Part shown: piece after piece, positions 1-64,000 of the stretch
How the letters are laid out: each line of letters begins with the position of its first letter
How positions within the stretch are numbered: the first letter of the stretch is position 1
Source: Escherichia phage PSa2
Sequence record: OL770310
Strand: one strand, 5' to 3'
Length of the DNA stretch: 64,000 nucleotides
Position numbers and translations under genes: made by a program
Notes under the pieces: generated by a model
Databases searched by the model: none
What the model was told of the DNA's origin: nothing
Seen by the model: the letters and a program-made list of their open reading frames with translations, nothing else

Positions 1-271
1 ATTTTATCTCGGCCTATTTCGAGAGTCTTGAGGAAGCTGAAAGTGCGATAAGGGAAGCACGTGAGAAAGTATGTGGTGAGTTCACAAACCACGGTTAATA
101 GCGCTAATTTGAAAATTTTGAAATTTCATAAGATTACACATGCGGATGTGCTCAGTGGGACGGGGGATAGTTAGTAGTCTAATAATCCCCCTGTGTTACT
201 ATTACCATGCTAACTGTTTCATCCTGTAACCATTTTTTAATTACAAGATGAAACTATTTTATTTTTAATTG

Positions 272-1006
272 TTAGGCAACTTTTAATTTATCAATGAATT
301 GTTGCGGTGTGGTACTATATTCCGCGCGTTCTTCCTCGGTCATACCTTCCCAACACATTTTTAAACGGTCGGCTAGGAATTGATAATCATTATCATCATC
401 TAATGATTCATCAATAAAGGTTTCACCTATCAATGTTACCCCGATTGATAGGATATCGTTAACGGCTTGAGCGTCCAGCGTTTTAAATCCAGCATTTGCC
501 GCCGCTGATAATACACCTTTATGATCATCAATCATCGTAAAATCAGCGTTAGGATATAGCTGTTTAAACAGTTCAAAGTAATAAGACTTATATACAGCGT
601 CTTTGCTGTGGTATATTTCGCTAACCTTACCCGCTTCAAAGTATTTATGTAATGTATCGCGGGAAAATACGCGAATATTACTATTTCCGCGCCCTCTTAG
701 ACTTTGTTTACGCAAGAAATAATAATCAGATTTACCCATTAAGCGAGCGGTACAAATAAGGTTTAAGGTATTGGGATCATTCATACATTGGCGCATATAT
801 TCAACCAATGGCAATAAAGAATCCTGCATAATTAAATCATGCTTGCAGGCTTCGCGGGAATATTTATTTAAATCTAAATTCCCGTTATCGTCAAAGCAAG
901 GCGCTACACGATGGAAAGAATTTATAATCGTTCCGTCTAAATCCCAAATCATAACGCGGGAAATATGCGGGAAAGTGCGGGTAATATTCATTTTAACTTG
1001 ATTCAT
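272..1006 (-). CDS. dmp: 5'-deoxyribonucleotidase, HAD-family phosphatase (T5 Dmp-like)
   Basis: 244-aa ORF; N-terminal HAD motif I (WDLDGTII); position at extreme left of the pre-early block as in T5. Confidence 0.65.
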   Translation of the reverse strand: MNQVKMNITRTFPHISRVMIWDLDGTIINSFHRVAPCFDDNGNLDLNKYSREACKHDLIMQDSLLPLVEYMRQCMNDPNTLNLICTARLMGKSDYYFLRKQSLRGRGNSNIRVFSRDTLHKYFEAGKVSEIYHSKDAVYKSYYFELFKQLYPNADFTMIDDHKGVLSAAANAGFKTLDAQAVNDILSIGVTLIGETFIDESLDDDNDYQFLADRLKMCWEGMTEEERAEYSTTPQQFIDKLKVA

Positions 1007-1093
1007 TTGTTACATTCTCCATTTAAGGGATTTAGGTTAATTCAATCTTGCCAGCTAATTATATTAGATTAGCTGGCAATGTTCAATTAACTA

Positions 1094-1486
1094 TTAATTA
1101 GTGAGGCCATACGCTAGCGCGTCACCAATAAAGCTAAGATCTTCACCATGTACGCTAGAACGAATCCCCGCGCAAGTATAAACCATTGCGCTAGCTTCTG
1201 GATTGCAGACCGGACACGGCTTAACAACTGCAAACGCTAGACCGGATTTAAGCGCATCAATAATAATTGTTTGCACTGTCAAAGTATCAGCGTAAACGCC
1301 TTTTGCTTTCGTATGGCTTGCCACTTTGCCGGTATCATAAGCAAAGGTAGTAACCTGCAAAGCGTCGTTATAATTCAGCAAATCAAAATTAACTTGCCCC
1401 GCCTCGACGTGATAACGTTCACCATTAGAATAAACTAGAACGATGGAAGAAGTAGCGCGGTCAAAAGGAATGTTTTGGTTTTTCAT
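1094..1486 (-). CDS. pre-early hypothetical protein (A2 candidate by size and position)
   Basis: 130-aa ORF between dmp-like and A1-like genes; no motif recognised. Confidence 0.45.
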   Translation of the reverse strand: MKNQNIPFDRATSSIVLVYSNGERYHVEAGQVNFDLLNYNDALQVTTFAYDTGKVASHTKAKGVYADTLTVQTIIIDALKSGLAFAVVKPCPVCNPEASAMVYTCAGIRSSVHGEDLSFIGDALAYGLTN

Positions 1487-1522
1487 GTTTATGACTCCAG
1501 ATTATTTAATTACGGGATTAAA

Positions 1523-1783
1523 TTATTTAATACTGATTTGCATTTGATAGCCGGTTAATTCGCCTTTGGTCGGATAATCATTATCATCTAACCATTCCGC
1601 AAAATCAGCGGTATTATTAAAGCAAATAACATCACTATCATTTGAATCTATAACTACAACGCCGTTATTATTTTCTGACTCAGCGGCGAATAAATGCCCG
1701 AATTGATAAACCTTGCCCGATAAAATATCATGAGCGTCTACTAAATCGGATTTATTTATATTCTTTGGTAACACTACATTCAT
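1523..1783 (-). CDS. hypothetical acidic protein
   Basis: 86-aa ORF, same strand, tight packing. Confidence 0.4.
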   Translation of the reverse strand: MNVVLPKNINKSDLVDAHDILSGKVYQFGHLFAAESENNNGVVVIDSNDSDVICFNNTADFAEWLDDNDYPTKGELTGYQMQISIK

Positions 1784-1836
1784 TTAATTTTACCTTTTAT
1801 TAATGGCGGTATATTTCAACCGCCGATTAAATTTAA

Positions 1837-3504
1837 TTATGCAAAGAATTTACCGTTTTTGAAATCAATCAAAGTACGTTGCCCGTTTGCATAGGTAATT
1901 AAATGCGTTTGCGTCCAGCTTGACGCGCCCACGTTGTAACCCATATCGAGACTACCAGCAACGCCAGCGGTATAAACGCCGCCGTAAATGCTAGCCGTAT
2001 GAGTATGACCAGTGTTAAGGCGTCCCAACTTTTTAAACTGCTTAGGATTGCCCCGACTGCCGTTAATGCCATTGTGACCATGTACGCCGCACTCAATTCC
2101 TGCAATCTTGAAAGATTGGTCAGTAGTCAGGAAAATAGCGTTAAATTCGCAACCTGCGACGTTCCGCAAGGCGTAATCTAGCACGTTAAAGGTATCATCC
2201 TTTTCAGCAATAGCGGCGTAAATCGCAGCGTTTAGACGGTGATACAATTCCGCGTTTGCGGGATCGTCTTTAATGTTAGCGTTACGATCATCAAGCCAGC
2301 GTGAAAGAGCTAAATCATGGTTAGATTCCACAATGATTGTTTGAGAGAAATCACGCTCCATAGACTCTAATACGCGGCCCGTATCGATAAGATCATCAAT
2401 AACTTTATCACGTCCGGCGGCGTATTGTTTAGCAAGGAATACACCACTTGCGCGGTTATGGTGATTGCGGGATGTAAAATCATGCACATCATGAATAAAT
2501 TGATATTTCGGTTTAAGAATATCAAGCAAGCTGTTTTCACTAGCCCATGAAGCGACGGCGCAATCATCATCTAGTTTTTCGGCGTGAATATCGCCATATT
2601 GCAAGCCTAGAACATGATCGGACGTTTCAAAACATCCGGTAGGCATAGCGCAAACATTCAAATCATAGAACATTCCGCTTTCATCCATTGTTTCAAGTTG
2701 GCGGCAATAAAATTCTCCGTCGTCGTCAAATTCTACCAGCAAAGCGCCGTAATTATGTAAAGCCTCGGCCTTTTGTCCTGCTTTCTGCTGAATGTAGTTT
2801 TTAAGCGTAGCCGTTCCGGTTGAATACATACGGCGCACTACTTCACCTTTTAACGCTGGTACACTTTCAGCGGTAATTTTTGCCGCACCAATTGCCAGAC
2901 CTTCAATATTTAAAGCCGTGGCGGTTTCTGCGAATCCTGTAAGCGGATAATCTGCCGTTGGTAATACGTTAATTTCAGACATGAAAGCAAAGCGGCGATT
3001 ATTCAGGAAAACATTTTTATCACAGATATATTTATCAAATGCGGGATCGTATTTAATTTTTTCTTTGCTGCCGTCGCCGTTCTGGAATCCATTTTTATTG
3101 TAAATGAATTTACTAACCAGCAATTCACCGCCGATATATTCAGCGAATTTTTCCAGACTTGCTAAAAAGTTTTTATGCGGGAAAGTATTATTTTGAATCG
3201 ACGTTAGAATAAAACGGCGACCGGATTTAACTTCCCATTGTTCCACGGTACTAGAAACAATCCCCGCCGCTTCGGGGCGATCATCATTTTTAATCGCCTT
3301 TTCAGCTTTTGCCGCTTTCGGTTTCGCTGGCTTGTTTGCTTCTAACCAGTCACAAATTGCGGTTGAATGTTTCGTTGTATCGTAAACAGCTTTTGAAATA
3401 TCGTCGCAAACTTCTAATTTAGTAGCGCGCAAACGCTTACCATAGAAATTAAAATCAGCGGCCATTTTCAGAATTTGAGCTTGTTTTTCTGCGGAAATAT
3501 TCAT
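1837..3504 (-). CDS. A1: A1-like pre-early protein with calcineurin-like metallophosphoesterase motifs
   Basis: 555-aa ORF; motifs LQYGDIHAEK, GHNGINGSRGN, GHTHT; size and position match T5 A1. Confidence 0.65.
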   Translation of the reverse strand: MNISAEKQAQILKMAADFNFYGKRLRATKLEVCDDISKAVYDTTKHSTAICDWLEANKPAKPKAAKAEKAIKNDDRPEAAGIVSSTVEQWEVKSGRRFILTSIQNNTFPHKNFLASLEKFAEYIGGELLVSKFIYNKNGFQNGDGSKEKIKYDPAFDKYICDKNVFLNNRRFAFMSEINVLPTADYPLTGFAETATALNIEGLAIGAAKITAESVPALKGEVVRRMYSTGTATLKNYIQQKAGQKAEALHNYGALLVEFDDDGEFYCRQLETMDESGMFYDLNVCAMPTGCFETSDHVLGLQYGDIHAEKLDDDCAVASWASENSLLDILKPKYQFIHDVHDFTSRNHHNRASGVFLAKQYAAGRDKVIDDLIDTGRVLESMERDFSQTIIVESNHDLALSRWLDDRNANIKDDPANAELYHRLNAAIYAAIAEKDDTFNVLDYALRNVAGCEFNAIFLTTDQSFKIAGIECGVHGHNGINGSRGNPKQFKKLGRLNTGHTHTASIYGGVYTAGVAGSLDMGYNVGASSWTQTHLITYANGQRTLIDFKNGKFFA

Positions 3505-3542
3505 AACTAATTCAACTCCTATAAAGGGATAAAGATTAAAGC

Positions 3543-3556
3543 TGGCAATATTGCCA
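3543..3556. promoter_or_regulatory. perfect 14-bp palindrome TGGCAATATTGCCA about 40 bp upstream of the A1-like start
   Basis: read directly; half sites TGGCAAT/ATTGCCA. Confidence 0.3.
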
Positions 3557-3613
3557 AATATAACGCCTTGCCTGAAGTGAGGACAATTTAAAAGGCGTTA
3601 TAATTTGCAACAT

Positions 3614-3838
3614 TTAATTAAGCGGCATTAAACTAGAACAAAAGCCAAATACAATGCCAATTGTAAGAAAGATAATTGACAGATATTTTTGAATGTTCGC
3701 GTTTTTGCGGAAATTATTTGCGGCGTAAACGTTATTAATTCCAATTATTGCCAGAATTGACCTCGTATAATTCAGAATAAAAGCGGCGGCAATAATAAAT
3801 AAACCTAAAATAAACGCTTCGCTAGGATAAAAGATCAA
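3614..3838 (-). CDS. small membrane protein (two hydrophobic segments)
   Basis: 74-aa ORF, hydrophobic stretches. Confidence 0.35.
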   Translation of the reverse strand: MIFYPSEAFILGLFIIAAAFILNYTRSILAIIGINNVYAANNFRKNANIQKYLSIIFLTIGIVFGFCSSLMPLN

Positions 3839-3858
3839 GATTATTCTCCTTTAAGGGT

Positions 3859-3880
3859 TAGCGGGGAATATTCCCCGCTA
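3859..3880. terminator. perfect 22-bp palindrome TAGCGGGGAATATTCCCCGCTA (hairpin, terminator-like)
   Basis: read directly; lies between two minus-strand ORFs; same arms as hairpin at 7308. Confidence 0.35.
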
Positions 3881-3888
3881 GTTAAAAT

Positions 3889-4305
3889 TTATTCACCTGC
3901 GGCCTGTTTTACTTCCTCCGCTACGCCTAACAATTGCGCTACAGCTTCCAGCGTTTCCAGTTTTGCACTTTCCAGACTTGCCAGATCGTCGGCGTCTTTA
4001 ATAACGCCGCTATCAATAGCGTGTTTAGCGATGACGCGCACATAGTGAGCTTTACGGACACTAGACCCGCCGCCAACTTTACGCGGTTTATCGCTTTTCT
4101 GGTATGCTTTTGCGCTTGTCAGTTTAGAACGTACAGAAACAGGACTTGCAGCGCCAACGGCGGCGGCAATTTCTTTCAGGCCGTCACTGTTAGCAAATTC
4201 AATTCCGCTTTTAGCGACCATTTCAGAATACATAGAAACAGCTTTTTCGGTGTTTTCTTCGTTCCAAGAGAATTTTGCGGTTTTTTCGGTTTTAACGTTA
4301 GACAT
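3889..4305 (-). CDS. hypothetical protein
   Basis: 138-aa ORF. Confidence 0.5.
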   Translation of the reverse strand: MSNVKTEKTAKFSWNEENTEKAVSMYSEMVAKSGIEFANSDGLKEIAAAVGAASPVSVRSKLTSAKAYQKSDKPRKVGGGSSVRKAHYVRVIAKHAIDSGVIKDADDLASLESAKLETLEAVAQLLGVAEEVKQAAGE

Positions 4306-4591
4306 AATTTAATACTCCATTCAATTATTAATTAAGGGATTATGATTAACTAAATGTTAATCGCTATATATTCTATTAGCTAGAATATATAACGGAAACA
4401 TTTTATTTTTATTTCCAGTTTCAAGCGGTTTATTAATTCCCGAATATATTTATATTCTCACCTTATCCGGCTTGCCAGAGAATTAATAAGGCAACATTGT
4501 ATTTATACGCTGTTTATTATTCCGTTCACGCTAGGAATATTTCGAGTTATCTTTATTGCCTAACTAAGCATGATATGTAAGGCGCATTAAT

Positions 4592-4843
4592 TTATGCGAT
4601 AGCTTGCCATTTATCATCTTTCTGAATGATTTTTACAACGTCGCCAGATTTAACACGGACGTTATAAATCGGCTTGCCGTTGTTACTGCGTTCCGTTTCC
4701 GCATAGACCGCTTCAATCTTATCAAAGGGATCAAGCGCCGCGCCTTTGATACGTTCGGCTTTTCCGGTTAATTCATCCGTTTTAGTTACAAAAGGAATGA
4801 ATACAGATTGACCTACTTTCGGCGCGGTAATAACGTTTTGCAT
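4592..4843 (-). CDS. hypothetical protein
   Basis: 83-aa ORF. Confidence 0.45.
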   Translation of the reverse strand: MQNVITAPKVGQSVFIPFVTKTDELTGKAERIKGAALDPFDKIEAVYAETERSNNGKPIYNVRVKSGDVVKIIQKDDKWQAIA

Positions 4844-5007
4844 TTTTAATACTCCGGTTTATTGGGGATTATTCCACAATAGCGCCTCGATACTTTGAAA
4901 CGCTATTAGATTATAATCCGCTAGGAGTTAGCCTAAACATTACCGTTATCCAAATTTTTAAAGAGCAGTTACTACAGGGAACATCTTAAAACCTATCGGC
5001 TAGCGTG

Positions 5008-5226
5008 TCAAGCGTTTTTTAAACTTTTTTCGATTTGATGGGAGTTATATAAATCAATCATTATATTACGCCACACCATTTCCAGACCTTGCTGCTTGCC
5101 TTTCTTGTATTGCTTGAATCGGTATTTTATCGATCGTTGCGCTACTGTCAACAAATTTTTTGTTCTGCTATCTAATGCACTAGCAGGTTTCGCACTAATC
5201 ACTAAAGCGTTTTTTGATTTGATCAT
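5008..5226 (-). CDS. small basic protein
   Basis: 72-aa Lys/Arg-rich ORF. Confidence 0.35.
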   Translation of the reverse strand: MIKSKNALVISAKPASALDSRTKNLLTVAQRSIKYRFKQYKKGKQQGLEMVWRNIMIDLYNSHQIEKSLKNA

Positions 5227-5602
5227 TATCGTCGATTCCTTATATTATATAAGTTTACCGCCGATAGGCTTTAAGATGTTCCCTAGTTTTTAAAGAGCGC
5301 GGCGGTAAACTTCCCCGCCGTGTAGTTCGTCATTGCCGCCCTACGTGATAAATAATAGGAGAATACCGAGAAGGGCGCAACCTTATTTTTGTAAAGAAAC
5401 GTAAAGATAAACGCCACTGCACCACGTCCAGCGGCGCACTAAATTTAATGAAACGGGCGCGCGAATAACACCAAAACAACCATTTTAGCAAGTAATTTTT
5501 TCATTTATATTTGCTTTGCCCTACTTGACAAAATCTAAAATCCTCGTGGTGAGGTTTTCTCGGTGTACCCCTTATGATTGCCTATCTTTTCCTTTGAGGC
5601 GC

Positions 5603-5629
5603 TTAGAATGCGTTACAGAGCGTTTTAGA
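5603..5629 (+). repeat. 27-bp direct repeat TTAGAATGCGTTACAGAGCGTTTTAGA, copy 1
   Basis: identical copy at 9681-9707; related TAGAATGCG motifs near 6107 (inverted) and 10778. Confidence 0.6.
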
Positions 5630-5946
5630 CCCTGTTAATAACTTATACAAAAAGCAAAAATGAAATTTAATGAGTTATCCACTTGATTTTTCAAAAAAGT
5701 ATTTTCTGCTATTATTTTTCATTGACAAATAAGTTTAGACGTGCATTGATTGGTTAGCAGACTAACAATCGCTAGGATGATAATCACGCTGGTGGATTGT
5801 AACAGCTGAAACAGTTAGCAGACTATTAATACTCTAAAAACCTATTAGCCAACTAACTATTTCATATTATATAATATACTTATAAATTAAAGAGAAATAA
5901 TAACTATAAGAAACTATCGGCTAAGTGAGAACCACTATCATTTAGG

Positions 5947-5967
5947 TTATTCACAAAGTTATCCACA
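5947..5967 (+). promoter_or_regulatory. two adjacent DnaA-box-like 9-mers (TTATTCACA, TTATCCACA)
   Basis: matches to DnaA box consensus TTATNCACA read directly. Confidence 0.5.
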
Positions 5968-6007
5968 GCACAAAATAACTTGACGCAATAGGTGACGTTT
6001 TGGCGAC

Positions 6008-6016
6008 TTATCCACA
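6008..6016 (+). promoter_or_regulatory. DnaA box TTATCCACA
   Basis: exact consensus 9-mer. Confidence 0.5.
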
Positions 6017-6036
6017 GACTTATATACAGGTTATCC

Positions 6037-6056
6037 TACTGTATAAATATACAGGG
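6037..6056. promoter_or_regulatory. LexA/SOS-box-like palindrome TACTGTATAAATATACAGGG
   Basis: CTGT-N8-ACAG with AT-rich spacer; about 17/20 match to TACTGTATATATATACAGTA. Confidence 0.5.
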
Positions 6057-6303
6057 TAAATAGGTAGCAGTAACAACCGCAATCAAATTTAAGCGGCCTA
6101 GAACGCATTCTAAGCGATTTTCTCACTGCTACCCTTATTATAATAAAGCCTTGTGTACGCTTACATAGAGCTAGAAATAGAAAACGCGCGGTTATCATAA
6201 AAACAGGCAGTAAGCAAGAAATAAAAAACCTTTTCTTTTTTCTTGCCCCTAGTGAACAATTATCTATATCATTCACTCACCGATTAACGAGGGAGACAAA
6301 GAA

Positions 6304-7299
6304 ATGTCTACTGTAAGAATTGCAGTACCAGCAAACGCCACTATTATTAAGGGTAGTTTGCGCAACCTGCTAGACGGATCAAGTCCAGCAAGCCTACAGC
6401 ATACGGCGGCAATGGTTGAAAAGATTCACGATGATATTTTAGATAATAATGATACTCATTATTGTTTAAGTGATTTCACACAACTACTAGACCCTACCCG
6501 CGTTCTAGTGCTTTACAACCGTGACTATCACATCATGCGAAATCAGCGGGGAAGCGATATTGATTTTATCATTGTAGGTCACGACGAAAAAAGCTATATT
6601 GCCCGTGGTTACAATGTACAAGAAAAGGAAATGGTTTTCGCTACTAGCGTAAATGGTATTAATTCCAGCGATGTAGAAGATTTACTATCTAGTATTTGGG
6701 GCGAATTGACAAGCGCCATTAAACGTGCTGATAGTGACGCAATCGAAACAACTGGCGTATTGTGTTTTGAACGCGCTAGCGGTAACATGTTGATCCCTAA
6801 CGATTATTTAGAGTATGGGAATGAATCAAACGTTGCAAACGCTGGATTTACACTTTTACCGCTTGACAATGTAACAAAACAGGATGTAAACTCTCAAACT
6901 TCAAGCGCAAATGCGCAAACTACTGAAAATAAAGGAAATATTATGTCTAAAGTATCTTCTATCGTTGCCGCTAACAAATCTGCCGTTGTAAACGCTGCTA
7001 AACTGGAAGCGGGTAAAATTGCACTAACTCAAATCACAAAAGTAGCGGCTAAAAAAGCGCCGTTTATGATCAAAGGTTATATTGATACTCCGATTGGTCG
7101 CGTAGTGATCGCTAACCTGTTAAGCGTAGCGGTTGACCAGTACGCCCCGACTAATGCGAAAGCGAAAGCGGTAGCAGGCGCAGCAATGGAAGCGGCAATG
7201 CTGGAAATGGTACAGAGTTTCAATATTGCTGAAATGATCGATGAAATGGTAAAAGGTATTGACATTTCTACCTTTACCCAAAACACCGAAACAGAATAA
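6304..7299 (+). CDS. hypothetical protein
   Basis: 331-aa ORF with GAGGGAG RBS; followed by hairpin terminator. Confidence 0.6.
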   Translation: MSTVRIAVPANATIIKGSLRNLLDGSSPASLQHTAAMVEKIHDDILDNNDTHYCLSDFTQLLDPTRVLVLYNRDYHIMRNQRGSDIDFIIVGHDEKSYIARGYNVQEKEMVFATSVNGINSSDVEDLLSSIWGELTSAIKRADSDAIETTGVLCFERASGNMLIPNDYLEYGNESNVANAGFTLLPLDNVTKQDVNSQTSSANAQTTENKGNIMSKVSSIVAANKSAVVNAAKLEAGKIALTQITKVAAKKAPFMIKGYIDTPIGRVVIANLLSVAVDQYAPTNAKAKAVAGAAMEAAMLEMVQSFNIAEMIDEMVKGIDISTFTQNTETE

Positions 7300-7307
7300 T
7301 AATTACT

Positions 7308-7336
7308 AGCGGGGATTATTTCCCCGCTTTACTATT
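7308..7336 (+). terminator. intrinsic terminator hairpin AGCGGGGA-TTATT-TCCCCGCT plus T-rich tail
   Basis: read directly downstream of 6304-7299. Confidence 0.5.
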
Positions 7337-7363
7337 TCCCTGTTAATTGTTAGGAGACTAATT

Positions 7364-7858
7364 ATGTCAGAAGAAAAATATGGCTTTTCGCTAGAAAGTG
7401 TGAATGAAGCTAAACACGATATGATCGTTTTAGTTGATTGTCATACTGGCTATTGCGGGGAGGGCTGGACGGAGGAACATTTTGTTCCCGCTGGCTGTGA
7501 TCTGGACGCTTTCGCAAACGAACACGCATATGATAATGCTTCTCGTTTCGGTAGTGACGGGGAAGAAGATGAAGAAACAGGGGAATGGATTGAAAATGAT
7601 AATGTATATGCGAGTATTTATCATTATCAATTGAGTAAGTCCGGTACTTATGTAAATGGCGGCGATCCTATTAATACCGTTATGAAACTAATTATTAAAC
7701 ACGGTGGCGCGGAAATAATTGGTAACAAGGCGTTATTATACGCAAATCGATTAAAACAGCTTGTTTATATTCCTGATAATTCCCGTTGGGATGAATATGC
7801 CGTTTTACAGAAAGAATTAAAACGCTGTTTCAACATTGAAGCATTAGAAATAGTCTAA
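7364..7858 (+). CDS. hypothetical acidic protein
   Basis: 164-aa ORF. Confidence 0.6.
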   Translation: MSEEKYGFSLESVNEAKHDMIVLVDCHTGYCGEGWTEEHFVPAGCDLDAFANEHAYDNASRFGSDGEEDEETGEWIENDNVYASIYHYQLSKSGTYVNGGDPINTVMKLIIKHGGAEIIGNKALLYANRLKQLVYIPDNSRWDEYAVLQKELKRCFNIEALEIV

Positions 7859-7874
7859 TGTAAAGTTTTGTAAA

Positions 7875-7900
7875 GGTCGCCTATGTTGGCGGCCTTTTTT
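7875..7900 (+). terminator. intrinsic terminator (GGTCGCC-TATGTT-GGCGGCC followed by TTTTTT)
   Basis: 7-bp stem with one G-U, T6 tract. Confidence 0.6.
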
Positions 7901-7965
7901 GTTATAATGCCTTTACACCTAAACGGTGGATTGAAAATTTTCCCTGATTTCTAGGAGGCGTTAAA

Positions 7966-8193
7966 ATGGTGCATTCATCATCTTCTGCAATTTTTAACGG
8001 TATGGAATGGGTATCCGTTCCCGCTATTGTCAGCGTTATGGTTTCTGAATTTGGGATCGGTAAAACTTATGTTACCATTCAGGAGCTTTACGACAACGAC
8101 AAGATTGACCAGCAAACCGCCGGATTTTTGCTGGATGAATTGAAAGCTAACCATTGCACCAAAAAGCAAGCGGCAAAAATTGTTTTAATGTAA
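7966..8193 (+). CDS. hypothetical protein
   Basis: 75-aa ORF with RBS AGGAGG. Confidence 0.5.
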   Translation: MVHSSSSAIFNGMEWVSVPAIVSVMVSEFGIGKTYVTIQELYDNDKIDQQTAGFLLDELKANHCTKKQAAKIVLM

Positions 8194-8200
8194 TTATTAA

Positions 8201-8219
8201 AGGGGATATATTATCCCCT
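8201..8219 (+). terminator. hairpin AGGGGATA-TAT-TATCCCCT (weak T tail)
   Basis: palindrome directly after 7966-8193. Confidence 0.3.
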
Positions 8220-8239
8220 AATTTCTAGGAGCTAATAAA

Positions 8240-8389
8240 ATGGTTATTTTTCGATCTATTCTGGCTAGTATCTTGGGCGCTATTTTATCGCTGTTTGTAA
8301 TAGCTTTCGGCGTTCACGTGGTTATTATTGGAGCAGGTATCGCGGGGTTTTCTTACTTGTTAGGCTGTATGACTGGTAAAGGGGAATAA
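8240..8389 (+). CDS. small hydrophobic membrane peptide (49 aa, below ORF-track cutoff)
   Basis: ATG at 8240 preceded by TAGGAG; MVIFRSILASILGAILSLFVIAFGVHVVIIGAGIAGF. Confidence 0.4.
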   Translation: MVIFRSILASILGAILSLFVIAFGVHVVIIGAGIAGFSYLLGCMTGKGE

Positions 8390-8391
8390 AA

Positions 8392-8604
8392 ATGTTAAAG
8401 AATGTTTCCCTTGCCCGTTCCAAAGGTTTTAAGCTGGTGGATGTTAACACGTTCGAGCGTCCAGATTGTAAAATCGAATATGTAGCACGCAACAAAAACG
8501 CTTTCCGTGTTACAGAAAAGAAATTTGACAAGCGCGGAAATTTGGTAGCCGAAACGGTTAAACACTTTGCCACCTTTTACGCTGCTTTTCGTGGGGTATT
8601 ATGA
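8392..8604 (+). CDS. hypothetical protein
   Basis: 70-aa ORF. Confidence 0.5.
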   Translation: MLKNVSLARSKGFKLVDVNTFERPDCKIEYVARNKNAFRVTEKKFDKRGNLVAETVKHFATFYAAFRGVL

Positions 8605-8713
8605 GATCCTTATATATTGCTCTAGCGTTTGCTACCGTTGGCGTTGTTTGCTCATTCGCTGCATTTGTTTTAAAAATGTACCTGATATTTTCCCAGCTTT
8701 AGGAGGTTGACAA

Positions 8714-9058
8714 ATGGTAATTTATGAGGGTAATCGTTTTGTTACTAATTGCCGTCCGGCATTATTAGCAAACTATTTAAATCAGCTTTCACCAGTTTAT
8801 AAAGGCGTAGTTAATATCTATGAGGGCAAAGCACATTATAAGATTAATGCCATTGTTGCCCGTGAACTAGCGTTTCAATTTTTAACTTTTGGGTCTTGTG
8901 ACGTTCAGGTTATGGGGGAAGCGTTAATAGCGGAAAATGAAAATGAATTTATTGACATTTTCCGCAAAGTATGTACAGAGCGCCTGATTATGAAAGGCGC
9001 ATATATTCAATCAACCGCTGATAGTATTGAAACAGCGTTTCGAAAGGTGGCGCAATGA
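8714..9058 (+). CDS. hypothetical protein
   Basis: 114-aa ORF with AGGAGG RBS. Confidence 0.55.
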   Translation: MVIYEGNRFVTNCRPALLANYLNQLSPVYKGVVNIYEGKAHYKINAIVARELAFQFLTFGSCDVQVMGEALIAENENEFIDIFRKVCTERLIMKGAYIQSTADSIETAFRKVAQ

Positions 9059-9267
9059 AAAAGTTTACTTTAGTTATTAATAATCGTGTAACTATTTCAC
9101 TGGAAGCGGTTACTATAGCCGGTTTTATTGCTAATCTTGCATCGCTAGGGATTTTAAGCGGATACCCTGAATTGTGGGACTGGCTACCTGATGTAAGAAA
9201 CAAGGGAGGCGAATTATACGGAATTACTATTCGCGCAAAATTAACTATAGAGAATTTAAAACCGTGA
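9055..9267 (+). CDS. hypothetical protein
   Basis: 70-aa ORF, start overlaps upstream stop. Confidence 0.5.
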   Translation: MKKFTLVINNRVTISLEAVTIAGFIANLASLGILSGYPELWDWLPDVRNKGGELYGITIRAKLTIENLKP

Positions 9268-9310
9268 ATAGCTGGTGGCGAAAAACACAAAGCCATAAAT
9301 CTAATAATAC

Positions 9311-9341
9311 CGCTGGGAAACATTCCCAGCGTTTACTATTT
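9311..9341 (+). terminator. intrinsic terminator CGCTGGGAAACATTCCCAGCG plus T-rich tail
   Basis: read directly. Confidence 0.5.
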
Positions 9342-9397
9342 GGTAATGGCTTTACAATGATATTGATAATCATTCTCATTCTAGGAGCGATGGCGTT

Positions 9398-9592
9398 ATG
9401 AGTGATAAAATTGTTGTAACTAAAACTACTGTTACCGTTGATACTTTCTTTGTGCCTGATACGCTGGAAAATCGGCAAGCGGTGGAGCGTGGCGATTATG
9501 ATATAGTGATTTATGATAACGATGGTTACTACCAACATTTGGTAGACTCCTACGGCGAAAGCGAAAAGATCACACATCGACTACCAGACTAA
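9398..9592 (+). CDS. hypothetical protein
   Basis: 64-aa ORF with AGGAG RBS. Confidence 0.5.
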   Translation: MSDKIVVTKTTVTVDTFFVPDTLENRQAVERGDYDIVIYDNDGYYQHLVDSYGESEKITHRLPD

Positions 9593-9598
9593 TAATAA

Positions 9599-9628
9599 CG
9601 GGGCGCAACTATCGGCCCCGCCTTTTCT
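9599..9628 (+). terminator. intrinsic terminator CGGGGC-N10-GCCCCG followed by CCTTTTCT
   Basis: read directly after last plus-strand cassette gene. Confidence 0.55.
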
Positions 9629-9680
9629 GCCTGCAAACAAATTTCCCCTTATTAAAGTACCTCCTCCAAAAATAAACGCG

Positions 9681-9707
9681 TTAGAATGCGTTACAGAGCG
9701 TTTTAGA
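9681..9707 (+). repeat. 27-bp direct repeat TTAGAATGCGTTACAGAGCGTTTTAGA, copy 2
   Basis: identical to 5603-5629. Confidence 0.6.
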
Positions 9708-9737
9708 GCTATATTAGAGTTATTCACTACGTAGGAA

Positions 9738-9757
9738 TACTGTATAAATATACAGTA
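9738..9757. promoter_or_regulatory. LexA/SOS box TACTGTATAAATATACAGTA
   Basis: 19/20 match to SOS-box consensus; embedded in a ~28-bp element inverted relative to the copy at 6030-6056. Confidence 0.55.
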
Positions 9758-9838
9758 GAATAACCTGTTGATAAGTCTGTTGAAAACGTCTCAAAATCGC
9801 TAGGATTTTGTCAAGTCAAATCGTGCTGTTAATAAACC

Positions 9839-9847
9839 TGTGGATAA
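9839..9847 (-). promoter_or_regulatory. DnaA box (TGTGGATAA on plus)
   Basis: exact reverse complement of TTATCCACA. Confidence 0.45.
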
Positions 9848-9882
9848 CTTAAATAACAGTGTTTCTCACTTCGCTTTGTAAA

Positions 9883-10023
9883 TGCGAGTCATTCTCATTA
9901 TGCGACTCATTCGCATTCCGCCAATCAAATGATAACCATTCTCATTCCTCTTTCTAAACGCGAATCATTCTCATTCGCATTCAACTTCTCAAATGCGAAT
10001 CAATCTCATTATCATTTGCATTT
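9883..10023 (+). repeat. array of about 5 degenerate direct repeats GCGA(A/G)TCATTCTCATT
   Basis: copies near 9883, 9901, 9932, 9960, 9994. Confidence 0.55.
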
Positions 10024-10060
10024 CGGCAGGCAGGGCATTTTCTATTTGCCCTGCGCTTTT

Positions 10061-10663
10061 GTGCAAATCCGACATTTGCCCCCACGGATTACGTGCCAGC
10101 GTGTATGTGCGAATCCGACAATTTTTGGTGGTGTGCAAATCCGATGGGAAATATTTTTATAATGTGCGAATCCGACAATGAATTTTCCTAAAAACTCCAG
10201 CAATCACGAGCGTGGCTCGATTCCTGTGGAATTAGCTAGAATATGTGCAGAACCGACAAGCGTTAAGGTGTGCGAATCCGACAAGATTTTTGTGACTTCG
10301 ATGAGAGGGTGTGTAATTGTGTGAGTTTGGGGAGAAGTGCGAATCCGACGAGGTTTTTGGGAGGAACTATGGAGGGTGCAGCTGTAGTGGTGCTTCAGCA
10401 CCGGTTTGCTGCGTTTTTGGGGATAATGTGGGATGTTTTGGCTAGAATTGAGATTAGTGGAGATAAAGCGAAATTTTTATTAGCAAAATGGGGCAAAATC
10501 GCTTGACAAGTGAAAATTCCTGTGGCTCCAAAAACTCAGGCAATCAAGGGCCTTCGGCCCGAAATAATGCTGCTATTTTCAGGAGAGTATGTGTTCATGA
10601 AAACTTAGGCAATTGTGCAAATCCGACCATAAATTTCTAGAAACACAATGTGCAAATCCGACA
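10061..10663 (+). repeat. array of 9 dispersed direct repeats TGCGAATCCGACA (variants TGCAAATCCGACA, TGCAGAACCGACA)
   Basis: copies near 10061, 10108, 10133, 10164, 10246, 10270, 10338, 10616, 10651, all same orientation, irregular spacing. Confidence 0.65.
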
Positions 10664-10707
10664 GTAATTTCCAGAAATGTGTTTTCAAAAAAATGTTGTC
10701 TAGAAAT

Positions 10708-10779
10708 AACCGCCCTCCCTATAACCGCCCTGTATAGGAAACCGCCCTAGGATATCTATAGTAGGTGAGAAACTGCCCT
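10708..10779 (+). repeat. four direct repeats AACCGCCCT (one AACTGCCCT)
   Basis: copies at 10708, 10723, 10740, 10771. Confidence 0.55.
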
Positions 10780-11197
10780 AGAATGCGTGAGAAACAGATT
10801 TAAAGTTTGATGTAAACTCTAGAGTTAGTGCTCAACTATTCCTAGAAACTTAGGAGTCTAGAGGAAAGTGTTGTGCCATCCTAGCAGATGAGCGGCAACA
10901 GGTGTATCATCTTGAACATAAATATTGCCTTTAAATATTTATAAGGTAAATAAAAGTAAATATACCCCCATTTCATGAGAGTTAGCCCCTCTAGGCGCGT
11001 GCGATTTGATACATCCTCCTGAGTCTCGGGGAGGAAGAACAATTGACGAGAACCTGCAAGCAGAACCGTCATCAAGTGTTTTCCTACGAGGAATGATGTA
11101 AATCTACGGCCTAGAGGTAAAAACAAGTTGATGTTTTTAATCTATGAGATTATTATAACATGCAGCTCAAATAATGTCAAGAAGATTTTATTAACAT

Positions 11198-11584
11198 TTA
11201 TACATCGTGATTGACTTTGAGTATGACTCCCTTCGATGCCATGAAAAGGAATGTTGCTAAGTAAGATGACTCGGAGTTTAGCGCAGAATAATCTACACTT
11301 CCTCTAGGTCTAGTTTCTTGTTTAGTGTCAAGAATTGTTGATATATCAAACTTAACAAAGTTAGCAATCTTTCTAGCTTGCTCGGGATCACGTAAGAGTT
11401 CATAATGCGCTGCATTTAGAATATTAGTGGATTCAATTACATCATCATTAATTATACTTAGATGAACCTGCGCAAGTATCGAGACAATCCCTAGCTTTAA
11501 CTCAGATACAGAAGAATAAGGTGGTTCTACTTTCTTTGTAAGTCTAGGAAGATGATCATATTTACATTGTTTTTGTGGAATCAT
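11198..11584 (-). CDS. hypothetical protein; reading frame stays open upstream to 11917 (possible frameshifted 238-aa gene)
   Basis: 128-aa ORF from ATG 11584; same frame has no stop back to TAA at 11918-11920; ATG at 11927 lies in +1 frame across an A7 run. Confidence 0.4.
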   Translation of the reverse strand: MIPQKQCKYDHLPRLTKKVEPPYSSVSELKLGIVSILAQVHLSIINDDVIESTNILNAAHYELLRDPEQARKIANFVKFDISTILDTKQETRPRGSVDYSALNSESSYLATFLFMASKGVILKVNHDV

Positions 11585-11923
11585 CAGAATGTTGGGATAA
11601 CATTCTAAACATGACTTTGCATTTCCTTCTTTAAAATGTGGGAGTTCTTTATCAGCAAAGACATGGAATGAATCTGCTGAGAATCCTTTAATAGTAGGGT
11701 CAACAGTTTGAATCAGACGACGTAGACTAATGTATGAAGGAGCTAATGTAACTTCTTCTGCATCTTTATTATACTTGGGCTGTCCACTAGCATTAATATA
11801 TGCAGGATAAAACTCTGCACAAAATGCTATTGCATGTGCCTCTAACTCATTAAGCTGAGAAACACATTTTCCATTACAAGCTCTAGCTAATTTAATAATC
11901 TCTGCTAAATTCTTTTTTTATAC

Positions 11924-12232
11924 TCATATATAATCATCCGGTCTGGGTTTAAGTTCTGTTATTGATTTTGCTGAGGGCTCTAACTTAATCCATGTAAATC
12001 CTAGCTGTTCTGATAGGTGAGAGATATTTCTAGGTGTTATCTTTATATCTGGAGGTAATTTAAATACTAGGTCTTTAAGTAACTTCATATCATCTGAACC
12101 AATGAAGAGAATATACTGCATTTCATCTCTTAGTTCATATTCAGATTCACTCAGGGAGCTAACACCAGCAGTAAATTTATTGAGTTGGGCCACTTTGCAG
12201 CGACCCACGGTAAACTGAGTAATTATATCCAT
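11924..12232 (-). CDS. hypothetical protein
   Basis: 102-aa ORF; start overlaps upstream stop, stop overlaps downstream ATG. Confidence 0.5.
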   Translation of the reverse strand: MDIITQFTVGRCKVAQLNKFTAGVSSLSESEYELRDEMQYILFIGSDDMKLLKDLVFKLPPDIKITPRNISHLSEQLGFTWIKLEPSAKSITELKPRPDDYI

Positions 12233-12843
12233 TAACGACCTCTAGCCTTATCTGCATCAATAGCTTCGAATACTTTCGTTAACATTTCTTCAAGCTCTCC
12301 ATCTTTGCTAGGGTTGCTCAGATGAATAGTATATGAGTTCCTAGAAACTCCGGAGTCTTCCTGTGCTCCGCGATCTTTAGCAAAACTCATCATTGTAACA
12401 CCAGCTTTGTTCCACTCATCTACGTTAGACGCTTCCCCAAACTTATATGACTGTGTACTATTTACTATACCACCACACTTAATATTGTGCATATCCGACA
12501 TTAATCTTTTATCAGAATTATTTAACATCGTGATTGGTCCAGACTGCCACGGATCTCGAATAGTCACTGGAGTACTAGGGCGGTTCACCTCAGTCTTCAC
12601 AAGTTTGTATCCAGCATCGATTAGTGAATTAATCAGATTATCAGCCGGGATGCGAGCCGTGCCAAAGATCTTACTAGCATTCATAAGTTTAGCCTGAAAC
12701 TCTTTGCAAGCCTGAAGATCAATGTGCAAAAACGACAGCTGCATAGATTTAAACTGTACTGTAGCAGTCAGATCTTTAAAGTTGTAATCCCATGTATCGA
12801 GTTCATGATCTGCAACTACTTTAATGGTTTGTTGTGTAAACAT
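12232..12843 (-). CDS. hypothetical protein
   Basis: 203-aa ORF; translationally coupled on both sides. Confidence 0.55.
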   Translation of the reverse strand: MFTQQTIKVVADHELDTWDYNFKDLTATVQFKSMQLSFLHIDLQACKEFQAKLMNASKIFGTARIPADNLINSLIDAGYKLVKTEVNRPSTPVTIRDPWQSGPITMLNNSDKRLMSDMHNIKCGGIVNSTQSYKFGEASNVDEWNKAGVTMMSFAKDRGAQEDSGVSRNSYTIHLSNPSKDGELEEMLTKVFEAIDADKARGR

Positions 12844-13028
12844 TATCTATTCTCCAGTTTATCTAACAGCTTACGAGCTGCGATATTGTGTTGTTTAATT
12901 TCTCTGTTAAGAATCTCGTTCTCACAGTTTAACTCTAGATTCTTAGTATTAAGACGACTGCAGATCAGTATCAAGCCTAGAATAGTTAAGAGGGATACGC
13001 CAAGTATTATTAGTAATAAGGTTTCCAT
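12843..13028 (-). CDS. small single-pass membrane protein with coiled-coil tail
   Basis: 61-aa ORF; N-terminal hydrophobic helix LLLIILGVSLLTILGLILI. Confidence 0.45.
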   Translation of the reverse strand: METLLLIILGVSLLTILGLILICSRLNTKNLELNCENEILNREIKQHNIAARKLLDKLENR

Positions 13029-13261
13029 TATTTGATTCCCATGTAACGTTTAAGATAAACAATGAAGTCTTCCGCTGTATGTTCTAGGCTACCTTGAGCC
13101 ACGAATAACTTGAGAGACTCACGTTGTAATTTAAGAGTAGCTATCTCGCCACGTAACTTCACGTTATCGTCAATAATCTTATTAGCTTCACGAGTCTTGT
13201 GCACAGCAGTGTTAATGGCAAAGACTAATACGATTGCTAAGATAATTAATACATATTCCAT
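13028..13261 (-). CDS. small single-pass membrane protein with coiled-coil tail (paralog-like of 12843-13028)
   Basis: 77-aa ORF; N-terminal hydrophobic helix VLIILAIVLVFAI. Confidence 0.45.
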   Translation of the reverse strand: MEYVLIILAIVLVFAINTAVHKTREANKIIDDNVKLRGEIATLKLQRESLKLFVAQGSLEHTAEDFIVYLKRYMGIK

Positions 13262-13548
13262 TAGTTACTCCATATTAGCATCCAGCTCTTGTCGAACGTG
13301 GCTGCTCTATTAATTAATTCGCCCATGGAGACGTTATTGTCGTCTATGGCTTCTTGTACAAACTCTTTACCGAAATCATCTACTAGGTATTCTGTACCAT
13401 TTATAATAATCTTGTAGAGAGCTGGGACTAAAGGATGTTGATGATTAAGAGGACTCTCGTTAACAATTATCTCATTCTTTCCCCATGTCGTCTTGAACAG
13501 TTTGTGGGAGAGTAGAGCTAATGGGTTTGACCAGACTACGTACTCCAT
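13261..13548 (-). CDS. hypothetical protein
   Basis: 95-aa ORF; 5' end overlaps 3' end of 13472-14014 in another frame. Confidence 0.4.
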   Translation of the reverse strand: MEYVVWSNPLALLSHKLFKTTWGKNEIIVNESPLNHQHPLVPALYKIIINGTEYLVDDFGKEFVQEAIDDNNVSMGELINRAATFDKSWMLIWSN

Positions 13549-14014
13549 CTTTCTTTAACTCCTGTTTTAACTTTTGATCTTTATTATACCAAATTATATG
13601 CTCACCGTCAACTACAAATTTGTGGAAAGGTGCTGGTACAGTGTACACTCCATATTCTGTTAAGCGTGTCACAACTTTATGAGCACACAATCGGCAACCA
13701 TGTCCTTCTAAGTGAGACCGTGCAGTTTGCAAGAAGTAACCATCGTGATCTGGACAATAGATCTCAACCTGCTGTTGCATCGTTCTATATTTAACTCTTT
13801 CATACCCAAAGAACTTATCATGTGCTTCAACAGCTCTTCTGATAAAGATAAGATTAAGTGCGTCTTGCTGGAAGTCTGGATGAAGTTGTTTGAGCTTAGT
13901 TCTATTAATAGATCCATCTGATTTAGTGAATCTATTTATGGGGAATTGTAATGCTTCCTCATAAAGTAATTCGTTTATTTTATCTCTCATAGTATACACG
14001 AAAGGCCAGAACAA
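13472..14014 (-). CDS. hypothetical Cys/His-rich protein (possible zinc-binding nuclease)
   Basis: 180-aa ORF; CPDHDG...HLEGHGCRLCAH cluster. Confidence 0.45.
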   Translation of the reverse strand: MFWPFVYTMRDKINELLYEEALQFPINRFTKSDGSINRTKLKQLHPDFQQDALNLIFIRRAVEAHDKFFGYERVKYRTMQQQVEIYCPDHDGYFLQTARSHLEGHGCRLCAHKVVTRLTEYGVYTVPAPFHKFVVDGEHIIWYNKDQKLKQELKKDGVRSLVKPISSTLPQTVQDDMGKE

Positions 14015-14028
14015 TTAAGTCCTGGCCT
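14003..14028 (-). terminator. hairpin AGGCCAG-N12-CTGGCCT
   Basis: inverted repeat downstream of 14036-14458. Confidence 0.3.
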
Positions 14029-14035
14029 CTAGAAA

Positions 14036-14458
14036 TTAGGTAGCGTCAATGCTCACTAAATCCGTTATAAATTCACCTGATTCCATAGGGATAGAGATCG
14101 CAGGGTCACATTCACAGGAGGTTATCCATTCGTCCCATTTACTATCAAGTAAAGAGATAAAGCTATCAGGACTTCCTCTTTCTTTATACCTAGCTAAATA
14201 TTCTTCTTTTAGCTCTCGTTCTGGATAAAGCAGAATAAAATCTATTCCAGCAGCATGAAGAGCATCTCGTACTTCTTTATGGCTAGAAACTAAGATCAGT
14301 TTACCTTCTTCTATAGCTTGTGAAATGTGCTCAATATAGTTCGCTGGAAAGTTATCCTTCGGGAACTTAGAAGAATCTGAATCTAGTACACGTGGAAAAC
14401 ACTTAGTAAAGTAAGTCTTACCACACCCTGGAAAAGCAGATATAACGTTAAATTGCAT
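14036..14458 (-). CDS. small P-loop NTPase (Walker A GCGKT)
   Basis: 140-aa ORF; AFPGCGKTY. Confidence 0.5.
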   Translation of the reverse strand: MQFNVISAFPGCGKTYFTKCFPRVLDSDSSKFPKDNFPANYIEHISQAIEEGKLILVSSHKEVRDALHAAGIDFILLYPERELKEEYLARYKERGSPDSFISLLDSKWDEWITSCECDPAISIPMESGEFITDLVSIDAT

Positions 14459-14468
14459 AATTATTTCC

Positions 14469-14852
14469 TTAGTGAAGTTTCTTGCCGTTTAAGGCCATAT
14501 CAGCAGTTTCTAGAAGAGATTCAGTAATCTCACGAGATACTGAATACTCATTAATTGCATGGCGACGTTTATAAGCATAGGCATTAACAACCAGATCTAC
14601 AGCACCAAGAACATCTTGAACAGTAACTTCTTCACCATTATCAATCTCTTCCTGAGTAATGTCCATTAACTGGCCAACTGCCATTAAGAGACCAATAAGA
14701 TCTGCTGTTTCACCTGCAACGATTGGGTCAACATGGTCTGTAGTAAGATCGAAGGCATGATTAACAATATCTCGACCTTCTAGAGTACCTTCCTCAATCC
14801 GCTTCTCCAACTGCTTCATCTGCTCTAGCACTGGATTTTTCTTTTGTGTCAT
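14469..14852 (-). CDS. hypothetical acidic protein (possible MazG-like pyrophosphohydrolase)
   Basis: track ORF 14469-14918 trimmed to internal Met; Glu/Asp-rich helices. Confidence 0.35.
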   Translation of the reverse strand: MTQKKNPVLEQMKQLEKRIEEGTLEGRDIVNHAFDLTTDHVDPIVAGETADLIGLLMAVGQLMDITQEEIDNGEEVTVQDVLGAVDLVVNAYAYKRRHAINEYSVSREITESLLETADMALNGKKLH

Positions 14853-15261
14853 GATAAAGATTTCCTGTATCAGTTGGAAGGAATGCCGATTGTGCCTTCG
14901 GCGGATGTTGTTTTGCAATCCAGTTGAGGATCAGTACACGGCTAGGAACGATATCAGTATTATACCAGAAGTCATGAACCCAATGTCGTGCATCTTCGAA
15001 CTTACCAAATTTATATGCTTTCTTAAACAATTCAAAACCAAAACAGTCAGGTGCAAAATCTACATCACGATAAGGAATTACCTTAGAACCTGTGAGATCT
15101 TGGATAGCTGCATTAATTTCTGTGTGGGAGTATTTCGACTCATGGAATGTATTGAAGAAGCGATAATTGAAGCGTCCATTTGTTTCGACAAACAACTGAA
15201 TGAATAAATCATTAAATTGTCCATCAAACCAGTAATTCTGTAATCTTTGCAGTGCTGTCAT
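14794..15261 (-). CDS. hypothetical protein
   Basis: 155-aa ORF. Confidence 0.5.
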   Translation of the reverse strand: MTALQRLQNYWFDGQFNDLFIQLFVETNGRFNYRFFNTFHESKYSHTEINAAIQDLTGSKVIPYRDVDFAPDCFGFELFKKAYKFGKFEDARHWVHDFWYNTDIVPSRVLILNWIAKQHPPKAQSAFLPTDTGNLYHDTKEKSSARADEAVGEAD

Positions 15262-15458
15262 TTACGAACTCCATTAATTGCTGCGATAACGCCTTCATAC
15301 ATGAAGGGAAGAACTTGTGAAACGTGGAAATCTTGAATTGTCCAGCCCGCTTCTTGATACATAATGTTAATGATTGCACAACTTAACATAAAAGCGGGTA
15401 GAATTATAAAGTAATCCCACGTTGCTTTCTGCAAGTTAGGGTTATAAAAATTAATCAT
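15258..15458 (-). CDS. small membrane protein
   Basis: 66-aa ORF. Confidence 0.4.
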   Translation of the reverse strand: MINFYNPNLQKATWDYFIILPAFMLSCAIINIMYQEAGWTIQDFHVSQVLPFMYEGVIAAINGVRK

Positions 15459-15558
15459 CTATTTTTAAGTCTCCGTATTACTTTGGCCTGCTCAACGATT
15501 ATGAAAATGGCAACCACTAAACCGAAGATTAGGATTGCCATAACAGTTGTTAAATCAA

Positions 15559-15891
15559 TCAAGGTAGACGCCAAACGTAATGGGCTGTCCAAAGTGTTTC
15601 TGGTTCATCGTCATGATGCATCACTAAGGACTCTGGAGAATAACTATTAGCTAGTTCTTTACGAACCATCTCACGTTCTTCACCAGTTTCAATATTTTTA
15701 ACAATCACTTTCATATTAAGAGGAGTTAACTCAGAAAGCGGTCGCCATAAATCTTCCAGATCTGTTTTAGTTTTATTCTGGATAGATTGAAGGACTTCTA
15801 GTGTCTGGGGGTCTACGTTAATAAACCCACGTTCAGTAACAAAACCTAGAAACTCGTCCAGCAGGGTTAATTCACTAAAATTAAGCTTCAT
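15559..15891 (-). CDS. hypothetical protein
   Basis: 110-aa ORF. Confidence 0.5.
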   Translation of the reverse strand: MKLNFSELTLLDEFLGFVTERGFINVDPQTLEVLQSIQNKTKTDLEDLWRPLSELTPLNMKVIVKNIETGEEREMVRKELANSYSPESLVMHHDDEPETLWTAHYVWRLP

Positions 15892-16126
15892 CTTTCAGAA
15901 TATCCTCGATCATGTCAGAAGATTGCTGTAGTTCGTCTACAATGCGTTTAACGTCAGTTTTTGTCACTTTACCAGCCAACATCGTGAACAGCATTGCAAC
16001 GATGATGATAGGAACTGACAGAACAAACAGTGCTACTTTACCAACGTTCTTCGGGGTCCAGGTATGATACTTAGTAACCAGAACACCAACAATAACCAGA
16101 TAAAAAGCTAAGATAATTAACATCAT
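15881..16126 (-). CDS. small membrane protein
   Basis: 81-aa ORF, two hydrophobic segments. Confidence 0.45.
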   Translation of the reverse strand: MMLIILAFYLVIVGVLVTKYHTWTPKNVGKVALFVLSVPIIIVAMLFTMLAGKVTKTDVKRIVDELQQSSDMIEDILKDEA

Positions 16127-16404
16127 TTCTTAATCTCCGTGATTACCTGAGCGCGCAGGACTTTAATAGGAAGTTTAGTGTTACCAACAAGAGTTTCAAT
16201 ATTCGTTAGCTTTTCTTTAAGAAGATCTGAACGTCTTTGCGTGTCCTCAATATCTTTCTCAGCAGCTATATACTTTTCCCATAGTGCATTGTTGGTGGCC
16301 TTCATTGCTTCCATATTTTTATTAGCATTAATAATACCAATGATTCCACCAATTGCTGCTAAAGTCGTGAGAACCAGTAATCCAATTAAAATTTCTGTAA
16401 TCAT
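16123..16404 (-). CDS. single-pass membrane protein with coiled coil
   Basis: 93-aa ORF. Confidence 0.45.
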   Translation of the reverse strand: MITEILIGLLVLTTLAAIGGIIGIINANKNMEAMKATNNALWEKYIAAEKDIEDTQRRSDLLKEKLTNIETLVGNTKLPIKVLRAQVITEIKK

Positions 16405-16808
16405 TTAAATACTCCATTAGCACACCACATGGATGGTGGGACTTCTTCTACATTTCCATAAAATTTGATCTTAAATAAGACACTACCTTTATTTTGGCAG
16501 AAAATCTTTCCTTCCTCTACCATAATTTTTGCTTGATTTGTGTCACCAGATCTTAAAACATCTATTACTGTAACCCCTGTAAATCTGGAGAATTGTTCAT
16601 CAGCATATTCACCTTGTTGACGGTGTCTCTGCTCCATTTCCATGGCTGCTTTCTTTGCCTCTTCCCATTTATCCTTATGCTGAGTTGGGGCTTCCTTAAC
16701 TTCTACTTTATCACGCTGGTTAAGCATGAAATCGGTAACACCGAGTGTGATAGCTAGAGAGACTAGGGCATTCAGCCCTAGTACAAGTAAGAATTTTCCG
16801 TTAGTCAT
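16401..16808 (-). CDS. membrane-anchored protein
   Basis: 135-aa ORF, N-terminal hydrophobic segment. Confidence 0.5.
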   Translation of the reverse strand: MTNGKFLLVLGLNALVSLAITLGVTDFMLNQRDKVEVKEAPTQHKDKWEEAKKAAMEMEQRHRQQGEYADEQFSRFTGVTVIDVLRSGDTNQAKIMVEEGKIFCQNKGSVLFKIKFYGNVEEVPPSMWCANGVFK

Positions 16809-17077
16809 TATTTCTTACCTTTTAGTTGCTTAACTTCACGCTCAAAAGATGCTGCACGACGTTCGGCGGTTGCCTGATGCTCTTTCGCAAAACGTACTTC
16901 CTGTTTAGCGAGGTTGAATGCCATAGCATTCTTGTTCAGAGAATCATACATCTTTTTCATTGCCGGAATAGACATCTTCATAAGCTGACCTTCAAAACCC
17001 TGCATATCGAGGAGAATTGCCAGAACGTTAGCCATTTCAGTTTTAGTCATGTTTTCCATTAGAATTTCCTCTCTCAT
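16808..17077 (-). CDS. hypothetical protein
   Basis: 89-aa ORF. Confidence 0.5.
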   Translation of the reverse strand: MREEILMENMTKTEMANVLAILLDMQGFEGQLMKMSIPAMKKMYDSLNKNAMAFNLAKQEVRFAKEHQATAERRAASFEREVKQLKGKK

Positions 17078-17091
17078 TAATTTATGAACTT

Positions 17092-17120
17092 ATTATACAG
17101 AATTTTAAAGCTAAAAGCAA
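17092..17120 (-). promoter_or_regulatory. sigma70 early promoter (TTGCTT-17-TGTATAAT on minus strand)
   Basis: -10 complement at 17092-17097, -35 complement at 17115-17120, 17-bp spacer. Confidence 0.6.
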
Positions 17121-17137
17121 CTGAATTTTTTAATTAC

Positions 17138-17569
17138 TTACCAATCGTTAACGAAACCTGAGAACTCAGAAGCAAATACTAGCTCAAATTTCTCAGCAAT
17201 TTCAGGGTGATCTTTACAGATCAGTTCAATGCACTTCTCAGGTTCCATACCATCTTCCTCAGGATCACCGTAATACTTGTCCCAAAGATCATCAGGAATA
17301 ACTTGCTCAGCTAGATCTTGGAAGTTCACTAACTGATAGCGTGGAGTATCCTCATTAATAAAGATCTCATGCAATTCCTCAGATACTTCTCCCTTATAAT
17401 CGGAAATTAGCAGAGCATTGCAAGCAAAACATTCCCACATCATCAAACGCTCAGAAATCGGGTTCGATTTGTCTTGAACATAGGACTGAAAGACTGCCTT
17501 AAAAGTAGCTTTAACTTGCTCAAACTTATCTGCTGTTGCGATTAAAAGTGCTTTATCAATCTTTTGCAT
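17138..17569 (-). CDS. hypothetical protein
   Basis: 143-aa ORF. Confidence 0.55.
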   Translation of the reverse strand: MQKIDKALLIATADKFEQVKATFKAVFQSYVQDKSNPISERLMMWECFACNALLISDYKGEVSEELHEIFINEDTPRYQLVNFQDLAEQVIPDDLWDKYYGDPEEDGMEPEKCIELICKDHPEIAEKFELVFASEFSGFVNDW

Positions 17570-17599
17570 TTTGATTCCTTCTCATCAATTTATAAAGTA

Positions 17600-17627
17600 A
17601 TTATACAGAAAACTAAGCATTTTAGCA
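17600..17627 (-). promoter_or_regulatory. sigma70 early promoter (TTGCTA-17-TGTATAAT)
   Basis: same architecture as promoter family. Confidence 0.55.
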
Positions 17628-17730
17628 AATGAAGTTTTAAAATAAAAGGCCTAAGCCTAGGCCCGTAAAGAAAGAGATAAGAACTACTATCCCTATTGCT
17701 ATAAATATCTCACGAGCCATGCCATCAAAA

Positions 17731-18321
17731 TCAAACATTGATATCTCCCCTCAATACCGCTGCCACATCTTCATCAATTTGGAGTACTTCACCAGTAGTA
17801 CAGTTAACCACTTTATCATAGCTTGTGAATTTGCCAGACACAATATCCTCTAGAGGAATAGGAGTCTTGCTCATCTCAAAAGAGACGTTGATATAACGTG
17901 GGTCACGCACAGAATTAGTATGCACATGTCCGTGAATGTTTAGCCTACCACGAAGTTCTGCTTCATGCAATGGACAATGTGACAGCCAAAACTTCTTGCC
18001 ACCACCTGTTTGCTTACCTAGAGCCTGAATATCATCATAAACGTCTATAAGATCTTTAATATGCAGACCCTGACGCTCAGCATCGTGGTTTCCCATAATT
18101 AGTTGGTTAGGCACGTTGTGGATAACCGACTTCAACTTGGCCAACCCTTCTCGCCCCACGGCACTATCTCCTAGCAGCACAAGTTTTGTACGCTTGCCAA
18201 TGTGCTTGGACAAAGTATCTAGGATATACTCATCGTGCTCTTTCATGTTCTTAAACCAGGGGCGAAAACGAAGAATCCCTGGGTGGTCTAAGTGGAGTTC
18301 ACTCCAGAATTTAACTTTCAT
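17731..18321 (-). CDS. calcineurin-like metallophosphoesterase
   Basis: 196-aa ORF; motifs LGDSA, GNHD, HGHVH. Confidence 0.6.
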   Translation of the reverse strand: MKVKFWSELHLDHPGILRFRPWFKNMKEHDEYILDTLSKHIGKRTKLVLLGDSAVGREGLAKLKSVIHNVPNQLIMGNHDAERQGLHIKDLIDVYDDIQALGKQTGGGKKFWLSHCPLHEAELRGRLNIHGHVHTNSVRDPRYINVSFEMSKTPIPLEDIVSGKFTSYDKVVNCTTGEVLQIDEDVAAVLRGDINV

Positions 18322-18527
18322 TATTTATTCCTTACACATGTGGATGTAATAGTATAACTATCGTAGAATATACCTTTTGTGAGTCCAATTTGAATACTGG
18401 AATAATCTAGCTCACCTCCAGCTACATCACATAAGTGTTTTGTATCTTCTGCAGTAAATCTCATATTATCGTCGTAGGAATCACATCCAGCTAACAGTAA
18501 TGTAGATAAGAATACCAGCTTTTTCAT
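18321..18527 (-). CDS. small lipoprotein
   Basis: 68-aa ORF; signal peptide with lipobox LLAGC. Confidence 0.5.
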   Translation of the reverse strand: MKKLVFLSTLLLAGCDSYDDNMRFTAEDTKHLCDVAGGELDYSSIQIGLTKGIFYDSYTITSTCVRNK

Positions 18528-18826
18528 TAATACCTCTTTTTAGTTAACCAATACATATTGTGCTCATATTGATAGCGATTCCACTTATCTTTAAATTCAT
18601 TCATATGATTAAAGATATGTTTGGCTAAATCGTTAGCATTCTCTAGTGTTTTAGCGTAAAGTTTTACTGGTTCGCCATTTTCATATGAGATAATAATAAA
18701 GAGCCTATTATCTTCTTCAAATGCGGGGGATATAGAACGTATCCCCTTAACATCAATAAAGCCAGCCCAGCCTAGAGACTCAAAGTTACAATACTTAGTA
18801 ATTGTTGGTATAATAGGTTTTTCCAT
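18527..18826 (-). CDS. hypothetical protein
   Basis: 99-aa ORF. Confidence 0.5.
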   Translation of the reverse strand: MEKPIIPTITKYCNFESLGWAGFIDVKGIRSISPAFEEDNRLFIIISYENGEPVKLYAKTLENANDLAKHIFNHMNEFKDKWNRYQYEHNMYWLTKKRY

Positions 18827-19704
18827 TACAGAATCCTCTGTACACCACAGCTATCATTTTTATCTGTGGTAAATGTCATGATCTTACCGGCTTCATCATT
18901 AACTTGCGCAACCGTCAACTGCCCGTTGAAAACACCGCCAGTATCGAGATAAACACGGTTCTTGTACAGAATTGGGTAAGGAACACCAGTGTGGCCATGG
19001 AATACGAAATCTACACTTTCAACTTCTGGCACTTCCACAGTCAGTTCATCTTTAAATCCTGCATAACGCTGGAAATAGGGGTGCTCTGCACCTTGCTTAG
19101 ACAGATGAAAACCAATTTCCTGAATTACATCACGATCCCATAGATACGGCTCAATGTAATAGCTAGGATGATCATTAGGATCATTTTCACTTGCAGCGAT
19201 ATGATCAATAATATCATCCCAATTAGGTGTATGTACATCGAATCCAGCATCTTTATACTGAAACGGTATTCCGCCATGAACAACACCGTATTTCTTGCCA
19301 CGATGGAGTACGGTCATGAATACAGGCATTTTAGCTGCCATATCTTCTGCGATACCTTTAATTGTATCGGTATCCAGATCATTCATTGCCCACATCCCTC
19401 CATTATACATCCAGTTGGCATAGTCACCCGCAATCATAAACTGATCATGGTTGCCACGAACGCTACGGAAGCGTGGGTTATATAAGAATTTGGCTAGGAC
19501 CTGTAAGTTCTGCGGGCCACGGTCAATTAAGTCGCCAACACAGACAACATAGTCACGCTTTTCTTTATATCCTGCTAGTTTAAGAGCATCTTCCAGCATA
19601 TCATTACAGCCGTGAATATCTCCTACGAAGAACAGGTTAACATCGTCTGGTACTACTAACATTTCGTGCAGGTTAAATTCTTTTTTCATTATCGAGTCAT
19701 CCAA
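18826..19704 (-). CDS. Ser/Thr protein phosphatase (PPP-family metallophosphatase)
   Basis: 292-aa ORF; GDIHGC, GDLIDRG, GNHD, HGHTG motifs. Confidence 0.7.
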   Translation of the reverse strand: MDDSIMKKEFNLHEMLVVPDDVNLFFVGDIHGCNDMLEDALKLAGYKEKRDYVVCVGDLIDRGPQNLQVLAKFLYNPRFRSVRGNHDQFMIAGDYANWMYNGGMWAMNDLDTDTIKGIAEDMAAKMPVFMTVLHRGKKYGVVHGGIPFQYKDAGFDVHTPNWDDIIDHIAASENDPNDHPSYYIEPYLWDRDVIQEIGFHLSKQGAEHPYFQRYAGFKDELTVEVPEVESVDFVFHGHTGVPYPILYKNRVYLDTGGVFNGQLTVAQVNDEAGKIMTFTTDKNDSCGVQRIL

Positions 19705-20069
19705 TTAGTGTGTTTTTCAGCTTCTGTATCATTTGGCTCAAAGACAACGTGACAGTCTACTACTTCCCAGAAAGATTGACGGATGATAGCATTTTGTTCT
19801 GCAATATCCAATCCTTCCCATTCTTCAAGTGTTTCTAGATCTGTATCAACTTCGGTATCACAGCCCACCAGCCCCAAAGTAACAACAATAGTAACACGGC
19901 CTTCACGTTCTTCGGGATAAACTTCAGCATATTCCCAAGCAGCCTGTTCAACATAGTATTCTTGCTCCGATTTAGACAAAGAGTTATACTTTTCTTCTGT
20001 GATTCCCATCTCTACAGCACGAGTACCACAGACCACGTTGTTATGTATTATAAGATATGCGTAATTCAA
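19689..20069 (-). CDS. hypothetical acidic protein
   Basis: 126-aa ORF. Confidence 0.5.
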   Translation of the reverse strand: MNYAYLIIHNNVVCGTRAVEMGITEEKYNSLSKSEQEYYVEQAAWEYAEVYPEEREGRVTIVVTLGLVGCDTEVDTDLETLEEWEGLDIAEQNAIIRQSFWEVVDCHVVFEPNDTEAEKHTNWMTR

Positions 20070-20100
20070 TGTGATACTCCCCTCATCAATTTATACATAT

Positions 20101-20130
20101 ATTATATCAAAATTTTTAGCAGAAAGCAAG
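20101..20130 (-). promoter_or_regulatory. sigma70 early promoter
   Basis: promoter family motif. Confidence 0.5.
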
Positions 20131-20132
20131 TA

Positions 20133-20164
20133 ATAAAAAACCCAGATCAGCTAAGATCTGGGTT
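20133..20164 (-). terminator. intrinsic terminator AACCCAGATC-AGCTAA-GATCTGGGTT with U6 tail on minus strand
   Basis: 10-bp stem, A6 on plus immediately 5' of hairpin. Confidence 0.65.
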
Positions 20165-20171
20165 AGATTTA

Positions 20172-20462
20172 TTAATCTTCTGGATTATCTTCCAGGAAGT
20201 TTTTGATTGCGTCATGCATAGTTTCTTTACGAAGTTGACGACCAATCAGAATGTGGTTGGCTTCCACACGACCATTAGGGAGACGATCTGCTAGAACTAC
20301 TACAGGAACCTGACGAACGCCAAATTTCTGCATAAGTTCTGCATTATCAGTCTCTTTATGAACTTCTAGACTGTAGTCCTGTACTACTTTATCGAATACA
20401 GGCTCGAACATTTTGCACGGATTGCAGGTAGATCCCTTCAATAGATATACTAATTTACTCAT
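20172..20462 (-). CDS. thioredoxin/glutaredoxin-like protein
   Basis: 96-aa ORF; CNPC redox motif. Confidence 0.5.
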   Translation of the reverse strand: MSKLVYLLKGSTCNPCKMFEPVFDKVVQDYSLEVHKETDNAELMQKFGVRQVPVVVLADRLPNGRVEANHILIGRQLRKETMHDAIKNFLEDNPED

Positions 20463-20865
20463 GTTTATTAACTGCCTCTAAAAACGCACGCATCACTTTT
20501 ACTGTTGCAGTGCTAAGATCTAAGGTAGCACCTAAGCACTCAGATACAGCAGCCTGATAAGGGGCTTTTAGCCTGCCTTCCGGTACTTGTACTTTCTTAT
20601 AGGTTTTCTTTTTGACTTTATCCAGCATCGTTTCAAGAACATTGAGAGGCAACTTCTGACCTTCAATATTCACGCCAAGCTCTTCCATTAGCATGGTATT
20701 TAAGTCAATACGAGTAAGTTTCTTGCCCTTGCTAGACATACGAATTCCCGCCTTTTTCTCAAGTTTTGCACGCTCTGGTGAATCGAGGTCACGTAATGCG
20801 ATGTTCAATTCATACGGAGCCATATTGTAATGGTTAGCCATCTGAGTGTAGTAACGATCTGACAT
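20455..20865 (-). CDS. hypothetical protein
   Basis: 136-aa ORF. Confidence 0.5.
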   Translation of the reverse strand: MSDRYYTQMANHYNMAPYELNIALRDLDSPERAKLEKKAGIRMSSKGKKLTRIDLNTMLMEELGVNIEGQKLPLNVLETMLDKVKKKTYKKVQVPEGRLKAPYQAAVSECLGATLDLSTATVKVMRAFLEAVNKHE

Positions 20866-20898
20866 TTGTGAAACTCCTCTGATTCAATTTATACAAAT

Positions 20899-20928
20899 AT
20901 TATATAAAAATTTCAGCGGAAAGTCAAC
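20899..20928 (-). promoter_or_regulatory. sigma70 early promoter (TTGACT-17-TATAAT)
   Basis: promoter family motif. Confidence 0.5.
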
Positions 20929-20940
20929 TACTTTTTTATA

Positions 20941-21357
20941 TTAATGTGCTTGATGTGGGAATCTCTTCCTAACTAGGTACATTGTTATTGGATATATTGA
21001 ATACATAAGTATAGGGGAGAAAAGGGTGAAATAAGCCGTGACTCCCCCAGCTAACATCAGTGGTATCAATGCTAGAGTAAGGGCCATAAGAATCATACCG
21101 AATGAGACAGCCAGGGCTACTGTTATGCAGTTCTCTAACTCCATCCAAAGCCAACAATATTTCGTATTTCTCTGGCAGTTGCATTTGCAAACGCCGAATG
21201 TGCCCATAATTATATACTCTAGCCCATGAACGACTTTCTTTAATGTGTCATTTTGGGTAACTAGTGCGACAACCGTAAGAATTATCATTAAAATGAAAAC
21301 TACTAGGCTTATCTTCCATATTCCTAGTAACATCATGGTGAATAGTTCTGCAAACAT
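20941..21357 (-). CDS. membrane protein (lysis-associated candidate)
   Basis: 138-aa ORF with several hydrophobic segments, downstream of endolysin. Confidence 0.45.
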   Translation of the reverse strand: MFAELFTMMLLGIWKISLVVFILMIILTVVALVTQNDTLKKVVHGLEYIIMGTFGVCKCNCQRNTKYCWLWMELENCITVALAVSFGMILMALTLALIPLMLAGGVTAYFTLFSPILMYSIYPITMYLVRKRFPHQAH

Positions 21358-21432
21358 GGCTTTCTCCTATCATTAAGTTTTTAAAGCCCCCTTTGCTTTA
21401 AAAGGCGGGAATTACCCCACCTTGATTTATTA

Positions 21433-21846
21433 TCAGACTAATTCTACGTGACCACCGTCGTAAGTACCACGATCGATCTCATCATGATAATCACCAGAAC
21501 TATTCCAGTCGGCACCAAAACGAAGTTTGACACCAAGTTCCTTACCAGCTTGTTCAAAAGCCTTCTTAACAGCCCAAAATGCTTCCAGATCTTTCCAATC
21601 AATCTTACCATTAATATATGGTGCAAAATCGATAGCGTCTCCAGTTACATGCTTACTTTTGCTAGGGTCTTTCAAAAATGAAGTACCATTAGCAATGTTT
21701 TGGGCACTTTGTGCTACTGTACGAATACCTTGTACGATTGTGAAATCATATGGGGATAGTTCTAAAGCCCTACGAGCTACCTTTTGTAGCTCGGGCTTAA
21801 CAGTTGCTAATTGTTTTTCGCTATTTTTACCAAATTTAAAACTCAT
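21433..21846 (-). CDS. lys: endolysin, L-alanyl-D-glutamate peptidase (T5 Lys-like)
   Basis: 137-aa ORF; His/Asp zinc-peptidase residues; size and neighbourhood match T5 endolysin. Confidence 0.7.
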   Translation of the reverse strand: MSFKFGKNSEKQLATVKPELQKVARRALELSPYDFTIVQGIRTVAQSAQNIANGTSFLKDPSKSKHVTGDAIDFAPYINGKIDWKDLEAFWAVKKAFEQAGKELGVKLRFGADWNSSGDYHDEIDRGTYDGGHVELV

Positions 21847-22499
21847 ATAGATCTACCTAATGATCTTTGCTGCGGTGAGCAAAGCTTTGTTAAGTACTCC
21901 TTAAATTGTTCCGAGTCAGCTGTATCTACGGGTTTATCCTTCCAGGCAATACCTATGTATCCAGCATAGATATTATTTAGGTTGAAATACGGACAAGTAT
22001 AGACGTAATTAAAAGTAACGTTCTTAAACGCGGGTATATTTGACCCCATATATTTATTTACTTTTACACTTAAATCCGAAGCGTAGTTAAAGCCTTCCAG
22101 GTGACGTCTATAAAGTTCAGACGTCTTGTTTACTGCTTTATCGGCCAAGTCAGCCCTATCCAATTGCGCATTGCTTTCCCATGCAATAATGTTCGAATAA
22201 TCGTTTATAGCATCGGGTTTATACTTGACTACAAAAACAGCATCCGCACCCGTCTGAGAGAAAAGAACCATGCTCTTTTCTCGTGCTACATTAGGAAAGT
22301 TATCTATCCTTTGGGTTTGAACATCCTGTAAAACCGCAGACGTGGAGAAAGTCTTTAAAAATGACATCACCTCGCTAGTGTTACTTACAAACAAGAAAAT
22401 AATGACAGCAACTAAGATAGTTAGCAGACGTTTTAGTAGCGAAGCTGGATCTTTCGCTTCTTGGAGCAGTACCGTTAATAGTTGTAGAAACTTTTCCAC
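21843..22499 (-). CDS. holin candidate
   Basis: 218-aa ORF directly upstream of endolysin; TM segment LLTILVAVIIFLFV. Confidence 0.5.
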   Translation of the reverse strand: MEKFLQLLTVLLQEAKDPASLLKRLLTILVAVIIFLFVSNTSEVMSFLKTFSTSAVLQDVQTQRIDNFPNVAREKSMVLFSQTGADAVFVVKYKPDAINDYSNIIAWESNAQLDRADLADKAVNKTSELYRRHLEGFNYASDLSVKVNKYMGSNIPAFKNVTFNYVYTCPYFNLNNIYAGYIGIAWKDKPVDTADSEQFKEYLTKLCSPQQRSLGRSI

Positions 22500-22607
22500 T
22501 TGTAACCTCCTCTAACCATTACCATTATACTAATTCTAGAGGAAAATTACAACGTGTTTTTAAAGATCACTTCTGGAGCATAATTTTTTGTCGTTGTCAA
22601 GAAGAAT

Positions 22608-22647
22608 TTTAGGCAAAAGAAAAGCCAGAGTCGTTAAACTCTGGCTT
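22608..22647 (-). terminator. intrinsic terminator AGCCAGAGT-CGTTAA-ACTCTGGCT with U-rich tail
   Basis: read directly downstream of ClpP-like gene. Confidence 0.55.
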
Positions 22648-22655
22648 AAAACTAC

Positions 22656-23255
22656 TTACACTTCTCCATGTTCTTCTGGATGCGGAGCTTGAGCTTTACT
22701 ATATTGCTCTTTGCGATAATTCGCCAAAATTTCAATACGCTTATTGATTTCTTTACTGTTGAGGTAGATATTCTTATTCTCTTTTACCATGTCCTCGATC
22801 TCGTCAATAGAGAAGAACGGGAAGTAAACATCGAGCATCATATCTTCTACAAACTGGTTGTAAGATTCATAGGCTTTCTTGATTTCTTGACCTTTCTCAC
22901 AGAATCCGCCAGAGAACGTATGTCCCATAAGCGTAGCATGTGGATGTACAACCCAACCGTGGCAAGACAGGAAGATTGTGCAGTAAGCAGAAGCACTAGG
23001 ACCGAGCAGGTGTCCAATAACCGTTCCACGACAGTTAGCGATTAGGTTAGATAGTTGTGCAGCAGTATCAACGTAACCACCAGGCCCATTAATCATCAGA
23101 TTAATTTCATCATCTTCACCAGCCTGCATCAGTATCATGGATAGGTCACGATACTCATCCGGTGAGCCTAATTCTTCATCAAAGAAAAAGGTATATTCGT
23201 TAGATTGGCGAACAGTGTGAAACAGGTTAGTCTTTTCTTCTTTCTTATTAGTCAT
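22656..23255 (-). CDS. ClpP-like serine protease
   Basis: 199-aa ORF; NGPGG, GPSASAYC, HPHATLMGH resemble ClpP catalytic motifs. Confidence 0.6.
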   Translation of the reverse strand: MTNKKEEKTNLFHTVRQSNEYTFFFDEELGSPDEYRDLSMILMQAGEDDEINLMINGPGGYVDTAAQLSNLIANCRGTVIGHLLGPSASAYCTIFLSCHGWVVHPHATLMGHTFSGGFCEKGQEIKKAYESYNQFVEDMMLDVYFPFFSIDEIEDMVKENKNIYLNSKEINKRIEILANYRKEQYSKAQAPHPEEHGEV

Positions 23256-23267
23256 AGTGATCCTTAA

Positions 23268-24020
23268 TTATCCAACTAGTGGTTCTAGCTCTAAGTCACA
23301 GAAGTGGTACACATCGGTACGAAGTGCATCAAGTCCGTTGAAGGTATTCTCAAATTTATGAGAAATGTATTTTTCAGGAATACCGCTTTCAGACGGATGA
23401 TCTGTCTCGATGCGATACTTATTAGTAATACCAGATTCAACCTTAATAAGCATGGAATCCATATCTAGAGTATTGGTTTCCATGATTAGCTCTCCCTCAT
23501 TGGGGAAACGCACATCGGTAACGATTGCGACGTCTGGGTCGTCTTTATCGATGGATTGCTCCAGAATTATGAGCCAAATGCGTTCATGCACCAGCTGCCT
23601 TCCTAACTCAGTACCTACAAGCTGTAGCATTTTTCTTGGGGAGATAAATACGCTATACAGCGCATCATCAGCTTGCCCAATTAACTGCTGAGGATCAAGG
23701 TATTTTCCTTCAAAAATCGGCCAAACGTACGAGAAGTCCTCAAACTTATCGATACCATACTTAAACCATACGTCTCTAGCTCGCTCCAATTGAGATTGTG
23801 TGACTGTAAACCATTGGTCAATCTCTTTTCCCCTGCGCTCTCCCAGAAACTCTGGAGTTACCCCGAGGATTACGGATGCAAGTTCGTAAACGGGTTTAGC
23901 AAAACTGTAACTACGGGATAAACACGTTGGGAACGTGTCATTACACCAGTCAATCATTAATTCTGCAACGGTATCTTTTCCCGCACCAGCCTCACCATGT
24001 AAACCGACTAATACTGACAT
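23268..24020 (-). CDS. dnk: deoxynucleoside monophosphate kinase
   Basis: 250-aa ORF; Walker A GEAGAGKDT. Confidence 0.55.
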   Translation of the reverse strand: MSVLVGLHGEAGAGKDTVAELMIDWCNDTFPTCLSRSYSFAKPVYELASVILGVTPEFLGERRGKEIDQWFTVTQSQLERARDVWFKYGIDKFEDFSYVWPIFEGKYLDPQQLIGQADDALYSVFISPRKMLQLVGTELGRQLVHERIWLIILEQSIDKDDPDVAIVTDVRFPNEGELIMETNTLDMDSMLIKVESGITNKYRIETDHPSESGIPEKYISHKFENTFNGLDALRTDVYHFCDLELEPLVG

Positions 24021-24373
24021 TAATCTTTCCTATTTGTAATGGGTGGATAGTAAACTAAGCAACGTTTTTCTTGTAAATCTTGACGATAGAAGCAAACCAT
24101 ACCGGTCAGTCGTGAAATGTAAGAGTAAACTGCTTCCTCGCATTTTGCTTTTGCATTCCAATCTTTGTAAGGTACAACAACTACTACGCCATCTTCACCA
24201 TTTGTAGCTAATTTCTTTTCGAATTTGAAATCAAAGCTACACGGCTGAAGTCCTTTAGGCCAGTCAACATGAGCTTGTTTTAACTCATGGGATGGCTCCG
24301 GTTTTATTTCTTCTGCACAGCCTGTGATTGTGATTGCGGCTGCGAGCAGTACTCCAAGTTTCCAGTTAAACAC
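24020..24373 (-). CDS. lipoprotein (o-spanin candidate)
   Basis: 117-aa ORF; signal peptide with lipobox ITGC; 5' end overlaps 3' end of 24304-24753. Confidence 0.45.
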   Translation of the reverse strand: MFNWKLGVLLAAAITITGCAEEIKPEPSHELKQAHVDWPKGLQPCSFDFKFEKKLATNGEDGVVVVVPYKDWNAKAKCEEAVYSYISRLTGMVCFYRQDLQEKRCLVYYPPITNRKD

Positions 24374-24753
24374 GCTAATCTTTCCTCGAACTCTTTATTC
24401 TGCTTTTTAGCAATTAATGTTACCAATCCAGGCTTTGCAGCGATAACATCTTGACGACTAAGAGCTTTATCTAACTGCTTAATCTTTTTGTCTAGATCTG
24501 CTTGCGAAATATTATTCATTGTGAAATACTGGTTCATTCGAGTCTCACGAAGTTCACTCTCAGTTTTCACTTTATTAAGATAAGTCTCTAGAGTGGAGAT
24601 CTTTTTAGTCGCAACTGCAAGATCTCCCGCTAAAGTTTCAACCTTATTTACTAAATGATAAGCACCGAATCCGATACCTATCGCAAGACCAGCTCCCAGG
24701 ATATACCACTTACCTTGCCATATTCCTGAAAGAAGTTTTTGTATCAAATCCAT
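24304..24753 (-). CDS. N-terminal TM plus coiled-coil protein (i-spanin candidate)
   Basis: 149-aa ORF; TM helix YILGAGLAIGIGFGAY then helical region. Confidence 0.45.
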   Translation of the reverse strand: MDLIQKLLSGIWQGKWYILGAGLAIGIGFGAYHLVNKVETLAGDLAVATKKISTLETYLNKVKTESELRETRMNQYFTMNNISQADLDKKIKQLDKALSRQDVIAAKPGLVTLIAKKQNKEFEERLACLTGNLEYCSQPQSQSQAVQKK

Positions 24754-25408
24754 GTGCTGCTAACCTGTCTTTATCTGATACGGTAATCATATCAGGCTCA
24801 CCAGTTCCTAGTACACCGAAGATATACTGTTCGAGAACTTGGTGTAAACGGTATAAGTTACTTTCAATTTCCTGCCACGGAATACCTGACTGATGGAAAC
24901 GAATGTTTGTCTGAATTACGAAGTTACGAATATCATCGTTATCGTTCTTCTTAATACCTTTCACATATGCAATTGGTACGCGCAGTTCAGATAAGATACG
25001 TTCTGCTTTAGGTTTTGCTTCAACCAACATATCTCGCATGGTTTCACGAACATCACCACGATTCTTGTCTAGTAAGTAAGAACGGGCATGTAATCCCATT
25101 TCTTCCATTTTATCAAATACAGCATCGATGTTGAACGTTTTGAAACTGAATGCCGGATGCCAGCAGGACAGCTCATGTAACCAGTAAACTTCACCTGCAA
25201 TAAACAGCGGATTTACTGAGTATTCGAAATCACCACGGAAGGATAAGGAACCTTCACGAAACACCTGACGATTATGAACAATATTCTTTTCTACATCGTC
25301 GGTTACTTTTACTAGCAGCTCTTCAGTTTTACGCTCCCAGACACGATCTGGATCAAATAAACTATTCTGCAAATCGTATACATCATTGAACTTTGAAATG
25401 ATTCTCAT
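24710..25408 (-). CDS. hypothetical protein
   Basis: 232-aa ORF. Confidence 0.55.
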   Translation of the reverse strand: MRIISKFNDVYDLQNSLFDPDRVWERKTEELLVKVTDDVEKNIVHNRQVFREGSLSFRGDFEYSVNPLFIAGEVYWLHELSCWHPAFSFKTFNIDAVFDKMEEMGLHARSYLLDKNRGDVRETMRDMLVEAKPKAERILSELRVPIAYVKGIKKNDNDDIRNFVIQTNIRFHQSGIPWQEIESNLYRLHQVLEQYIFGVLGTGEPDMITVSDKDRLAAHGFDTKTSFRNMAR

Positions 25409-25437
25409 AAATTATCCTTTTGCCTCAATCTATAAAC

Positions 25438-25468
25438 ATATTATATAATACTTGTGGCGTCTGAGCAA
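25438..25468 (-). promoter_or_regulatory. sigma70 early promoter
   Basis: promoter family motif. Confidence 0.45.
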
Positions 25469-25554
25469 CTGAAATTTTATTACAAAAAATAGCCCAGCCT
25501 GCAATTTTGCGACTGGGCTTTGTCATTATTATTCTTGCTAGGAGGTGATTATCA

Positions 25555-25944
25555 TCACTCTTGTTTACTTAATTCTCTAGCACGACGTAGCGATCCAGCG
25601 GTTCTCCATAGTTTAATGTCGTCAATAACTTCTTTGTAAGGAGCAATAGTAAGACCTAGCGGTCCTGCTACCAACAGTCCAAAGAAACCAATTACACGCA
25701 TGTATAGCAAGCATTCTTTGGGAGTCATTGACTGGACAGCCTGCCTTTCCTCATCACTGTCGAACTCGTATTCTTGATCGTCTAAACGTAGGTACTTAAT
25801 AAACCATTCAGCAGAATATTCATCCAGATGACTAATAACTGCAATAGCATAGCCTAAACCAATAATAAACCATGCTGCTACAATGAATAAAATAAAGCTC
25901 ATGATATCTCCAGTTAAAGTTGAGGTCCGCGACCAACTCACCAC
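25555..25944 (-). CDS. membrane protein
   Basis: 129-aa ORF. Confidence 0.5.
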   Translation of the reverse strand: MVSWSRTSTLTGDIMSFILFIVAAWFIIGLGYAIAVISHLDEYSAEWFIKYLRLDDQEYEFDSDEERQAVQSMTPKECLLYMRVIGFFGLLVAGPLGLTIAPYKEVIDDIKLWRTAGSLRRARELSKQE

Positions 25945-26018
25945 TTACCGCACTAAGGGGCACGACTCCCTTATCCGTAACAGTTGCAGGTGACGCAACT
26001 CGGTCCTACGCGAGTTCT

Positions 26019-26303
26019 TTACTTGCTCTGCATTTCAGCACGGAATTTTTTCATCTTACGAGTTTTACGGAAGAAGAAATAAGTAGCTACTGGCCCGAAC
26101 AAGGTGTCCATAATAAGCATACCTGACATGATGAATTTGAACATCTTTTCATCGTCAAATTCTGCTAATTCTGGTGGACGATATTTGTTTATAACATAAA
26201 GAATAACATCTTTATTTTTAGAGATATACAGATCATCAATCAGACTGTAAATCGCGACAACTGCACCAATAACAAACCACAAAGCAAATGGAGAGATAAT
26301 CAT
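26019..26303 (-). CDS. membrane protein
   Basis: 94-aa ORF. Confidence 0.45.
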   Translation of the reverse strand: MIISPFALWFVIGAVVAIYSLIDDLYISKNKDVILYVINKYRPPELAEFDDEKMFKFIMSGMLIMDTLFGPVATYFFFRKTRKMKKFRAEMQSK

Positions 26304-26596
26304 TTAAGATCCTTTTCATCAATTAGAATAGTAACAAACAAGGGTACACAACCTGGGCACAAATCTTTACCAAACTTTTCCATTACATCCCAAAGTGGTA
26401 AGGTAATCATATCATTCTTAACTCTAGGATCTGTATACTCAGCTATTCGTTTATCCGCGAATGTTATTGCACTAGAAGTTTCTTCGTACTGTTCTGCATA
26501 GTTAGTCCAGAACTTAATATGTTCCTGTTTGAGGAAGCCTAGTACAGCATCAGTTGCTGGAATCTGTACTAGACTGTTGAGATTTAGCTCTTTCAC
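26300..26596 (-). CDS. hypothetical protein
   Basis: 98-aa ORF. Confidence 0.5.
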   Translation of the reverse strand: MKELNLNSLVQIPATDAVLGFLKQEHIKFWTNYAEQYEETSSAITFADKRIAEYTDPRVKNDMITLPLWDVMEKFGKDLCPGCVPLFVTILIDEKDLK

Positions 26597-27047
26597 GTTC
26601 TGCTCTCCGACGTTTGCGTTCTTTCATCATGTAAGCTGCTACAACTTCATGATAGTAGTCATTAATGTTATCTTCTGGCAAGAAATGTTTAATTGTTTCT
26701 AGCTGACAGATAACACGGTAAAGATGTTTATTTGGCAAACATAATTTCATGCCCATAACAAATCCAGAGAAACCTGGAACACTGAACGTGGGTTGGGCTT
26801 CTACGTTGCCCTCGGGATTGATACTAAGTTCAATCGAGATACCCATTTTCATACTATAAAGCTGACAACCCTCACCATTACCGAATTTTGACCAAACAGT
26901 GAAATCCTCATCGATTTGATCTTGGATTTCTTCGACTGCAAGTTTAATTCTAGGGTCTAAATTACTCATCTTCACCTTCAAAGCCGCAGTCATAACGGCA
27001 AGTAAAAGAATCAGAACTATTAGTACGTTGAGTAGTGATTTCACCAC
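26550..27047 (-). CDS. hypothetical protein
   Basis: 165-aa ORF. Confidence 0.5.
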   Translation of the reverse strand: MVKSLLNVLIVLILLLAVMTAALKVKMSNLDPRIKLAVEEIQDQIDEDFTVWSKFGNGEGCQLYSMKMGISIELSINPEGNVEAQPTFSVPGFSGFVMGMKLCLPNKHLYRVICQLETIKHFLPEDNINDYYHEVVAAYMMKERKRRRAERERAKSQQSSTDSSN

Positions 27048-27327
27048 GTTTACTAACAGTAATAGCCGGAGTAGAGAAGTTTTTATTAGTATATATTTCT
27101 ACTTTGCCATTACGTTCTTTTACATCACGTACTTTACCATATTCGGTGGTAATGCCATTCTGCTGAACTTTAACATTACCATTTTTCATAGAAACTTTGG
27201 TAGATGCCAGAGAACCGAAACTAACTGCTGAGATTACTAGAGCAATAATAAACTTATTCATCTTCATCGTCCTCTTTACAGTCACGGCATACATCATAAT
27301 CATTGAAAGAATGTTCGTGAGCTTCAC
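26962..27327 (-). CDS. secreted protein (signal peptide)
   Basis: 121-aa ORF. Confidence 0.45.
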   Translation of the reverse strand: MKLTNILSMIMMYAVTVKRTMKMNKFIIALVISAVSFGSLASTKVSMKNGNVKVQQNGITTEYGKVRDVKERNGKVEIYTNKNFSTPAITVSKRGEITTQRTNSSDSFTCRYDCGFEGEDE

Positions 27328-27553
27328 ACCACCAAGAACAAGAATCGCACAAGAAAATTTCTGTTTTCTCTATTGCCTGTCCAAGCAGTTCGTCTGCTTC
27401 ATCTTCGGTGATTTTCAAACTACAAACATCAGCAACACGTTTAACAATCATTCTGCCTGCTTCATGATAGGACATACAAGTCCCAACAACATCATGCTCA
27501 AGTACATGAACAGCACAGTCTAAGCGAGTTTTCATTTCAAAGCTCCTTATCAA
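27254..27553 (-). CDS. Cys-rich small protein
   Basis: 99-aa ORF. Confidence 0.45.
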   Translation of the reverse strand: MIRSFEMKTRLDCAVHVLEHDVVGTCMSYHEAGRMIVKRVADVCSLKITEDEADELLGQAIEKTEIFLCDSCSWWCEAHEHSFNDYDVCRDCKEDDEDE

Positions 27554-27564
27554 TTTATATAAAT

Positions 27565-27593
27565 ATTATACCAAGAAAAGAGGGTTTTAGCAA
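27565..27593 (-). promoter_or_regulatory. sigma70 early promoter
   Basis: promoter family motif. Confidence 0.55.
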
Positions 27594-27610
27594 ATGAATT
27601 ATTTACGAAA

Positions 27611-27967
27611 TTAGTCGTAGCACCACCATAATCCTTTCTTTCTCAGATCATGGTCTCGGTTATAGTCATAATTATCCGGATCTTTTAATACGCGGTGTAG
27701 TTCAATACGATTGCTCTGACGTACCAGTTTGTTTGAGTGCCACTTAACACTCTTACTAATGGAATTCCACCAGTGCCCATCCTTCTTCTCGTTATTAACG
27801 ATGCCTCTTTGAATCTCAGCATCAATCTCATCCCATGAGAGTACTTCGAATTCTTTTACTTCACAAAATCTAATTCTAGCGCACATATTAATACGGTAGT
27901 TCCACTTAGAACGATGTGCATCACGCCAGTGACGATTACCAGATTGTTTACGATATGTACGGCTCAT
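27611..27967 (-). CDS. hypothetical basic protein
   Basis: 118-aa ORF. Confidence 0.5.
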   Translation of the reverse strand: MSRTYRKQSGNRHWRDAHRSKWNYRINMCARIRFCEVKEFEVLSWDEIDAEIQRGIVNNEKKDGHWWNSISKSVKWHSNKLVRQSNRIELHRVLKDPDNYDYNRDHDLRKKGLWWCYD

Positions 27968-28025
27968 ATTACCTCCATTAAGTCTTTTAAATTAACTTAA
28001 TGTGGACGAACTTCAAAATATAACA

Positions 28026-28211
28026 TTAGTAATCTCCGTTGTCGTTGTATACTACCCCACTGCTAGGGAGTTCTTCTACTGTCAGATTCTCGAATTCTAT
28101 AGAACTTCTATGATTTCTAGCCAGTTCGATTGCTTCTTCCGCAGTTTCCGCAACAACAATAGCTGTACCACCTAACCACAGGCCGCTATAGTTCACTTTA
28201 AAAATTTTCAT
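28026..28211 (-). CDS. hypothetical protein
   Basis: 61-aa ORF. Confidence 0.4.
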   Translation of the reverse strand: MKIFKVNYSGLWLGGTAIVVAETAEEAIELARNHRSSIEFENLTVEELPSSGVVYNDNGDY

Positions 28212-28229
28212 TTCGAAAATCCTATATAC

Positions 28230-28270
28230 AAGAAAACCCCAGACTACGTATTCAATAGCTGGGGTTTATT
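28230..28270 (-). terminator. hairpin AAACCCCAG-N16-CTGGGGTTT
   Basis: 9-bp inverted repeat downstream of 28276-28575. Confidence 0.45.
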
Positions 28271-28275
28271 ATTAA

Positions 28276-28575
28276 TTAGATAATTTCGACAATATCCTGA
28301 GTTACAAAACCGTCGAATTCATCAGAGATACCACCTGTAAAGGTGATGCCCATAATCATTGCATCCATCTTTTTAATCTCCGAAATTTTCATGCCTGCTT
28401 TACTATTCTTATAGTATTTGCGAGGATTCCCACACATCCAACAAGAACAGATGCAAGGAGTGGTAGTGATAATGCCTAACCTCTTAGGGCTTTCTTCATG
28501 TGGGAAGACTGTCCAATACTTCTTGCGATTGTTTTTCACACGTTGCCGATGATGGCGTCTTAATGCTCGATCCAC
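28276..28575 (-). CDS. Cys-rich small protein
   Basis: 99-aa ORF. Confidence 0.45.
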   Translation of the reverse strand: MDRALRRHHRQRVKNNRKKYWTVFPHEESPKRLGIITTTPCICSCWMCGNPRKYYKNSKAGMKISEIKKMDAMIMGITFTGGISDEFDGFVTQDIVEII

Positions 28576-28656
28576 ACATTTCTCCTAAAACTTGGGAGAT
28601 AAATGGAGTTTGCTCGACTACTTTGCGTAGCTGGGAGAAATCGTATCCAAACCCCA

Positions 28657-29025
28657 TTATATCGCCTGAGTAAATGTACGACTAATAACGTCGTTCTGTT
28701 GTTCACGCGTCAGTGCATTAAATCGAACAGCATAGCCAGAGACACGAATGGTCAACTGAGGGTATTTTTCAGGATGTTTCTGTGCATCCAAAAGCTGATC
28801 ACGACTTAACACATTGACATTTAGGTGCTGACCTCCCTCGACCTGAGGAATTACTTCAACATCTACGATGCGAAAGGCTTCAGGATCAAAGTGAGGTGTA
28901 ATACCTTCTAGATCTTCAACTAGAACTTTTTGTTTAAGTTCACCATCTTTAGAGTATAATTGAATGATCTGATTGTCATGAACAAGGTTAATTACGCCGG
29001 ATTTAAGGTTTTGGTACGCTTTCAT
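28657..29025 (-). CDS. hypothetical protein
   Basis: 122-aa ORF. Confidence 0.5.
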
Positions 29026-29208
29026 TAGATCTCCCTGATGTTAGAATTTGGCTCAGCTTTTTGTTAACCCAGAAGCAAGATAAAAACTGGGAGGCAGGCT
29101 GTTTATTAAGTGAATACCCGATAATCGCTCGTAGTCCGGCTTGTGGATTGATAGTCCCATTCAGTTTAATAAACACAGAGATCTGGCACAAAGGCCTGAT
29201 CTTATCTT

Positions 29209-29284
29209 TGGTAGTTAGTAGTGGATTTGAACCACTGTAGTCGCTCCGTATGAAGGAGGTGCATAACCTCTCTGCCAACTAACT
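29209..29284 (-). tRNA. tRNA, anticodon CAU (Met / fMet / Ile2 type)
   Basis: hand-folded: acceptor 7/7 Watson-Crick, T-arm AGTGG-TTCAAAT-CCACT, anticodon loop UUCAUAC, CCA encoded. Confidence 0.55.
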
Positions 29285-29380
29285 ATTATGTTTTACTAGA
29301 CTAAGTAAGTATTCTTTATACTCTTTAGACCAATTAGCTTTTTTAAACTTTCCTGGACGCATAGTCTTACTTCCTAAATT

Positions 29381-29457
29381 TGGTACTCCAGGAGGGATTT
29401 AAACCCCCGATCTCTCGGTTATCAGCCGAGTGCTTTAGATCGCTAAGCTACCGAAGC
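29381..29457 (-). tRNA. tRNA-Ile (GAU)
   Basis: hand-folded: anticodon arm CUCGG-CUGAUAA-CCGAG; acceptor stem has 3 G-U pairs. Confidence 0.5.
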
Positions 29458-29458
29458 A

Positions 29459-29665
29459 TTAACATTTAATTACAGAACGTTTACCATTTCTAGGCGCACC
29501 TGGAAGTCGTGCACGTTCTGCCATTCTTCGCTTAATCTTTGGGATATTTTCTAGTGTTTGTTCTTCAGGCTTAATACCTGAAACACTACACCACTGATTA
29601 CCATCCCATGCGGTAATGATCATAACACCATTACCCATAATCTTTTCTGTGAAAGTAATTCTCAT
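29459..29665 (-). CDS. hypothetical protein
   Basis: 68-aa ORF. Confidence 0.4.
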   Translation of the reverse strand: MRITFTEKIMGNGVMIITAWDGNQWCSVSGIKPEEQTLENIPKIKRRMAERARLPGAPRNGKRSVIKC

Positions 29666-29958
29666 TATAACAACTCGTCTAAGTAAGAGGTATACTGGTA
29701 TTTAGCTTCACCAGTTTTATCTACTTCGACTTCTGTTCTAGGTACTTTTCGTACCAGACCGTGAATCATCTTATATTGAATAGATTTAGATGGTTCGTGA
29801 TCTTTAGGAAAGACCTGCTTAACTGTAACTACTTTAAATCCCTCACGTGGTGTTAGTACAACAACTTGATCACCTTCTTTGATTTTCCAAGACTCAGGAA
29901 ATTCATAAGTGTAGCGTTGACCACCGGTAAGGAATATAACAGAAAGATAACGTTTCAT
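29665..29958 (-). CDS. hypothetical protein
   Basis: 97-aa ORF. Confidence 0.45.
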   Translation of the reverse strand: MKRYLSVIFLTGGQRYTYEFPESWKIKEGDQVVVLTPREGFKVVTVKQVFPKDHEPSKSIQYKMIHGLVRKVPRTEVEVDKTGEAKYQYTSYLDELL

Positions 29959-29988
29959 TTGGTTTTCCTCTCATTAATTTATACAAAC

Positions 29989-30018
29989 ATTATATCAAGA
30001 AATAAGAGGAAAGGCAAA
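29989..30018 (-). promoter_or_regulatory. sigma70 early promoter
   Basis: promoter family motif. Confidence 0.5.
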
Positions 30019-30032
30019 TGAATTTTTAAATT

Positions 30033-30107
30033 TGGTGCTCCCACCAGGAATCGAACCCGGTTCAGATGCTTACAAGGCAACTGCATCGCCAGCAATGCTT
30101 TAGGAGC
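30033..30107 (-). tRNA. tRNA-Thr (UGU)
   Basis: hand-folded: T-arm CCGGG-TTCGATT-CCTGG, loop CUUGUAA. Confidence 0.55.
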
Positions 30108-30274
30108 AATAAACCCGTTATTTCAACGGGATTTCTTTTTCAAATACAGGAGACTTATCAGACATTACTGTCATAGCCAACTGCTGTAGAAATTCGAATG
30201 AGAGTTTTAAACGTTCTTCGCCCAACTCAACCTCAACGCGCTTCATTCGTTTATCTACCTTTATCTTTAGATTA

Positions 30275-30496
30275 TCAGCCATCTTCGGGTTCTCTTTGCT
30301 CAGCTATTGCTAGCCAGTCTGGTAAAAGAAACTTAGTACGAAATTCTTCATATGTTTCTTCCGGATGAAAGCTATAGCCTTGCTTTTCATCATTTAATAA
30401 AACCGAACCGTCTTCCTGCTCATAAGCTCGGTATGTTTCACCAATAATTAAAACTCGCCTATTAGGGTTTTTATTACGAAACTCAAAAACGTCCAT
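30275..30496 (-). CDS. hypothetical protein
   Basis: 73-aa ORF. Confidence 0.4.
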   Translation of the reverse strand: MDVFEFRNKNPNRRVLIIGETYRAYEQEDGSVLLNDEKQGYSFHPEETYEEFRTKFLLPDWLAIAEQREPEDG

Positions 30497-30511
30497 AACG
30501 TTTCCTTAAAT

Positions 30512-30586
30512 TGGTGCGGGATACGAGAGTCGAACTCGTGTCTACTGGTTGGAAGCCAGTTATTCTAGCCACTGAACTAATCACGC
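30512..30586 (-). tRNA. tRNA-Gly (UCC)
   Basis: hand-folded: anticodon arm ACUGG-CUUCCAA-CCAGU; 3' half resembles bacterial tRNA-Gly. Confidence 0.6.
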
Positions 30587-30592
30587 ATAAAT

Positions 30593-30668
30593 TGGCTGGA
30601 GAAGGAGGAATCGAACCTACCATTAACGGAGTCAAAGGCCGTTGTGCTAACCGTTACACTACTCTCCA
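30593..30668 (-). tRNA. tRNA-Gln (UUG)
   Basis: hand-folded: loop CUUUGAC, 3' end CCAGCCA as in bacterial tRNA-Gln. Confidence 0.55.
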
Positions 30669-30674
30669 AGTATT

Positions 30675-30750
30675 TGGCTGGGATGCCACGGATCGAACGT
30701 GGAACCTTCGGAGTCAGAGGCCGACGATCTGCCAATTGATCTACATCCCA
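30675..30750 (-). tRNA. tRNA-Gln (CUG)
   Basis: hand-folded: acceptor 7/7, loop CUCUGAC. Confidence 0.55.
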
Positions 30751-30758
30751 ATAATTTT

Positions 30759-30959
30759 TTATTCTTCAGGAACCGTGGCTATTGGATCTGGTTCTTCTAG
30801 ACGTTTACCATTATGATCGACACGAATAATGCCACAACCTTCACAGATTACAACAGCACCATAGCCTTCTTTAACTTCGGCTTCTGTAATCAGACCAGAT
30901 AAATCACCAGTATCTTTGCCCCACATATCAATAGAGCATTCTTTGCAGAAATCAGCCAT
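30759..30959 (-). CDS. zinc-ribbon-like small protein (CxxC...CxxC)
   Basis: 66-aa ORF. Confidence 0.4.
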   Translation of the reverse strand: MADFCKECSIDMWGKDTGDLSGLITEAEVKEGYGAVVICEGCGIIRVDHNGKRLEEPDPIATVPEE

Positions 30960-30983
30960 ATTTTATTTCCTATTTAAGTTAAT

Positions 30984-31058
30984 TGGTGCATCCTCAGGGA
31001 ATCGAACCCCGATCGTAAAGTTCGTAGCTTTACATTCTTTCCGTTGAAATAAGGACGC
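30984..31058 (-). tRNA. tRNA-Arg (ACG)
   Basis: hand-folded: anticodon arm UAAAG-CUACGAA-CUUUA. Confidence 0.6.
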
Positions 31059-31064
31059 AATATT

Positions 31065-31141
31065 TGGGGTGGCTAGTGGAATTCGAATCCACATAGGCCT
31101 GATTCACAATCAGGATCATTAACCAATTATGATATAGCCAC
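31065..31141 (-). tRNA. tRNA-His (GUG)
   Basis: hand-folded: anticodon arm CCUGA-UUGUGAA-UCAGG, discriminator C. Confidence 0.6.
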
Positions 31142-31502
31142 AATTGAAAACTCGTAGGGTTAGCGAAACCATCCTCAAATAGTATTTTCTAGAATACTAA
31201 TCAAGTTATCTCCTATTGCACGAAGCTCAAGACGAGTACGAATTTTCAATTGTGGCGGCTCTCCGAAACTCATCACACTAACAACTAGTTGATTACACCT
31301 GGATTCTCGCCCAGGAAATTCTCTAGAAAGGTGCACCGTTACTCTTTGAGCCATTGAATATCAAGAAGCAGAAGGACTTGAACCTTCATGAGATAGACCA
31401 TTTATCTCAGCCTCGTTTTCGGGTATCTTATGAGGAGTGGATGTTCCCCTTACGCCCTTTAGGAAGCCCCGTCTACCGATTCCGGCATACTTCAAGAATT
31501 AT

Positions 31503-31706
31503 TTAAAACTTGTAACCTTCGGGAACCTTATCCTTAACACCAATATACTCAGCTTGGATGTAGTATGTTGGCACATGATCTTTAGGTAGATCTTTATTTA
31601 CATCATTAACTTCCATCAAGGCTTCGGCCTCGGTGTCAAATGGACGATACCAGATTTCACCACCCCAGCCACGTTCGCTTTCGGTATACTTAACAATGTG
31701 TTTCAT
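31503..31706 (-). CDS. hypothetical protein
   Basis: track ORF 31503-31757 trimmed to internal Met so it does not overlap the tRNA. Confidence 0.4.
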   Translation of the reverse strand: MKHIVKYTESERGWGGEIWYRPFDTEAEALMEVNDVNKDLPKDHVPTYYIQAEYIGVKDKVPEGYKF

Positions 31707-31724
31707 AAGGTTTTCCTTATTAGT

Positions 31725-31814
31725 TGGAGGAAGGTAATGGAGTCGAACCATCACCATATCGCTACAGCGGGCAGGTTTTCAAGACCTGTTACATACCACT
31801 ATGTCCTACCTTCC
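31725..31814 (-). tRNA. tRNA-Ser (UGA), long variable arm
   Basis: hand-folded: acceptor 7/7, loop CUUGAAA, ~90 nt. Confidence 0.55.
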
Positions 31815-31821
31815 AGTTGTT

Positions 31822-31914
31822 TGGCGGAAGAAGAGAGATTCGAACTCTCAAGCCTGCTTTCACAAGTCAGCCACTTTCCAAGCGGTTTTCGTCACCTAAT
31901 CGATTTGCTCTTCC
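31822..31914 (-). tRNA. type II tRNA, anticodon tentatively GGA (Ser)
   Basis: acceptor and T-arm (GAGAG-TTCGAAT-CTCTC) clear; anticodon arm assignment uncertain. Confidence 0.4.
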
Positions 31915-32088
31915 GTAGATCTTAGGATTAAATCATAAACCTCATTAGCGCATACTGGAAGTATGAGATTGTACATCTTTTGGTCGTACCTCTGACCATA
32001 TTCTATAAACACATACTCTTTAGTTAATGTATTAATAGCCAACCAGATATCAGTTACAGGAGTTTTCATCGTGATTTAATCCAATGTT

Positions 32089-32169
32089 TGGTAGGGATGG
32101 AGGGACTCGAACCCACACCCGAAGACTAGAACCTAAATCTAGCGCGTCTGCCAATTTCGCCACATCCCC
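32089..32169 (-). tRNA. tRNA-Leu (UAG)
   Basis: hand-folded: anticodon arm CUAGA-UUUAGGU-UCUAG. Confidence 0.45.
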
Positions 32170-32176
32170 ATTTTAT

Positions 32177-32395
32177 TTAGTTAGAAATAAATAATAATCC
32201 CGCAACAATGGAACCTACGCCACTGAATACCATTATCAGCATAGCTTCTAAGCTGATAAAGCGGACAGTATATGGAGCGCCCCAAGAATAATCAGTAAAG
32301 AAAGTTTTCTTTTCTTTAGCTAAATCTTTAACAATTCTAAAATAGATAGCTAGTGCTAAAGCTGCAAGAACTACAGAGGCTGCTAAGAATACCAT
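32177..32395 (-). CDS. small membrane protein
   Basis: 72-aa ORF, two hydrophobic segments. Confidence 0.4.
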   Translation of the reverse strand: MVFLAASVVLAALALAIYFRIVKDLAKEKKTFFTDYSWGAPYTVRFISLEAMLIMVFSGVGSIVAGLLFISN

Positions 32396-32415
32396 ATTAT
32401 TTCCTTAATTTGTTT

Positions 32416-32490
32416 GGTGGAGTCACTCAGAATTGAACTGAGTTCCACTGCTTGCAAGGCAGTAAGTTTAACCAAATAACCTATGACCCC
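32416..32490 (-). tRNA. tRNA-Ala (UGC)
   Basis: hand-folded: G3-U70 pair present, loop CUUGCAA. Confidence 0.55.
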
Positions 32491-32496
32491 GAATTT

Positions 32497-32570
32497 TGGT
32501 GGAGAAAGAGGGAGTTGAACCCTCGTCTTCTGCGTGCAAAGCAGATGTTCTACCATTAAACTATATCCCC
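32497..32570 (-). tRNA. tRNA, anticodon UGC by simplest fold (Ala-like, second copy)
   Basis: hand-folded: anticodon arm UCUGC-UUUGCAC-GCAGA, G3-U70; one acceptor mismatch. Confidence 0.45.
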
Positions 32571-32925
32571 AAAATCTTTAAGTTTACTAAGGCTATTAGC
32601 TCGGTGTGCGTACTGCCCTCAGACATTAGCCAGTAGAGAACAGCCGCTCTTCACAAACCCGATACACTATTCAGTTGCCGCTGAATCTAGTGGACTAATC
32701 TAGAACTTATTGCAAAGTATCCCCCGCCATTAGGGGTCTAATTGCAACTGTGCTTGTTGGCAGCCAGTCCTAGGTCGAGCTAATACCTTAGTGAACTAAA
32801 TTGATGGATATCAGACTAATTTTGCTACGGCGTTTATCCTGAGGATCTCTTTTTCGGTAGCTCTGCTAGTGTAGACGTCATACACCTGATATCTAGGCAG
32901 CTATTTTCACATCAATTTATATAAA

Positions 32926-32955
32926 TATTATAACAAGAAATTAAGCATCAAGCAA
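32926..32955 (-). promoter_or_regulatory. sigma70 early promoter
   Basis: promoter family motif. Confidence 0.5.
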
Positions 32956-33307
32956 GTACATTTTTAGCAATTTCTTGTAGTTCCTTAACGTCACTAACGA
33001 AAAGGTAGTCAGAGCTTCCAGAGTGCATACTCTGCATAACCACACCACCATCCGGTGCATCTTCTTTCAAGGTAAGTCCTAACCAGAACTCGGCAAAACT
33101 AGGTGTTACCTCACCTTGACTTGCCTTGAACACATCGCCTTCTGTGATCTCTTGACCAGTGGAGAGTCCCATGTATGGTACGTTCAGATCAATATCTTTG
33201 TAGAACTCAGCTAGATCTTGCTCGAAATCCCAACCTTTAGAGATAGCGAACTCCATTGTTACATGACCGAAATAGCCTTGAACCTTGCTTGATAATTGCA
33301 TTTGCAA
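32948..33307 (-). CDS. hypothetical protein
   Basis: 119-aa ORF. Confidence 0.5.
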   Translation of the reverse strand: MQMQLSSKVQGYFGHVTMEFAISKGWDFEQDLAEFYKDIDLNVPYMGLSTGQEITEGDVFKASQGEVTPSFAEFWLGLTLKEDAPDGGVVMQSMHSGSSDYLFVSDVKELQEIAKNVLA

Positions 33308-33326
33308 TTCCTTATTTTGAGTTAAT

Positions 33327-33400
33327 TGGTACTCGGTGATAGAATCGAACTATCGCAACCGCCGTGTAAAGACGGGGTTCTCCCATTAAACTAACCGAGC
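33327..33400 (-). tRNA. tRNA-Val (UAC)
   Basis: hand-folded: T-arm GATAG-TTCGATT-CTATC, loop UUUACAC. Confidence 0.55.
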
Positions 33401-33404
33401 AATT

Positions 33405-33482
33405 TGGTGGATTGCCTGGGATTCGAACCCAGAACTGACGGATTAAAGGTCCGCTACTCTTATCCAGTTGAGCTAGCAATCC
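33405..33482 (-). tRNA. tRNA-Lys (UUU)
   Basis: hand-folded: acceptor 7/7, loop CCUUUAA (C at position 33). Confidence 0.5.
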
Positions 33483-33868
33483 AATTTTTCTACTAATAAT
33501 TTAAAAGCATCTAGTACAGGTACTTCAAACCATTCTCCAGATACTCTATAATCTTTAAGAAGATTATGTAATTCTTTCTCTGTACGTCTTTTATCCGACG
33601 AAAATCTGAAATGGTATAGCTTGTAGTCTCTATTAGGTGAATAAGTTTGATAACTTGTTAACCTCTCATTCACATCTATAGTCATACCTATTTTATACAT
33701 GCCTGGCCATGCTGGATTACCAATTACATATACAAAACCTTCCGTTATAGGTATTTTATGCTCCCTTTTATACTTTAAGAGATTTAAGGCTGCCATTCGA
33801 TAACAGAATCTAAACTCTGAAGTTTTTAACTTACCTTCTTTACCTGAAATTTCGTTATATTTGCTCAT
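33473..33868 (-). CDS. T5orf172 / GIY-YIG-like domain protein
   Basis: 131-aa ORF; GFVYVIGNPAWPGMYKIGMT ... GEWFE pattern. Confidence 0.55.
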   Translation of the reverse strand: MSKYNEISGKEGKLKTSEFRFCYRMAALNLLKYKREHKIPITEGFVYVIGNPAWPGMYKIGMTIDVNERLTSYQTYSPNRDYKLYHFRFSSDKRRTEKELHNLLKDYRVSGEWFEVPVLDAFKLLVEKLDC

Positions 33869-34122
33869 ATAAGCTCTTATGAGCTTATCATCTATAATGA
33901 AGTTATCAGGAAGGTTTAAGGCAGCTAAAAACTTTATTAATTAGCATAGACTTCTTTAATAGAGTAAACTTTTAAGTAAGGATGATTAATACCAAATTCC
34001 GCCATCACTTCATTTTCATCTTTACCGTAATAGGCTAATGGATACTTCTTACGATCTTTACTAGAACGTAAATCACTTACTTTTAAACGAAATAATTTCA
34101 TTTCGAAATCCTTCTATTAAAT

Positions 34123-34200
34123 TGGAAGCGGGTGCAGGAATCGAACCTACCTCTTTCTAGCTTATGAGACTAGAGATCTCTACCAGAGATCTAACCCGCA
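34123..34200 (-). tRNA. tRNA-Met (CAU)
   Basis: hand-folded: D-arm GATC/GATC, loop CUCAUAA; one acceptor mismatch. Confidence 0.5.
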
Positions 34201-34206
34201 ATTGTT

Positions 34207-34284
34207 TGGTCTCCGTGGGAGGATTTGAACCCACGACCCTATCGCCCCAAACGAAACGCTCTGGCCAAACTGAGCTACACGGAG
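34207..34284 (-). tRNA. tRNA-Pro (UGG)
   Basis: hand-folded: acceptor 7/7, loop UUUGGGG. Confidence 0.55.
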
Positions 34285-34317
34285 AATATTCTTTGTTAAC
34301 TCACTTTATAAAATATA

Positions 34318-34346
34318 TTATACAGAGAATTAAGCTAAATAGCAAC
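34318..34346 (-). promoter_or_regulatory. sigma70 early promoter
   Basis: promoter family motif. Confidence 0.5.
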
Positions 34347-34593
34347 TACATTTTTTAATAAATTTACTTATTAGGTAAGTCACCGAGCTATCAACTCATG
34401 CTAGCGAGAAAGTTTGCGAGACCTTCTTTAAGTACTAGAACACACCCGCCGATGTGTCGGACTTACTTAATAAGTAAACTTTCGTTTACTTACACCTACC
34501 TGGTCGGGAGGATTTTCAGCGACTAGAACCGGCCGGAAACTCATCGCCTTGTTTATCTAGGAGTCCGTTCTCTAGGAAGCAGAAACCTAAATT

Positions 34594-34667
34594 TGGTGCG
34601 GTCGGAGGGAATCGAACCCTCAACTTTTGGTTGGCAACCAAAAATTATACCTTTTAACTACGAACGC
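34594..34667 (-). tRNA. tRNA-Gly (GCC)
   Basis: hand-folded: anticodon arm UUUGG-UUGCCAA-CCAAA. Confidence 0.55.
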
Positions 34668-34669
34668 AT

Positions 34670-34880
34670 AATAAGTCAATCTAGGCAGGACTTGAACCTG
34701 CTATCACTTGTGCGGATTTACGAGAACCATTCTTTCACTCGAATCGAACGAGCTTCTACCCTCGGCAAGCTGGTGTCCCCTCTCCACCACGCTAGAATGA
34801 TAATTAATGCCTGCTCCTTTGAATCAAGAAGTCCACCCCGGACTTTGGGTCTTTGCAGTACATCACGCTGCTCTGATGTT
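34670..34880 (-). other. tRNA-like segment: two canonical T-arm motifs but no pairing acceptor stems found
   Basis: minus-strand GCAGG-TTCAAGT-CCTGC and GCTCG-TTCGATT-CGAGT without matching 5' acceptor strands. Confidence 0.3.
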
Positions 34881-34956
34881 TGGTACACCCACTAGGACTT
34901 GAACCTAGAACCCTCCGCTTAAGAGGCGGTAGCTCTAACCATTGAGCTATGGATGT
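34881..34956 (-). tRNA. tRNA, anticodon CUU by simplest fold (Lys-like)
   Basis: hand-folded: T-arm CTAGG-TTCAAGT-CCTAG, loop CUCUUAA. Confidence 0.45.
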
Positions 34957-35032
34957 ATTATTATGTTTTGCAGTGCTCTAAATATAGACACTTCCCACGC
35001 GGTGGTTATCTATACCAGCGTCCTGCAAAAAT

Positions 35033-35109
35033 TGGCGCGACCGATGGGATTCGAACCCACATTTTCTCCCGTGACAGGGGAGTACCATTACCAAGCCAGC
35101 CCCGATCGC
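35033..35109 (-). tRNA. tRNA-Asp (GUC)
   Basis: hand-folded: anticodon arm CUCCC-CUGUCAC-GGGAG. Confidence 0.6.
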
Positions 35110-35118
35110 ATAATTTAT

Positions 35119-35304
35119 TTACTCAGTTTTGAGTTTTTCGATAGCTTCCTCAACCTCTTTTAGAGCTTCACGACGGGCATTCTGTTGCTGCATATCTTGA
35201 ATTAATGTCAGTTTTTGGTTTTCAATTTCTTGATCCCAAACCTTAATATTATTAATCAGACTATCACGATCAGCTTCTAGTCGAGCAATTGCACGAGTTG
35301 TCAT
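35119..35304 (-). CDS. small coiled-coil protein
   Basis: 61-aa ORF. Confidence 0.4.
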   Translation of the reverse strand: MTTRAIARLEADRDSLINNIKVWDQEIENQKLTLIQDMQQQNARREALKEVEEAIEKLKTE

Positions 35305-35405
35305 ATCTATTTCCTCAGTTATTAATGAAAATGGTATCTGTGACTGAATTCAATATCAGTAATGATAGCTGGTTGGCTACCGGTTTACTTAACTCTACAC
35401 AGAAT

Positions 35406-35488
35406 ATGGCGGGCCGTGTAGGATTCGAACCTACGTTGTCTTTCGACATGGATTAACAGTCCACCGCCAAACCGCTTGGCTAACGACC
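35406..35488 (-). tRNA. tRNA with anticodon GUU (Asn) and an unusual 13-nt variable arm
   Basis: hand-folded: anticodon arm GUGGA-CUGUUAA-UCCAU; variable hairpin GTCGAAAGAC. Confidence 0.4.
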
Positions 35489-35495
35489 CTAAAAT

Positions 35496-35571
35496 TTGGA
35501 CGACCGCATGAGATTCGAACTCACATAAGGAGGTTTTGCAGGCCTCCGCCTAAGCCATTCAGCCAACGGTC
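35496..35571 (-). tRNA. tRNA, anticodon tentatively GCA (Cys), enlarged anticodon loop
   Basis: acceptor and T-arm clear; anticodon stem GGAGG/CCTCC encloses a 9-nt loop. Confidence 0.35.
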
Positions 35572-35750
35572 GAGTTATCTTGCTTTTCGAGATTAGTAAA
35601 CTCTAGATCTTTAGAATGTCCTATAGATCTAGCATAATAGCCATCTCCAGCATCATAGCCTGATTTACCACACTTACACATCTTAAACTCGCGTAAACGT
35701 GTAAATATATGTTCAGAACCACAACACTTAAATTTAACTAGCTTTTTCAT
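35559..35750 (-). CDS. Cys-rich small protein
   Basis: 63-aa ORF; 3' end overlaps tRNA, true extent uncertain. Confidence 0.35.
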   Translation of the reverse strand: MKKLVKFKCCGSEHIFTRLREFKMCKCGKSGYDAGDGYYARSIGHSKDLEFTNLEKQDNSTVG

Positions 35751-35989
35751 CCAACACGCTCCGGCAGGTCTTCCAGTTTATATTCAGTAGCCACATTAGC
35801 AGCATCTAGTAACAAACCCATATGTTTAAGAATTCTAGTGATAGCCTCGCCTTCTGCTTCTTCTACAAAGCAGCGTAGTTGCATGAAGTCAATACCACCA
35901 TCCATACCAGAGAAAATGTTAAGTAAGCGAAGCATTACCAGCTTACGTTCTTTCAATTCTTGTTCTGTCATGTTGCTTCTCCAGTTCAA
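35747..35989 (-). CDS. hypothetical protein
   Basis: 80-aa ORF. Confidence 0.45.
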   Translation of the reverse strand: MNWRSNMTEQELKERKLVMLRLLNIFSGMDGGIDFMQLRCFVEEAEGEAITRILKHMGLLLDAANVATEYKLEDLPERVG

Positions 35990-36000
35990 TTTATGAAATA

Positions 36001-36030
36001 ATTATACAGAACTTTAAGCGGTTAAGCAAC
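36001..36030 (-). promoter_or_regulatory. sigma70 early promoter
   Basis: promoter family motif. Confidence 0.55.
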
Positions 36031-36309
36031 TACATTTTTCAGAAATATGATGCCTTTCTTTTTCTTCTTATACTTCCACGTTAACGGGTTCTGTCTATTA
36101 TGAACGCTTGAGATCTTTGTCTCGTCAAAGTTCTTCAATACCATGTAATCACAGGCCAACTGTTCTAGTGGAATGTGATCTCCGTCAAAAGCGTAAACGT
36201 AAGGCTGTTGACTGGCACGATAATGATAGACTTTGTTAATTCTGCGTTTCAGTGACTTATCCGCACAGTAAATAAAGAAGTTTTCAGGATGCATCAGCAT
36301 CTCCTTCAA
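36022..36309 (-). CDS. hypothetical protein
   Basis: 95-aa ORF. Confidence 0.45.
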   Translation of the reverse strand: MKEMLMHPENFFIYCADKSLKRRINKVYHYRASQQPYVYAFDGDHIPLEQLACDYMVLKNFDETKISSVHNRQNPLTWKYKKKKKGIIFLKNVVA

Positions 36310-36311
36310 AT

Positions 36312-36386
36312 TGGTGCACCCTGTTCGAATTGAACGAACCTCTCAAGCTCTTCAGGCAAGCGCTAATCCATCTCAGCTAAAGGTGC
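36312..36386 (-). tRNA. tRNA-Phe (GAA)
   Basis: hand-folded: T-arm GTTCG-TTCAATT-CGAAC, loop CUGAAGA; weak anticodon stem. Confidence 0.45.
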
Positions 36387-36392
36387 AAATAT

Positions 36393-36470
36393 TGGCAAAC
36401 CTACTAGGACTCGAACCTAGACCGTACGGTTTTGGAGACCGACATGCTGTCCAGTAACACTCTAGGAATG
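36393..36470 (-). tRNA. tRNA-Trp (CCA) candidate
   Basis: anticodon arm UCGGU-CUCCAAA-ACCGU resembles bacterial tRNA-Trp; acceptor pairing poor, 5' end uncertain. Confidence 0.35.
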
Positions 36471-36477
36471 CAGAAAT

Positions 36478-36554
36478 TGGCGTCCTGTGCGGGGATCGAA
36501 CCCGCAAATCCTACCTTGAAAGGGTAGTGACTTTACCAGTTTGTCTAACAGGAC
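36478..36554 (-). tRNA. tRNA-Glu (UUC)
   Basis: hand-folded: acceptor 7/7, T-arm GCGGG-TTCGATC-CCCGC, loop CUUUCAA. Confidence 0.6.
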
Positions 36555-36561
36555 TTAAATT

Positions 36562-36652
36562 TGGTGTTGGATGATGGAGTCGAACCACCCGAGACCCTTC
36601 CGAGTCGGCAGATTTACAGTCTGCTTCGCTACCTCTACGATACTAATCCAAC
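36562..36652 (-). tRNA. tRNA-Tyr (GUA), long variable arm
   Basis: hand-folded: acceptor 7/7, anticodon arm GCAGA-CUGUAAA-UCUGC. Confidence 0.6.
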
Positions 36653-36777
36653 ATATTTGAATGAAAAGTAAGTCGGTTAAACTCAAGGTGGAATATTTCA
36701 GGATTTCCTGACTTTACCCATAAAAGTAACTCGCTTAGTTACTTCTCATTCAGATATGTTTTCCAAATTAGATAACT

Positions 36778-36807
36778 ATTATATCAAGTTTTGAAGGACT
36801 GAGCAAG
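36778..36807 (-). promoter_or_regulatory. sigma70 early promoter
   Basis: promoter family motif, degenerate. Confidence 0.4.
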
Positions 36808-36842
36808 TCAAATTTTAAAGAACTTGCTCAGTGCTACATCAG

Positions 36843-37118
36843 TTACTCGAAGCTAGGAGTGACACTCAGTTTGAATGGAAGCTCGAACACTTCTTCATAA
36901 TCATCATTGAGCGTAATTACACGACCTTCTAGCTTAGTCATGGTGATTTCGATATCAGCCCTTGCATCAGGAGCCATACCAGCTTCCACACATTTAGCTT
37001 TAACTTCCGGCAGAAGTTCTACATCGTAGAAATAAAGCCATTCAATCTCACCTTCCCAGCCACCCCAGGATTTACAAACAGCACTTTCAACACCAGTTGC
37101 AGTAACACGTTTTGACAT
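36843..37118 (-). CDS. hypothetical acidic protein
   Basis: 91-aa ORF. Confidence 0.5.
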   Translation of the reverse strand: MSKRVTATGVESAVCKSWGGWEGEIEWLYFYDVELLPEVKAKCVEAGMAPDARADIEITMTKLEGRVITLNDDYEEVFELPFKLSVTPSFE

Positions 37119-37148
37119 TCGTTAACTCCTTCATCAATTTATATAACT

Positions 37149-37179
37149 ATTATAACAGAAATCTTAAGTAAAAAGCAAG
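37149..37179 (-). promoter_or_regulatory. sigma70 early promoter
   Basis: promoter family motif. Confidence 0.5.
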
Positions 37180-37208
37180 TACATTTTTAAAATTTCTGCT
37201 TGGAGGAG

Positions 37209-37460
37209 TTAAACTCCTGATTCTTCAGCCAGATCAAGCCCAACCAACGTGATTGCCATAATAGCCGCGCCATGTTCTTTCTCTCCTAGCTCTTTGGCTT
37301 GAGTGAGAATATTAAGGAATTGCTTTTGAAAATCTGCAACTTCTTCTGTCATGCCTGCTTCAGCAATGATTCCTTTCAGCATAAAGCGTTGTGCCGTAAT
37401 TTCAGAATTAGCCATTTGTTTTCTCCAGTTGTTTAGAATGTAAGCCAAACTTAGGATCAT
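37209..37460 (-). CDS. hypothetical protein
   Basis: 83-aa ORF. Confidence 0.45.
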   Translation of the reverse strand: MILSLAYILNNWRKQMANSEITAQRFMLKGIIAEAGMTEEVADFQKQFLNILTQAKELGEKEHGAAIMAITLVGLDLAEESGV

Positions 37461-37566
37461 AGCGATCGTAAGTAGTACCGTTAGTTGAAGCCTTGATGCT
37501 ATGAAAACGACAGTACATAAATTTACGTAGTGCTTTCTTAATAGCTTTCATTTTATTTCCTTAATT

Positions 37567-37643
37567 TGGTAGGGGTGGTGGGATTCGAACCCACAAAACC
37601 TGAATTTTAAGTCCAGTACCTATGCCAATTCGATTACACCCCC
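37567..37643 (-). tRNA. class I tRNA with anticodon UAA by simplest fold (Leu-decoding)
   Basis: hand-folded: T-arm GTGGG-TTCGAAT-CCCAC, anticodon arm CUGGA-CUUAAAA-UUCAG, short variable loop. Confidence 0.4.
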
Positions 37644-37651
37644 ATGTAATC

Positions 37652-38005
37652 TTAGCGAATCTCTAAACCCTGGAAATATCGAGGGAATGGAGAGCCAACT
37701 TCAAAATTGATGCCCCAATTAAGTTCAACGAGTTCAGATTTATTAAGATCTAGGCCATTACCTTCAAAGATATAGCCGTAAACCGCAGGGAACATAGCTG
37801 CTAGATCTTCCATATCGGAATGAGCATTGTGTTCTTCACGGAACTGCTCAAACTCTTCAAAGAACTTTTCTAGGAAGAACTCAGGTACGATGAACGTTAC
37901 CACATCAGTAGAATCATCGGTACGATACACCGTAGCTTGGAACAAGCCAACACCTAAAAGGTTTATTGCCGGAGTAGTAAAAATATCCATCTTAGCCTCG
38001 CTCAA
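37652..38005 (-). CDS. hypothetical protein
   Basis: 117-aa ORF. Confidence 0.5.
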   Translation of the reverse strand: MSEAKMDIFTTPAINLLGVGLFQATVYRTDDSTDVVTFIVPEFFLEKFFEEFEQFREEHNAHSDMEDLAAMFPAVYGYIFEGNGLDLNKSELVELNWGINFEVGSPFPRYFQGLEIR

Positions 38006-38177
38006 TGTCTAGACAAATTGCATATTCAGGGTTGATACCAGTACCTTTACATGTAGGACATTCCCATTCTCTACAGAAAATATCCCCAGGTTCTGCATCA
38101 TCCTGCCTACCACCACCATGACAATCCTTACACCGACATTCTTCTAAGGCTTTCTTCATTTCATAGAATCTAGACAT
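37992..38177 (-). CDS. zinc-finger-like small protein
   Basis: 61-aa ORF; CRCKDCHG ... CPTCKGTG. Confidence 0.4.
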   Translation of the reverse strand: MSRFYEMKKALEECRCKDCHGGGRQDDAEPGDIFCREWECPTCKGTGINPEYAICLDIERG

Positions 38178-38194
38178 ATAGTCTCCTAGTTAAT

Positions 38195-38272
38195 TGGTGG
38201 CTCCCGGAGGATTCGAACCTACCTACCTTTCGCTTATGAGGCGACGGCTCATACCAAATGAGCTTGAGAACC
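38195..38272 (-). tRNA. tRNA, anticodon CAU (Met / fMet / Ile2 type)
   Basis: hand-folded: D-arm GCTC/GAGC, loop CUCAUAA. Confidence 0.5.
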
Positions 38273-38277
38273 AAATT

Positions 38278-38371
38278 TGGAGGAAGATGCCAGATTCGAA
38301 CTGGCACACCGTGTCTCCACAGCTACTGGCTGTTTAGCAAACAGCTCCCTTACCTTTAGGGTTAATCTTCC
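38278..38371 (-). tRNA. tRNA-Ser (GCU), long variable arm
   Basis: hand-folded: acceptor 7/7, anticodon arm GCUGU-UUGCUAA-ACAGC. Confidence 0.5.
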
Positions 38372-38386
38372 GAATTTATGAATATA

Positions 38387-38414
38387 TTATACAGAAAATT
38401 TCGGCATTAAGCAA
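38387..38414 (-). promoter_or_regulatory. sigma70 early promoter
   Basis: promoter family motif. Confidence 0.55.
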
Positions 38415-38422
38415 GTGAAATT

Positions 38423-38719
38423 TTACTGAACACTGCACTGATACACTTGTTTGATACGTGTCACTGACTTCTTAGTTGGATTGATAGAAGAACCTTGCCA
38501 CCAACGTGATTCTGAGCTGAGAACAGCACCAGGAACAGCTTGTTCTTTTGGCAGAACAATATCAAAACATTGCTCACCCATATTATCTTTAATGTGTGAC
38601 CAAATATCCAAAGTAAATCGTTCTAACTTATTACAAACCTGAACTTGACAAAGTTCCTGTTGCGGAGCAGCAAATACAGAAGTAGATACTAGAGTCAATG
38701 CAAGTACAGTGCGTTTCAT
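38423..38719 (-). CDS. secreted small protein (signal peptide)
   Basis: 98-aa ORF. Confidence 0.45.
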   Translation of the reverse strand: MKRTVLALTLVSTSVFAAPQQELCQVQVCNKLERFTLDIWSHIKDNMGEQCFDIVLPKEQAVPGAVLSSESRWWQGSSINPTKKSVTRIKQVYQCSVQ

Positions 38720-38749
38720 GTTTGATTCCTCTCTCGAATTTATAAATAT

Positions 38750-38778
38750 ATTATACAGAAATTTTCTATATTAAGCAA
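38750..38778 (-). promoter_or_regulatory. sigma70 early promoter
   Basis: promoter family motif. Confidence 0.55.
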
Positions 38779-38795
38779 GTGAAAATTTCTGTATA

Positions 38796-38818
38796 ATAGC
38801 CCTCTAAGCGAGGGCTAT
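38796..38818 (-). terminator. hairpin ATAGCCCTC-TAAGC-GAGGGCTAT downstream of pnuC-like gene
   Basis: 9-bp inverted repeat. Confidence 0.45.
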
Positions 38819-38825
38819 AACTACT

Positions 38826-39518
38826 TTATTTGTTAACGCGTACAAAGTATCCTTTATAAGCTCCAAGAATAGAGTTGCCTAAGAATACTAGCCACATTGC
38901 TAGGATTGCGTAAGATGCACCTGTAGATTGAGCAGTTACAAGCCAAATATATACAGTACCAATATTAATAGCAATCCAGATCAGCCACTGCTCGGCGTAC
39001 TGCTTAACCATAAGCCACATAGCGATCACACTACCTACCGCAGTAAATGCATCCAACATTGGGAATGGATCAGCCGTAGTAGCTAAGAAACTACCATACC
39101 CTAACGTGGCTACTGCTAGAATCCCTAGAGTTAGCAAAGCTTGGGCTTTAGTCAGAATCTTAGTTGGAACATCCGGCAGATTACTTGGCTTATTTTTATG
39201 CCATAAGTACATTCCATAAAACTGCATAGGAACGTAGTATAGCAGGTTTAGTGCAGCGTTACCATAAAGATCTGCGTTTAAAGCTGTAATACCATATGTA
39301 AGAACACCCACTAAGCCCCAAATATAGTTGGAAACACGTCCTTTTGCAACCAGAATAACACAAACCACATTGGTTATTGCAGTAGCCCAATCTAGAGCTG
39401 TACCATTATAGTTTGCTAAACTAATAAAGGCGACTGCTATAAACAGCCACAGATATTCCAGAGGTTTCCAGTTTTTAAAGTCATTTACGAGATAGTTAGT
39501 CATATTAAAACTCTCCAA
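38826..39518 (-). CDS. pnuC: nicotinamide riboside transporter PnuC-like
   Basis: 230-aa polytopic membrane ORF with PnuC-like pattern. Confidence 0.65.
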   Translation of the reverse strand: MESFNMTNYLVNDFKNWKPLEYLWLFIAVAFISLANYNGTALDWATAITNVVCVILVAKGRVSNYIWGLVGVLTYGITALNADLYGNAALNLLYYVPMQFYGMYLWHKNKPSNLPDVPTKILTKAQALLTLGILAVATLGYGSFLATTADPFPMLDAFTAVGSVIAMWLMVKQYAEQWLIWIAINIGTVYIWLVTAQSTGASYAILAMWLVFLGNSILGAYKGYFVRVNK

Positions 39519-40578
39519 CGTTAAAGTGATGAATCAGCCAGTCTACTGCGTTTACTGCTTCGTCCATACGAACTTTGTAGTCCGGAGAGTCGATGTAAAC
39601 AGTACGCCCTTCAGGGAACTGATTTGGAAATTCTTTCTTCATCTGCTCGAACAGTTCAGAAGTAATTGAACGATCGGAGTTAATACGTAAACCATCATCT
39701 ACCCACTTGACAGTAGGCGCTAGAACAATTACTAAATCGTAATGTTCTTCTTTTGCAATTGCTGTAACCACAGGGTTCTTACTATGTTCATAAAGTCTGT
39801 GGTAGAACTCAGTAATAAAAGCATTTGTATCCACAAACATGATCTTATTTGCAGTACGTTCTGCTTCAAACTCTAGCTCTTTGTGTCTGAACGCAATTTT
39901 ACTATAGTCTTCGCTGGTAAGCAGATTTTCGTTACCAACTAGATCAACTTCACAATACGTTCGGCCATATTCTTCTACCCACGAAGTGTTGTATAGCTTC
40001 GCAAGGTATTTTGTTAAAGTAGTCTTTCCTGAGCTTTCAGTCCCAATGATTACAACCTTACGCACGTAATCTTTACGAACTACGCTAGGAAGAAACTCCC
40101 AATACTTCATAAGATCATTACGAATCATTGTAGCTGAGACTGGAACACGAGTCCGATCAGAATCTACAATATAATGACCAAACTTCGGCAGATATTTCTT
40201 ATATTCTGCATCATAGTCTAGTTCGCTAGAGAAAATGGTGATCTCAGGCAAATGTCCGTAATTTTCATTAAGGATTCTAGCATATTCCGGCCAACCATTC
40301 GGATATTCAGGAATATCATCTTCAATAATGTACTCTACCGAAATGTGCTCAATATCCGCGTAAGTTTGTTCTAACCAACGAAGTCGATTCTTTAACTGTA
40401 ATACTTCCTGATCACGTGTGTTCTGCTTATCCAGCCAACGATTATCATGACTAACTACAATAATAACTCGTTCACACATAGTTGCTGCTGTGTTTATTAG
40501 GTTAATATGACCACGCGTTAATGGCGCGAACTTACCAATTACTAGACCAGTCTTAATCATATTTGATTCCTCTCTCAA
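39505..40578 (-). CDS. nadR: NadR-like bifunctional NMN adenylyltransferase / ribosylnicotinamide kinase
   Basis: 357-aa ORF; N-terminal GKFAPLTRGH motif, C-terminal Walker A GTESSGKTT. Confidence 0.65.
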   Translation of the reverse strand: MREESNMIKTGLVIGKFAPLTRGHINLINTAATMCERVIIVVSHDNRWLDKQNTRDQEVLQLKNRLRWLEQTYADIEHISVEYIIEDDIPEYPNGWPEYARILNENYGHLPEITIFSSELDYDAEYKKYLPKFGHYIVDSDRTRVPVSATMIRNDLMKYWEFLPSVVRKDYVRKVVIIGTESSGKTTLTKYLAKLYNTSWVEEYGRTYCEVDLVGNENLLTSEDYSKIAFRHKELEFEAERTANKIMFVDTNAFITEFYHRLYEHSKNPVVTAIAKEEHYDLVIVLAPTVKWVDDGLRINSDRSITSELFEQMKKEFPNQFPEGRTVYIDSPDYKVRMDEAVNAVDWLIHHFNVGEF

Positions 40579-40590
40579 ATTTATAAATAT

Positions 40591-40619
40591 ATTATACAGA
40601 TAATTTAGCGTTCAAGCAA
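40591..40619 (-). promoter_or_regulatory. sigma70 early promoter
   Basis: promoter family motif. Confidence 0.55.
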
Positions 40620-40776
40620 TCGAATTTTTAAACTTTTTAGTGGAAAAATCTCAAGGCATTTAGTGGTAGCACGTTGTTGCTACAATAATAGTATATGATT
40701 CTAAAGAATTAAAGAATTAAATACTAAAGACCTTAGTTGAATAACTTATGGGCTTTTCTTTTGCCTTAAATACAGA

Positions 40777-40808
40777 AAAGCCCGCGCTCTCGGAGGAAAC
40801 GCGGGCTT
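40777..40808 (-). terminator. hairpin AAAGCCCGCG-N13-CGCGGGCTT
   Basis: GC-rich inverted repeat downstream of SPFH gene. Confidence 0.5.
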
Positions 40809-40831
40809 GGTTCGAAGATTACGTGTAACTA

Positions 40832-41776
40832 TTACTTGTTACGCATATCCATGATCATTTGACCATCGTAGCCAGTACCAACAACAGTCTGCGGTACACC
40901 ACCTTGGTATTTTTCAGCACGAAGCATTTCAACTTCCAGCTGCTTCCAACGAATCATTTCAGGAGTAATGGTACGTTGCAGAGCGGCGTTAGCTTCAGCC
41001 TCTTTCTTAGCTGCGTACAGTTTAGCATCTGCGTCACGTTCGTTAGCTACTGCCATGTTTTCACGAGCGGAACGATCTGCCTCAGCTTGCTTAACTTTCT
41101 GCTGTGCTTCTTGTTCAACACGAGCCAGTTCAGCTTTTGCAGCGTTAACTTGTTCTTCACGAACTTTGGTGTTCTGTACCTGTTCCATGATTACCGGTGG
41201 CAGAGTAATATCCTGAAGGAATACTTGCTTAACGGTGTAACCATAAGGACGCGCATACTCTTCTACTTCTTGCTGAATAGCGGTTTGCAGTTGAGCCTGA
41301 ATCTTAGCGTCGAACAGATCTTGTGCTTTTGGTACAGACTTACCAAACTCACGAATCGTAGATAGCATCTTCTCTTCAACGTACTTGTTCAGAGCTTGAT
41401 CCTGAGTACCTGCGTTAACACGGTTCATAGGAGCTTTAGCTCCATCAAACTGCAACATAACGGTAATGTCAACAGTAGACTTAAACTTATCCTGGCTAGG
41501 AACCTGAAGTTTATCCAGTTTCATAGAAATATCTTTCGTACTAAAAGTATCAAAAGAAGCAAATGGGTTAACAATATGGAAGCCTGGCAATACAGGATTA
41601 GGGCTAACTTTACCCAGGAAAGTTTGGGTCTTAACAGTACCATCCTGAACAACTGTATAGGAATTGAGAGCCAGAATAAGAGCACCAAGACCAACAGCAG
41701 CACCAACACCCCAACGTTTAATAGTACGAATTACTTTTTGCTCAGAAGTCAGTTCTTTAGTGTTTTTAGTAAACAT
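40832..41776 (-). CDS. SPFH/band-7 (prohibitin/HflC-like) domain membrane protein
   Basis: 314-aa ORF; N-terminal TM, SPFH-like core, Ala/Glu/Gln-rich coiled coil. Confidence 0.55.
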   Translation of the reverse strand: MFTKNTKELTSEQKVIRTIKRWGVGAAVGLGALILALNSYTVVQDGTVKTQTFLGKVSPNPVLPGFHIVNPFASFDTFSTKDISMKLDKLQVPSQDKFKSTVDITVMLQFDGAKAPMNRVNAGTQDQALNKYVEEKMLSTIREFGKSVPKAQDLFDAKIQAQLQTAIQQEVEEYARPYGYTVKQVFLQDITLPPVIMEQVQNTKVREEQVNAAKAELARVEQEAQQKVKQAEADRSARENMAVANERDADAKLYAAKKEAEANAALQRTITPEMIRWKQLEVEMLRAEKYQGGVPQTVVGTGYDGQMIMDMRNK

Positions 41777-41787
41777 ATATTTCCTTA

Positions 41788-41988
41788 TTATTTAGAAGAG
41801 TTAGCTACTACAGTTACTTTAGTTGCAGAAATAAACAGGCTAGCATCCACAGCAAATTCAGGAGCTTTGATATCTCCATTATGAAATATGACTATACCGG
41901 AGACTACTTCAAATGCTAGTGCTGTAACATCGGTGGTATTTACTTGTGAATGTTCACCTACTACTTTTACTATATATCGTGTTTTCAC
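41788..41988 (-). CDS. hypothetical protein
   Basis: 66-aa ORF. Confidence 0.4.
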   Translation of the reverse strand: MKTRYIVKVVGEHSQVNTTDVTALAFEVVSGIVIFHNGDIKAPEFAVDASLFISATKVTVVANSSK

Positions 41989-42014
41989 TTTATTTTCCTA
42001 GCAGTTAATAAAAT

Positions 42015-42089
42015 TGGCCGAGGTGACAGGATTCGAACCTGCATAAAGGAATTTAGAAGACTCCTGCCTATCCCTTAGACTACACCCCG
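42015..42089 (-). tRNA. tRNA-Arg (UCU)
   Basis: hand-folded: D-arm GUCU/AGGC, anticodon arm GGAGU-CUUCUAA-AUUCC. Confidence 0.55.
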
Positions 42090-42099
42090 TTTAGGTATT

Positions 42100-42900
42100 T
42101 TTAAGAACTCTCGTAAAAGTCCTTAAAGATACCCGACGGTAGGTAGGGTCAGCCCCCTCAGATTAAGCTCTGCAGCCCTTCCGTCAGACAATATCTTCCA
42201 GTTTAAGTCAAGGTGACTTTGTGGTTATGTTCTCCGTATGTGAAGAACTCGGTTAGGCTTAGGTCATGACTCCCAGCCTACTGCTGCCGCTCAACAGGAA
42301 TTATCGCGAATTACCTGTACTATTGGGCACCATTAGTGACATCTCTCATGTCAGCGTTTCCCACTCTCATATTCACGCGGTCTGTTAGAATCGCACCTCC
42401 GATTTTCGATGCGAAGCTGGATGCCTAGTCTCAGGTTAAACGGGGTACACACTAGGCAGTGATCCCGAGTTCCGAGTTTGGTTGAGGCCGTCAGGTTTCC
42501 TCGTGGTTTAGCTGTTTCGATTCTAACCTAATACTGATCAGGCGGCGTACCTCCTGAACCGTCATAGTATGTACTCCAGCAGCGAATGCTTATCCGGTAT
42601 AAGCCCGAGTTATCCGATTCTTTCCAGAAGGAGCAGTGAAGCTCAATGTCAGCCTGTGAGCATCTGGCAGTGTTATCACATAAGTCAGTTCGACACCCCA
42701 CTAACATAAACTAGAGAAGAGTTTACGAGATTTCGGGACAGCTCCCGAGTTTTCCACAGATTTTCAGTTCCCTATCAATAGCAATAAGCGTTAGCTCGTA
42801 GCCTCTCTCAGAGTACTTACTAGTCTCCAACTCACCGACTCTATTCAGTGGAATAGCTATCCTACTAGGAATCACTAAACTCACTCAGCGTAATCGGCTC
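42100..42900 (-). other. ORF-free, GC-richer 0.8-kb transcribed leader (candidate structured RNA)
   Basis: no ORF of 60 aa or more on either strand; between promoter at 42914-42942 and tRNA-Arg. Confidence 0.35.
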
Positions 42901-42913
42901 GCTGTTCTCTAAT

Positions 42914-42942
42914 TTATGAATCTATTATACAGAATTTTAAAG
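42914..42942 (-). promoter_or_regulatory. sigma70 early promoter
   Basis: promoter family motif. Confidence 0.55.
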
Positions 42943-42960
42943 CATTTAGCAAATCAATTT

Positions 42961-43404
42961 TTAATTAAATTCGCCAGCAACCTGAGCAGCAATGCCACCG
43001 TCGTAACGACCAGGAAACTCTTCCTTAATCGCTTTCATCAGCATACCCTTTGTAATCCCAGGATTCAGCTTAACTAATTCTGCGAAGTATTTGCGAATCT
43101 CAGAATCAGATAGCTGAGGAGGCAAATACTGCTGTAACCATTTGTTCAGTATATATTCATACTGAGCAGACTGCAAGCTATAATTATCAAGGTCTTGACC
43201 GTGAAGTTTAGCTTTTGTCTGATTAATGCTTTTCAGTTGAGCTTTTAGATAAGATACAAACTGTTCAGAAGTAATGAAGTCTTTATCAACACGCTGAAGA
43301 TCTCCGATTATGGTTTGGTAGCTTTTAGCTACTTCTTTATCAGAACCATCAACCTTAGATTCCTGCAAAGCCCTACGCAAAACATCTAGAATATTCTCTT
43401 CCAT
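42961..43404 (-). CDS. GatB/YqeY-domain-like protein
   Basis: 147-aa ORF; C-terminal pattern resembles YqeY family. Confidence 0.45.
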   Translation of the reverse strand: MEENILDVLRRALQESKVDGSDKEVAKSYQTIIGDLQRVDKDFITSEQFVSYLKAQLKSINQTKAKLHGQDLDNYSLQSAQYEYILNKWLQQYLPPQLSDSEIRKYFAELVKLNPGITKGMLMKAIKEEFPGRYDGGIAAQVAGEFN

Positions 43405-43574
43405 TATTTAATTCCCAGTGCTTGGTTAAAAGATTGTTCTGTCATAACTGCCGAGACTTTAGCGAAATCAAACTTCTTAGGGTTTGTAGTAATTTCAGCA
43501 ACGTTAGTAGTTTTAACTGTTTTCGTAGTACGGATACCACGAGTATTAACACCAATAATTACAACTGATTTCAT
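43405..43574 (-). CDS. small protein (56 aa, below ORF-track cutoff)
   Basis: stop immediately abuts ATG of 42961-43404. Confidence 0.35.
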
Positions 43575-43606
43575 ATTTCGCTTCCTCTCATTAATTTATG
43601 AAAGTA

Positions 43607-43634
43607 TTATACAGAAATTTAAGGCTTTAAGCAA
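43607..43634 (-). promoter_or_regulatory. sigma70 early promoter
   Basis: promoter family motif. Confidence 0.55.
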
Positions 43635-43642
43635 TCGAATTT

Positions 43643-44110
43643 TTAAGTTTTCTTAACCACAGGCTTGTAGAACGTATGGCCTTGAATCTTCGTTGTTTTC
43701 TTAAACTTCTTTGTCCAGTACGGTTTATCTTTACCACTATGGAAGTATAACGCTCCATGTGTTGGATCTTGTGGTAAATCAACGTAGTATATCACTCTAG
43801 CTAAATTCTTAGCAACTTGCCAAGCCTCATCGGTTTTATCAACTTTTGGTCTCTTGGCCACCCAAGAGAACTGGTTAGACTGATATACTACTTTACAGTA
43901 AGAATCAGGAAAAGTACCAGAGTTAACACGGTTTTTAGTAACCTGTGCAACTGCGATCATTCCTTTAGTGCCCTCACCTCGTGCTTCGAAGTAGATATTT
44001 TTTGCAATGCAATCAATCTGCTTTGAGTCGTAGGTCGCATGACTATTGAAGCTATAGGTTAGGGCAGCTATTAAAAGCAAAGCTGCCTTCATTTTATTTA
44101 CTCCGGCCAA
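43643..44110 (-). CDS. secreted cell-wall hydrolase, SleB/Hydrolase_2-like
   Basis: 155-aa ORF; signal peptide; NIYFEARGEG and VAQVTKNR motifs. Confidence 0.5.
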   Translation of the reverse strand: MAGVNKMKAALLLIAALTYSFNSHATYDSKQIDCIAKNIYFEARGEGTKGMIAVAQVTKNRVNSGTFPDSYCKVVYQSNQFSWVAKRPKVDKTDEAWQVAKNLARVIYYVDLPQDPTHGALYFHSGKDKPYWTKKFKKTTKIQGHTFYKPVVKKT

Positions 44111-44415
44111 TCGTACTCAATACGATTAGGGCTTTCTTGATACCCTTCGTCTAAGAGATCATTACGCATGGTCTCTTTAGCTACTGGGTTCGAGGTTACT
44201 AGTACCACTTTCTTGGGTCTCTGACCAAATTCTAGGAGTAAACGAAGAATTTGATAACCTTCCATACCCTCTACAGCCAGATCGTTATCCATATAAACGA
44301 AATGACCTGTGGTATCGGTTTTATTCAGAAACTCAACAGCGGCTTCGGGGGTTCTAATGATAATGTCCATTCCATGAAGGTTACGCACATCATCAATCAG
44401 AATATGAAAAATCAT
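44098..44415 (-). CDS. hypothetical protein
   Basis: 105-aa ORF. Confidence 0.45.
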   Translation of the reverse strand: MIFHILIDDVRNLHGMDIIIRTPEAAVEFLNKTDTTGHFVYMDNDLAVEGMEGYQILRLLLEFGQRPKKVVLVTSNPVAKETMRNDLLDEGYQESPNRIEYDWPE

Positions 44416-44445
44416 AATAGCCTCGTCTCATCAATTTAAAAATAT

Positions 44446-44473
44446 ATTATACAGAAAACTAAACTAATTAGCA
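44446..44473 (-). promoter_or_regulatory. sigma70 early promoter
   Basis: promoter family motif. Confidence 0.55.
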
Positions 44474-44858
44474 AATACATTTTTAAATTGAGAGACTAGT
44501 AAACCGATAAACAGCCTAGAGGCGCCACAGGCCATATCTTATGAGCCATGTACCTTTGATCTAGGGTTTGAATCATCAACGAATACTTTGCATCTTTTAG
44601 CTTTAGAAGGTTAGAAGTTTGAGTGCTTTTAACTTTTCAGCTTTCATACTTGAGCGTTGATCTTTGAAGTTGTGTTGGTACTACCAACGACCTTTTGTTT
44701 TTACGTGTCAGATTAAATGTCTGATGTAATAAACATAATCTCCAATAGATTATACTTTATAGTATGGTCAGCGGTCTTATTTAACCTCGTATTTCAACCG
44801 CTGCTGCGAGGTAAGATGCTTGGGCTTTCGTCTACCGATTTACTAGTCTTTTAAATTA

Positions 44859-45497
44859 TTACTCTACTTCGATAAAAGTAGAGGCGTTGGACTCAGACAG
44901 AACAAAGTCAACGTTAGTTGCAAAGTCCTGGTATTCTTCGTCGTGTTGCTTGATCAGCTTTTCCAGCTCCAGCGGATCGATCAGGAACGGAGTGTTCTTG
45001 AGTTCCAGCAGGTTAAGCTGCATCTTAACTTCATCCTCGGAAGTCTTCTTGTCGCGGGTAGCCATGGTATCCTGCAAACGCTCATACTTGGCATCAAACT
45101 GAGCCTTCTGAGTGTTAAACTTAACAGTAGCAGCATGGAACTGCTTACGCATGTTAGCCAGCAACTGAGCCTTGAGTTCCATAGAACGCTTAGCTTCGAT
45201 TGCTTCCGCAACAGTCATAGAGCGAGAGCCGATCTCTACAACAGTTTCAGCATTGCTCTTGATCAGCGCAGCTTTCAGACGATCACGCTGGGACATCATA
45301 TCCAGCAGAGACTGGAAATCAGTCTTAATACGAGTAGACAGAGCATCTACTTCGATTGCAGCGCCAACTACAACTTGGTTCTTGTCCTTACCTTCACCAA
45401 CAGCAATCAAAAGCTGTTGTTCAGTAGCTTTACGGATTTTAGCTTCCAGAGACTTGATAGTTGCCAGAGCACGAGTTTTAGAGATACGAGTAGTCAT
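44859..45497 (-). CDS. coiled-coil protein
   Basis: 212-aa ORF, helical, Ala/Lys/Glu-rich. Confidence 0.5.
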   Translation of the reverse strand: MTTRISKTRALATIKSLEAKIRKATEQQLLIAVGEGKDKNQVVVGAAIEVDALSTRIKTDFQSLLDMMSQRDRLKAALIKSNAETVVEIGSRSMTVAEAIEAKRSMELKAQLLANMRKQFHAATVKFNTQKAQFDAKYERLQDTMATRDKKTSEDEVKMQLNLLELKNTPFLIDPLELEKLIKQHDEEYQDFATNVDFVLSESNASTFIEVE

Positions 45498-45550
45498 TAT
45501 TTGCTTCCTTATACGAAGTTTGAGATTTGAATTTGTTTTAAAATGGTCTA

Positions 45551-45733
45551 TTACAGACCGATTGCCAGCAGAGTGCGCAGAACAGTATCAGAACTGTTAT
45601 CAATATTCGTATTAGCGCGATTCAGCACGTTAAAGATTTTCTGGATGCCGGACTGACGCTCAGCCATACGACGCAGACCCAGGTTACGTTTTGCTACTTT
45701 ACCATTTTTACGGACGTTTTTAGATACTGGCAT
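45551..45733 (-). CDS. small basic protein
   Basis: 60-aa ORF. Confidence 0.35.
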   Translation of the reverse strand: MPVSKNVRKNGKVAKRNLGLRRMAERQSGIQKIFNVLNRANTNIDNSSDTVLRTLLAIGL

Positions 45734-45773
45734 AATTATTTTCCTTTTGTTGTTCTCTCAAATTTATGAATAT

Positions 45774-45802
45774 ATTATACAGAATTTTGGAGCTGAAAGC
45801 AA
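45774..45802 (-). promoter_or_regulatory. sigma70 early promoter
   Basis: promoter family motif. Confidence 0.55.
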
Positions 45803-45803
45803 A

Positions 45804-46505
45804 TCAAATTTTGATTTTTTCGATCATGATGGCTACACAATAACTTTCAACTAAAGCATCGAATGCGGGATCATGTTTCACTGGATAGATTCCATAACGA
45901 ATGGTATCCATCTTTTCCATTTTAGCTTTTGCCCAGCTAGCACCTTCGGCTTCTAGATCTTTATAGCTATAACCAGCTTGCATCCACTGATTACGGAAAG
46001 ATCGAACGTTACCTAAGTTCCAGAATTTCCACGGAACTATTTCTTCATGGGTTCCGGCATGGAACGTATTTGCAGAGTAGATTGTCATATCAAACTCTGG
46101 GCCATTGCCGTAATACAGAGCATTATCTCCTAGAGACAATTCCATAATGTTCTGAGCCATAGAGAAGGCAGCATAATTAGAGCCTACGTCATTAGTGCAG
46201 TGATGCTTACCATCACGGAAGGCAATCAGTTTAGGATTACGACCATTTAGAGCCTCCATAATATGGAGCGCAGATGGACTGTTTTTAGCTTGATCCATCC
46301 AGAATGCAATAGTAGAGGCAGTTACCTTAGCACCCGCATTAAGCTGATCTTGAACGTCTAGAGTAACGAATACCAGATCAGGATCTTTATCAATTCCGTG
46401 CATCGCTACAAAAGCGAAAGAAGGCATTGCAATATGAGTAGTACCGCAATTTCCTGGAGTACCTAGAGATTCAATGTCCAGCATACCAAAGGGCTTGAAT
46501 TTCAT
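45804..46505 (-). CDS. hypothetical protein (possible DEDD-type exonuclease)
   Basis: 233-aa ORF; N-terminal MLDIESLG resembles exonuclease motif I. Confidence 0.4.
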   Translation of the reverse strand: MKFKPFGMLDIESLGTPGNCGTTHIAMPSFAFVAMHGIDKDPDLVFVTLDVQDQLNAGAKVTASTIAFWMDQAKNSPSALHIMEALNGRNPKLIAFRDGKHHCTNDVGSNYAAFSMAQNIMELSLGDNALYYGNGPEFDMTIYSANTFHAGTHEEIVPWKFWNLGNVRSFRNQWMQAGYSYKDLEAEGASWAKAKMEKMDTIRYGIYPVKHDPAFDALVESYCVAIMIEKIKI

Positions 46506-46535
46506 AATTATGTCCTTTATTGTTGTAGAAAACTA

Positions 46536-46748
46536 TTAAAGAGCTGTCTCTTTAATAGACTCCCACTGTTTGGGGTCTTTCAGAGGAAGTTCCTCTTCTT
46601 CAAACAGGTCTGTTCCATTTTCACTAACATCCCAGTTTTCTTCCATGATTTCTTCTAGAAGCTCATGTTTAGAAAGACGAGTGTAGTCTCTAGCAGACTT
46701 GTGAGTGCTAGCACGGTTAAAATCATTCTTTGCAACGAAGTTACGCAT
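46536..46748 (-). CDS. hypothetical protein
   Basis: 70-aa ORF. Confidence 0.45.
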   Translation of the reverse strand: MRNFVAKNDFNRASTHKSARDYTRLSKHELLEEIMEENWDVSENGTDLFEEEELPLKDPKQWESIKETAL

Positions 46749-46763
46749 AGTTTCTCCAAATAA

Positions 46764-46781
46764 GAGGGGCTTTCGCCCCCT
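46764..46781 (-). terminator. intercistronic hairpin GAGGGGC-TTTC-GCCCCC
   Basis: same hairpin core as 47043-47058. Confidence 0.4.
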
Positions 46782-46789
46782 GATTTAAA

Positions 46790-47059
46790 TTACTTGCCAA
46801 GCAGTTTAAGGATATTTTCCTTAATAGTTTGAGCAGATTTTTCACTCTTATTGGTTTCAGCCAGTTTCAGAGCGAGTTCTTCCTGCTGTTTCTGAATATC
46901 AGCAGCAGTTTTCTGATCAGCTTCAATACGAGCTTGAAGTTCGTCAGTAATAGTGGTAAAGGAAGCAACGATTTCAGTAACGGAACGTGGTTTCTTAGAG
47001 AACATAAAATATCCTTGATTAGTCAGAGAAAGAGTTAGTATATGGGGCTTTCGCCCCAT
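46790..47059 (-). CDS. coiled-coil small protein
   Basis: track ORF begins at TTG 47062; ATG at 47059. Confidence 0.45.
   Translation of the reverse strand: MGRKPHILTLSLTNQGYFMFSKKPRSVTEIVASFTTITDELQARIEADQKTAADIQKQQEELALKLAETNKSEKSAQTIKENILKLLGK
47043..47058 (-). terminator. intercistronic hairpin TGGGGC-TTTC-GCCCCA
   Basis: overlaps start region of 46790-47059. Confidence 0.35.
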
Positions 47060-47065
47060 CAATCA

Positions 47066-47590
47066 TTACTTCGCTTTACGCTTACGAGCAGGTTTAGCGG
47101 ATTTAGCGGATTTACGATCAGAAGCACCAGTAAACTTAATACCGATACCATAGCACAGAGCGCGAACGTTGTCACGGCTATACTCTACCCCGAAGATATT
47201 CGGTTTAATGGAGCCAAACTGTCCACGGGATTCACGCATTACGTCGGCCATTGGCTTACGCTTCTGATTGACTGCTTTTTCGTAGTCTTTCAGAGCCATA
47301 CCGTTGCGGGCGAACATCTCAGCACCGCCGTTAAAGCTCAGAGTTACCGGTACAGACTTATGACCTTCACCCTTGATGAACACAACCTGCTTAGCAGTTG
47401 CGCGAGTAGAGTTCTTGGCCTTCGGCTTCTGGCGAACCGGAGCCGCAGACTTCAGGGCAGTCTGAGCCTGAGCATCAGTAGGATGCTTACGCAGATGACG
47501 TTCCAGACGAGCCTTACGATTGGCTTCGGTCTGAGCGAAAGTTTTAACTGCCGGAGCTGCCTGAGTTTTTGCGTTTTTCTGCTTAGCCAT
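47066..47590 (-). CDS. basic Lys/Ala-rich protein (possible nucleic-acid-binding)
   Basis: 174-aa ORF. Confidence 0.5.
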   Translation of the reverse strand: MAKQKNAKTQAAPAVKTFAQTEANRKARLERHLRKHPTDAQAQTALKSAAPVRQKPKAKNSTRATAKQVVFIKGEGHKSVPVTLSFNGGAEMFARNGMALKDYEKAVNQKRKPMADVMRESRGQFGSIKPNIFGVEYSRDNVRALCYGIGIKFTGASDRKSAKSAKPARKRKAK

Positions 47591-47628
47591 TATTTGTTTT
47601 CCTTTTTGTTGATCAATTTATGAGATAT

Positions 47629-47657
47629 ATTATACGAAATTTTGAAGCGTTTAGCAA
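47629..47657 (-). promoter_or_regulatory. sigma70 early promoter
   Basis: promoter family motif. Confidence 0.55.
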
Positions 47658-47673
47658 ATGAATTTTTTAAAAA

Positions 47674-47952
47674 TTATCTGCCGATCATCTTAGCTTGTTC
47701 CTCACTGAAAACGTACTGATAACCACCCTTGTTATATGCAGGAGCAGTACACAGTTTCTTGCGCTCAATTTCTTCTTGAGCTTTGCGTTCCCTTTCGGCT
47801 AATTCTTCATCTAGGTAAACTAGACGTTGCTCCGGAGGTGGTGGAAGCCTAGTTTCTGGCTCACCAATATTTGCCTTTCTGATCTGACGCGGAGATTGTG
47901 CGCGTTTTCTCAAAGGTTTAAATCCTAATGAATTTGAGTTGTAAATTCGCAT
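47674..47952 (-). CDS. hypothetical protein
   Basis: 92-aa ORF. Confidence 0.45.
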   Translation of the reverse strand: MRIYNSNSLGFKPLRKRAQSPRQIRKANIGEPETRLPPPPEQRLVYLDEELAERERKAQEEIERKKLCTAPAYNKGGYQYVFSEEQAKMIGR

Positions 47953-47978
47953 AAAGCCCTCCTCACTTTCAATACGAA

Positions 47979-48008
47979 TATTATACTAAATTCGAGGGCT
48001 TTAAGCAA
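47979..48008 (-). promoter_or_regulatory. sigma70 early promoter
   Basis: promoter family motif. Confidence 0.5.
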
Positions 48009-48028
48009 GTGAATTTTTAAATTATTTA

Positions 48029-48517
48029 TTACATCTCAGCAAGTTCTTGCTCAGTAATTACAGTATTGCATAGAGCATCAACTTCTTCATTACCACGAAT
48101 ACCTGAGTGACCTTTAACCTTAACAAAGGTTGGATTGGTATCATGGAAGTTAATATACTGTTGAGTTAGTTTAAATGCTTCTTGCCAGAGTTCTAGATTA
48201 AGAGGAGTTTCACCATCTCCCTTCTTCCAGCCTTTCTTCTGCCAAGACCACATCCAGCTTTCCATACCATTTTTGCAGTAAGCAGAATCAGTATAGATAA
48301 TTACTGGACGATTATCTTTCTTAGTAGACCAACGAAGAACTTCTACAATTGCAGTGAGTTCCATTTCGTTATTAGTAGTTTTAGGACTGAAGCCGGATTT
48401 AGATCCGATACGATCATCATTATCATTATAGACAACGAATCCCCATGCACCTAACCCAGGATTGCCTTTACATGCACCATCTGTATATATGTGGAAAACT
48501 GACATTATTTGCTCCAA
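48029..48517 (-). CDS. rnhA: ribonuclease HI
   Basis: 162-aa ORF; TDGACKGNPG, NNEMEL, TDS pattern collinear with E. coli RNase HI. Confidence 0.75.
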   Translation of the reverse strand: MEQIMSVFHIYTDGACKGNPGLGAWGFVVYNDNDDRIGSKSGFSPKTTNNEMELTAIVEVLRWSTKKDNRPVIIYTDSAYCKNGMESWMWSWQKKGWKKGDGETPLNLELWQEAFKLTQQYINFHDTNPTFVKVKGHSGIRGNEEVDALCNTVITEQELAEM

Positions 48518-48774
48518 TCAATTTCAAGCCAAAAACCTTCACGCTGCTCATACTTAGCTTCCACAACATAACCTAGTTTACTAAGTTTTTGCATGACGCT
48601 ATTTCTAGCGTTTTCTGAGTATTCAGTCAGTCCCTGGATGTGGCAATTAAATTCTTTATCTTTGATGGCTTTGTCAATCTCTACGGCAATAAGTGACTCT
48701 AAGTCAATTACTTCCTTTTTAATACTAGCAATAGTATTTTGTTTTGCTTCTAAAGCAGATAAAAGAATAGACAT
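48505..48774 (-). CDS. hypothetical protein
   Basis: 89-aa ORF. Confidence 0.45.
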   Translation of the reverse strand: MSILLSALEAKQNTIASIKKEVIDLESLIAVEIDKAIKDKEFNCHIQGLTEYSENARNSVMQKLSKLGYVVEAKYEQREGFWLEIDWSK

Positions 48775-48776
48775 AT

Positions 48777-49355
48777 TTATTCTCCAATTACTAAAACATC
48801 ATGTTGGGAAGATACACCACACATATAATCTGCACAATGCGTAAAAGCCAGATCAATGATTTCAAATATATCATCTACATCTAAATCTGTGGCTCGACAA
48901 TCCGCAATAGCTAAACCTGTACGAATACTGGAAAGTACATCTTCTCCTCCACAGCCTACACCGGCATATTCAACTTCTAGAATAGAAGCATTAGATTGGA
49001 AAATAAAGATTCTTCCTTTGTAGAGCATAATAAATTGTCCCAGATTAGGTTCAGCATATTTTTCATTTTTCTTTTCGCCAAAGTCTTTCTGGTTAAACAT
49101 ATCACGTAATTTAGGTACTATTTCCGTATATAAATATTTATCATCGGAAATATCTGCTAAACGTGGTGGTACAGTAAAGCTATGCTCTAGTAATTGTCCC
49201 ATGTAGAAGGAACTAGTGTATCCGAAGTACAAATCATCAGAGATTTTGAATACTTTCGGATTTTTAACCAGCAGTTTCGTATAGCCATTAGAACCCATAC
49301 GATCACCAGCTAAGTATACTTTATCTTTATATTTAAATGCTACTATGGCTGTCAT
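48777..49355 (-). CDS. hypothetical protein, possible Ntn-hydrolase (HslV/proteasome beta-like) fold
   Basis: 192-aa ORF; N-terminus MTAIVAFKYKDKVYLAGDR resembles HslV start. Confidence 0.35.
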   Translation of the reverse strand: MTAIVAFKYKDKVYLAGDRMGSNGYTKLLVKNPKVFKISDDLYFGYTSSFYMGQLLEHSFTVPPRLADISDDKYLYTEIVPKLRDMFNQKDFGEKKNEKYAEPNLGQFIMLYKGRIFIFQSNASILEVEYAGVGCGGEDVLSSIRTGLAIADCRATDLDVDDIFEIIDLAFTHCADYMCGVSSQHDVLVIGE

Positions 49356-49386
49356 TATTAAATCCTTCTGTCAAATTAGAAGTATA

Positions 49387-49415
49387 TTATATTTGAATTT
49401 CACTCAGTAAGCAAA
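49387..49415 (-). promoter_or_regulatory. sigma70 early promoter
   Basis: -10 complement at 49387-49392, -35 complement at 49410-49415, 17-bp spacer. Confidence 0.55.
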
Positions 49416-49431
49416 TGAAATTTAAATATAA

Positions 49432-49449
49432 TAGCCCCGAAGGGCTATT
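49432..49449 (-). terminator. hairpin ATAGCCCC-GAA-GGGGCTAT with U-rich tail
   Basis: read directly downstream of 49454-49807. Confidence 0.5.
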
Positions 49450-49453
49450 TGAA

Positions 49454-49807
49454 TTAGATTATAATCAAGATTATTAGAGCGTATGTCAGATAATGCAGTA
49501 ACTGATCAAATCCTAAAGCTATCCAAAACTTAGCATCGCTTATAGCGTATTTACAGCGTTGTGCTTTCCAATAATCTATAATAAAGTGTAGAATTAATTC
49601 CATAATAGCTAAAGCTATAGACATTCCTGGTGATGTGAATAGGATTAGAATTGCAAATGTTAATCCAGCATGTACTAGCGAATGGGTTAATAATGGAAGT
49701 TTCCACCCTATTTTATGCGTCTTTCTTAGCATATATGGTGTTTGGAGTGGATAATCGGCCATAAAATGTTTTAGAAAGAATATGACAAATAATAGTATAA
49801 TTAACAT
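49454..49807 (-). CDS. membrane protein
   Basis: 117-aa ORF, multiple hydrophobic segments. Confidence 0.45.
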   Translation of the reverse strand: MLIILLFVIFFLKHFMADYPLQTPYMLRKTHKIGWKLPLLTHSLVHAGLTFAILILFTSPGMSIALAIMELILHFIIDYWKAQRCKYAISDAKFWIALGFDQLLHYLTYALIILIII

Positions 49808-49810
49808 ATG

Positions 49811-50665
49811 CTACACCGTAAATGGATATGCAATAGCAGGATGGTGTTCATAGCCACGAACAGTAAAATCATCCTTACTTACCCACGTTAATACATCATC
49901 CAAAGTTCTAATATTTGGATTGATTTCTAAAGTAGGAGGTGCAAAAGGTTCACGATCGAATTGCTTGTGCTCCATCAGAACATTATACTGATCTTCATAG
50001 ATATGAAGATTGATAATCTTTTGACGAGCAATACCTGGCTTAAGACCTGTAATCTGTGCCATAATAGCTAGAAGTGCATAGCATTGTACCATATTAAATA
50101 CTTGGCCCAGCAAGAAATCATTAGACCTCTGGAAAGAGTTTAGGTATAGTGTATCACCTAAAATAGAGAATTGATGGGTATGCATACACGGACGTAGGCA
50201 TCCTTTACGAAATTCCCCAGGGTTCCAAAAAGTTAAAATTTCTCCACGATCGTCAATCCCTCTTTTCAAATTATGATAGACTTTGGCTAACTGATCAAAT
50301 ACCATACCATCAGAATTAGTCCAATGACGTCCTTGAACACCATAGACTCGTCCCATATCATCTTCGCCTTTACGGAATGGATTACCTAGCCAGGCAATAT
50401 TTTCATTTGCATTAGCATTCCATGTATTAACACCAATAGCGCGGAATTGTGCTGCTGAGTCGTACCCACGGAGATATCCGATCATTTCCATTATTGCTTG
50501 TTTAGCAAATGCTTTACGAGTAGTTACTAGCGGCAGTTCTCCTGCTCCTACGTTAAAGGTAAAGTCTGCATCAATAATGGTTAGGCAACGAACCCCCGTT
50601 CTAGGATTCGTTACCCATACACCCTCTTCTAGAATACGTTTTCCAGTTTCAATATATTGCTTCAT
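49811..50665 (-). CDS. thyA: thymidylate synthase
   Basis: 284-aa ORF collinear with E. coli ThyA incl. catalytic Cys region [10 protein letters not shown]. Confidence 0.85.
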
Positions 50666-51192
50666 TTAAATATCACCAATTCTTGTAAGAAAGAAAGTGT
50701 TTTATCTGCATTCTGTCCTGCTACATAGTCCATTCTAGTTGCCATTGAATTAGTTAAAGTAATGTGATGATGCAGATGTACATCAGCAGATAATGGTGTA
50801 GCTGAAGTAATAGTAGAGATATACGCCATATCTAGATGATTTTTGACATACATTTCAAGAAGCAGAGTTGCTCCCCCTAATACTACAGTTACTTCTTCCT
50901 TGAGGAAATCAGGTAGACTGTATCCAATGTTACTTATGCGTGTGGCTGATCCTACAGAGTTAGGTAGTGGTCTATTTGCATAAATAAATAGGTCAGAATC
51001 TCCTAGTATTCTTTTTTGCAGAGTCTCAGGGAATGCTAACCAAGTTCCTGCTCCTACAATAATATTGTCAGGTGCTAGAGAATCCAAAGTAGCATAGAAG
51101 ATATCTAGTTCTTCTTTGAAAGAACCCCAAGGGAGCTTACCATTGAGGCCGAACTCCCCATTCGGCCCAGTTGCATAGATTGCTGCTATCAT
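50662..51192 (-). CDS. folA: dihydrofolate reductase
   Basis: 176-aa ORF; N-terminus [22 protein letters not shown] resembles DHFR; overlaps thyA start. Confidence 0.65.
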
Positions 51193-52337
51193 TAGAACAT
51201 ATCCTCAAATTCGTTGCCAAGATCTTTCAGAGTATCAGCAGAGGTTTCAGTTACTTGACCTACACGGTACGCTGCACCAATCTGAATCTCTTGCGGAGCA
51301 GGTTGTAAAGATGTAGTATCCAACCAGTTCATAATCCACGGAATAGGGTTCTTAGTAATTACAGGTAAGTGGCTTGGCCATTCTACACCAATGTGCATAA
51401 ATGCGTTACGTCCTACAAAGTAAAGGTATTCTTCAAGCAGTTCTGCATTCAAACCAATCAGACTGCGGCCTTTAAAAATAAAGTGACCCCATTCAATCTC
51501 AGTTTTCAGAGTTTTCAGGAGTTGTGCTGGTGCTTTAGCTAATGCTTCATCTACCAGATCTTTATCAAACTGCTGGAACATAATCTGGATGATAGCTTTA
51601 GACATTTGAGTATGCAGAGCTTCATCTTTAGCGATTAATTGCAGGTTCTTAGCAATACCTTGCAGAATATCGTTCTCTGCTAGAGCAAAGGTACATGCAA
51701 AAGATGCGTAGAACTGCATTGCTTCCAGACCGTAGATTGCAAAGTAAGCATCTAACAGCTTAGCCTGAGTTTCACGTTTAACTTCAGGGAACTCAGTTTC
51801 TGGATAAGTATTATCACCCTGATGATCACGTACTGCAAGGAAATACTGACCTAACAGATACAATTCATCAAACAGTTCAACAGAATCTGCGATACGTGCA
51901 AATGCTTCTTGGTTTTTAGTTACAGAATCAATAAATTCTGCTGGGTCAGTCAGAACGTTACGAATAATGTTACTATACGCACGGCTATGTAGATCTTCGA
52001 AGTAGCTCCACTGCTTGAGCATACCTTCCAATTCAGGACGGCTTACAAGTGGCATAATAGCTGCCTCAGGAGCACGACTAATGAAAGAATCTGTTTGAGT
52101 TTGCCACGCTAAGTTCAGGAGAGTAATTTCCTGGATATCACGCGGAAGGTTTGGCCATTGTTTCTTATCAGCTTCCAGACTGATTTCAGTTTCAGTCCAA
52201 AATTGAGAACGTTGCAGAAGTGCTAGACGCTCAAGTTCAGGATGTGCTACACGAACGTAATCTGCGATACCAAGAGAATCGCCCAGGAAAAGGTCAGCGT
52301 TAGTATGATCCCAATTCAGGTTTAGTAAAGTAGTCAT
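51192..52337 (-). CDS. nrdB: ribonucleotide reductase small subunit
   Basis: 381-aa ORF adjacent to nrdA, ferritin-like helices. Confidence 0.75.
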   Translation of the reverse strand: MTTLLNLNWDHTNADLFLGDSLGIADYVRVAHPELERLALLQRSQFWTETEISLEADKKQWPNLPRDIQEITLLNLAWQTQTDSFISRAPEAAIMPLVSRPELEGMLKQWSYFEDLHSRAYSNIIRNVLTDPAEFIDSVTKNQEAFARIADSVELFDELYLLGQYFLAVRDHQGDNTYPETEFPEVKRETQAKLLDAYFAIYGLEAMQFYASFACTFALAENDILQGIAKNLQLIAKDEALHTQMSKAIIQIMFQQFDKDLVDEALAKAPAQLLKTLKTEIEWGHFIFKGRSLIGLNAELLEEYLYFVGRNAFMHIGVEWPSHLPVITKNPIPWIMNWLDTTSLQPAPQEIQIGAAYRVGQVTETSADTLKDLGNEFEDMF

Positions 52338-52367
52338 TGATTTTCCTCTTTCTCACTATTTCAGGAA

Positions 52368-52397
52368 TATTATAGCAAATCTGGTAGCGATTAGCAA
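52368..52397 (-). promoter_or_regulatory. sigma70 early promoter
   Basis: promoter family motif. Confidence 0.5.
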
Positions 52398-52404
52398 GTA
52401 AAAT

Positions 52405-52440
52405 TTCAAAGAAAAAGGAGACCCGAAGATCTCCTTGTTT
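52405..52440 (-). terminator. intrinsic terminator AAGGAGA-N8-TCTCCTT flanked by A/T runs (bidirectional)
   Basis: read directly downstream of nrdA. Confidence 0.6.
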
Positions 52441-52443
52441 TTA

Positions 52444-54834
52444 TTACAGGTTACAACCACCTGATGCACAACCTGCTGCTTCTTCACCAGCTCCACCACC
52501 ATTTTCAGTGTTGAAGTTAGCGTAGTACCAAGTTTTCCAACCGTACTTAACAGCAGTCATGAAATCACGAACTACTACTGGACCAGGAATGATTTCATTC
52601 TCAAACTTGGTGTAGTCATAGTACATATTTGTACTGATAGACTGACTGAAAAATTTCTGCATGGTTGCTACCCATTTGATCCACTCGATACGATCTACAT
52701 CATAAGCCAGTTTATAGCTCATTAATGTATCCCAATTAGTTGCACCTGGAGCAATTGCAATTACTTTATTCACTGCACTACCCTTGATAGATACGATCTT
52801 ACGAGGCGGTTCGATAGAGTTAGTAACACCTAGCAGTACAGAGGAACTTTCACCTGGCATCTGAGCAGTCAGAACAGAGTTACGCATACCATATTTCAGA
52901 ATATCTGCACGCAGAGATTCCCAATCCATTTCTAGACCTACAGTTACCAGTTCATCAACAGTTTTCTTATACGTGTCGATTACCAGAGTTCCTTGTGAAG
53001 GCTTAGTACGATTAAACCAGTCACATGCACCCTGTTCTTTGGCCAGACGTACAGAGGCTTTGTGCAGGAAGTAGGACAGCTTTTCAGCTTCACGGTGAAT
53101 CCAGTTACGTGCTTCAACACCTTCGTAAGCCAAACCTTCTGCTGCCATTGCACCTGCTGCGTTCATCAGACCAATACCAACGTTACGACGTTTCTTAGCC
53201 GTGTATTCCATAGTTGGGAATGGATAATCCTGAATCTCAATGATTGTATCAACGAATTTCAGAAGGATGTAGCAAGTTTTCTCCCATTCAGCCAGAGATT
53301 CCATGCGGCCTAGTACAACACCACCTAAGTTACACAGAGATACTTCACCAATATCTTCTGGACGCATATCGTCTAACTGATCTTGGGTTTTATACAGTTC
53401 CGTAACGTGATGGAATGGACGGGTTGGCTGAGTAATTTCAACACAAAGGTTGGTCATACGAATCGGGTCAAGGAAGTTACCATGACGGTTAGATTCACCA
53501 ATGTGATGAGCATACATACGCCCTGTTTCCATACGGATACGTAACCAAGTATCTAGGATTTCTTTTGCAGAGATTCTAGGAGCTGCTGGAATTGTTTTTC
53601 CTTCGTGGTCGATCTTTGTAAGAGATGCCACACGTTTCTCCGCTGCCACGTAGATTTCTTCAAACTTAGCCTCATCTTCACCATAAAACGCTTCATGAAC
53701 TTCTGGTGCGTAGAAGTAGGACATTAGCGTAATATCTTCGTTTTTCAGGTAACGTTTTAACAGAAGGTTGTTAAAGCTCAGAGAATAATCCATCTTATCG
53801 ATTTTATTCTCGTCTGTAGCACGTTGCTGCTTAACCTGCATCAACTGAATGATTTCAGGATCGAAGTATGGATAAGACACAGTAGCAGAACCGCCACGGG
53901 TTTGCTGAGTGTTAGCTTTTACTGAACGGTCAATGTGTCGATAATATGGCAGTTTTCCGGAATGCGGGAATGCCCCATTTCGCACCGGATCAGCAATTGA
54001 TCGGCTTTCAAGATGATACCCGATTCCCGCTCTGGCTGCGACCATTTTGAAGACGATATGCTCGGCTGTGTCGATTGAATCGAGGGTATCAGTACTATCA
54101 ACAAGACAACAAGAAGCAAAACCGCGGTCGCTGCTCCTAAGACCCACGAGAGGTGGAGTCGGCACGTTGATTTTATGGAGTGACATTGCGTTGTAGAGGT
54201 CGATTGCATCGAGAATTGTCCAGTTAGGTTGAGATAACATCGCCATTGCCATACCCATATAGGCAAACTGCGGGGTTTCATAAATTTCACCAGTTGCAAT
54301 ATTACGACGAGAATACTTGTCGAAGAACTGTTTCAGTCCACCACTGGTGAATAAACGATCACGATCATGATCAATAACTTGGTTCAGAGCGTCAAACTGA
54401 TCATCGCTAATCCATGCACTCATGTCTTCCCAAGCGCCTGCACGAACCATATGATCGTGGAAGAAACGCAGAGAAGGAGGTTCAAAGGAATCATATAGGC
54501 GTTTACGCATCTGCGCAAGACGTAATTCCTTTGCTACAGTATCATATGCTGGGTTGTCTTTGATAAGACCTTCAGCGGCTTTAATTAACACATCTTGGAG
54601 TGTATCGGAGTCTACAACACCTTTGGGTAGATTTTTCAGGGCAGCCATAACTACGGCAGACCAACTTACGTCAGTATCTTTACATGCCCATGCAGCCCAA
54701 TCATTGAGTTTTTCAGGAGCAAAGTCCTGAACAGTACCGTCACGTTTAATTACTTTTTCGATGCGATGGCTCATTTGGCTTTCCTTTTTGTAGTTATCAG
54801 GATTTAGGAAATATTCTACTTTGTTTTGGGTCAT
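52444..54834 (-). CDS. nrdA: ribonucleotide reductase large subunit (class Ia)
   Basis: 796-aa ORF; N-terminal ATP-cone (VIKRDGTVQDF), RNR core. Confidence 0.85.
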   Translation of the reverse strand: MTQNKVEYFLNPDNYKKESQMSHRIEKVIKRDGTVQDFAPEKLNDWAAWACKDTDVSWSAVVMAALKNLPKGVVDSDTLQDVLIKAAEGLIKDNPAYDTVAKELRLAQMRKRLYDSFEPPSLRFFHDHMVRAGAWEDMSAWISDDQFDALNQVIDHDRDRLFTSGGLKQFFDKYSRRNIATGEIYETPQFAYMGMAMAMLSQPNWTILDAIDLYNAMSLHKINVPTPPLVGLRSSDRGFASCCLVDSTDTLDSIDTAEHIVFKMVAARAGIGYHLESRSIADPVRNGAFPHSGKLPYYRHIDRSVKANTQQTRGGSATVSYPYFDPEIIQLMQVKQQRATDENKIDKMDYSLSFNNLLLKRYLKNEDITLMSYFYAPEVHEAFYGEDEAKFEEIYVAAEKRVASLTKIDHEGKTIPAAPRISAKEILDTWLRIRMETGRMYAHHIGESNRHGNFLDPIRMTNLCVEITQPTRPFHHVTELYKTQDQLDDMRPEDIGEVSLCNLGGVVLGRMESLAEWEKTCYILLKFVDTIIEIQDYPFPTMEYTAKKRRNVGIGLMNAAGAMAAEGLAYEGVEARNWIHREAEKLSYFLHKASVRLAKEQGACDWFNRTKPSQGTLVIDTYKKTVDELVTVGLEMDWESLRADILKYGMRNSVLTAQMPGESSSVLLGVTNSIEPPRKIVSIKGSAVNKVIAIAPGATNWDTLMSYKLAYDVDRIEWIKWVATMQKFFSQSISTNMYYDYTKFENEIIPGPVVVRDFMTAVKYGWKTWYYANFNTENGGGAGEEAAGCASGGCNL

Positions 54835-54897
54835 TTTGCAAGTACAATTTTACAGATAAAAAGAGCCCGGATATTTTCATACCCAGGCTCGTCTGTC

Positions 54898-55140
54898 TTA
54901 CCATTTAAGTTTATCGGCTTGATCAAGTAACTGCTGTCGTATTTCTCGGTTAAAGAGAATATCTACAGAAGTACTTAGTTCATTATAGTTGAAAGGCCGA
55001 TTTGGATTAGAGGCTACAATTTTCCACGCTAGGGTAGTCTTAGGACTTTCTTCCCCTTCCTTACGTGTAATCATATTAGCAGCACTCAATGAAGTACGGT
55101 GGATCTTAGTTTTGCGGTGCAGATGTACGACGTTTCCCAT
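54898..55140 (-). CDS. hypothetical protein
   Basis: 80-aa ORF. Confidence 0.4.
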   Translation of the reverse strand: MGNVVHLHRKTKIHRTSLSAANMITRKEGEESPKTTLAWKIVASNPNRPFNYNELSTSVDILFNREIRQQLLDQADKLKW

Positions 55141-55141
55141 A

Positions 55142-55903
55142 TTACACCTTCCCCATATCCTTAAAGATATCGTAGAATGCTTTAGACTCTGGTGAGCGAA
55201 CGTTGTCGATCAGTTCGATCATAGAGAAAGGAGAGTTTTCGTACTTCTCATAGACTTCCATAAGAAGTGCTAGACCTGAATCACCCTTGATGTCTTTCTG
55301 AGCTATATCCCCACAGATAATTAAACGACAATCTTGTCCTACACGAGTCAGGAGACAGATCATTGCTTCAACGGAGATATTCTGAGCTTCATCGACAATA
55401 ACATAGGAGTTGTTGAAAGTTCGGCCACGGGCATGTTCGATAGCCAGGAATTTGATTTTCTGACGTTCGACATATCCTTTGTAGGCGTGATCACCGATTG
55501 CCCATTTCATGCCATCGGCTATTGGTTCCAACCAAGGCTCTAGCTTTTCTGCTAGATCACCTGGGAGCATACCAAGAGATTTACCTAGAGGTTCGTTCGG
55601 ACGCACGAGGATCACTTGCTCAATATCTGAGTGAATGTCTACGAGTTCCTGAGCTGCAATAACGGATGGAATAAAGGTTTTACCAGTACCTGGTTCACCA
55701 ATACCCACAGTCACTGTGTTGTTCTTGATCATATTGATATATGATTTTTGCTCACGGTTTTTACCAACTAGGGATTTAGCAACTGGATTGGCGTAATCAC
55801 CAGAGAAATCTGCTTGAATTACGTTACTCTCATACTTGTTGCCACGCTTTCTTGAACCATTGCGGTTCTCTCTTTTTTGACGTGCTTTTCCCATAAATAA
55901 CAC
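55142..55903 (-). CDS. phoH: PhoH-like ATPase
   Basis: 253-aa ORF; Walker A GEPGTGKT, PhoH-like core. Confidence 0.8.
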   Translation of the reverse strand: MLFMGKARQKRENRNGSRKRGNKYESNVIQADFSGDYANPVAKSLVGKNREQKSYINMIKNNTVTVGIGEPGTGKTFIPSVIAAQELVDIHSDIEQVILVRPNEPLGKSLGMLPGDLAEKLEPWLEPIADGMKWAIGDHAYKGYVERQKIKFLAIEHARGRTFNNSYVIVDEAQNISVEAMICLLTRVGQDCRLIICGDIAQKDIKGDSGLALLMEVYEKYENSPFSMIELIDNVRSPESKAFYDIFKDMGKV

Positions 55904-55967
55904 TCCTATAGTGTACTTCGCTAACAGAGGATCAACAAAAAGATCTTGTTTATCAACTTACAAATAT

Positions 55968-55997
55968 ATTATACCAATATATGCGGGAGAAAGCAAC
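55968..55997 (-). promoter_or_regulatory. sigma70 early promoter for phoH operon
   Basis: -10 complement at 55968-55973, -35 complement at 55991-55996. Confidence 0.55.
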
Positions 55998-56188
55998 TAC
56001 AATTTTAAATAAGCCTATGATATTGCATTTAAATAAAAAATTTGCTTGCTTTTATTGGGAGATGTATGGTACTAGATAATCATTTTATATCGCGTACACG
56101 GGCGCGTGATTATACTATTTTTAATAGAGGTTGGCAAATAAAATTTTTTGACTCAGATCAATTTACAGAATGTTATAGTAAAATATTG

Positions 56189-56217
56189 TTGACATCCGCC
56201 TTCGAATGAGTTATAAT
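56189..56217 (+). promoter_or_regulatory. consensus sigma70 promoter TTGACA-17-TATAAT for nrdD
   Basis: TTGACA at 56189-56194, TATAAT at 56212-56217. Confidence 0.65.
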
Positions 56218-56246
56218 AGTAGTCTTAGTTAGAGAAGGAGGGTATA

Positions 56247-58121
56247 ATGAATCGCAATGAAGAACTAAAGTATAAAGGAATGCAGTCCTTGATTCGAAAC
56301 TGCAAAGAAATTATCGAAGGTTCAGCAGATGAAGAACTGCTGTTTAATAATGCCAATAAGCCCTCAGAACGTTTCCCTACACAAAGGGACATGCTTGCAG
56401 GGGAATTGAGTAAATATCTGATTCTGGAAGAAATGCCAATCCAGATTCGAAATGCTCACATGATTGGTGATATTCACTTCCATGATGCTGATTACGCTGC
56501 GTTAGGTATGACTAACTGTTGCCTGGTTGCTTTGGAAGATATGTTGAAAAACGGTATGAAGGTTGGTAATGCTGAAATCAGTACGCCAAACTCCATTACT
56601 ACTGCGGCTGCTATTACAGCTCAGATTATTACTCAGGTTAGCTCCCATCAATATGGTGGTACTTCTGTAGACCGATTAGATGAAGTACTGGCTCCTTATG
56701 TTCGTAAGTCTTATGATAAGAATCATGCGTTTGCAAAGCGTTGGACTAAGGATGAAGCCAAAGCATCTGTAATGGCTACGGAAATGACTGAGAAAGAAGT
56801 TTACGATGCCTGTCAAGGTCTAGAGTATGAAATCAATACGATGTTCAACTCTAATGGTCAGAGTCCATTTATTACCTTTGGTTTTGGTCTAGGAACTTCC
56901 TGGGAAGCACGTCTTGTACAGAAAGCAATCTTAGAAGTGCGTATGGATGGTTTGGGTATCAATAAACGTACAGCTATCTTCCCTAAACTGGTATTTGTTT
57001 TGCGTGATGGCGTAAACATGAAACCTGGTGATGTTAACTATGATATCAAGAAGTTAGCTATGAAATGTACTGCTGAACGTATGTATCCTGACTACATCAG
57101 TTATGATAAGGTTGTAGAAGTTACGGGAGACTACAAAGTCTCTATGGGCTGTCGTTCATTCCTGGCTGCTGCGGAAGATGGTGAAACTTCTGGTCGTAAC
57201 AACTTAGGCGTTGTTTCCGTAAACCTTCCTCGAATCGCTATCGAAGCGGAAGGAAATATTGATCTATTCTTCGATCTGCTTGAGCTGCGTGTGGATACCG
57301 CGTTAAAAGCATTGGAGTGGAGGGTTGATCGCTTAAAATACATTCAAGCTAAAGCTGCGCCCATCCTCTATATGTCAGGAGCCTTTGGATTACGTCTGGG
57401 ACCCGATGAATATGTATTTGATCATTTCTACAAGCGTGCTTCTGTATCTCTAGGATATATTGGTTGCCACGAAATGTTGCAGCTCATGTTTGGTAAAGAT
57501 GTAGATACAATGTCTGAGTCTTGTATCAAGTTCGTTCAACGTGTGCTACAATATATGCGTGATCGTGCTGATCAGAAGAAGGAAGAGACTCAATTAGGTT
57601 ATAGTCTGTATGCTACACCATCTGAATCTCTATGTGATCGCTTTTGTCGCCTAGACCGTGAGTATTTCCCAGAGCATGAAGATATTCTGGCTAAAGGATA
57701 TTACACTAACTCCCATCACCTTGATGTAGAACGTAAGGTTGCTCCAAACGTGAAGTTTGATTATGAGTCTAACTTTACCCCTATTGCTTCTGGTGGGTGC
57801 ATTTCCTATGTGGAACTACCGGATATGAAACGATTCCCAGATGCGCTGGAATGGGTTATTAACTATGCCGCAAGTAAAGTTCATTACTTCGGTATTAATA
57901 CTCCAGTAGACTCTTGTGGGGAATGTGGGTTCTTGGGTGAAACTATAGCTTCTGAGGATGGTTTCAAATGCCCTATTTGTGGCAACCATGATCCTGAGAC
58001 TCTTGAGGTAACTCGTCGAGTTTGTGGCTATCTTGGAAATCCAGGTGCTCGTCCGTTTAACCCAGGTAAACAACATGAGGTTATGGGTCGAGTGAAACAT
58101 CAGGACATTCGCGCTAAATAA
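56247..58121 (+). CDS. nrdD: anaerobic ribonucleoside-triphosphate reductase
   Basis: 624-aa ORF; C-terminal glycyl-radical motif RRVCGYLG; RBS AGGAGGG. Confidence 0.85.
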   Translation: MNRNEELKYKGMQSLIRNCKEIIEGSADEELLFNNANKPSERFPTQRDMLAGELSKYLILEEMPIQIRNAHMIGDIHFHDADYAALGMTNCCLVALEDMLKNGMKVGNAEISTPNSITTAAAITAQIITQVSSHQYGGTSVDRLDEVLAPYVRKSYDKNHAFAKRWTKDEAKASVMATEMTEKEVYDACQGLEYEINTMFNSNGQSPFITFGFGLGTSWEARLVQKAILEVRMDGLGINKRTAIFPKLVFVLRDGVNMKPGDVNYDIKKLAMKCTAERMYPDYISYDKVVEVTGDYKVSMGCRSFLAAAEDGETSGRNNLGVVSVNLPRIAIEAEGNIDLFFDLLELRVDTALKALEWRVDRLKYIQAKAAPILYMSGAFGLRLGPDEYVFDHFYKRASVSLGYIGCHEMLQLMFGKDVDTMSESCIKFVQRVLQYMRDRADQKKEETQLGYSLYATPSESLCDRFCRLDREYFPEHEDILAKGYYTNSHHLDVERKVAPNVKFDYESNFTPIASGGCISYVELPDMKRFPDALEWVINYAASKVHYFGINTPVDSCGECGFLGETIASEDGFKCPICGNHDPETLEVTRRVCGYLGNPGARPFNPGKQHEVMGRVKHQDIRAK

Positions 58122-58127
58122 TGAATC

Positions 58128-58162
58128 AGCCAGGTTGCTAGTCGACCTGGCTTTTATTTTAT
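58128..58162 (+). terminator. intrinsic terminator AGCCAGGT-N9-ACCTGGCT plus TTTTATTTTATTT
   Basis: read directly after nrdD. Confidence 0.65.
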
Positions 58163-58219
58163 TTGCTTTCTAGCTAAAACTTATGTATAATTGATTTATA
58201 AATTTGAGAGGAGAAAGCT

Positions 58220-58501
58220 ATGAGTGAATTGCTTCCTAAAGTAGATGTTTCCCATCTTGGAGAGCCTAGTGAAGAACGTAAGGCTCTAGATTGGTTGGGC
58301 GGATTTGATTATCGTCGTGTTGTTGCAACATGGAATGATAAGAAAGTTAAGAAGTTTCGGGTACATTATGTAGGTAAAGACAAGTGGCTCTGGATTGATT
58401 ATGAAGAATCGAAGGGGTCTACTAAGGCTGTGAAAATTTATCGTATGTATGGGTATTATTATGCTCACTGTGATAAGAATGAATTTACAGTACAGAACTA
58501 A
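58220..58501 (+). CDS. hypothetical protein
   Basis: 93-aa ORF with GAGAGGAG RBS. Confidence 0.5.
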   Translation: MSELLPKVDVSHLGEPSEERKALDWLGGFDYRRVVATWNDKKVKKFRVHYVGKDKWLWIDYEESKGSTKAVKIYRMYGYYYAHCDKNEFTVQN

Positions 58502-58510
58502 GGAACAAGA

Positions 58511-58714
58511 ATGAAAAACGTAAAACATCTCAAATATCGCTTAATTTACAACGGACGTATGGAAACAGAAGATCTAGCTCAGCTAGCGATCAATTCAGAT
58601 GAAGTTACAGTTCGTGCTTTGTCCATCGAGAAGCTGCGTGCTTCTTACGAAAATCGTATTATGGAATTGGAGGAAAAACTTTATGGACTTCTTGAATCAG
58701 AATCTAAAAAGTAA
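58511..58714 (+). CDS. hypothetical protein
   Basis: 67-aa ORF. Confidence 0.45.
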   Translation: MKNVKHLKYRLIYNGRMETEDLAQLAINSDEVTVRALSIEKLRASYENRIMELEEKLYGLLESESKK

Positions 58715-58877
58715 TTTAGAAAATATGCTCATGGAGCAGTGGAATGCTGGGTATAATGCTGGAGTAGCTACCTGTATTGCTGGTTTGGATATGCTTATTA
58801 AGCAAGAGAAGGTTCGCCCAGAAGAAGCAATTCTGCTCCAAAATATCATCGAAGGATTCAAGCAAGGAATCGTATAA
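58683..58877 (+). CDS. hypothetical protein
   Basis: track ORF 58599-58877 trimmed to internal Met preceded by GGAGGA. Confidence 0.4.
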   Translation: MDFLNQNLKSNLENMLMEQWNAGYNAGVATCIAGLDMLIKQEKVRPEEAILLQNIIEGFKQGIV

Positions 58878-59092
58878 TGCGTAGACTAATCGTTGTTAGT
58901 GGTGCAGGTTTGAGTGTAGATAGTGGTGTTCGTGCTTTCCGTACTGATACTGCTAGTGGGAAATCCTTGTGGGATGAGTACGATCTAGAGGAAGTATGTA
59001 ATATTCATGCCTTTCGTGGTAATTTTACCATAAAACTCATATGTTTTACAACAAACGTCGTGAAGAGTTACAAACTGTTGAACCTAACCTAG
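58877..59092 (+). CDS. Sir2-family NAD-dependent deacylase, N-terminal fragment (frame-interrupted)
   Basis: VVSGAGLSVDSGVRAFR matches sirtuin GAGIS..SGI..FR motif; ORF ends soon after a T4 run. Confidence 0.5.
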   Translation: MRRLIVVSGAGLSVDSGVRAFRTDTASGKSLWDEYDLEEVCNIHAFRGNFTIKLICFTTNVVKSYKLLNLT

Positions 59093-59691
59093 CTCATTTG
59101 CGTATTGGTGAATGGTATAAACGGTATCCAAATCAAGTGGTAAACCTTACTACCAATGTTGATGATCTAATCGAACGTGCTGGAGTGCCGAGAGAAGATA
59201 TACTCCATATTCATGGATATCTGAAAGAAATTATTGTAGAGCATGCGTTCGACCAGACACGTGATGTTATTGATATTGGGTATAGTTCTATTGATCCAGA
59301 TGACTTTGATTGGGTTAAACCTAACGTTATCTTCTTTGGTGAGGTTGCTCCTGCCTATAAAACAATGTATGAGGTTTTTGATGGTATCACCAGTCATGAT
59401 ATGATCATCATTGTTGGGTGCTCTAACCAAGTAATTAACTTCTACTGGGAGCTATTTCCTGTTCTGAATCTTACTGCTGCAAAACTTATGGTAGTTAACT
59501 ATTACGATAGTGCAGTAGCTATGGAACCAGGCTATCAGGGCATGACTCGTAGTGAAATGTATCAGTTAGAAGAACGTGGTATTCCTTACTGGAGTAAAGG
59601 TGCTGTGGATGCCTTTAGTGATCCCGATTTTATTGCTCGTGTGGAAGCTCATCTAGAAGGTAAACCCTATGTTCAACAAAAGCATGTGTGA
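59041..59691 (+). CDS. Sir2-family NAD-dependent deacylase, C-terminal part
   Basis: FYNKRREEL, NVDDLIERAG, HIHG, VIFFGE collinear with CobB-type sirtuins; frame is -1 relative to N-terminal fragment. Confidence 0.55.
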   Translation: MFYNKRREELQTVEPNLAHLRIGEWYKRYPNQVVNLTTNVDDLIERAGVPREDILHIHGYLKEIIVEHAFDQTRDVIDIGYSSIDPDDFDWVKPNVIFFGEVAPAYKTMYEVFDGITSHDMIIIVGCSNQVINFYWELFPVLNLTAAKLMVVNYYDSAVAMEPGYQGMTRSEMYQLEERGIPYWSKGAVDAFSDPDFIARVEAHLEGKPYVQQKHV

Positions 59692-59851
59692 TCTTTTAGT
59701 GTGGCCGGATGGTAGTTGGTGCTACCGTTTCGAATTTGCTACCGATGATTTCTCATGGAAGAGTGATGATTTCTGTGTTATCTATGAAGATACAGCAGAA
59801 TGGAAAGAGTTCCTTATTAAGGAGGGAGAATATGGTGAAGAAGATTTTTAA
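59669..59851 (+). CDS. hypothetical acidic protein
   Basis: 60-aa ORF. Confidence 0.35.
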   Translation: MFNKSMCDLLVWPDGSWCYRFEFATDDFSWKSDDFCVIYEDTAEWKEFLIKEGEYGEEDF

Positions 59852-60017
59852 GGGTATCTGGAAAGGTCTAGTATGGTTTGTCAACCTAATCGGTATGATT
59901 ACCATTTATTCTCTGTTCCTATCTGTTATGTGGGGTAAAGGTGAGCTGAAGGTTCCAGTTCCTTTTACTGATGAAGTTAAAGTCTGGACGTGGGATGCTA
60001 CTGGTGGAAATAAGTAA
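59832..60017 (+). CDS. small membrane protein
   Basis: track ORF 59709-60017 trimmed to Met preceded by AGGAGGGAG. Confidence 0.45.
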   Translation: MVKKIFKGIWKGLVWFVNLIGMITIYSLFLSVMWGKGELKVPVPFTDEVKVWTWDATGGNK

Positions 60018-60510
60018 TACTCCTATAATTTTCCTGGATATTGATGGGGTGCTCAATTCGAGCATCTCTCACCATCATGCTCCAGATAGTGAAAAGCTAT
60101 TCTTTGGTAGTGATTGGGTTTATAAGCCATTACTCCAGGCTTTTCAGAACTTCCTTAAACCTTCTCCAATAATGATTGTTGGGGTATCTTCATGGTTTTC
60201 TGTACGAAACGAGATGGAGAACGTCCAGATTATGACCGGACTCGGTTTGATCGATCGTTTCCTTGGTACAACAGATTTTACTGGAGGTGGTTTATCTCGA
60301 GGTAATTCTGTCTTACGTTTCGTAGAAAAACATAAGCTCAAGCATTGGTGCGTCCTAGATGATGCTGGTGCTATGATGTACCAATTTCCTACTGTTATTG
60401 TAAATGGCAGGACTGGAATAAACCTTCAAGATTTAAATACTATCAGCTATATGCTGGAATTTAGTCCAGATCTTGAAATGTGTAAGGCTCTTCAGAAACT
60501 CAAGGTGTAA
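59971..60510 (+). CDS. HAD-like phosphatase
   Basis: 179-aa ORF; HAD motif I FLDIDGVLN; exact start uncertain. Confidence 0.5.
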   Translation: MKLKSGRGMLLVEISNTPIIFLDIDGVLNSSISHHHAPDSEKLFFGSDWVYKPLLQAFQNFLKPSPIMIVGVSSWFSVRNEMENVQIMTGLGLIDRFLGTTDFTGGGLSRGNSVLRFVEKHKLKHWCVLDDAGAMMYQFPTVIVNGRTGINLQDLNTISYMLEFSPDLEMCKALQKLKV

Positions 60511-60512
60511 AT

Positions 60513-60941
60513 ATGTTCGATAATCTTTTCATGAAAGAGGTAAATCCTATGCTCCTCAACTTCTGGCGTTCTCTCCCTAATGGTATGTATAATGAAACCA
60601 TCAATCTGCTCAAGATTTGGTGTGAGAATAACGATATCTTCTTATCCTTTAAAGGCCCACTAGAGGAAGCTCCGTGTATTGGAGTTAGCGTGGATTTAGG
60701 GGAGGGAGTAGAAGAGATTGTAGACTGGAAAGAACTCGATGAAATGGGTCTGGTTTTTGCCTTGAACCATAAGCTGTTTATGCCTGCAAATCACCGTCTT
60801 ATTGTAAATTATCGCACTGGTGAAGCTCCTGCTTTCCAGGTAAATGAACGTGAGGGCTGGTCATATTCGCCCGAGGAAGTAAATGAGGGGATTCAGAAAC
60901 TTCGTCGTTTCGGGTATATGATCCCAGGTTTAACTGCTTAA
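60513..60941 (+). CDS. hypothetical protein (paralog pair member 1)
   Basis: 142-aa ORF; shares WxELxxMGL...TGExP...PGL pattern with next ORF. Confidence 0.5.
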   Translation: MFDNLFMKEVNPMLLNFWRSLPNGMYNETINLLKIWCENNDIFLSFKGPLEEAPCIGVSVDLGEGVEEIVDWKELDEMGLVFALNHKLFMPANHRLIVNYRTGEAPAFQVNEREGWSYSPEEVNEGIQKLRRFGYMIPGLTA

Positions 60942-60950
60942 GGAGGCAGA

Positions 60951-61346
60951 ATGGAACAAGTATTTTGGCGTCAGATAGATCCTAGTTTGGTAGAGCGTGC
61001 TGAGGGGCTCCTTGCACGTTGGTTGGGGGTTGACAAGGTTAGTGTAACATTTCCGTTTACTTCTGTAACAGACCCTAGTGTAGGTGTCTTTGTGGACGAA
61101 GATGAAGATGATGGTTGGGAAGCTGACTGGAATGAATTGTCCAGCATGGGCTTGATTGTTGCCCTCAACTTCTCTATATTCCACCCACGTGGTTTAGCTA
61201 TTACACGTGATCCCGAAACCGGTGAATCCCCTTATCTTTTGCAAGTAGAAGATGATATTTGGGAGTACACCGAAGGTATTCTCGAAGAAGCTAAAGGTCA
61301 ATTAAATCGTATTGGGATCTATGTCCCGGGCCTAAATGATGATTGA
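60951..61346 (+). CDS. hypothetical protein (paralog pair member 2)
   Basis: 131-aa ORF with AGGAGG RBS. Confidence 0.5.
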   Translation: MEQVFWRQIDPSLVERAEGLLARWLGVDKVSVTFPFTSVTDPSVGVFVDEDEDDGWEADWNELSSMGLIVALNFSIFHPRGLAITRDPETGESPYLLQVEDDIWEYTEGILEEAKGQLNRIGIYVPGLNDD

Positions 61347-61369
61347 TTTTCATTAGCTCAATCCTGATT

Positions 61370-61397
61370 ACCGAGTCATTTTGGCTCGGTTTTCTCT
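61370..61397 (+). terminator. hairpin ACCGAG-N9-CTCGGT followed by TTTCTCT
   Basis: read directly after 60951-61346. Confidence 0.45.
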
Positions 61398-61437
61398 GTG
61401 CTCAAAGACACTGATAGCACCTTCGGAAAAATTTTAC

Positions 61438-61466
61438 TTGCAGGATGCTCAAAATCTTGATATAAT
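61438..61466 (+). promoter_or_regulatory. sigma70 promoter TTGCAG-17-TATAAT
   Basis: TTGCAG at 61438-61443, TATAAT at 61461-61466. Confidence 0.5.
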
Positions 61467-61962
61467 ATTTATATTGAATTGAGAGACATTAGTAAAAATT
61501 GATTTTGCTAATTTTTCTTGTTTACAATCCGCAATACGGAACAGTTAGGCTGCCCCATTAAGGGTTGTTTTAACTATTACTAGTGTTTATACTGCATTAG
61601 TTAATTATCAATTAAGTGATCTGCGTACCCTGAATTCGGAAAGGTAAATCCAAACCGTGCATATTTAGCTCGTTATATAGGCAGAGCTTTATATGGGGGT
61701 GCGAACGAAAAGAGCAGCGAATGGTGACACGTCCAGTAGCCACCTACCAATAGGATAGTGAGGGCAATCAGAATCGGCTTAGCGGCCAATGACCTAGGTT
61801 CTGATCTGGATAAGAGTTAAGAGAGCGCAGCACTGAGGTATGATAACTTATTCATACTGCTTGATGATGATTAATGTTTGTGTAAATGGTAGTAATAGTT
61901 GTTCTATTCTTTTGAATAGTCCTAAAGAAAGATATTCGAATAACCAACATAGGAGTATTGTT

Positions 61963-64000
61963 GTGTTCTCAATCCTACAAGGCCACGCAGGATTTTCCAG
62001 AGATAAAGCTACTGGCATCTGGAAAGAGATCAAAGTGGAAGATTATACCTTTGCAAAGCGATTCTCTAAAGAGCATCCAGAAGGTAAACCAGCTTCCATG
62101 CCCTTCAAATTTGATGTACTTGAAGAACTTGACCCGCAAAACCTTGCTGAAATGTTACCTATCATGCGTCGTCTTACCAAAGACCCGCATATTGTAGCTA
62201 TTCGGGGTAAATGTCTAGCTCCAAAAGATAATGTGCGTCGTACCAGGGGAAACTTTAACGTATCCAATCCTAGTCATATTATTGCTATGGACGTGGATGG
62301 TATTGTAGATACTGGTGGCTATGACAAGTTTAATCTTGTTGGCATGGCACGTCATATTATTAAGATGTTGAATAGTATTAGTGAGGATATGTTTCCTCTT
62401 GATGCAGGGTTTATTGCCCATGCATCGTCTTCGGCTGGGTTAAAACCAGGTATCCGAATGCACTTAATGCTAGAATCTAATGTCAAGGTAACGCAGGGAC
62501 AGTTAAAGTTCTTATTTACATCTATCAATGATAGTAGTAAGCAAAAGTACGGCTTTGATATTGCTGACTTAGCTTATTATTCTTCTGTTCAGCTTCACTA
62601 TTTCGCAGATCCCTTATTTGATGATGGTATAGTCGATCCGTTTAAAGCGGAGAATAAACCACGTCTTGTGTATGTTAAGGGTTCGAAGGTAAATCTACCT
62701 AATAACCTAGTTGACTTTGAAACAACTAGAGGTGAGTTTAAAGAAGAGTTCTACTCCTTACTTGACCAAATTAAAGGCAAGAAGGCTGCATCTGATAAAG
62801 TGGAAGAAACCATCAGCGAACTAGAAGAAGCTGAGGATGGAGTGTACCTGCGTATTATTCCAAAACTTTATCACAGAGCGTTAGAAGATGGTGTTGACTT
62901 TACGTGGTTAGAACGTGAGATTAAACCAGCTTTATCTGAGTATATTGCGACTAAAGATAATAGTCGTAATATTCAAGATTACTTTAATAACGGTCGTAAG
63001 CAGGCTCTCAAAGCCTTTGTAAATAACTCCAAACGTGAGATTCCACCAAACTTAAAAGGTGTACCATTAAAACGTCTAGACACAGATTCTCCACCAGAAG
63101 TTCCATACCTGAAAATTAACATTGTACCACCAAAAGGACATTTAACATTTGTTAAGGCAAGTCTTGGTACGGGTAAAACTACAGCAGTAACTAAGTGGCT
63201 AGATGCAGGTGTTCTTCCAGGGAACTTTATTGCAATCACAAATACTAGAGCACTTGTATCTTCTAACGCGAAGAAATTCGGTGCTGGCCAGTATGATAAG
63301 TCAGTTGATATGCTGAACTTCAAACGTGGTGCTATTGATCGTATGTCTTCAACTATTCACTCTATCCATAAGTTCAAGAGCTTTGTGGGTCAGATTGATA
63401 CGATCTTTATTGATGAATGTGACGCAGTAATGAATGATCTGTTATTCGCTCCGGTTGTTAAAAACCGTCGTGAATGTATTCAGGTTCTTCGTGATATCCT
63501 TATTACTGCTAAAACTGTTATCTTATCTGATGGTGATATCAGTGCAGAAACGATTGAAGCCTATGGTTCTTTGATTGATTTTGATAAACCAGTTGCATTC
63601 TATAATCATCACCGTAAAATGCTGGCGAAAGCTCACGCTTATGAATTCCCTGACGAATCCAGTATTTGGGTTGCACTTCAAACATCTCTAGAGATGGGTG
63701 AGAAGTCAATCCTAGTATCTGACTGTGGACCAGATGAACTGAATGAAAAGGGAATGGCGTTACGTCGTAATACTGGTGCGTTAGTTAAAGAAATTCACTC
63801 AAACTCTACGTCTGATATAGATATCCGACGTATTCTGGATTATACAACTAATGAGCTAATTGATCAACAGATTGATTGTTTGTTATGTAGTCCATCTGTA
63901 ACGAGTGGTGTTGACTTTAACTATTTTGATAACGTATTCGTAATCACTAGAACCTCAAACCAAGCGCCAAACATGCGTTTTCAAGCAATCAGGCGCGACC
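61963..64000 (+). CDS. replication protein, P-loop NTPase (primase/helicase-like), 5' partial in window
   Basis: open frame from GTG 61963 preceded by AGGAG, runs to window end (>675 aa); Walker A LGTGKTT, Walker B IFIDECD. Confidence 0.5.
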   Translation, partial: MFSILQGHAGFSRDKATGIWKEIKVEDYTFAKRFSKEHPEGKPASMPFKFDVLEELDPQNLAEMLPIMRRLTKDPHIVAIRGKCLAPKDNVRRTRGNFNVSNPSHIIAMDVDGIVDTGGYDKFNLVGMARHIIKMLNSISEDMFPLDAGFIAHASSSAGLKPGIRMHLMLESNVKVTQGQLKFLFTSINDSSKQKYGFDIADLAYYSSVQLHYFADPLFDDGIVDPFKAENKPRLVYVKGSKVNLPNNLVDFETTRGEFKEEFYSLLDQIKGKKAASDKVEETISELEEAEDGVYLRIIPKLYHRALEDGVDFTWLEREIKPALSEYIATKDNSRNIQDYFNNGRKQALKAFVNNSKREIPPNLKGVPLKRLDTDSPPEVPYLKINIVPPKGHLTFVKASLGTGKTTAVTKWLDAGVLPGNFIAITNTRALVSSNAKKFGAGQYDKSVDMLNFKRGAIDRMSSTIHSIHKFKSFVGQIDTIFIDECDAVMNDLLFAPVVKNRRECIQVLRDILITAKTVILSDGDISAETIEAYGSLIDFDKPVAFYNHHRKMLAKAHAYEFPDESSIWVALQTSLEMGEKSILVSDCGPDELNEKGMALRRNTGALVKEIHSNSTSDIDIRRILDYTTNELIDQQIDCLLCSPSVTSGVDFNYFDNVFVITRTSNQAPNMRFQAIRRD

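What the first reader, a model, noticed from the sequence alone, without database searches (positions are those of the whole stretch)
32571..32925. ORF-free 0.35-kb segment inside the tRNA cluster
No tRNA-like T-arm and no ORF of 60 aa or more; relatively GC-rich; transcribed from the promoter at 32926-32955 ahead of the two UGC-anticodon tRNAs. Candidate non-tRNA small RNA co-transcribed with tRNAs.
Basis: seen in the sequence. Interest (0 to 1): 0.4.

Follow-up and report, generated by a model that had tools for sequence, protein, structure and literature searches.

The report
Phage T5 "RNA2H" stable RNA homolog
The gene-free stretch is the counterpart of "RNA2H", a stable non-coding RNA of unknown function annotated in phage T5; it sits at the start of a tRNA transcription unit, and comparison across T5-like phages shows a conserved, intricately folded RNA.

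Summary
Window 32571-32925 has no tRNA, no Rfam match and no ORF longer than 24 aa inside it. It lies on the tRNA (minus) strand between a sigma-70 promoter (-35 32955-32950, -10 32932-32927) and two tRNA-Ala(UGC) genes.

It is not anonymous. The homologous T5 segment is annotated in GenBank as misc_RNA rna2H, "stable RNA with unknown functions", downstream of promoter P13b and upstream of tRNA-Ala.

Covariance models find the RNA in Tequintavirus, Epseptimavirus, Sugarlandvirus, Eos, and Pectobacterium, Proteus and Providencia phages. No Rfam family covers it.

Covariation supports this fold:
- a 22-bp closing stem with a bulged G;
- a short helix P2;
- two variable hairpins, P4 and P6;
- two adjacent hairpins, PB and P5, whose loops pair with one upstream strand, giving a double pseudoknot.

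The window's copy also carries a roughly 95-nt structured expansion of the 5' leader hairpin and a long P4 variant.

The T5 annotated ends lie in the closing stem with a 2-nt 3' stagger. This suggests RNase III excision, as for rRNA precursors (inferred). T5 deletion mutants lacking the region are viable, so the RNA is accessory. Its function remains unknown.

This is a new member of a known but uncharacterised RNA.

The parts
32927..32955 (-). P13b-like early promoter: -35 TTGCTT (32955-32950), 17-nt spacer, -10 TATAAT (32932-32927). Inferred transcription start near 32920.
   Evidence: Read from the sequence. Window 32910-32976 is 91% identical to the annotated T5 promoter P13b. Annotated as 'Putative P13b-like' promoter in Salmonella phage S114. 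The start site is inferred, not measured.
32798..32920 (-). 5' leader domain P0. Stem AAAUUGAUG (32918-32910) with CAUCAAUUU (32806-32798), extended by GAUAUCAG (32893-32886) with CUGAUAUC (32814-32807), enclosing a branched expansion of about 95 nt. T5, SuperGirl and sal2 have only a short hairpin here.
   Evidence: Alignments A1 and A2. The insert is found in 84 phage records at 95% identity or more, always at this site. One compensatory series U-A -> U.G -> C-G occurs in the extension helix among 7 phages. The fold z-score alone is weak, -1.2.
32581..32797 (-). RNA2H core, 217 nt, enclosed by closing stem P1.
   Evidence: Covariance models R1 and R2 score it 215 and 214 bits, E about 1e-60. 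blastn to T5 rna2H gives 78% identity over 135 nt starting at 32785. On the R2-fitted alignment A7, 42 of 56 nested pairs have changes on both sides, 96% of cells are paired, and 0 of 500 shuffles reach this.
32591..32785 (-). Predicted mature stable RNA (195 nt), by transferring the ends annotated for T5 rna2H (172 nt). The 23-nt difference is the longer P4 hairpin.
   Evidence: T5 annotation 31808-31979 mapped through alignment A1 and blastn. The ends fall in P1 with a 2-nt 3' stagger. Inferred, not measured here.
32776..32797 (-). P1 5' strand (AGUUCACUAAGGUAUUAGCUCG).
   Evidence: Pairs with 32581-32603. 98% of cells are paired, and 12 of 22 pairs have changes on both sides across 9 lineages.
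32581..32603 (-). P1 3' strand (CGAGCUAAUA-G-CCUUAGUAAACU), with a bulged G present in all nine aligned sequences.
32772..32775 (-). P2 5' strand (ACCU). Pairs with GGGU at 32657-32660.
   Evidence: All 4 pairs have changes on both sides and 97% of cells are paired. Complementary but different sequences in 8 lineages.
32765..32770 (-). PK1 5' strand (GGACUG). Pairs with UAGUCC at 32692-32697, which lies in the loop of hairpin PB.
   Evidence: 100% paired in 9 sequences, and 3 of 6 pairs have changes on both sides.
32759..32762 (-). PK2 5' strand (UGCC). Pairs with GGCA at 32676-32679, in the loop of hairpin P5. It is followed by the conserved A-rich linker AACAAGCAC.
   Evidence: 35 of 36 cells of the four core pairs are paired, and 3 of the 4 pairs have changes on both sides. 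The partner strands differ between lineages: UGCC/GGCA, ACCA/UGGU, AAUCA/UGAUU, UACCA/UGGUA, CGCCAA/UUGGCG, GCCAA/UUGGC. Combined shuffle test p about 0.001.
32709..32748 (-). P4, a variable peripheral hairpin. The window has the long variant; T5 has a 4-bp stem with a 7-nt loop.
32686..32704 (-). PB hairpin (UCUAG ... CUAGA). Its 9-nt loop carries the PK1 3' strand.
   Evidence: Different complementary sequences in the lineages compared. 94% paired, and 4 of 5 pairs have changes on both sides, on the model-fitted alignment. Combined shuffle p about 0.004.
32670..32685 (-). P5 hairpin (UUCAG-CGGCAA-CUGAA). Its loop carries the PK2 3' strand.
   Evidence: 5 of 5 pairs have changes on both sides. 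Among T5-type variants the loop's GGCA is invariant while neighbouring loop bases vary.
32604..32654 (-). P6, a long irregular hairpin. It occurs in two alleles among T5-like phages, and the pairing is kept in both.
   Evidence: 11 of 14 pairs have changes on both sides.
32571..32580 (-). 10-nt spacer (UAAAGAUUUU) between P1 and the 5' end of tRNA-Ala.
   Evidence: Sequence and ARAGORN.
32415..32570 (-). Two tandem tRNA-Ala(UGC) genes (32497-32570 and 32415-32490), the first tRNAs of the unit that starts with this RNA.

Best explanation
The segment is the 5' part of an early tRNA transcription unit of a T5-like phage. It encodes the homolog of T5 RNA2H, a stable non-coding RNA.

Transcription from the P13b-like promoter starts near 32920 on the minus strand. 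It first makes a leader hairpin, P0, which here carries a structured expansion of about 95 nt. It then makes a 217-nt domain closed by a 22-bp stem, P1, followed after 10 nt by two tRNA-Ala genes.

Inside P1 the RNA folds into a compact core. One contiguous strand (GGACUG-GC-UGCC) pairs with the loops of two neighbouring hairpins, PB and P5, forming two pseudoknots. An A-rich linker follows. Two variable hairpins, P4 and P6, project outward.

The RNA is most likely cut out of the precursor by RNase III within P1, and separated from the tRNA by RNase P. This is the way rRNAs are excised from stems formed by their flanks. The excised RNA then persists because it is tightly folded.

Its role is accessory. 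It most likely acts in trans as a folded particle that binds a protein or another ligand of the infected cell, for instance a host RNA-processing, translation or defence factor. It probably does not act as a base-pairing sRNA.

Shown here: homology to rna2H, synteny, the promoter, the fold, and the taxonomic spread. Inferred: the RNA ends, the RNase III step, trans action and the kind of target.

Confidence by step: identity as the RNA2H homolog and a conserved RNA fold, about 0.95; RNase III excision, about 0.5; a trans-acting role of its own, about 0.6. The overall figure is for the statement as a whole.
For: Identity:
- The T5 and phage 5 records annotate the homologous stretch as rna2H, a stable RNA, between P13b and tRNA-Ala.
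- The window aligns to it throughout.

Fold:
- On alignment A5, 29 of 63 pairs have changes on both sides and 97.7% of cells pair. Pairing drops to 30-42% when partners are slid by 1-3 columns.
- With the revised nested structure, 42 of 56 pairs have changes on both sides and 96.3% of cells pair, with 0 of 500 shuffles reaching this.
- PK1 is 100% paired and the PK2 core 35 of 36 cells paired, each with 3 covarying pairs, on an unfitted MAFFT alignment of 9 sequences.
- All helices are complementary but differ in sequence across 8 lineages.
- G-U pairs fix the strand as the tRNA strand.

Breadth: homologs occur in Sugarland, Eos, Pectobacterium DU_PP_V, Proteus PL1 and PM135, and Providencia PSTCR5 and PR1, always in the tRNA cluster on the tRNA strand.

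Processing: the T5 annotated ends lie between G12|U13 and after C-C opposite G11-G12 of P1. That is a 2-nt 3' overhang geometry in a 22-bp duplex.

Not a riboswitch-type leader: no terminator-like element follows, and P1 encloses the whole domain.

Accessory role: viable T5 mutants delete 29191-32442 or 30661-38625, both of which include rna2H (PMC11464382).
Against: - No expression or end-mapping data for this phage were available. The basis of the T5 annotation's ends is not stated in the record.
- RNase III cleavage is inferred from geometry only.
- No function, partner or phenotype is known. The deletion mutants show no requirement in laboratory E. coli.
- PB, P5, PK2 and P2 rest on roughly eight lineages. 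The strands were partly hand-assigned. Alignment A7 is fitted to the model and contains two spurious reverse-strand rows.
- In T5-type sequences an alternative extension of P5 (CACUA/UAGUG) competes with PB in energy-based folding.
- The 5' expansion has almost no sequence diversity, so its fold rests on a single compensatory pair.
Confidence: 0.6

Rival explanations
1. Purely cis-acting leader. The structure exists only to guide processing and protect the 5' end of the tRNA precursor. The 'stable RNA' is a long-lived by-product with no activity of its own.
For: It always sits at or near the 5' end of a transcription unit of the tRNA cluster, directly after a promoter in T5-like, Sugarland and Eos phages. 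P1 looks like a processing stem. A second promoter-proximal element closed by a 22-bp stem precedes tRNA-Asp in Proteus phage PL1. Loss of the region is tolerated.
Against: A processing signal needs only P1. Yet the interior keeps a double-pseudoknot core with covariation across at least six genus-level lineages, while the peripheral hairpins vary freely. In Proteus PL1 the RNA is followed by a protein-coding gene, not directly by a tRNA.
Confidence: 0.25
2. Ligand-sensing cis-regulator of the riboswitch type, controlling read-through into the tRNAs and downstream genes.
For: A compact pseudoknotted fold with conserved unpaired stretches, sited in a 5' leader.
Against: There is no expression platform. 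No terminator-like hairpin with a U-tract and no sequestered ribosome-binding site follows; the one terminator-like site found lies elsewhere and on the other strand. P1 closes the domain independently of downstream sequence. T5 annotates it as a discrete stable RNA. No Rfam riboswitch matches.
Confidence: 0.05
3. A small protein gene, or the decayed remnant of one.
For: Some phage records carry 'hypothetical protein' calls over the homologous stretch, for example S132 and Sugarland.
Against: The longest internal ORF in the window is 24 aa and has no convincing ribosome-binding site. The Sugarland ORF is on the opposite strand and is not conserved in the window. Substitutions are compensatory in helices rather than codon-periodic.
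Confidence: 0.02
4. A DNA-level element, such as a recombination or homing target or a miniature mobile element bounded by the 22-bp inverted repeat, rather than an RNA.
For: The flanks form an inverted repeat. The P0 insert and the P4 and P6 alleles assort independently among phages, and HNH homing endonuclease genes populate T5 tRNA clusters.
Against: G-U wobble pairs, which are C-A on the other strand, and covarying pseudoknots are signatures of RNA rather than DNA. There is a single copy per genome at a fixed site, with no second copy in the window.
Confidence: 0.03

Closest known systems
Phage T5 RNA2H (gene rna2H, locus T5s04, NC_005859 31808-31979) and 'RNA 2H' of Salmonella phage 5 (AJ604531)
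   Same: Homologous sequence. Same position between promoter P13b and tRNA-Ala(UGC), and same strand. Same P1, P2, PK1, PK2, PB and P5 core.
   Different: The window's copy has a 23-nt longer P4 hairpin, the other P6 allele, and, as in phage 5, an expansion of about 95 nt in the leader hairpin upstream of the annotated RNA. It is followed by two tRNA-Ala genes instead of one.
Other T5 stable RNAs of the tRNA region (RNAI, RNAIII, RNAIV; tRNA-like RNA1, RNA2, RNA3)
   Same: Small stable RNAs of unknown function, co-transcribed with tRNAs. Most have homologs in this window.
   Different: No sequence or model similarity to RNA2H. Models R1 and R2 find only one copy in the window. RNA1 and RNA2 are described as tRNA-like, whereas RNA2H has no T-arm.
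Phage T4 stable RNAs C and D (species 1 and 2) in the T4 tRNA cluster. Recalled from memory, not tested here.
   Same: Stable RNAs that are neither tRNA nor mRNA, co-transcribed and processed with phage tRNAs, dispensable, and of unknown function.
   Different: Unrelated phage family. No sequence comparison was made.
rRNA precursor stems and T7 early RNA sites processed by RNase III (established knowledge)
   Same: A duplex of 20 bp or more, formed by sequences flanking a structured RNA. The annotated product ends are staggered by 2 nt.
   Different: Cleavage by RNase III has not been shown for RNA2H.
Bacterial Y-RNA-like YrlA, and the large phage-associated GOLLD and ROOL RNAs
   Same: Structured RNAs often encoded next to tRNAs in phages. 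YrlA also has a long terminal stem (recalled from memory).
   Different: No Rfam model, these included, matches the segment even at E<=10. There is no T-arm, and the size and architecture differ.

Membership tests
T5 RNA2H (rna2H) stable RNA | Sequence homology to the annotated T5 / phage 5 rna2H | tested here: met
   blastn gives 78% identity over 135 nt, E 3e-28. Full-length alignment. Covariance-model scores of 214-215 bits for the window and 213-229 bits for T5.
T5 RNA2H (rna2H) stable RNA | Position: downstream of promoter P13b and upstream of tRNA-Ala(UGC), on the tRNA strand | tested here: met
T5 RNA2H (rna2H) stable RNA | Shared secondary structure maintained by compensatory changes | tested here: met
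T5 RNA2H (rna2H) stable RNA | Accumulates in infected cells as a discrete stable RNA | not testable with these tools
   Only the GenBank annotation 'stable RNA with unknown functions' is available. No paper in the searched library describes it.
tRNA / tmRNA | Cloverleaf or tRNA-like domain detectable by ARAGORN or Rfam RF00005 / tmRNA models | tested here: not met
   No call inside 32571-32925.
Any Rfam 15 family (including Y RNA/YrlA, 6S, GOLLD, ROOL, HEARO, riboswitches, self-cleaving ribozymes) | Covariance-model score at or above the gathering threshold | tested here: not met
   Nothing at gathering threshold. At E<=10 there are only chance-level hits, for example MIR5225 at E=8.
RNase III-excised, stem-enclosed RNA (rRNA-precursor type) | A duplex of about 20 bp or more, formed by the 5' and 3' flanks of the RNA | tested here: met
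   P1 has 22 bp with one bulged G and is kept in all lineages.
RNase III-excised, stem-enclosed RNA (rRNA-precursor type) | Product ends inside the duplex with a 2-nt 3' overhang; cleavage dependent on RNase III | tested here: inconclusive
   The T5 annotated ends have this geometry. The experimental basis of those ends is unknown, and enzyme dependence cannot be tested here.
Riboswitch / transcription-attenuation leader | An expression platform (intrinsic terminator or sequestered RBS) coupled to the aptamer | tested here: not met
   No terminator-like site on the minus strand between P1 and the tRNA. The spacer is 10 nt, UAAAGAUUUU.
Small protein gene | Conserved ORF with a start codon and ribosome-binding site | tested here: not met
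   The longest internal ORF is 24 aa. ORFs annotated in other phages are not conserved.

The most novel reading that the evidence does not exclude
RNA2H is the founding member of an unrecognised class of compact, double-pseudoknotted phage RNAs. The class is conserved across Demerecviridae and has no Rfam family. The RNA would be excised rRNA-style from the head of tRNA operons and would act in trans on a cellular factor. Examples would be a decoy or inhibitor of a tRNA- or RNA-targeting defence nuclease, or a modulator of RNA processing or translation. This would make it a non-tRNA partner of the phage tRNA counter-defence arsenal.
Probability: 0.25. Interest if true: 0.7.

Novelty: new member of a known kind. 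Interest (0 to 1): 0.45.

Why it matters
T5's small stable RNAs are still annotated 'unknown functions', and no Rfam family covers them. T5 tRNAs have recently been shown to neutralise host defences such as PARIS and retron Eco7 (PMC11464382, PMC11555353). The structured RNAs co-transcribed with those tRNAs are therefore obvious but unexplored candidates for related roles.

This analysis adds three things:
- RNA2H is conserved across many Demerecviridae genera.
- There is now a testable fold, a stem-closed double pseudoknot, with exact coordinates.
- There is a processing hypothesis, RNase III excision.

Together these make targeted mutagenesis, probing and pull-downs straightforward. The work also flags likely mis-annotated 'hypothetical proteins' lying over this RNA in several phage records.

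Tried and rejected
- **Known RNA and protein classes.** Rfam at gathering and at permissive thresholds, ARAGORN and ORF listing identified no known RNA family, tRNA or protein gene in the segment.
- **Promoter and terminator scan.** It missed the promoter because the -35 hexamer matches only 3 of 6 positions. It found no terminator.
- **First covariance model (R1).** It treated PK1 as a nested helix and added two small helices, A5 columns 34-37/45-47 and 109-110/135-136. These show no covariation and were dropped once more divergent homologs revealed hairpin PB and the loop pairings. R1 also mis-aligned 'GGCG' of the Proteus RNA as P2; it is the P5 loop.
- **Steric objection.** I first thought PB and PK1 were mutually exclusive, reasoning from H-type pseudoknot loop lengths. 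I dropped the objection because fully paired hairpin loops occur in kissing complexes. This is reasoning, not a test.
- **Searches for further relatives.** Pattern scans of IMG/VR (four scans), one of GTDB genomes and one of metagenomes, each followed by model searches, found no homolog outside T5-like phages. The remaining pattern matches were chance.
- **Host homolog.** No match in 5,426 complete E. coli genomes.
- **Literature.** Seven literature searches found no paper on RNA2H in the held library.
- **Paralogs.** No second copy was found in the window.

Full report
**What is there**

The window is from a T5-like phage. The segment plus its promoter (32571-32947) is 98% identical to Salmonella phages S114 and SP_Thor and to Obesumbacterium phage Ob_P. 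S114, fetched as L001, is classified in Epseptimavirus. The window carries 29 tRNA genes, all on the minus strand.

The flagged stretch 32571-32925 lies between tRNA-Ala(UGC) (32497-32570) and a 119-aa ORF (32948-33307). It contains no tRNA or tmRNA. It has no Rfam match at gathering threshold or at E<=10. No ORF longer than 24 aa lies within it.

GC is 0.423 for the whole stretch and 0.47 for its 3' two-thirds. The non-tRNA DNA of the cluster has 0.37.

On the minus strand a strong promoter is readable: TTGCTT (32955-32950), 17 nt, TATAAT (32932-32927).

**Identity**

blastn finds the segment in 508 phage records, all T5 relatives. In the T5 reference record the homologous stretch is annotated misc_RNA rna2H (T5s04, 31808-31979, minus strand), 'stable RNA with unknown functions'. 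It lies between 'promoter P13b' and tRNA-Ala(UGC). The record for Salmonella phage 5 (AJ604531) carries the same annotation.

The window's promoter region (32910-32976) is 91% identical to P13b. T5 rna2H aligns from window 32785.

**Anatomy**

Alignment with T5 and other phages splits the 355 nt into three parts.

1. A 5' leader hairpin, P0. In this phage, phage 5 and 82 other records it carries an expansion of about 95 nt (32798-32920).
2. A 217-nt core (32581-32797).
3. A 10-nt spacer before the tRNA.

The insert is nearly invariant. Its one informative position changes U-A -> U.G -> C-G in the predicted helix GAUAUCAG/CUGAUAUC. The phage 5 record, whose sequence also carries the insert, places rna2H after it.

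**Fold of the core**

RNAalifold on eight sequences gave 63 pairs, 29 of them with compensatory double changes. On 31 distinct sequences 97.7% of cells pair, against 30-42% when partners are slid by 1-3 columns, and 0 of 500 shuffles reach this.

A covariance model then found much more divergent copies:
- Klebsiella phage Sugarland and phage Eos, which were already in the alignment.
- Pectobacterium phage DU_PP_V.
- Proteus phages PL1 and PM135.
- Providencia phages PSTCR5 and PR1.

All lie in the tRNA cluster on the tRNA strand.

These copies revised the model.
- The helix first drawn as nested (GGACUG/UAGUCC) has its 3' strand in the loop of a hairpin, PB. The PB stem differs in sequence between lineages: UCUAG/CUAGA, CGGA/UCCG, GCGG/CCGC, UUCCG/CGGAA, GGGA/UCCC, GGG/CCC and GUGAGA/UCUCAC.
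- The loop of the next hairpin, P5, pairs with the bases just 3' of the first strand: UGCC/GGCA, ACCA/UGGU, AAUCA/UGAUU, UACCA/UGGUA, CGCCAA/UUGGCG, CGCCA/UGGCG and GCCAA/UUGGC.

On an unfitted MAFFT alignment of nine sequences:

| Helix | Cells paired | Pairs with changes on both sides |
|---|---|---|
| P1 | 98% | 12 of 22 |
| PK1 | 100% | 3 of 6 |
| PK2, four core pairs | 35 of 36 | 3 of 4 |

A second model using PB and P5 as nested helices scores the distant lineages higher. Examples are 66.5 against 52.3 bits for PSTCR5 and 39.7 against 29.1 bits for PL1. It was, however, built from more sequences, so the scores are not strictly comparable.

On its alignment 42 of 56 pairs have double changes and 96.3% of cells pair. 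That alignment is fitted to the model and includes two spurious reverse-strand rows.

Simple shuffle tests of local complementarity give combined p of about 0.004 for PB and 0.001 for PK2. Independent local energy folding recovers PB plus P5 in five of eight lineages. In T5-type sequences an extension of P5 competes with PB.

G-U pairs fix the RNA strand as the tRNA strand.

The architecture, 5' to 3', is:
- P1 5' strand (22 bp in all, with a bulged G);
- P2 5' strand;
- PK1 5' strand, then PK2 5' strand;
- an A-rich linker;
- P4, a variable hairpin;
- PB, with the PK1 3' strand in its loop;
- P5, with the PK2 3' strand in its loop;
- a linker;
- P2 3' strand;
- P6, a variable long hairpin;
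- P1 3' strand.

**How it probably works**

The promoter directly precedes the RNA. In Sugarland and Eos, P1 starts within a few bases of the expected transcription start. The RNA is therefore the first element of a tRNA transcription unit.

The T5 annotated ends fall inside P1. The 5' end comes after G11-G12, and the 3' end comes after the two C's that pair with them. This is a 2-nt 3' overhang in a 22-bp duplex. That is the RNase III signature, and rRNAs are released in the same way from stems formed by their flanks (established knowledge).

Transferred to the window, the mature RNA would be 32785..32591, 195 nt. This step is inferred. RNase P at the tRNA-Ala 5' end would complete the separation.

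A processing signal would need only P1. The interior nevertheless keeps a covarying double-pseudoknot core across several genera, while P4, P6 and the P0 tip vary or swap alleles. This argues that the excised, folded RNA is itself under selection.

No expression platform follows, so a riboswitch-like role is unlikely. There is no conserved single-stranded 'seed', so a base-pairing sRNA is less likely than a particle that binds a protein or ligand.

T5 mutants deleting 29191-32442 or 30661-38625 are viable (PMC11464382). The RNA is thus accessory under laboratory conditions, like the phage tRNAs whose value appears only against particular host defences. What it binds or does is unknown.

**Comparison and novelty**

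Membership in the RNA2H family is met on homology, synteny and structure. Accumulation as a stable RNA cannot be tested here.

The RNA is not a tRNA, a tmRNA or any Rfam family. No homolog was found in:
- 5,426 complete E. coli genomes;
- the GTDB genome pattern hits;
- metagenome or IMG/VR hits other than T5-like phages.

No paper on RNA2H was found in the held library.

The finding is therefore a new member, with two expansions, of a known but uncharacterised phage RNA. The fold and the taxonomic breadth are, as far as I could check, not described in the sources available to me.

Noticed in passing
window 31143-31248, 31353-31496, 34410-34461, 34675-34799, 35332-35404 (all minus strand): Homologs of other annotated T5 stable RNAs are present: RNAIII (95% identity), RNA1 (81%), part of RNAIV, RNA2 (90%) and RNA3 (95%). 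Neither Rfam nor ARAGORN detects any of them. RNAI gave no match, leaving 31249-31352 unexplained.
   Followed up: partly
L085 (Proteus phage vB_PMC-PL1) 10578-10793, minus strand: A second element with the same layout. A T5-type promoter (…TTGATATAAT…) is followed by a stretch of about 216 nt closed by a 22-bp stem (GAUGUAUUUAAGAAUCAAGCCC / GGGCUUGAUUCUUAAAUACAUU), and then immediately by tRNA-Asp. It matches the RNA2H model only through the stem (12 bits). Stem-closed RNAs at the head of tRNA units may be a general design in these phages.
   Followed up: partly
window 32415-32490 and 32497-32570: There are two different tandem tRNA-Ala(UGC) genes where T5 has one. A weak 'tmRNA_permuted' Rfam hit (27 bits, below gathering) at 32357-32554 is produced by this pair.
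   Followed up: no
window 32604-32654, 32709-32748, 32798-32920, compared with L002, L004-L009: The P0 insert, the long or short P4 hairpin and the two P6 alleles occur in different combinations among Tequintavirus and Epseptimavirus phages. This indicates modular recombination inside the RNA gene, with pairing preserved.
   Followed up: partly
window 32948-33307 (minus strand): A 119-aa ORF lies between tRNA-Val and the promoter. It is absent from T5, where tRNA-Val abuts P13b, and present in the Epseptimavirus relatives compared (S114, chee130_1, SuperGirl, 118970_sal2). The -35 hexamer of the promoter begins immediately after its stop codon (32948-32950).
   Followed up: no
window, e.g. 37126-37197, 34301-34365, 29964-30033, 27543-27596, 20078-20129, 17574-17643 (minus strand): Sequences 75-92% identical to the T5 P13a and P13b promoters recur at least ten times in the window. 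They probably mark the early transcription units.
   Followed up: no
L003 (Klebsiella phage Sugarland) 1545-1733, plus strand; also S132, KKP_3822 and the K7_rec records: Public records annotate 'hypothetical protein' CDSs over the RNA2H homolog, in Sugarland on the opposite strand. Given the covariation these are probably spurious gene calls.
   Followed up: partly

What the first reader, a model, noticed from the sequence alone, without database searches (positions are those of the whole stretch)
34670..34880. tRNA-like segment with canonical T-arms but no recoverable acceptor stems
Between tRNA-Gly(GCC) and the CUU tRNA there are two good minus-strand T-arm motifs (GCAGG-TTCAAGT-CCTGC at 34685-34701 and GCTCG-TTCGATT-CGAGT near 34741-34757), but I could not find 5' strands that pair with the 3' acceptor sequences and no CCA follows. 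These could be tRNA pseudogenes, split or intron-containing tRNAs, or tRNA-like processing signals.
Basis: seen in the sequence. Interest (0 to 1): 0.4.

Follow-up and report, generated by a model that had tools for sequence, protein, structure and literature searches.

The report
Phage T5 "RNA2" tRNA-like stable RNA
The two stray T-arms belong to a single ~121-nt tRNA-shaped RNA, the counterpart of phage T5's long-annotated "RNA2" of unknown function, in which the anticodon loop is replaced by a highly conserved 55-nt folded insert.

Summary
The window is a T5-like phage (Epseptimavirus, 99.8% to Salmonella phage SB13). Both T-arm motifs are real. They belong to one gene, window 34798..34674 on the minus strand, not to two broken tRNAs. 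It is 89.6% identical to the T5 feature "rna2 / RNA2: tRNA-like stable RNA with unknown functions" (AY543070; also annotated in BF23).

A comparison of 24 distinct homologs supports a cloverleaf frame by compensatory changes: acceptor, D-arm, anticodon-stem equivalent and T-arm. The anticodon loop is replaced by a 55-nt insert. The insert holds the second T-arm, an invariant GAAAGAA, a hairpin with loop CNCGUAA, and a covarying loop-to-junction pair (a pseudoknot).

The insert is far more conserved than the frame. It also occurs, without an evident acceptor stem, in the tRNA clusters of T4-like Acinetobacter phages. ARAGORN and Rfam find no tRNA or other family here. No CCA is encoded in this phage, but some homologs encode it.

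The most likely reading is a tRNA scaffold that secures processing and stability for a functional RNA payload. The function itself remains unknown. The 80 nt at 34799-34880 are an unstructured spacer.

The parts
34674..34798 (-). Whole RNA2 ortholog (121 nt to the discriminator, plus a 3-nt tail). RNA position p corresponds to window coordinate 34799-p.
   Evidence: Model R1 scores 140.3 bits, E = 5e-30. blastn gives 89.6% identity to T5 rna2 over 124 of 125 nt. T5 and BF23 annotate it as 'RNA2, tRNA-like stable RNA'.
34792..34798 (-). P1, acceptor stem 5' strand AUUCUAG (RNA positions 1-7).
   Evidence: Pairs with 34678-34684. All 7 pairs show changes on both sides across homologs, e.g. GGGUACU/GGUAUCC, GACUUUG/CAAAGUC, AGACAAU/AUUGUCU, ACUGACC/GGUCAGU.
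34771..34789 (-). P2, D-arm equivalent: stem UGGUG/CACCA (positions 10-14 and 24-28) with the 9-nt loop GAGAGGGGA.
   Evidence: All 5 pairs covary: UGGUU/AACCA, CGGUU/AACCG, UGCCG/CGGCA, UGACU/AGUCA, AGCUC/GAGCU.
34766..34770 (-). P3, anticodon-stem equivalent, 5' strand GCUUG (positions 29-33).
   Evidence: Pairs with 34706-34710. 100% of cells are paired and all 5 pairs covary. It is also kept in the acceptor-less Acinetobacter-phage forms.
34711..34765 (-). 55-nt insert (payload) in place of the anticodon loop (positions 34-88): J CCGAGGGUAGAA, P4, GAAAGAA, P6, CA.
   Evidence: Column conservation over 13 lineage representatives: P4 loop 0.98, GAAAGAA 0.99, P6 0.90. The frame stems score 0.40-0.58.
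34737..34753 (-). P4, internal T-arm-like hairpin GCUCG-UUCGAUU-CGAGU (positions 46-62).
   Evidence: 3 of 5 pairs covary (CG/UA/AU and CG/GC). The loop is near-invariant.
34713..34729 (-). P6 hairpin UGGUU-CUCGUAA-AUCCG (positions 70-86).
   Evidence: Two invariant G-C pairs, end pairs that vary on one side and stay paired, and a conserved U.U that becomes U-A in two distinct rows (three phages). There is no double-sided covariation, so this helix is provisional.
34755..34756 (-). Junction nucleotides G43-A44 that pair with C77-U76 (window 34722-34723) in the P6 loop: a pseudoknot contact.
   Evidence: Pair 44-76 is A-U in 16 sequences, U-A in 4, C-G in 2 and G-C in 1, with one exception that carries an indel. 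The neighbouring pair G43-C77 is invariant. The near-identical-context phages AB1I1M-1 and AB2I2 differ by a double change, U-A to C-G.
34706..34710 (-). P3 3' strand CAAGU (positions 89-93), followed by the 4-nt variable region GAUA (34702-34705).
34685..34701 (-). P5, the true T-arm GCAGG-UUCAAGU-CCUGC (positions 98-114).
   Evidence: 3 of 5 pairs covary. It stacks directly on the acceptor 3' strand, as in tRNA.
34677..34684 (-). P1 3' strand CUAGAUU (34678-34684) and the discriminator G (34677).
   Evidence: Followed by ACUUAUUAU, then tRNA-Gly(GCC) starting at 34667. No CCA is encoded here. Homologs encode A-CCA (Pantoea AAS21, Erwinia KEY), U-CCA (Klebsiella vB_Kpn_3) and G-CCA (Salmonella OSY-STA).

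Best explanation
Window 34798..34674 (minus strand) encodes the ortholog of bacteriophage T5 RNA2. It is a single stable non-coding RNA built on a tRNA frame: a 7-bp acceptor stem, a D-arm, a 5-bp anticodon-stem equivalent, a 4-nt variable region and a T-arm. The anticodon loop is replaced by a 55-nt structured insert. The insert contains a second T-loop hairpin, an invariant GAAAGAA linker, and a hairpin whose loop (CNCGUAA) base-pairs back to the junction just 5' of the T-loop hairpin, forming a pseudoknot.

Shown here: homology to the annotated T5 and BF23 RNA2, the covarying helices, the covarying tertiary pair, and the much stronger conservation of the insert than of the frame.

Inferred from established tRNA biology: it is co-transcribed with the flanking minus-strand tRNAs. 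RNase P cuts its 5' end because the 12-bp acceptor/T-arm stack plus T-loop is a minimal RNase P substrate. RNase P cleavage of tRNA-Gly 10 nt downstream leaves a short trailer that exonucleases trim. The host CCA-adding enzyme may then complete the 3' end, as for T4 tRNAs that lack an encoded CCA.

Inferred as most likely (about 0.5): the frame acts as a natural 'tRNA scaffold' that gives processing and nuclease resistance, and the conserved pseudoknotted insert is the functional payload.

Speculative (about 0.2-0.25): the payload binds or titrates a host or phage factor that normally recognises tRNA. Candidates include a tRNA-directed defence nuclease, a modification enzyme or an aminoacyl-tRNA synthetase. 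It is not a decoding tRNA.
For: Identity and context: the window is 99.8% identical to Epseptimavirus SB13. The 125-nt unit is 89.6% identical to T5 rna2, annotated 'tRNA-like stable RNA with unknown functions' in AY543070 and AJ604530, with the same neighbours as in BF23, namely RNA2 followed by tRNA-Gly(GCC).

Structure: 92.7-93.5% of cells are paired, against 26-48% when the partners are slid, and 0 of 500 shuffles reach the observed measures. Every pair of P1, P2 and P3 has changes on both sides, as do 3 of 5 pairs in each of P4 and P5. Pair 44-76 takes all four Watson-Crick forms.

tRNA frame: model R1 aligns ordinary tRNAs over positions 1-124 with the insert deleted, at 20-33 bits.

Payload: conservation is 0.90-0.99 in the insert core against 0.40-0.58 in the frame stems. 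P3, the insert and the T-arm recur without a clear acceptor stem between tRNA genes of T4-like Acinetobacter phages 133, Acj9, ZZ1, AB1I1M-1 and AB2I2, and on two ~167-kb contigs. Some homologs encode a 3' CCA.
Against: No expression data for this phage were available. 'Stable RNA' rests on the depositors' annotation of T5 and BF23, and I could not read the primary papers. The alignments used for counting were fitted to the model, although every helix was first seen in raw sequences. About half of the rows are near-identical T5-likes, so the independent lineages number about 10-13. P6 has no double-sided covariation. No binding partner or phenotype is known. T5 variants with deletions spanning the locus (30661-38625) are viable (PMC11464382), so the RNA is dispensable in the laboratory. 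The acceptor stem and discriminator are not conserved in sequence, which argues against a conserved aminoacylation identity.
Confidence: 0.85

Rival explanations
1. Two tandem decayed tRNA genes (pseudogenes) left over from turnover of the tRNA cluster, with no function of their own.
For: Two T-arm motifs about 50 nt apart without their own acceptor stems. No tRNA is called. tRNA clusters of T5-like phages do gain and lose genes: BF23 and T5 differ in tRNA content.
Against: There is one nested structure, and the 5' acceptor strand pairs across both T-arms with full covariation. Length is constant at 119-121 nt. About 25 nt of the core are near-invariant across Demerecviridae and Straboviridae. 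A long-range tertiary pair covaries. Pseudogenes would not keep compensatory changes.
Confidence: 0.03
2. An intron-containing tRNA gene: the 55-nt insert is removed to give a functional tRNA.
For: The insert lies exactly between the two strands of the anticodon-stem equivalent. Some homologs encode CCA. The P6 loop CUCGUAA reads like an anticodon loop with CGU.
Against: Removing the insert leaves a stem with no loop. The insert is the most conserved part, and the 'U33' position takes all four bases and covaries with position 44. At 55 nt the insert is far too small for a group I intron, and no intron family appears in Rfam at E <= 10. Enterobacteria are not known to have a bulge-helix-bulge splicing endonuclease (established knowledge). 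T5 RNA2 is annotated as a 125-nt stable RNA, which includes the insert. The phage already carries tRNAs for all 20 amino acids.
Confidence: 0.04
3. A pure processing or punctuation element: a tRNA-like fold whose only role is to direct RNase P and 3'-end cleavage of the polycistronic early transcript, with the released RNA being a by-product.
For: The frame has every feature of an RNase P substrate. The element sits between tRNAs and small ORFs in one transcription direction. In the Acinetobacter phages it fills the whole spacer between two tRNAs.
Against: A punctuation signal needs only an acceptor and T-arm. This does not explain a near-invariant 55-nt insert with its own covarying pseudoknot, nor why the acceptor-less forms keep precisely the insert.
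Confidence: 0.1
4. A protein-coding gene: the 56-aa ORF at 34718-34888 annotated as 'hypothetical protein' in SB13, Seabear and others.
For: Automatic annotations call a CDS here. The ORF exists with a GTG start.
Against: The ORF overlaps tRNA-Lys(CUU) and runs through the RNA. The Seabear annotators themselves note 'not a real gene?'. The ORF depends on the 80-nt spacer, which is missing or replaced in many relatives. Substitutions in the region follow base-pairing, not codons.
Confidence: 0.02

Closest known systems
Bacteriophage T5 / BF23 RNA2 (gene rna2; GenBank AY543070 32959-33083, AJ604530 5701-5825)
   Same: Orthologous: 89.6% identity, the same length, the same place in the tRNA cluster (followed by tRNA-Gly(GCC) as in BF23), and the same predicted fold.
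   Different: Small differences only. The D-stem closing pair is G-C instead of U-A, and the D-loop is one nucleotide longer. Pair 2-71 is U.U here, U.G in T5 and U-A in most relatives. The 3' tail is ACU here and ACA in T5. An 80-nt spacer lies upstream here. The records closest to this window do not annotate the RNA; they show either nothing or a spurious CDS.
Canonical tRNA (Rfam RF00005)
   Same: 7-bp acceptor stem, 2-nt connector, D-arm with a GG-containing loop, 5-bp anticodon-stem equivalent, 4-nt variable region, 5-bp T-stem with a UUCRANY loop, and a discriminator. The family model cross-hits real tRNAs.
   Different: There is no 7-nt anticodon loop and no anticodon; 55 nt sit in its place. 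The D-stem has 5 bp. Position 8 is C instead of U. No CCA is encoded here. The score is 12.5 bits against a gathering score of 29, and ARAGORN calls nothing.
Phage T4 species 1 / species 2 RNAs (rnaC, rnaD)
   Same: Small stable RNAs of unknown function inside a phage tRNA cluster, with a 3' T-arm plus an acceptor-like stem and no encoded CCA. T4 rnaC and T5 RNA2 both continue with ACA.
   Different: Not homologous by my tests. R1 gives only 17 bits (E = 0.11) on the rnaC 3' end. The shared 10-mer UCGAUUCGAG is the 5' strand of the acceptor-like stem in rnaC, where it covaries G-C to A-U across Tevenvirinae. It is not a T-loop hairpin there. The RNA2 core motif is absent.
Engineered 'tRNA scaffold' for recombinant RNA expression (Ponchon and Dardel 2007; cited from my own knowledge, not checked here)
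   Same: A foreign structured RNA is inserted in place of the anticodon loop of a tRNA, so that the chimera is processed and stabilised like a tRNA. The topology is the same as RNA2.
   Different: That is a laboratory design. Here it is a natural, conserved gene. Whether stability is the selective reason has not been tested.
tmRNA tRNA-like domain and bacterial Y-RNA-like YrlA
   Same: tRNA mimicry (acceptor and T-arm, or T-arm and D-arm) joined to a non-tRNA functional module.
   Different: ARAGORN finds no tmRNA, and Rfam gives only 7.3 bits on the T-arm. There is no tag reading frame and no conserved G3.U70. No YrlA match at E <= 10. In YrlA the RNA termini lie in the Ro-binding helix, not in the acceptor stem (from my own knowledge).

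Membership tests
T5 RNA2 family (rna2 of T5/BF23) | Sequence homology over the full length to the annotated rna2 | tested here: met
   89.6% identity over 124 of 125 nt. blastn hits lie on the rna2 features of AY543070, NC_005859 and AJ604530.
T5 RNA2 family (rna2 of T5/BF23) | Same position and orientation inside the early tRNA gene cluster | tested here: met
   Minus strand between tRNA-Lys/Asp and tRNA-Gly(GCC)/RNAIV/tRNA-Pro, as in BF23.
T5 RNA2 family (rna2 of T5/BF23) | Accumulates as a stable ~125-nt RNA in infected cells | not testable with these tools
   Only the depositors' note 'stable RNA' is available. There are no RNA data for this phage.
Canonical tRNA | 7-bp acceptor stem closing the molecule | tested here: met
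   34798-34792 pairs with 34684-34678 at 6 of 7 positions, and the stem covaries.
Canonical tRNA | T-arm with T-loop adjacent to the acceptor 3' strand, and a D-arm with GG | tested here: met
   P5 at 34701-34685 and P2 at 34789-34771.
Canonical tRNA | 7-nt anticodon loop with U33 and an anticodon | tested here: not met
   P3 encloses 55 nt. The only 7-nt loop (P6) has a variable second position that pairs with position 44.
Canonical tRNA | Recognised by standard tRNA detectors | tested here: not met
   ARAGORN finds none. Rfam tRNA scores 12.5 bits, below the gathering score of 29.
Canonical tRNA | 3' CCA, encoded or added, and aminoacylation | tested here: inconclusive
   Not encoded here (G-ACU). 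Encoded in the AAS21, KEY, Kpn_3 and OSY-STA homologs. Addition and charging cannot be tested in silico.
Intron-containing tRNA (group I or bulge-helix-bulge) | Recognisable intron core or splice motif, and exon remnants that rebuild an anticodon loop | tested here: not met
   No intron family at E <= 10. The insert is 55 nt, and the flanking stem leaves no loop residues.
tmRNA | tRNA-like domain plus a tag reading frame and pseudoknots; G3.U70 | tested here: not met
   ARAGORN finds no tmRNA. Rfam gives 7.3 bits on the T-arm only. G3.U70 occurs only in the Serratia phage homolog.
T4 rnaC/rnaD | Homology to T4 species 1 or species 2 RNA | tested here: not met
   R1 gives 17 bits, E = 0.11, on the generic 3' part only. 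Alignment of the rnaC family shows a different architecture.
Any Rfam 15 family | Score at or above the gathering threshold | tested here: not met
   Nothing lies above threshold in 34668-34805. The best hits are chance-level.

The most novel reading that the evidence does not exclude
RNA2 is the founding member of a phage RNA class that has no Rfam family: a pseudoknotted, T-loop-containing ~55-nt module. It is carried either on a full tRNA scaffold (Demerecviridae and some environmental phages) or as an acceptor-less inter-tRNA RNA (T4-like Acinetobacter phages). It acts in trans on a tRNA-recognising host component, for example as a decoy or sponge against tRNA-directed immunity, or as a binder of the tRNA elbow, rather than being a by-product of tRNA-cluster evolution.
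Probability: 0.2. Interest if true: 0.75.

Novelty: already known. Interest (0 to 1): 0.4.

Why it matters
T5-like phages carry several abundant small RNAs: RNAI, RNAIII, RNA1, RNA2, RNA3, RNAIV, RNA2H and RNAX. Their functions are still annotated as unknown in the T5 record. They are invisible to standard annotation, which gives no feature or a false CDS here. They are also absent from Rfam.

This analysis shows that RNA2 is a tRNA scaffold carrying a deeply conserved pseudoknotted payload, and that the payload is shared with T4-like Acinetobacter phages. That gives a concrete, testable object: defined ends, helices, a covarying tertiary pair to mutate, and a payload to use as bait. Phage-encoded tRNAs are now known to counter tRNA-cleaving defences such as PARIS and retron Eco7 (PMC11464382, PMC10644984).

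For genome annotation, the practical point is that this locus should be labelled as a non-coding RNA, not as a hypothetical protein or a tRNA pseudogene.

Tried and rejected
1. Alternative helix P3a (GCGAGGG pairing with UUCUCGU), which the single-sequence fold suggested. One pair is broken in 10 of 19 sequences. The variable loop base does not covary with its P3a partner, but covaries with position 44 instead. Rejected in favour of P6 plus the pseudoknot.

2. The P6 loop as a mimic of the tRNA-Thr(CGU) anticodon loop. The 'U33' position takes all four bases, the first three loop bases are engaged in the pseudoknot, and one homolog has CAU. Disfavoured.

3. Homology to T4 rnaC. The shared UCGAUUCGAG...CGUAAG..CCG looked suggestive, but the rnaC-family alignment places the 10-mer in a covarying acceptor-like stem. 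Rejected.

4. Homology to T5 RNA1, another tRNA-like stable RNA. R1 gives only 11 bits. Rejected.

5. A host target or mimic by sequence. The insert has no blastn match in 5,426 complete E. coli genomes at E <= 10.

6. Rfam at permissive thresholds finds nothing.

7. Searches for more distant relatives. The viral, metagenome and genome pattern scans added only L034, L037, L051 and L158. The looser pattern returned chance hits, which R1 rejected.

8. The 80-nt spacer as a structured element or terminator. The fold z-score is -0.40, and the only terminator-like hit is on the wrong strand.

9. Literature. No accessible paper discusses RNA2 function.

Full report
WHAT THE WINDOW IS. ARAGORN finds 29 tRNA genes, all on the minus strand between 29.2 and 42.1 kb. 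A 1-kb stretch around the finding is 99.8% identical to Salmonella phage vB_SenS_SB13 and about 99% identical to phage EPS7, both Epseptimavirus, Demerecviridae. The window is therefore the early tRNA-gene region of a T5-like phage.

CHECKING THE OBSERVATION. Read on the minus strand, GCAGG-TTCAAGT-CCTGC lies at 34701..34685, exactly as reported. GCTCG-TTCGATT-CGAGT lies at 34753..34737, 4 nt from the reported position. A strict T-arm scan finds 27 sites in the 64-kb window against 0.29 expected from shuffles. All are on the minus strand in the tRNA region. Neither ARAGORN nor the Rfam tRNA model calls a tRNA between tRNA-Gly(GCC) (34594-34667) and tRNA-Lys(CUU) (34881-34956). The Rfam tRNA model scores 12.5 bits against a gathering score of 29. 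No CCA follows the 3' T-arm. So the motifs, the missing CCA and the failure of standard scans are all confirmed. The claim that no 5' acceptor strand can be found is not confirmed, as shown below.

WHAT IT IS HOMOLOGOUS TO. blastn of the interval shows that only minus-strand positions about 34799..34675 are conserved throughout T5-like phages. The first 80 nt (34880..34801) behave as a separate module: they are present in Klebsiella T5-like phages and absent in others. In the curated T5 record AY543070 and the BF23 record AJ604530, the conserved unit is annotated as misc_RNA 'rna2 / RNA2: tRNA-like stable RNA with unknown functions', 125 nt. The window copy is 89.6% identical to it. The same T5 record lists further stable RNAs of unknown function: RNAI, RNAIII, RNA1, RNA3, RNAIV, RNA2H and RNAX. 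Records closest to the window annotate nothing here, or a 56-aa 'hypothetical protein' that overlaps tRNA-Lys. The Seabear annotators themselves doubted that ORF.

STRUCTURE. I collected homologs from several sources:
- GenBank phages: T5, BF23, several Tequintavirus and Epseptimavirus, Serratia phage Kamaji, Pantoea phage AAS21, Erwinia phage KEY, Klebsiella phage vB_Kpn_3 and Salmonella phage OSY-STA.
- IMG/VR: L034.
- Metagenomes: L051.
- T4-like Acinetobacter phages (133, Acj9, ZZ1, AB1I1M-1, AB2I2) and two ~167-kb contigs (L037, L158).

The raw sequences already show a closing stem that changes completely between lineages while staying complementary: AUUCUAG/CUAGAAU, GGGUACU/GGUAUCC, GACUUUG/CAAAGUC, AGACAAU/AUUGUCU and ACUGACC/GGUCAGU. 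In the window it is 34798-34792 with 34684-34678, with one U.U mismatch.

I aligned 17 full-length forms (A1) and built a covariance model using only the five helices seen by eye (R1). I then realigned 20 and later 25 sequences to it (A3 and A4). On A4, 92.7% of cells form standard pairs, against 29-48% when the 3' partners are slid by 1-3 columns. None of 500 column shuffles reaches the observed values. Every pair of P1 (7 bp), P2 (5 bp) and P3 (5 bp) shows changes on both sides, as do 3 of 5 pairs in each of P4 and P5. The caveat is that these alignments are fitted to the model and about half of the rows are close T5-like relatives. There are roughly 10-13 independent lineages.

The resulting fold is a tRNA cloverleaf:
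- P1: acceptor stem.
- A 2-nt connector.
- P2: D-arm with a GGGG loop.
- P3: in the place of the anticodon stem.
- A 4-nt variable region.
- P5: T-arm stacked on the acceptor stem.
- The discriminator base.
Consistent with this, R1 aligns ordinary tRNAs from end to end once its 54-nt internal block is skipped, at 20-33 bits.

Where the 7-nt anticodon loop should be there are 55 nt (window 34765-34711). They comprise a 12-nt strand ending in AGGGUAGAA, the second T-arm P4 (34753-34737), an invariant GAAAGAA, a hairpin P6 (UGGUU-CUCGUAA-AUCCG, 34729-34713) and CA.

An all-against-all column search found one extra covarying pair outside the model. The base after the invariant G43 pairs with the second base of the P6 loop: A-U in 16 sequences, U-A in 4, C-G in 2 and G-C in 1. 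The single exception carries an extra nucleotide at that spot. The pair lies next to the invariant pair G43-C77. Two Acinetobacter phages with almost identical context (AB1I1M-1 and AB2I2) differ by the double change U-A to C-G. The P6 loop is therefore tied back to the junction just 5' of P4, which makes a pseudoknot.

A competing helix suggested by single-sequence folding (P3a) fails the same test. P6 itself has no double-sided covariation and remains provisional.

WHERE THE SELECTION ACTS. Over 13 lineage representatives, column conservation is 0.40-0.58 in the frame stems P1-P3. It is 0.98 in the P4 loop, 0.99 in GAAAGAA and 0.90 in P6. The Acinetobacter-phage and L037/L158 forms keep P3, the whole insert and the T-arm, but have no convincing acceptor stem. 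In phage 133 the element fills the entire 105-nt spacer between tRNA-Gly and tRNA-Cys. Acceptor sequences and discriminators (G, A, U) differ between lineages, and G3.U70 occurs only in the Serratia phage. Several homologs do encode CCA: A-CCA in AAS21 and KEY, U-CCA in vB_Kpn_3 and G-CCA in OSY-STA. The window (G-ACU) and T5 (G-ACA) do not.

HOW IT MOST LIKELY WORKS. What is shown: this is one gene for a tRNA-shaped RNA with a conserved, pseudoknotted insert. It is orthologous to an RNA that the T5 and BF23 depositors describe as stable.

What is inferred from established tRNA biology: it is co-transcribed with its neighbours. RNase P matures its 5' end, because an acceptor/T-arm stack of 12 bp with a T-loop is a sufficient substrate. 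RNase P cleavage at tRNA-Gly, 10 nt downstream, leaves a 9-nt trailer for exonucleases. The host CCA-adding enzyme may then finish the 3' end.

My interpretation is that the tRNA frame serves as a natural scaffold for processing and stability, and the insert is the working part. What the insert does is not known. I consider binding or titration of a tRNA-recognising host factor the most attractive guess, at about 0.2. tRNA-directed defences are common, and T5 tRNAs are known to counter them (PMC11464382; PMC10644984). There is no direct evidence for this. T5 variants deleted for 30661-38625 are viable, so any role is conditional.

RIVALS. Two decayed tRNAs, an intron-containing tRNA, a bare processing signal and the annotated 56-aa ORF are each weighed in the rival-explanations section. 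All four are contradicted or left incomplete by three facts: the single nested covarying fold, the insert being more conserved than the frame, and the absence of any intron signature.

COMPARISON WITH KNOWN THINGS. The element is a member of the T5 RNA2 family. Homology and synteny are met, while stability was not testable here. It works like a tRNA in its frame but fails tRNA membership, because it has no anticodon loop and is not detected by tRNA models. It is not tmRNA. It is not related to T5 RNA1. It is not related to T4 rnaC/rnaD. A tempting shared 10-mer turned out to be the covarying acceptor-like strand in the rnaC family. No Rfam 15 family covers it. Its topology is the same as the engineered 'tRNA scaffold' used to express recombinant RNAs. 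That comparison comes from my own knowledge.

VERDICT. The finding is real and resolves to an RNA gene that is already annotated in T5 and BF23, not to broken tRNAs. This analysis adds a comparative secondary structure with a pseudoknot contact, the observation that the insert rather than the frame is under the strongest constraint, the occurrence of the insert in T4-like Acinetobacter phages, and encoded CCA in some homologs. Interest is moderate: the object is known and dispensable in the laboratory, but its function is a long-standing blank that is now easy to test.

Noticed in passing
window 31822-31914 (minus strand): A 93-nt class-II tRNA-like gene directly upstream of tRNA-Ser(UGA). It has acceptor GGAAGAG/UUCUUCC, G-CCA, T-arm GAGAG-UUCGAAU-CUCUC and an anticodon-loop-like UUGGAAA (GGA). 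ARAGORN and the Rfam tRNA threshold both miss it (R1 19 bits; Rfam tRNA-Sec model 24 bits). It occupies the position of T5 tRNA-Ser2(GGA) but has no blastn match to it, and its D-arm and anticodon stem are irregular.
   Followed up: partly
window 31353-31496, 31143-31248, 32651-32785, 34410-34461, 35332-35404, 42090-42365 (all minus strand): Homologs of the other T5 'stable RNAs with unknown functions': RNA1 (80.7%, tRNA-like, T-arm at 31371-31387), RNAIII (95%), RNA2H (partial, 78%), RNAIV (partial, 81%), RNA3 (94.5%, next to tRNA-Asn) and RNAX (partial). No tool called any of them here. RNAI has no match.
   Followed up: partly
window 34799-34880 (minus strand): An 80-nt spacer between tRNA-Lys(CUU) and RNA2. 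It is 95-97.5% identical to a segment in Klebsiella T5-like (Sugarlandvirus) phages. It is absent in some Epseptimaviruses and replaced by unrelated sequence in T5. It has no significant fold. It behaves like a small mobile or recombining module.
   Followed up: partly
window 34718-34888 (minus strand): The 56-aa GTG ORF that public records annotate as a hypothetical protein overlaps tRNA-Lys(CUU) and most of RNA2. It is almost certainly a false gene call.
   Followed up: yes
L034 8968-9097 and 9106-9232 (IMG/VR 164-kb contig): About 5 kb downstream of its RNA2 homolog, this contig has two more tRNA-like elements with large internal inserts and identical T-arms (GUGGG-UUCGAGU-CCCAC). The first ends in A-CCA, and its insert contains the motifs CUCGUAAAUC and CCGUAAAAC. 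The second contains AAAAUGGUUAUCGUCAUUUGG, reminiscent of the RNA2 core. They may be diverged paralogs. ARAGORN calls no tRNA in this 10-kb locus.
   Followed up: partly
L032 ~1299-1397 (Acinetobacter phage Acj9), and similar sequence after the RNA2-like element in L167/L168: Immediately after the short-type RNA2 element lies an unannotated class-II tRNA-like sequence: GGAAAGU...CUUUCC-G-CCA with the loop CUGCUAA, which would give anticodon GCU (Ser).
   Followed up: no
L039 2909-3047 (T4 rnaC) and L171-L173: The T4 species 1 RNA family has an acceptor-like 8-bp stem with two conserved U.U mismatches and a covarying G-C to A-U pair. In the sequences examined, the stem is followed by ACA. The same ACA tail follows T5 RNA2.
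   Followed up: partly

What the first reader, a model, noticed from the sequence alone, without database searches (positions are those of the whole stretch)
38826..40578. NAD salvage module: PnuC-like transporter plus NadR-like adenylyltransferase/kinase
A PnuC-like membrane transporter and a NadR-like protein with both an NMNAT motif (GKFAPLTRGH) and a kinase P-loop (GTESSGKTT) overlap at their junction and sit under the early promoter at 40591-40619. Together they could import nicotinamide riboside and rebuild NAD during infection, which would counter NAD-depleting abortive-infection systems. An SPFH-domain membrane protein of unknown role lies immediately upstream.
Basis: partly seen in the sequence, partly recalled or inferred. 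Interest (0 to 1): 0.5.

Follow-up and report, generated by a model that had tools for sequence, protein, structure and literature searches.

The report
Known phage NAD-rebuilding operon (NARP3)

Summary
On the minus strand there is a NadR-like gene (40560..39505, 351 aa) followed one base later by a PnuC-like gene (39503..38826, 225 aa). A T5-type early promoter sits upstream at 40619..40591. An SPFH gene lies further upstream, behind a strong terminator. The reported overlap is an artefact of using the longest ORFs, which start at TTG. The real ATG starts give TAA-t-ATG with no overlap.

The window is an Epseptimavirus (EPS7-like, T5 family). The two proteins differ from Bas30_86 and Bas30_87 of Escherichia phage TrudiRoth by 2 and 3 conservative residues. 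Every residue mutated in that study is conserved here.

That pair was named NARP3 (Sci Adv, Aug 2026; PDB 9X6H/9X6F). It was shown to import nicotinamide riboside, convert it NR→NMN→NAD+, and rescue T7 and lambda from Sir2-HerA and DSR1. A 2024 preprint had already proposed the idea.

About 200 phage records carry the same operon. It is therefore already known, and interest is low.

What this analysis adds:
- The native promoter is of the early class.
- The operon sits as exchangeable cargo behind a repeated T5 P15a-type promoter and leader cassette.
- It is under strong purifying selection (dN/dS 0.03–0.10).

Its role in a native phage remains untested.

The parts
40586..40619 (-). T5-type sigma-70 early promoter: -35 TTGCTT (40619-40614), 17-nt spacer, -10 TATAAT (40596-40591), and the early-class discriminator ATATT (40590-40586)
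   Evidence: Read directly from the sequence. The motif TTGCT-N18-TATAAT occurs 22 times against 0.06 expected. With the ATATT discriminator added there are 7 copies against 0 expected. The sequence is nearly identical to the annotated T5 promoter P15a. The ATATT discriminator is reported as the hallmark of T5 early promoters (PMC7472727).
40561..40585 (-). 5' leader with the Shine-Dalgarno sequence GAGAGAGG (40576-40569), 8 nt before the ATG. The mechanical TTG start at 40578 lies inside this leader.
   Evidence: The leader is part of a 73-nt promoter-plus-leader cassette repeated at 38352-38424, 38716-38788, 40557-40629 and 42890-42962.
39505..40560 (-). NadR-like bifunctional enzyme of 351 aa: NMN adenylyltransferase domain (about residues 1-166, TRGH motif 15-18, VSATMIR 140-146), ribosylnicotinamide kinase domain (about 167-351, Walker A 173-181, Walker B D244), and no HTH domain
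   Evidence: The protein differs from Bas30_86 (PDB 9X6H/9X6F) only by I34V and V141I. The NF005988 match starts at profile position 59 of 411, which shows the HTH is absent. dN/dS is about 0.05.
38826..39503 (-). PnuC-like nicotinamide riboside transporter of 225 aa with about 7-8 hydrophobic helices. Its Shine-Dalgarno GGAGAG (39516-39511) lies inside the end of nadR.
   Evidence: It matches the N. mucosa PnuC structure 4QTN at E=1.2e-32. It differs from Bas30_87 by three conservative substitutions (A25V, I116V, L213M), and N45, Q94 and N180 are conserved. Hydropathy is. dN/dS is 0.03-0.10.
38796..38818 (-). 9-bp GC-rich hairpin (UAGCCCUC-GCUUA-GAGGGCUA) immediately after the pnuC stop. It is a likely operon terminator or RNA-stabilising element, with a weak U tail.
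   Evidence: Folding gives dG -18 kcal/mol with z=-6.1 against shuffles.
40778..40808 (-). Intrinsic terminator (12-bp stem plus U-run) ending the upstream SPFH transcription unit. It insulates the operon from SPFH.
   Evidence: It is homologous to the terminator region downstream of T5.080 in T5.
40832..41776 (-). Neighbouring gene, not part of the system: an SPFH/Band-7 membrane protein of 314 aa with one N-terminal TM helix, the homologue of T5.080
   Evidence: (phrog_200). It is present in T5 without the operon.
38423..38719 (-). Neighbouring gene, not part of the system: a 98-aa secreted, four-cysteine protein of unknown function. It has its own copy of the same promoter and leader cassette (38745-38778).
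   Evidence: (phrog_6894). It is absent next to the operon in phage phiR2-01.

Best explanation
This is a copy of the phage NAD+ reconstitution pathway NARP3, carried in an EPS7-like (Epseptimavirus, T5-family) phage genome.

Proposed mechanism: soon after the second-step DNA transfer, host sigma-70 RNA polymerase fires the T5-class early promoter at 40619-40586. It produces a bicistronic nadR-like/pnuC-like mRNA bounded by an upstream terminator and a downstream hairpin. The PnuC-like protein inserts in the inner membrane and facilitates entry of external nicotinamide riboside (NR). The HTH-less NadR-like enzyme traps NR by phosphorylating it to NMN with ATP in its C-terminal kinase domain. 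Its N-terminal domain then adenylates NMN to NAD+. This keeps the NAD+/NADH pool up when host NADase defences (Sir2-HerA, DSR1 and similar) try to collapse it. It also supplies the phage's own NAD-dependent enzymes.

Shown here: gene identity, domain content, motif and residue conservation, operon structure, promoter class and purifying selection.
Shown by others for proteins 99% identical to these: NR binding, the two enzymatic steps, the NAD+-bound crystal structure, and rescue of heterologous phages.
Inferred: early timing, and the role in this phage's own infection.
For: Family assignment rests.

Near-identity to characterised proteins:
- PDB 9X6F/9X6H match at E=3e-241.
- There are 2 and 3 conservative differences from Bas30_86 and Bas30_87, and every mutated residue is conserved: K10, F11, S37, E80, P84, G89, F110, S112, D115, V139, E230 and D275 in NadR, and N45, Q94 and N180 in PnuC.

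Published biochemistry and phage rescue (PMC13464706):
- NR binds the transporter with Kd 0.66 uM.
- HPLC shows NR->NMN->NAD+.
- Plaquing on Sir2-HerA strains is restored 10^3- to 10^4-fold only when both genes are present.
- Rescue depends on NR, with EC50 of 3.6-5.6 uM.

The early-class promoter is supported. Purifying selection (dN/dS 0.03-0.10) across Epseptimavirus lineages with dS of about 1 is. The operon GC content equals the genome GC content. The operon is conserved as a unit while its neighbours vary.
Against: - No experiment exists in a native T5-like phage. The authors of the NARP3 paper say so themselves.
- NARP3 needs external NR and does not recycle the products of NADases (ADPR plus nicotinamide), so its benefit depends on the environment.
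- E. coli and Salmonella already have PnuC and NadR, so the advantage of the phage copies must lie in dosage, timing or lack of regulation, which is inferred and not shown.
- Roughly half of T5-like phages, including T5 itself, lack the operon, so it is dispensable.
- Early timing is inferred from promoter sequence only.
Confidence: 0.9

Rival explanations
1. The operon is mainly a general metabolic booster (an auxiliary metabolic gene) and not primarily an anti-defence device. On this view it raises NAD+ supply for the phage's own NAD-consuming enzymes, such as the NAD-dependent DNA ligase and the Sir2-like protein, and for the redox demand of nucleotide synthesis during a large burst. Any defence evasion would be a side benefit.
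For: - The closely related TrudiRoth genome encodes NAD-dependent DNA ligase subunits A and B and a Sir2-like protein.
- The window encodes a Sir2-like gene plus aerobic and anaerobic ribonucleotide reductases, DHFR and thymidylate synthase homologues by synteny.
- PHROGs files both proteins under 'moron, auxiliary metabolic gene and host takeover'.
- NadR homologues occur in 791 phage records of very different types, including ICP1, jumbo phages and Enterococcus and Lactobacillus phages.
- The native phage has not been tested against defences.
Against: - T5 and about half of its relatives have the same ligase and Sir2-like genes but no operon, so the operon is not needed for those enzymes.
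- Heterologous expression rescues unrelated phages specifically from NADase defences, and the operon carries little host cost.
- The two roles are not mutually exclusive.
Confidence: 0.25
2. The PnuC-like protein transports a different substrate. The Pnu family also includes thiamine, riboflavin and deoxynucleoside carriers. Alternatively, the NadR-like protein might act only as an NMN adenylyltransferase. In either case the pair would not form an NR-to-NAD pathway.
For: - The Pnu family is functionally diverse; this comes from established knowledge and was not tested here.
- TIGR01526 (nadR_NMN_Atrans) scores 271 bits, below its cutoff of 341.
- The first His of the HxGH motif is Thr here (TRGH).
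Against: - The PnuC equivalog model TIGR01528 scores well above its cutoff.
- NR binding, and its loss in the N45A, Q94A and N180A mutants, was measured for a protein differing at 3 conservative positions.
- Both enzymatic steps were shown by HPLC.
- Walker A, Walker B and the kinase-site residues E230 and D275 are conserved.
- T/HxGH is the accepted variant range of the nucleotidyltransferase motif (established knowledge).
Confidence: 0.03
3. The genes are decaying, non-functional passengers in a hyperplastic tRNA region.
For: - The region is highly variable between relatives.
- Another NAD-related gene in the window, the Sir2-like gene, carries a frameshift.
Against: - Both reading frames are intact.
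- dN/dS is 0.03-0.10 at dS of about 1.
- The promoter, Shine-Dalgarno sequences and terminator are all intact.
- The operon is retained in about 200 records.
Confidence: 0.02

Closest known systems
NARP3 of Escherichia phage TrudiRoth (Bas30_86/Bas30_87; Yan et al., Sci Adv 2026, PMC13464706; PDB 9X6H, 9X6F)
   Same: It has the same two genes in the same order and spacing, with the same promoter region. DNA identity over the operon is 98.0%. Protein identities are 99.4% and 98.7%. All functionally tested residues are identical. The genus is the same, Epseptimavirus.
   Different: There are only five conservative amino-acid differences (I34V and V141I in NadR; A25V, I116V and L213M in PnuC). 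One NAD-contacting position is Val here where Bas30_86 has Ile (I141). The window comes from an EPS7-like or Salmonella-phage-like genome rather than TrudiRoth. Elsewhere the genomes differ; for example, the Sir2-like allele is different.
NARP1 (Adps + Namat) and NARP2 (Nampt + NMNAT) phage NAD+ reconstitution pathways (Osterman et al. 2024, preprint 10.1101/2024.02.11.579819)
   Same: They follow the same strategy: rebuild NAD+ instead of inhibiting the defence protein, using a two-gene operon.
   Different: The substrates and enzymes differ. NARP1 recycles ADPR plus nicotinamide, and NARP2 uses nicotinamide plus PRPP. This system imports external NR and includes a membrane transporter.
Bacterial NadR and PnuC (H. 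influenzae NadR 1LW7, E. coli NadR 8X7F, N. mucosa PnuC 4QTN)
   Same: The NMNAT and RNK domains and motifs match (E=6e-55 and 7.5e-51). The PnuC fold and motifs match, including PxQFxG, the WxxW..N segment and the SNY motif (E=1.2e-32). The salvage chemistry is the same.
   Different: There is no N-terminal HTH repressor domain. The two genes are fused into one early-promoter operon, whereas E. coli keeps pnuC and nadR at separate loci. [quoted passage not shown] The motif is TRGH rather than HTGH.
Vibrio phage KVP40 NadV/NatV NAD salvage
   Same: It is a phage-encoded NAD salvage pathway ending in an NMNAT step.
   Different: NatV pairs NMNAT with a Nudix domain instead of the RNK domain. 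It starts from nicotinamide via Nampt and has no transporter.
PeSL mobile promoter-terminator cassettes of T4-type phages (Arbiol et al. 2010, PMC2839356; Comeau et al. 2014, PMC4122927)
   Same: The architecture is analogous. A stem-loop followed by a conserved early promoter is repeated in a hyperplastic region and flanks cargo that is present or absent between close relatives.
   Different: The phage family and the cassette sequence are different. No recombination intermediates were examined here. Only the titles and the opening lines of the abstracts of the PeSL papers were seen, so the comparison is by analogy and is not a membership claim.

Membership tests
NARP3 (phage PnuC-like + NadR-like NAD+ reconstitution operon) | Adjacent, co-oriented nadR-like then pnuC-like genes forming one transcription unit | tested here: met
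   The genes lie at 40560..39505 and 39503..38826 with a TAA-t-ATG junction. There is a single promoter upstream and a hairpin downstream.
NARP3 (phage PnuC-like + NadR-like NAD+ reconstitution operon) | NadR-like enzyme with NMNAT and RNK domains but no HTH domain | tested here: met
   Pfam finds CTP_transf_like plus AAA_28. The NF005988 match covers profile positions 59-407 of 411. The protein aligns end to end with PDB 9X6F.
NARP3 (phage PnuC-like + NadR-like NAD+ reconstitution operon) | Conservation of residues shown by mutagenesis to be required (NadR K10, F11, S37, E80, P84, G89, F110, S112, D115, V139, I141, E230, D275; PnuC N45, Q94, N180) | tested here: met
   All are identical except I141, which is Val here, a conservative change.
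NARP3 (phage PnuC-like + NadR-like NAD+ reconstitution operon) | NR import and NR->NMN->NAD+ catalysis | not testable with these tools
   These activities were shown for the 99%-identical TrudiRoth proteins by MST, ITC, HPLC and a crystal structure. They were not measured for this sequence.
NARP3 (phage PnuC-like + NadR-like NAD+ reconstitution operon) | Restores NAD+ and phage growth against NADase defences (Sir2-HerA, DSR1) | not testable with these tools
   This was shown heterologously with T7, lambda and Klebsiella phages. It was explicitly not tested in a native NARP3 phage.
Bacterial trifunctional NadR | N-terminal HTH DNA-binding (repressor) domain | tested here: not met
   The protein starts at the NMNAT motif (G9-H18). 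The match to NF005988 begins at profile position 59. No HTH family appears in Pfam.
Bacterial trifunctional NadR | NMNAT signature (T/H)xGH and the SxTxxR motif | tested here: met
   T15-R16-G17-H18 and V139-S140-A141... 'VSATMIR' align with the H. influenzae NadR 'HTGH' and 'VSATKIR' motifs.
Bacterial trifunctional NadR | RNK Walker A and Walker B motifs | tested here: met
   G173-TESSGKT-T181 aligns with GGESSGKS, and 'FVDTN' (D244) aligns with 'FIDTD'.
Bacterial trifunctional NadR | Curated NCBIfam cutoffs | tested here: inconclusive
   NF005988 scores 255.7, above its cutoff of 201. TIGR01526 scores 271.4, below its cutoff of 341.15.
PnuC nicotinamide riboside transporter (PF04973 / TIGR01528) | Profile scores above the curated cutoffs | tested here: met
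   PF04973 scores 147.7 against 27.3. TIGR01528 scores 119.8 against 42.45. The enterobacterial subfamily model NF011926 is not met (67.7 against 335), so this is not the host-type PnuC.
PnuC nicotinamide riboside transporter (PF04973 / TIGR01528) | Polytopic membrane protein with conserved substrate-site motifs | tested here: met
   There are 7-8 hydrophobic segments. The alignment to 4QTN keeps 'SNY', 'PxQFxG' (Q94) and 'EQWxxWIxxNI' (N180).
T5 early-class sigma-70 promoter | -35 TTGCT(T/A), 17-nt spacer, TATAAT and the ATATT discriminator | tested here: met
   The element spans 40619-40586. It aligns with the annotated T5 promoters P15a, P15b and P13a. The discriminator criterion comes from PMC7472727.
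T5 early-class sigma-70 promoter | Transcript accumulates in the early period of infection | not testable with these tools
   No expression data are available for this phage.

The most novel reading that the evidence does not exclude
In its native T5-like genome, NARP3 may be a plug-in cargo behind a mobile early promoter and leader cassette of the T5 P15a type, gained and lost by recombination between the repeated cassettes in a way analogous to the PeSL cassettes of T4-type phages. Its native benefit may also owe as much to feeding the phage's own NAD-dependent ligase as to defeating NADase defences. Neither point is addressed in the NARP3 paper, which mentions no native promoter and no T5-like context.
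Probability: 0.35. Interest if true: 0.3.

Novelty: already known. Interest (0 to 1): 0.12.

Why it matters
The system matters as biology. It is a third way for phages to rebuild NAD+ and escape NAD-depleting abortive-infection systems, and it is a candidate module for engineering therapeutic phages. That value has already been realised in print for a nearly identical operon.

This window adds three small things:
- A natural variant with five conservative substitutions.
- Evidence that the native operon is driven by an early-class T5 promoter.
- Evidence that it behaves as an exchangeable module in the tRNA region.

One real gap remains, acknowledged by the authors of the NARP3 paper. Nobody has deleted the operon in a native T5-like phage and tested that phage on defence-carrying hosts. 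EPS7-like Salmonella phages such as this one are widely available and would allow that test.

Tried and rejected
- **Functional link to the SPFH gene.** I rejected it. A terminator separates the two. T5 has SPFH without the operon. GSW6 has the operon without an adjacent SPFH gene.
- **98-aa downstream gene as a third operon member.** I rejected it. It has its own promoter cassette and is missing in phiR2-01.
- **Overlapping or translationally fused genes.** This is an artefact of the mechanical TTG starts.
- **Generic promoter scan.** It missed the real promoter because TTGCTT matches only 3 of 6 positions of TTGACA. A family-specific pattern found it.
- **Guessed TrudiRoth accession (MZ501080).** The guess was wrong and returned phage JeanPiccard. 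The correct record, MZ501109, was found by search.
- **Literature search for 'NARP3'.** It returned only unrelated papers.
- **Conserved, possibly programmed, frameshift in the Sir2-like gene.** Records labelled 'Sir2 (x2)' suggested this at first. Th1 and GSW6 turned out to have intact genes, with the second label belonging to a neighbouring gene.
- **Searches not run.** I did not run the large protein-database, structure-prediction or metagenome searches, because a solved structure of a 99%-identical protein and a dedicated paper already answer the question.
Full report
**What is there**

The window is a T5-family phage genome segment.
- The 3.4 kb around the finding is 97.5-98.3% identical to many Epseptimavirus records, including EPS7, JN-S202001, SP_Thor and vaffelhjerte.
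- It sits inside a cluster of 29 minus-strand tRNA genes.

The mechanical ORF list shows a 357-aa ORF at 40578..39505 and a 230-aa ORF at 39518..38826 on the minus strand, both starting at TTG. The sequence itself shows better starts.
- GAGAGAGG lies 8 nt before the ATG at 40560.
- GGAGAG lies 7 nt before the ATG at 39503.
- These ATG starts are used in every GenBank annotation I looked at.
- They are also the starts of the crystallised construct, which is His6 plus 351 residues.

The genes are therefore 40560..39505 (351 aa) and 39503..38826 (225 aa). They are joined as TAA-t-ATG. They are tightly coupled but do not overlap.

**Identity of the proteins**

The downstream protein is a PnuC-family transporter.
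- It matches Pfam NMN_transporter at E=4.5e-43 and the PnuC equivalog TIGR01528 at 119.8 bits against a cutoff of 42.45.
- It matches the N. mucosa PnuC structure 4QTN at E=1.2e-32, with the SNY, PxQFxG and WxxWIxxNI segments conserved.
- It has 7-8 hydrophobic helices.

The upstream protein is a NadR-like bifunctional enzyme.
- It has a cytidylyltransferase-like NMNAT domain and an AAA_28 kinase domain.
- It passes the NadR model NF005988 at 255.7 bits against a cutoff of 201. The match starts only at profile position 59, so the HTH repressor domain is absent.
- The second NMNAT motif (VSATMIR) and the Walker B motif (FVDTN) align with H. influenzae NadR 1LW7.

**It is the published NARP3 system**

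The PDB search returned entries 9X6F and 9X6H at E=3e-241. [quoted passage not shown]

That paper studies Bas30_86 (NadR-like) and Bas30_87 (PnuC-like) of Escherichia phage TrudiRoth. I fetched the TrudiRoth locus and compared it with the window.
- The operon is 98.0% identical at the DNA level.
- The NadR-like proteins differ by I34V and V141I.
- The PnuC-like proteins differ by A25V, I116V and L213M.
- Every residue the paper mutated or listed as a ligand contact is identical, except position 141, which is Val here and Ile in Bas30_86.

The paper reports the following.
- Bas30_87 is a trimer that binds NR with Kd of about 0.66 uM.
- Bas30_86 carries out NR->NMN->NAD+ with ATP, shown by HPLC.
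- There are apo and NAD+-bound crystal structures.
- Co-expressing both genes, but neither alone, restores NAD+/NADH and raises T7 and lambda plaquing 10^3- to 10^4-fold on Sir2-HerA strains. It also counteracts DSR1.
- Rescue depends on NR, with EC50 of 3.6-5.6 uM.

Osterman et al. had already written in their 2024 preprint that phage NadR plus PnuC operons, BASEL phages included, probably form a further NAD+ reconstitution pathway. PHROGs has long-standing families for both proteins.

**Distribution and selection**
- The operon is covered at 80% or more in 202 phage records, mostly Salmonella and Escherichia T5-like phages.
- NadR-like homologues occur in 791 phage records of many kinds.
- About 400-450 T5-like records share the flanking genes, so roughly half carry the operon.
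- T5 itself has no operon at this locus.
- Against the divergent Epseptimavirus copies in phiR2-01 and GSW6 (dS of about 1), dN/dS is 0.05 for nadR and 0.03-0.10 for pnuC, and the key residues are retained.
- The operon GC content (0.393) equals that of the window (0.396), so it is not a recent foreign acquisition.

**Native regulation, which the NARP3 paper does not cover**

- The pattern TTGCT-N18-TATAAT occurs 22 times in the window against 0.06 expected. Of these, 21 lie on the minus strand in front of genes or tRNAs.
- Seven copies have the exact ATATT discriminator. Klimuk et al. report this discriminator as common to all known T5 early promoters (PMC7472727).
- The 75 nt upstream of nadR align almost base for base with the annotated T5 promoter P15a.
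- A strong terminator at 40808-40778 ends the SPFH unit upstream.
- A 9-bp GC hairpin at 38818-38796 (dG -18 kcal/mol, z=-6.1) follows pnuC.
- The next gene has its own copy of the same promoter and leader, with 2 mismatches in 42 nt.

Early expression is thus well supported by sequence, but it has not been measured.

**Modular context**

Homology between the window and T5 breaks exactly at the nadR start codon: window 40557 corresponds to the end of the T5 P15a cassette. Behind that cassette T5 carries T5.076. T5 also has three plus-strand genes between P15a and the SPFH homologue T5.080.

Other relatives differ again.
- Vaffelhjerte has the operon plus a 510-nt gene, placed like T5.076, between the 98-aa gene and tRNA-Ser.
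- phiR2-01 has the operon but not the 98-aa gene.
- GSW6 has the operon with no SPFH gene beside it.

The 73-nt promoter and leader cassette occurs four times within 4.6 kb. This resembles the PeSL promoter-terminator cassettes that flank shuffled genes in T4-type phages (PMC2839356 and PMC4122927). I offer this as an analogy and did not test any mechanism. It also argues against a functional link between SPFH and the operon.

**Rivals**

The main alternative is a general metabolic-booster role. It is supported by the phage family's NAD-dependent ligase and Sir2-like genes. It cannot be excluded, because no native deletion has been tested. However, T5 has those genes without the operon, and the two roles are compatible. 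The published assays on the 99%-identical proteins and the selection data effectively exclude a different transport substrate or gene decay.

**Verdict**

Novelty is 'already known', and interest is low. The useful remaining question is a deletion test in a native T5-like phage.

Noticed in passing
window 58877-59691 (+), frameshift at about 59021-59027: The phage Sir2-like gene (Pfam SIR2, E=1.8e-14) is split into ORFs of 71 aa and 216 aa by loss of one T from a run of five (AATTTTTAC becomes AATTTTAC). EPS7 shares the same lesion and annotates two CDSs there, and 117 records are at least 99% identical to this allele. T5, Th1, GSW6, AKM_HA2021_32 and phiR2-01 are intact. A -1 slip on TTT would restore a 271-aa protein that is 82% identical to T5.102. 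This could be a recent pseudogene, a split gene or a slippage site, and that is unresolved. It is of interest because it is another NAD-using gene in a NARP3 phage.
   Followed up: partly
window 38352-38424, 38716-38788, 40557-40629, 42890-42962 (-): A 73-nt T5 P15a-type cassette carrying an early promoter, leader and Shine-Dalgarno sequence is repeated four times in 4.6 kb. Each copy sits in front of different cargo. Homology to T5 ends exactly at the cargo start codon, and relatives differ by whole promoter-plus-cargo units. This looks like the PeSL-type modular shuffling described for T4-type phages.
   Followed up: partly
window 40784-40789, inside the terminator hairpin 40778-40808: On the minus strand the sequence reads GA|GCGC. 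This matches the T5 nick consensus and aligns with the position annotated in T5 as a 'major DNA single-chain interruption'. This phage may therefore carry the same site-specific nick within the terminator between SPFH and nadR.
   Followed up: partly
window 29209-42089 (-): There are 29 tRNA genes, all on the minus strand. They include three tRNA-Met(CAT)-type genes, a tandem tRNA-Ala(TGC) pair and both tRNA-Gln isoacceptors. They are interspersed with many small ORFs and early promoters.
   Followed up: no
window 38423-38719 (-): This is a 98-aa protein with an N-terminal signal-like hydrophobic segment and four cysteines (phrog_6894, function unknown). It is expressed from a near-exact copy of the nadR promoter and leader. 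The RefSeq label 'lipoprotein' in this neighbourhood appears to belong to the SPFH gene, which matches phrog_200 ('lipoprotein'), not to this ORF.
   Followed up: partly
window about 54000-56300: The cumulative GC skew reaches its minimum here, and the coding strand switches from minus (up to 55903) to plus (from 56247). The divergently transcribed genes are a PhoH-like gene and the anaerobic ribonucleotide reductase, assigned by synteny with TrudiRoth.
   Followed up: no
window 59971-60510 (+) and 6304-7299 (+): One ORF carries a HAD_SAK_2 domain ('Swiss Army Knife RNA repair' HAD, E=4.6e-19) just downstream of the Sir2-like gene. A 331-aa ORF matches DUF7566 over its full length (E=6.9e-135).
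   Followed up: no
public records matched by window 38780-40640: Records named 'Campylobacter phage A148' (MG065642) and some 'Listeria phage' records are about 98% identical to this enterobacterial T5-like operon. Their host labels are probably wrong or reflect contamination.
   Followed up: no
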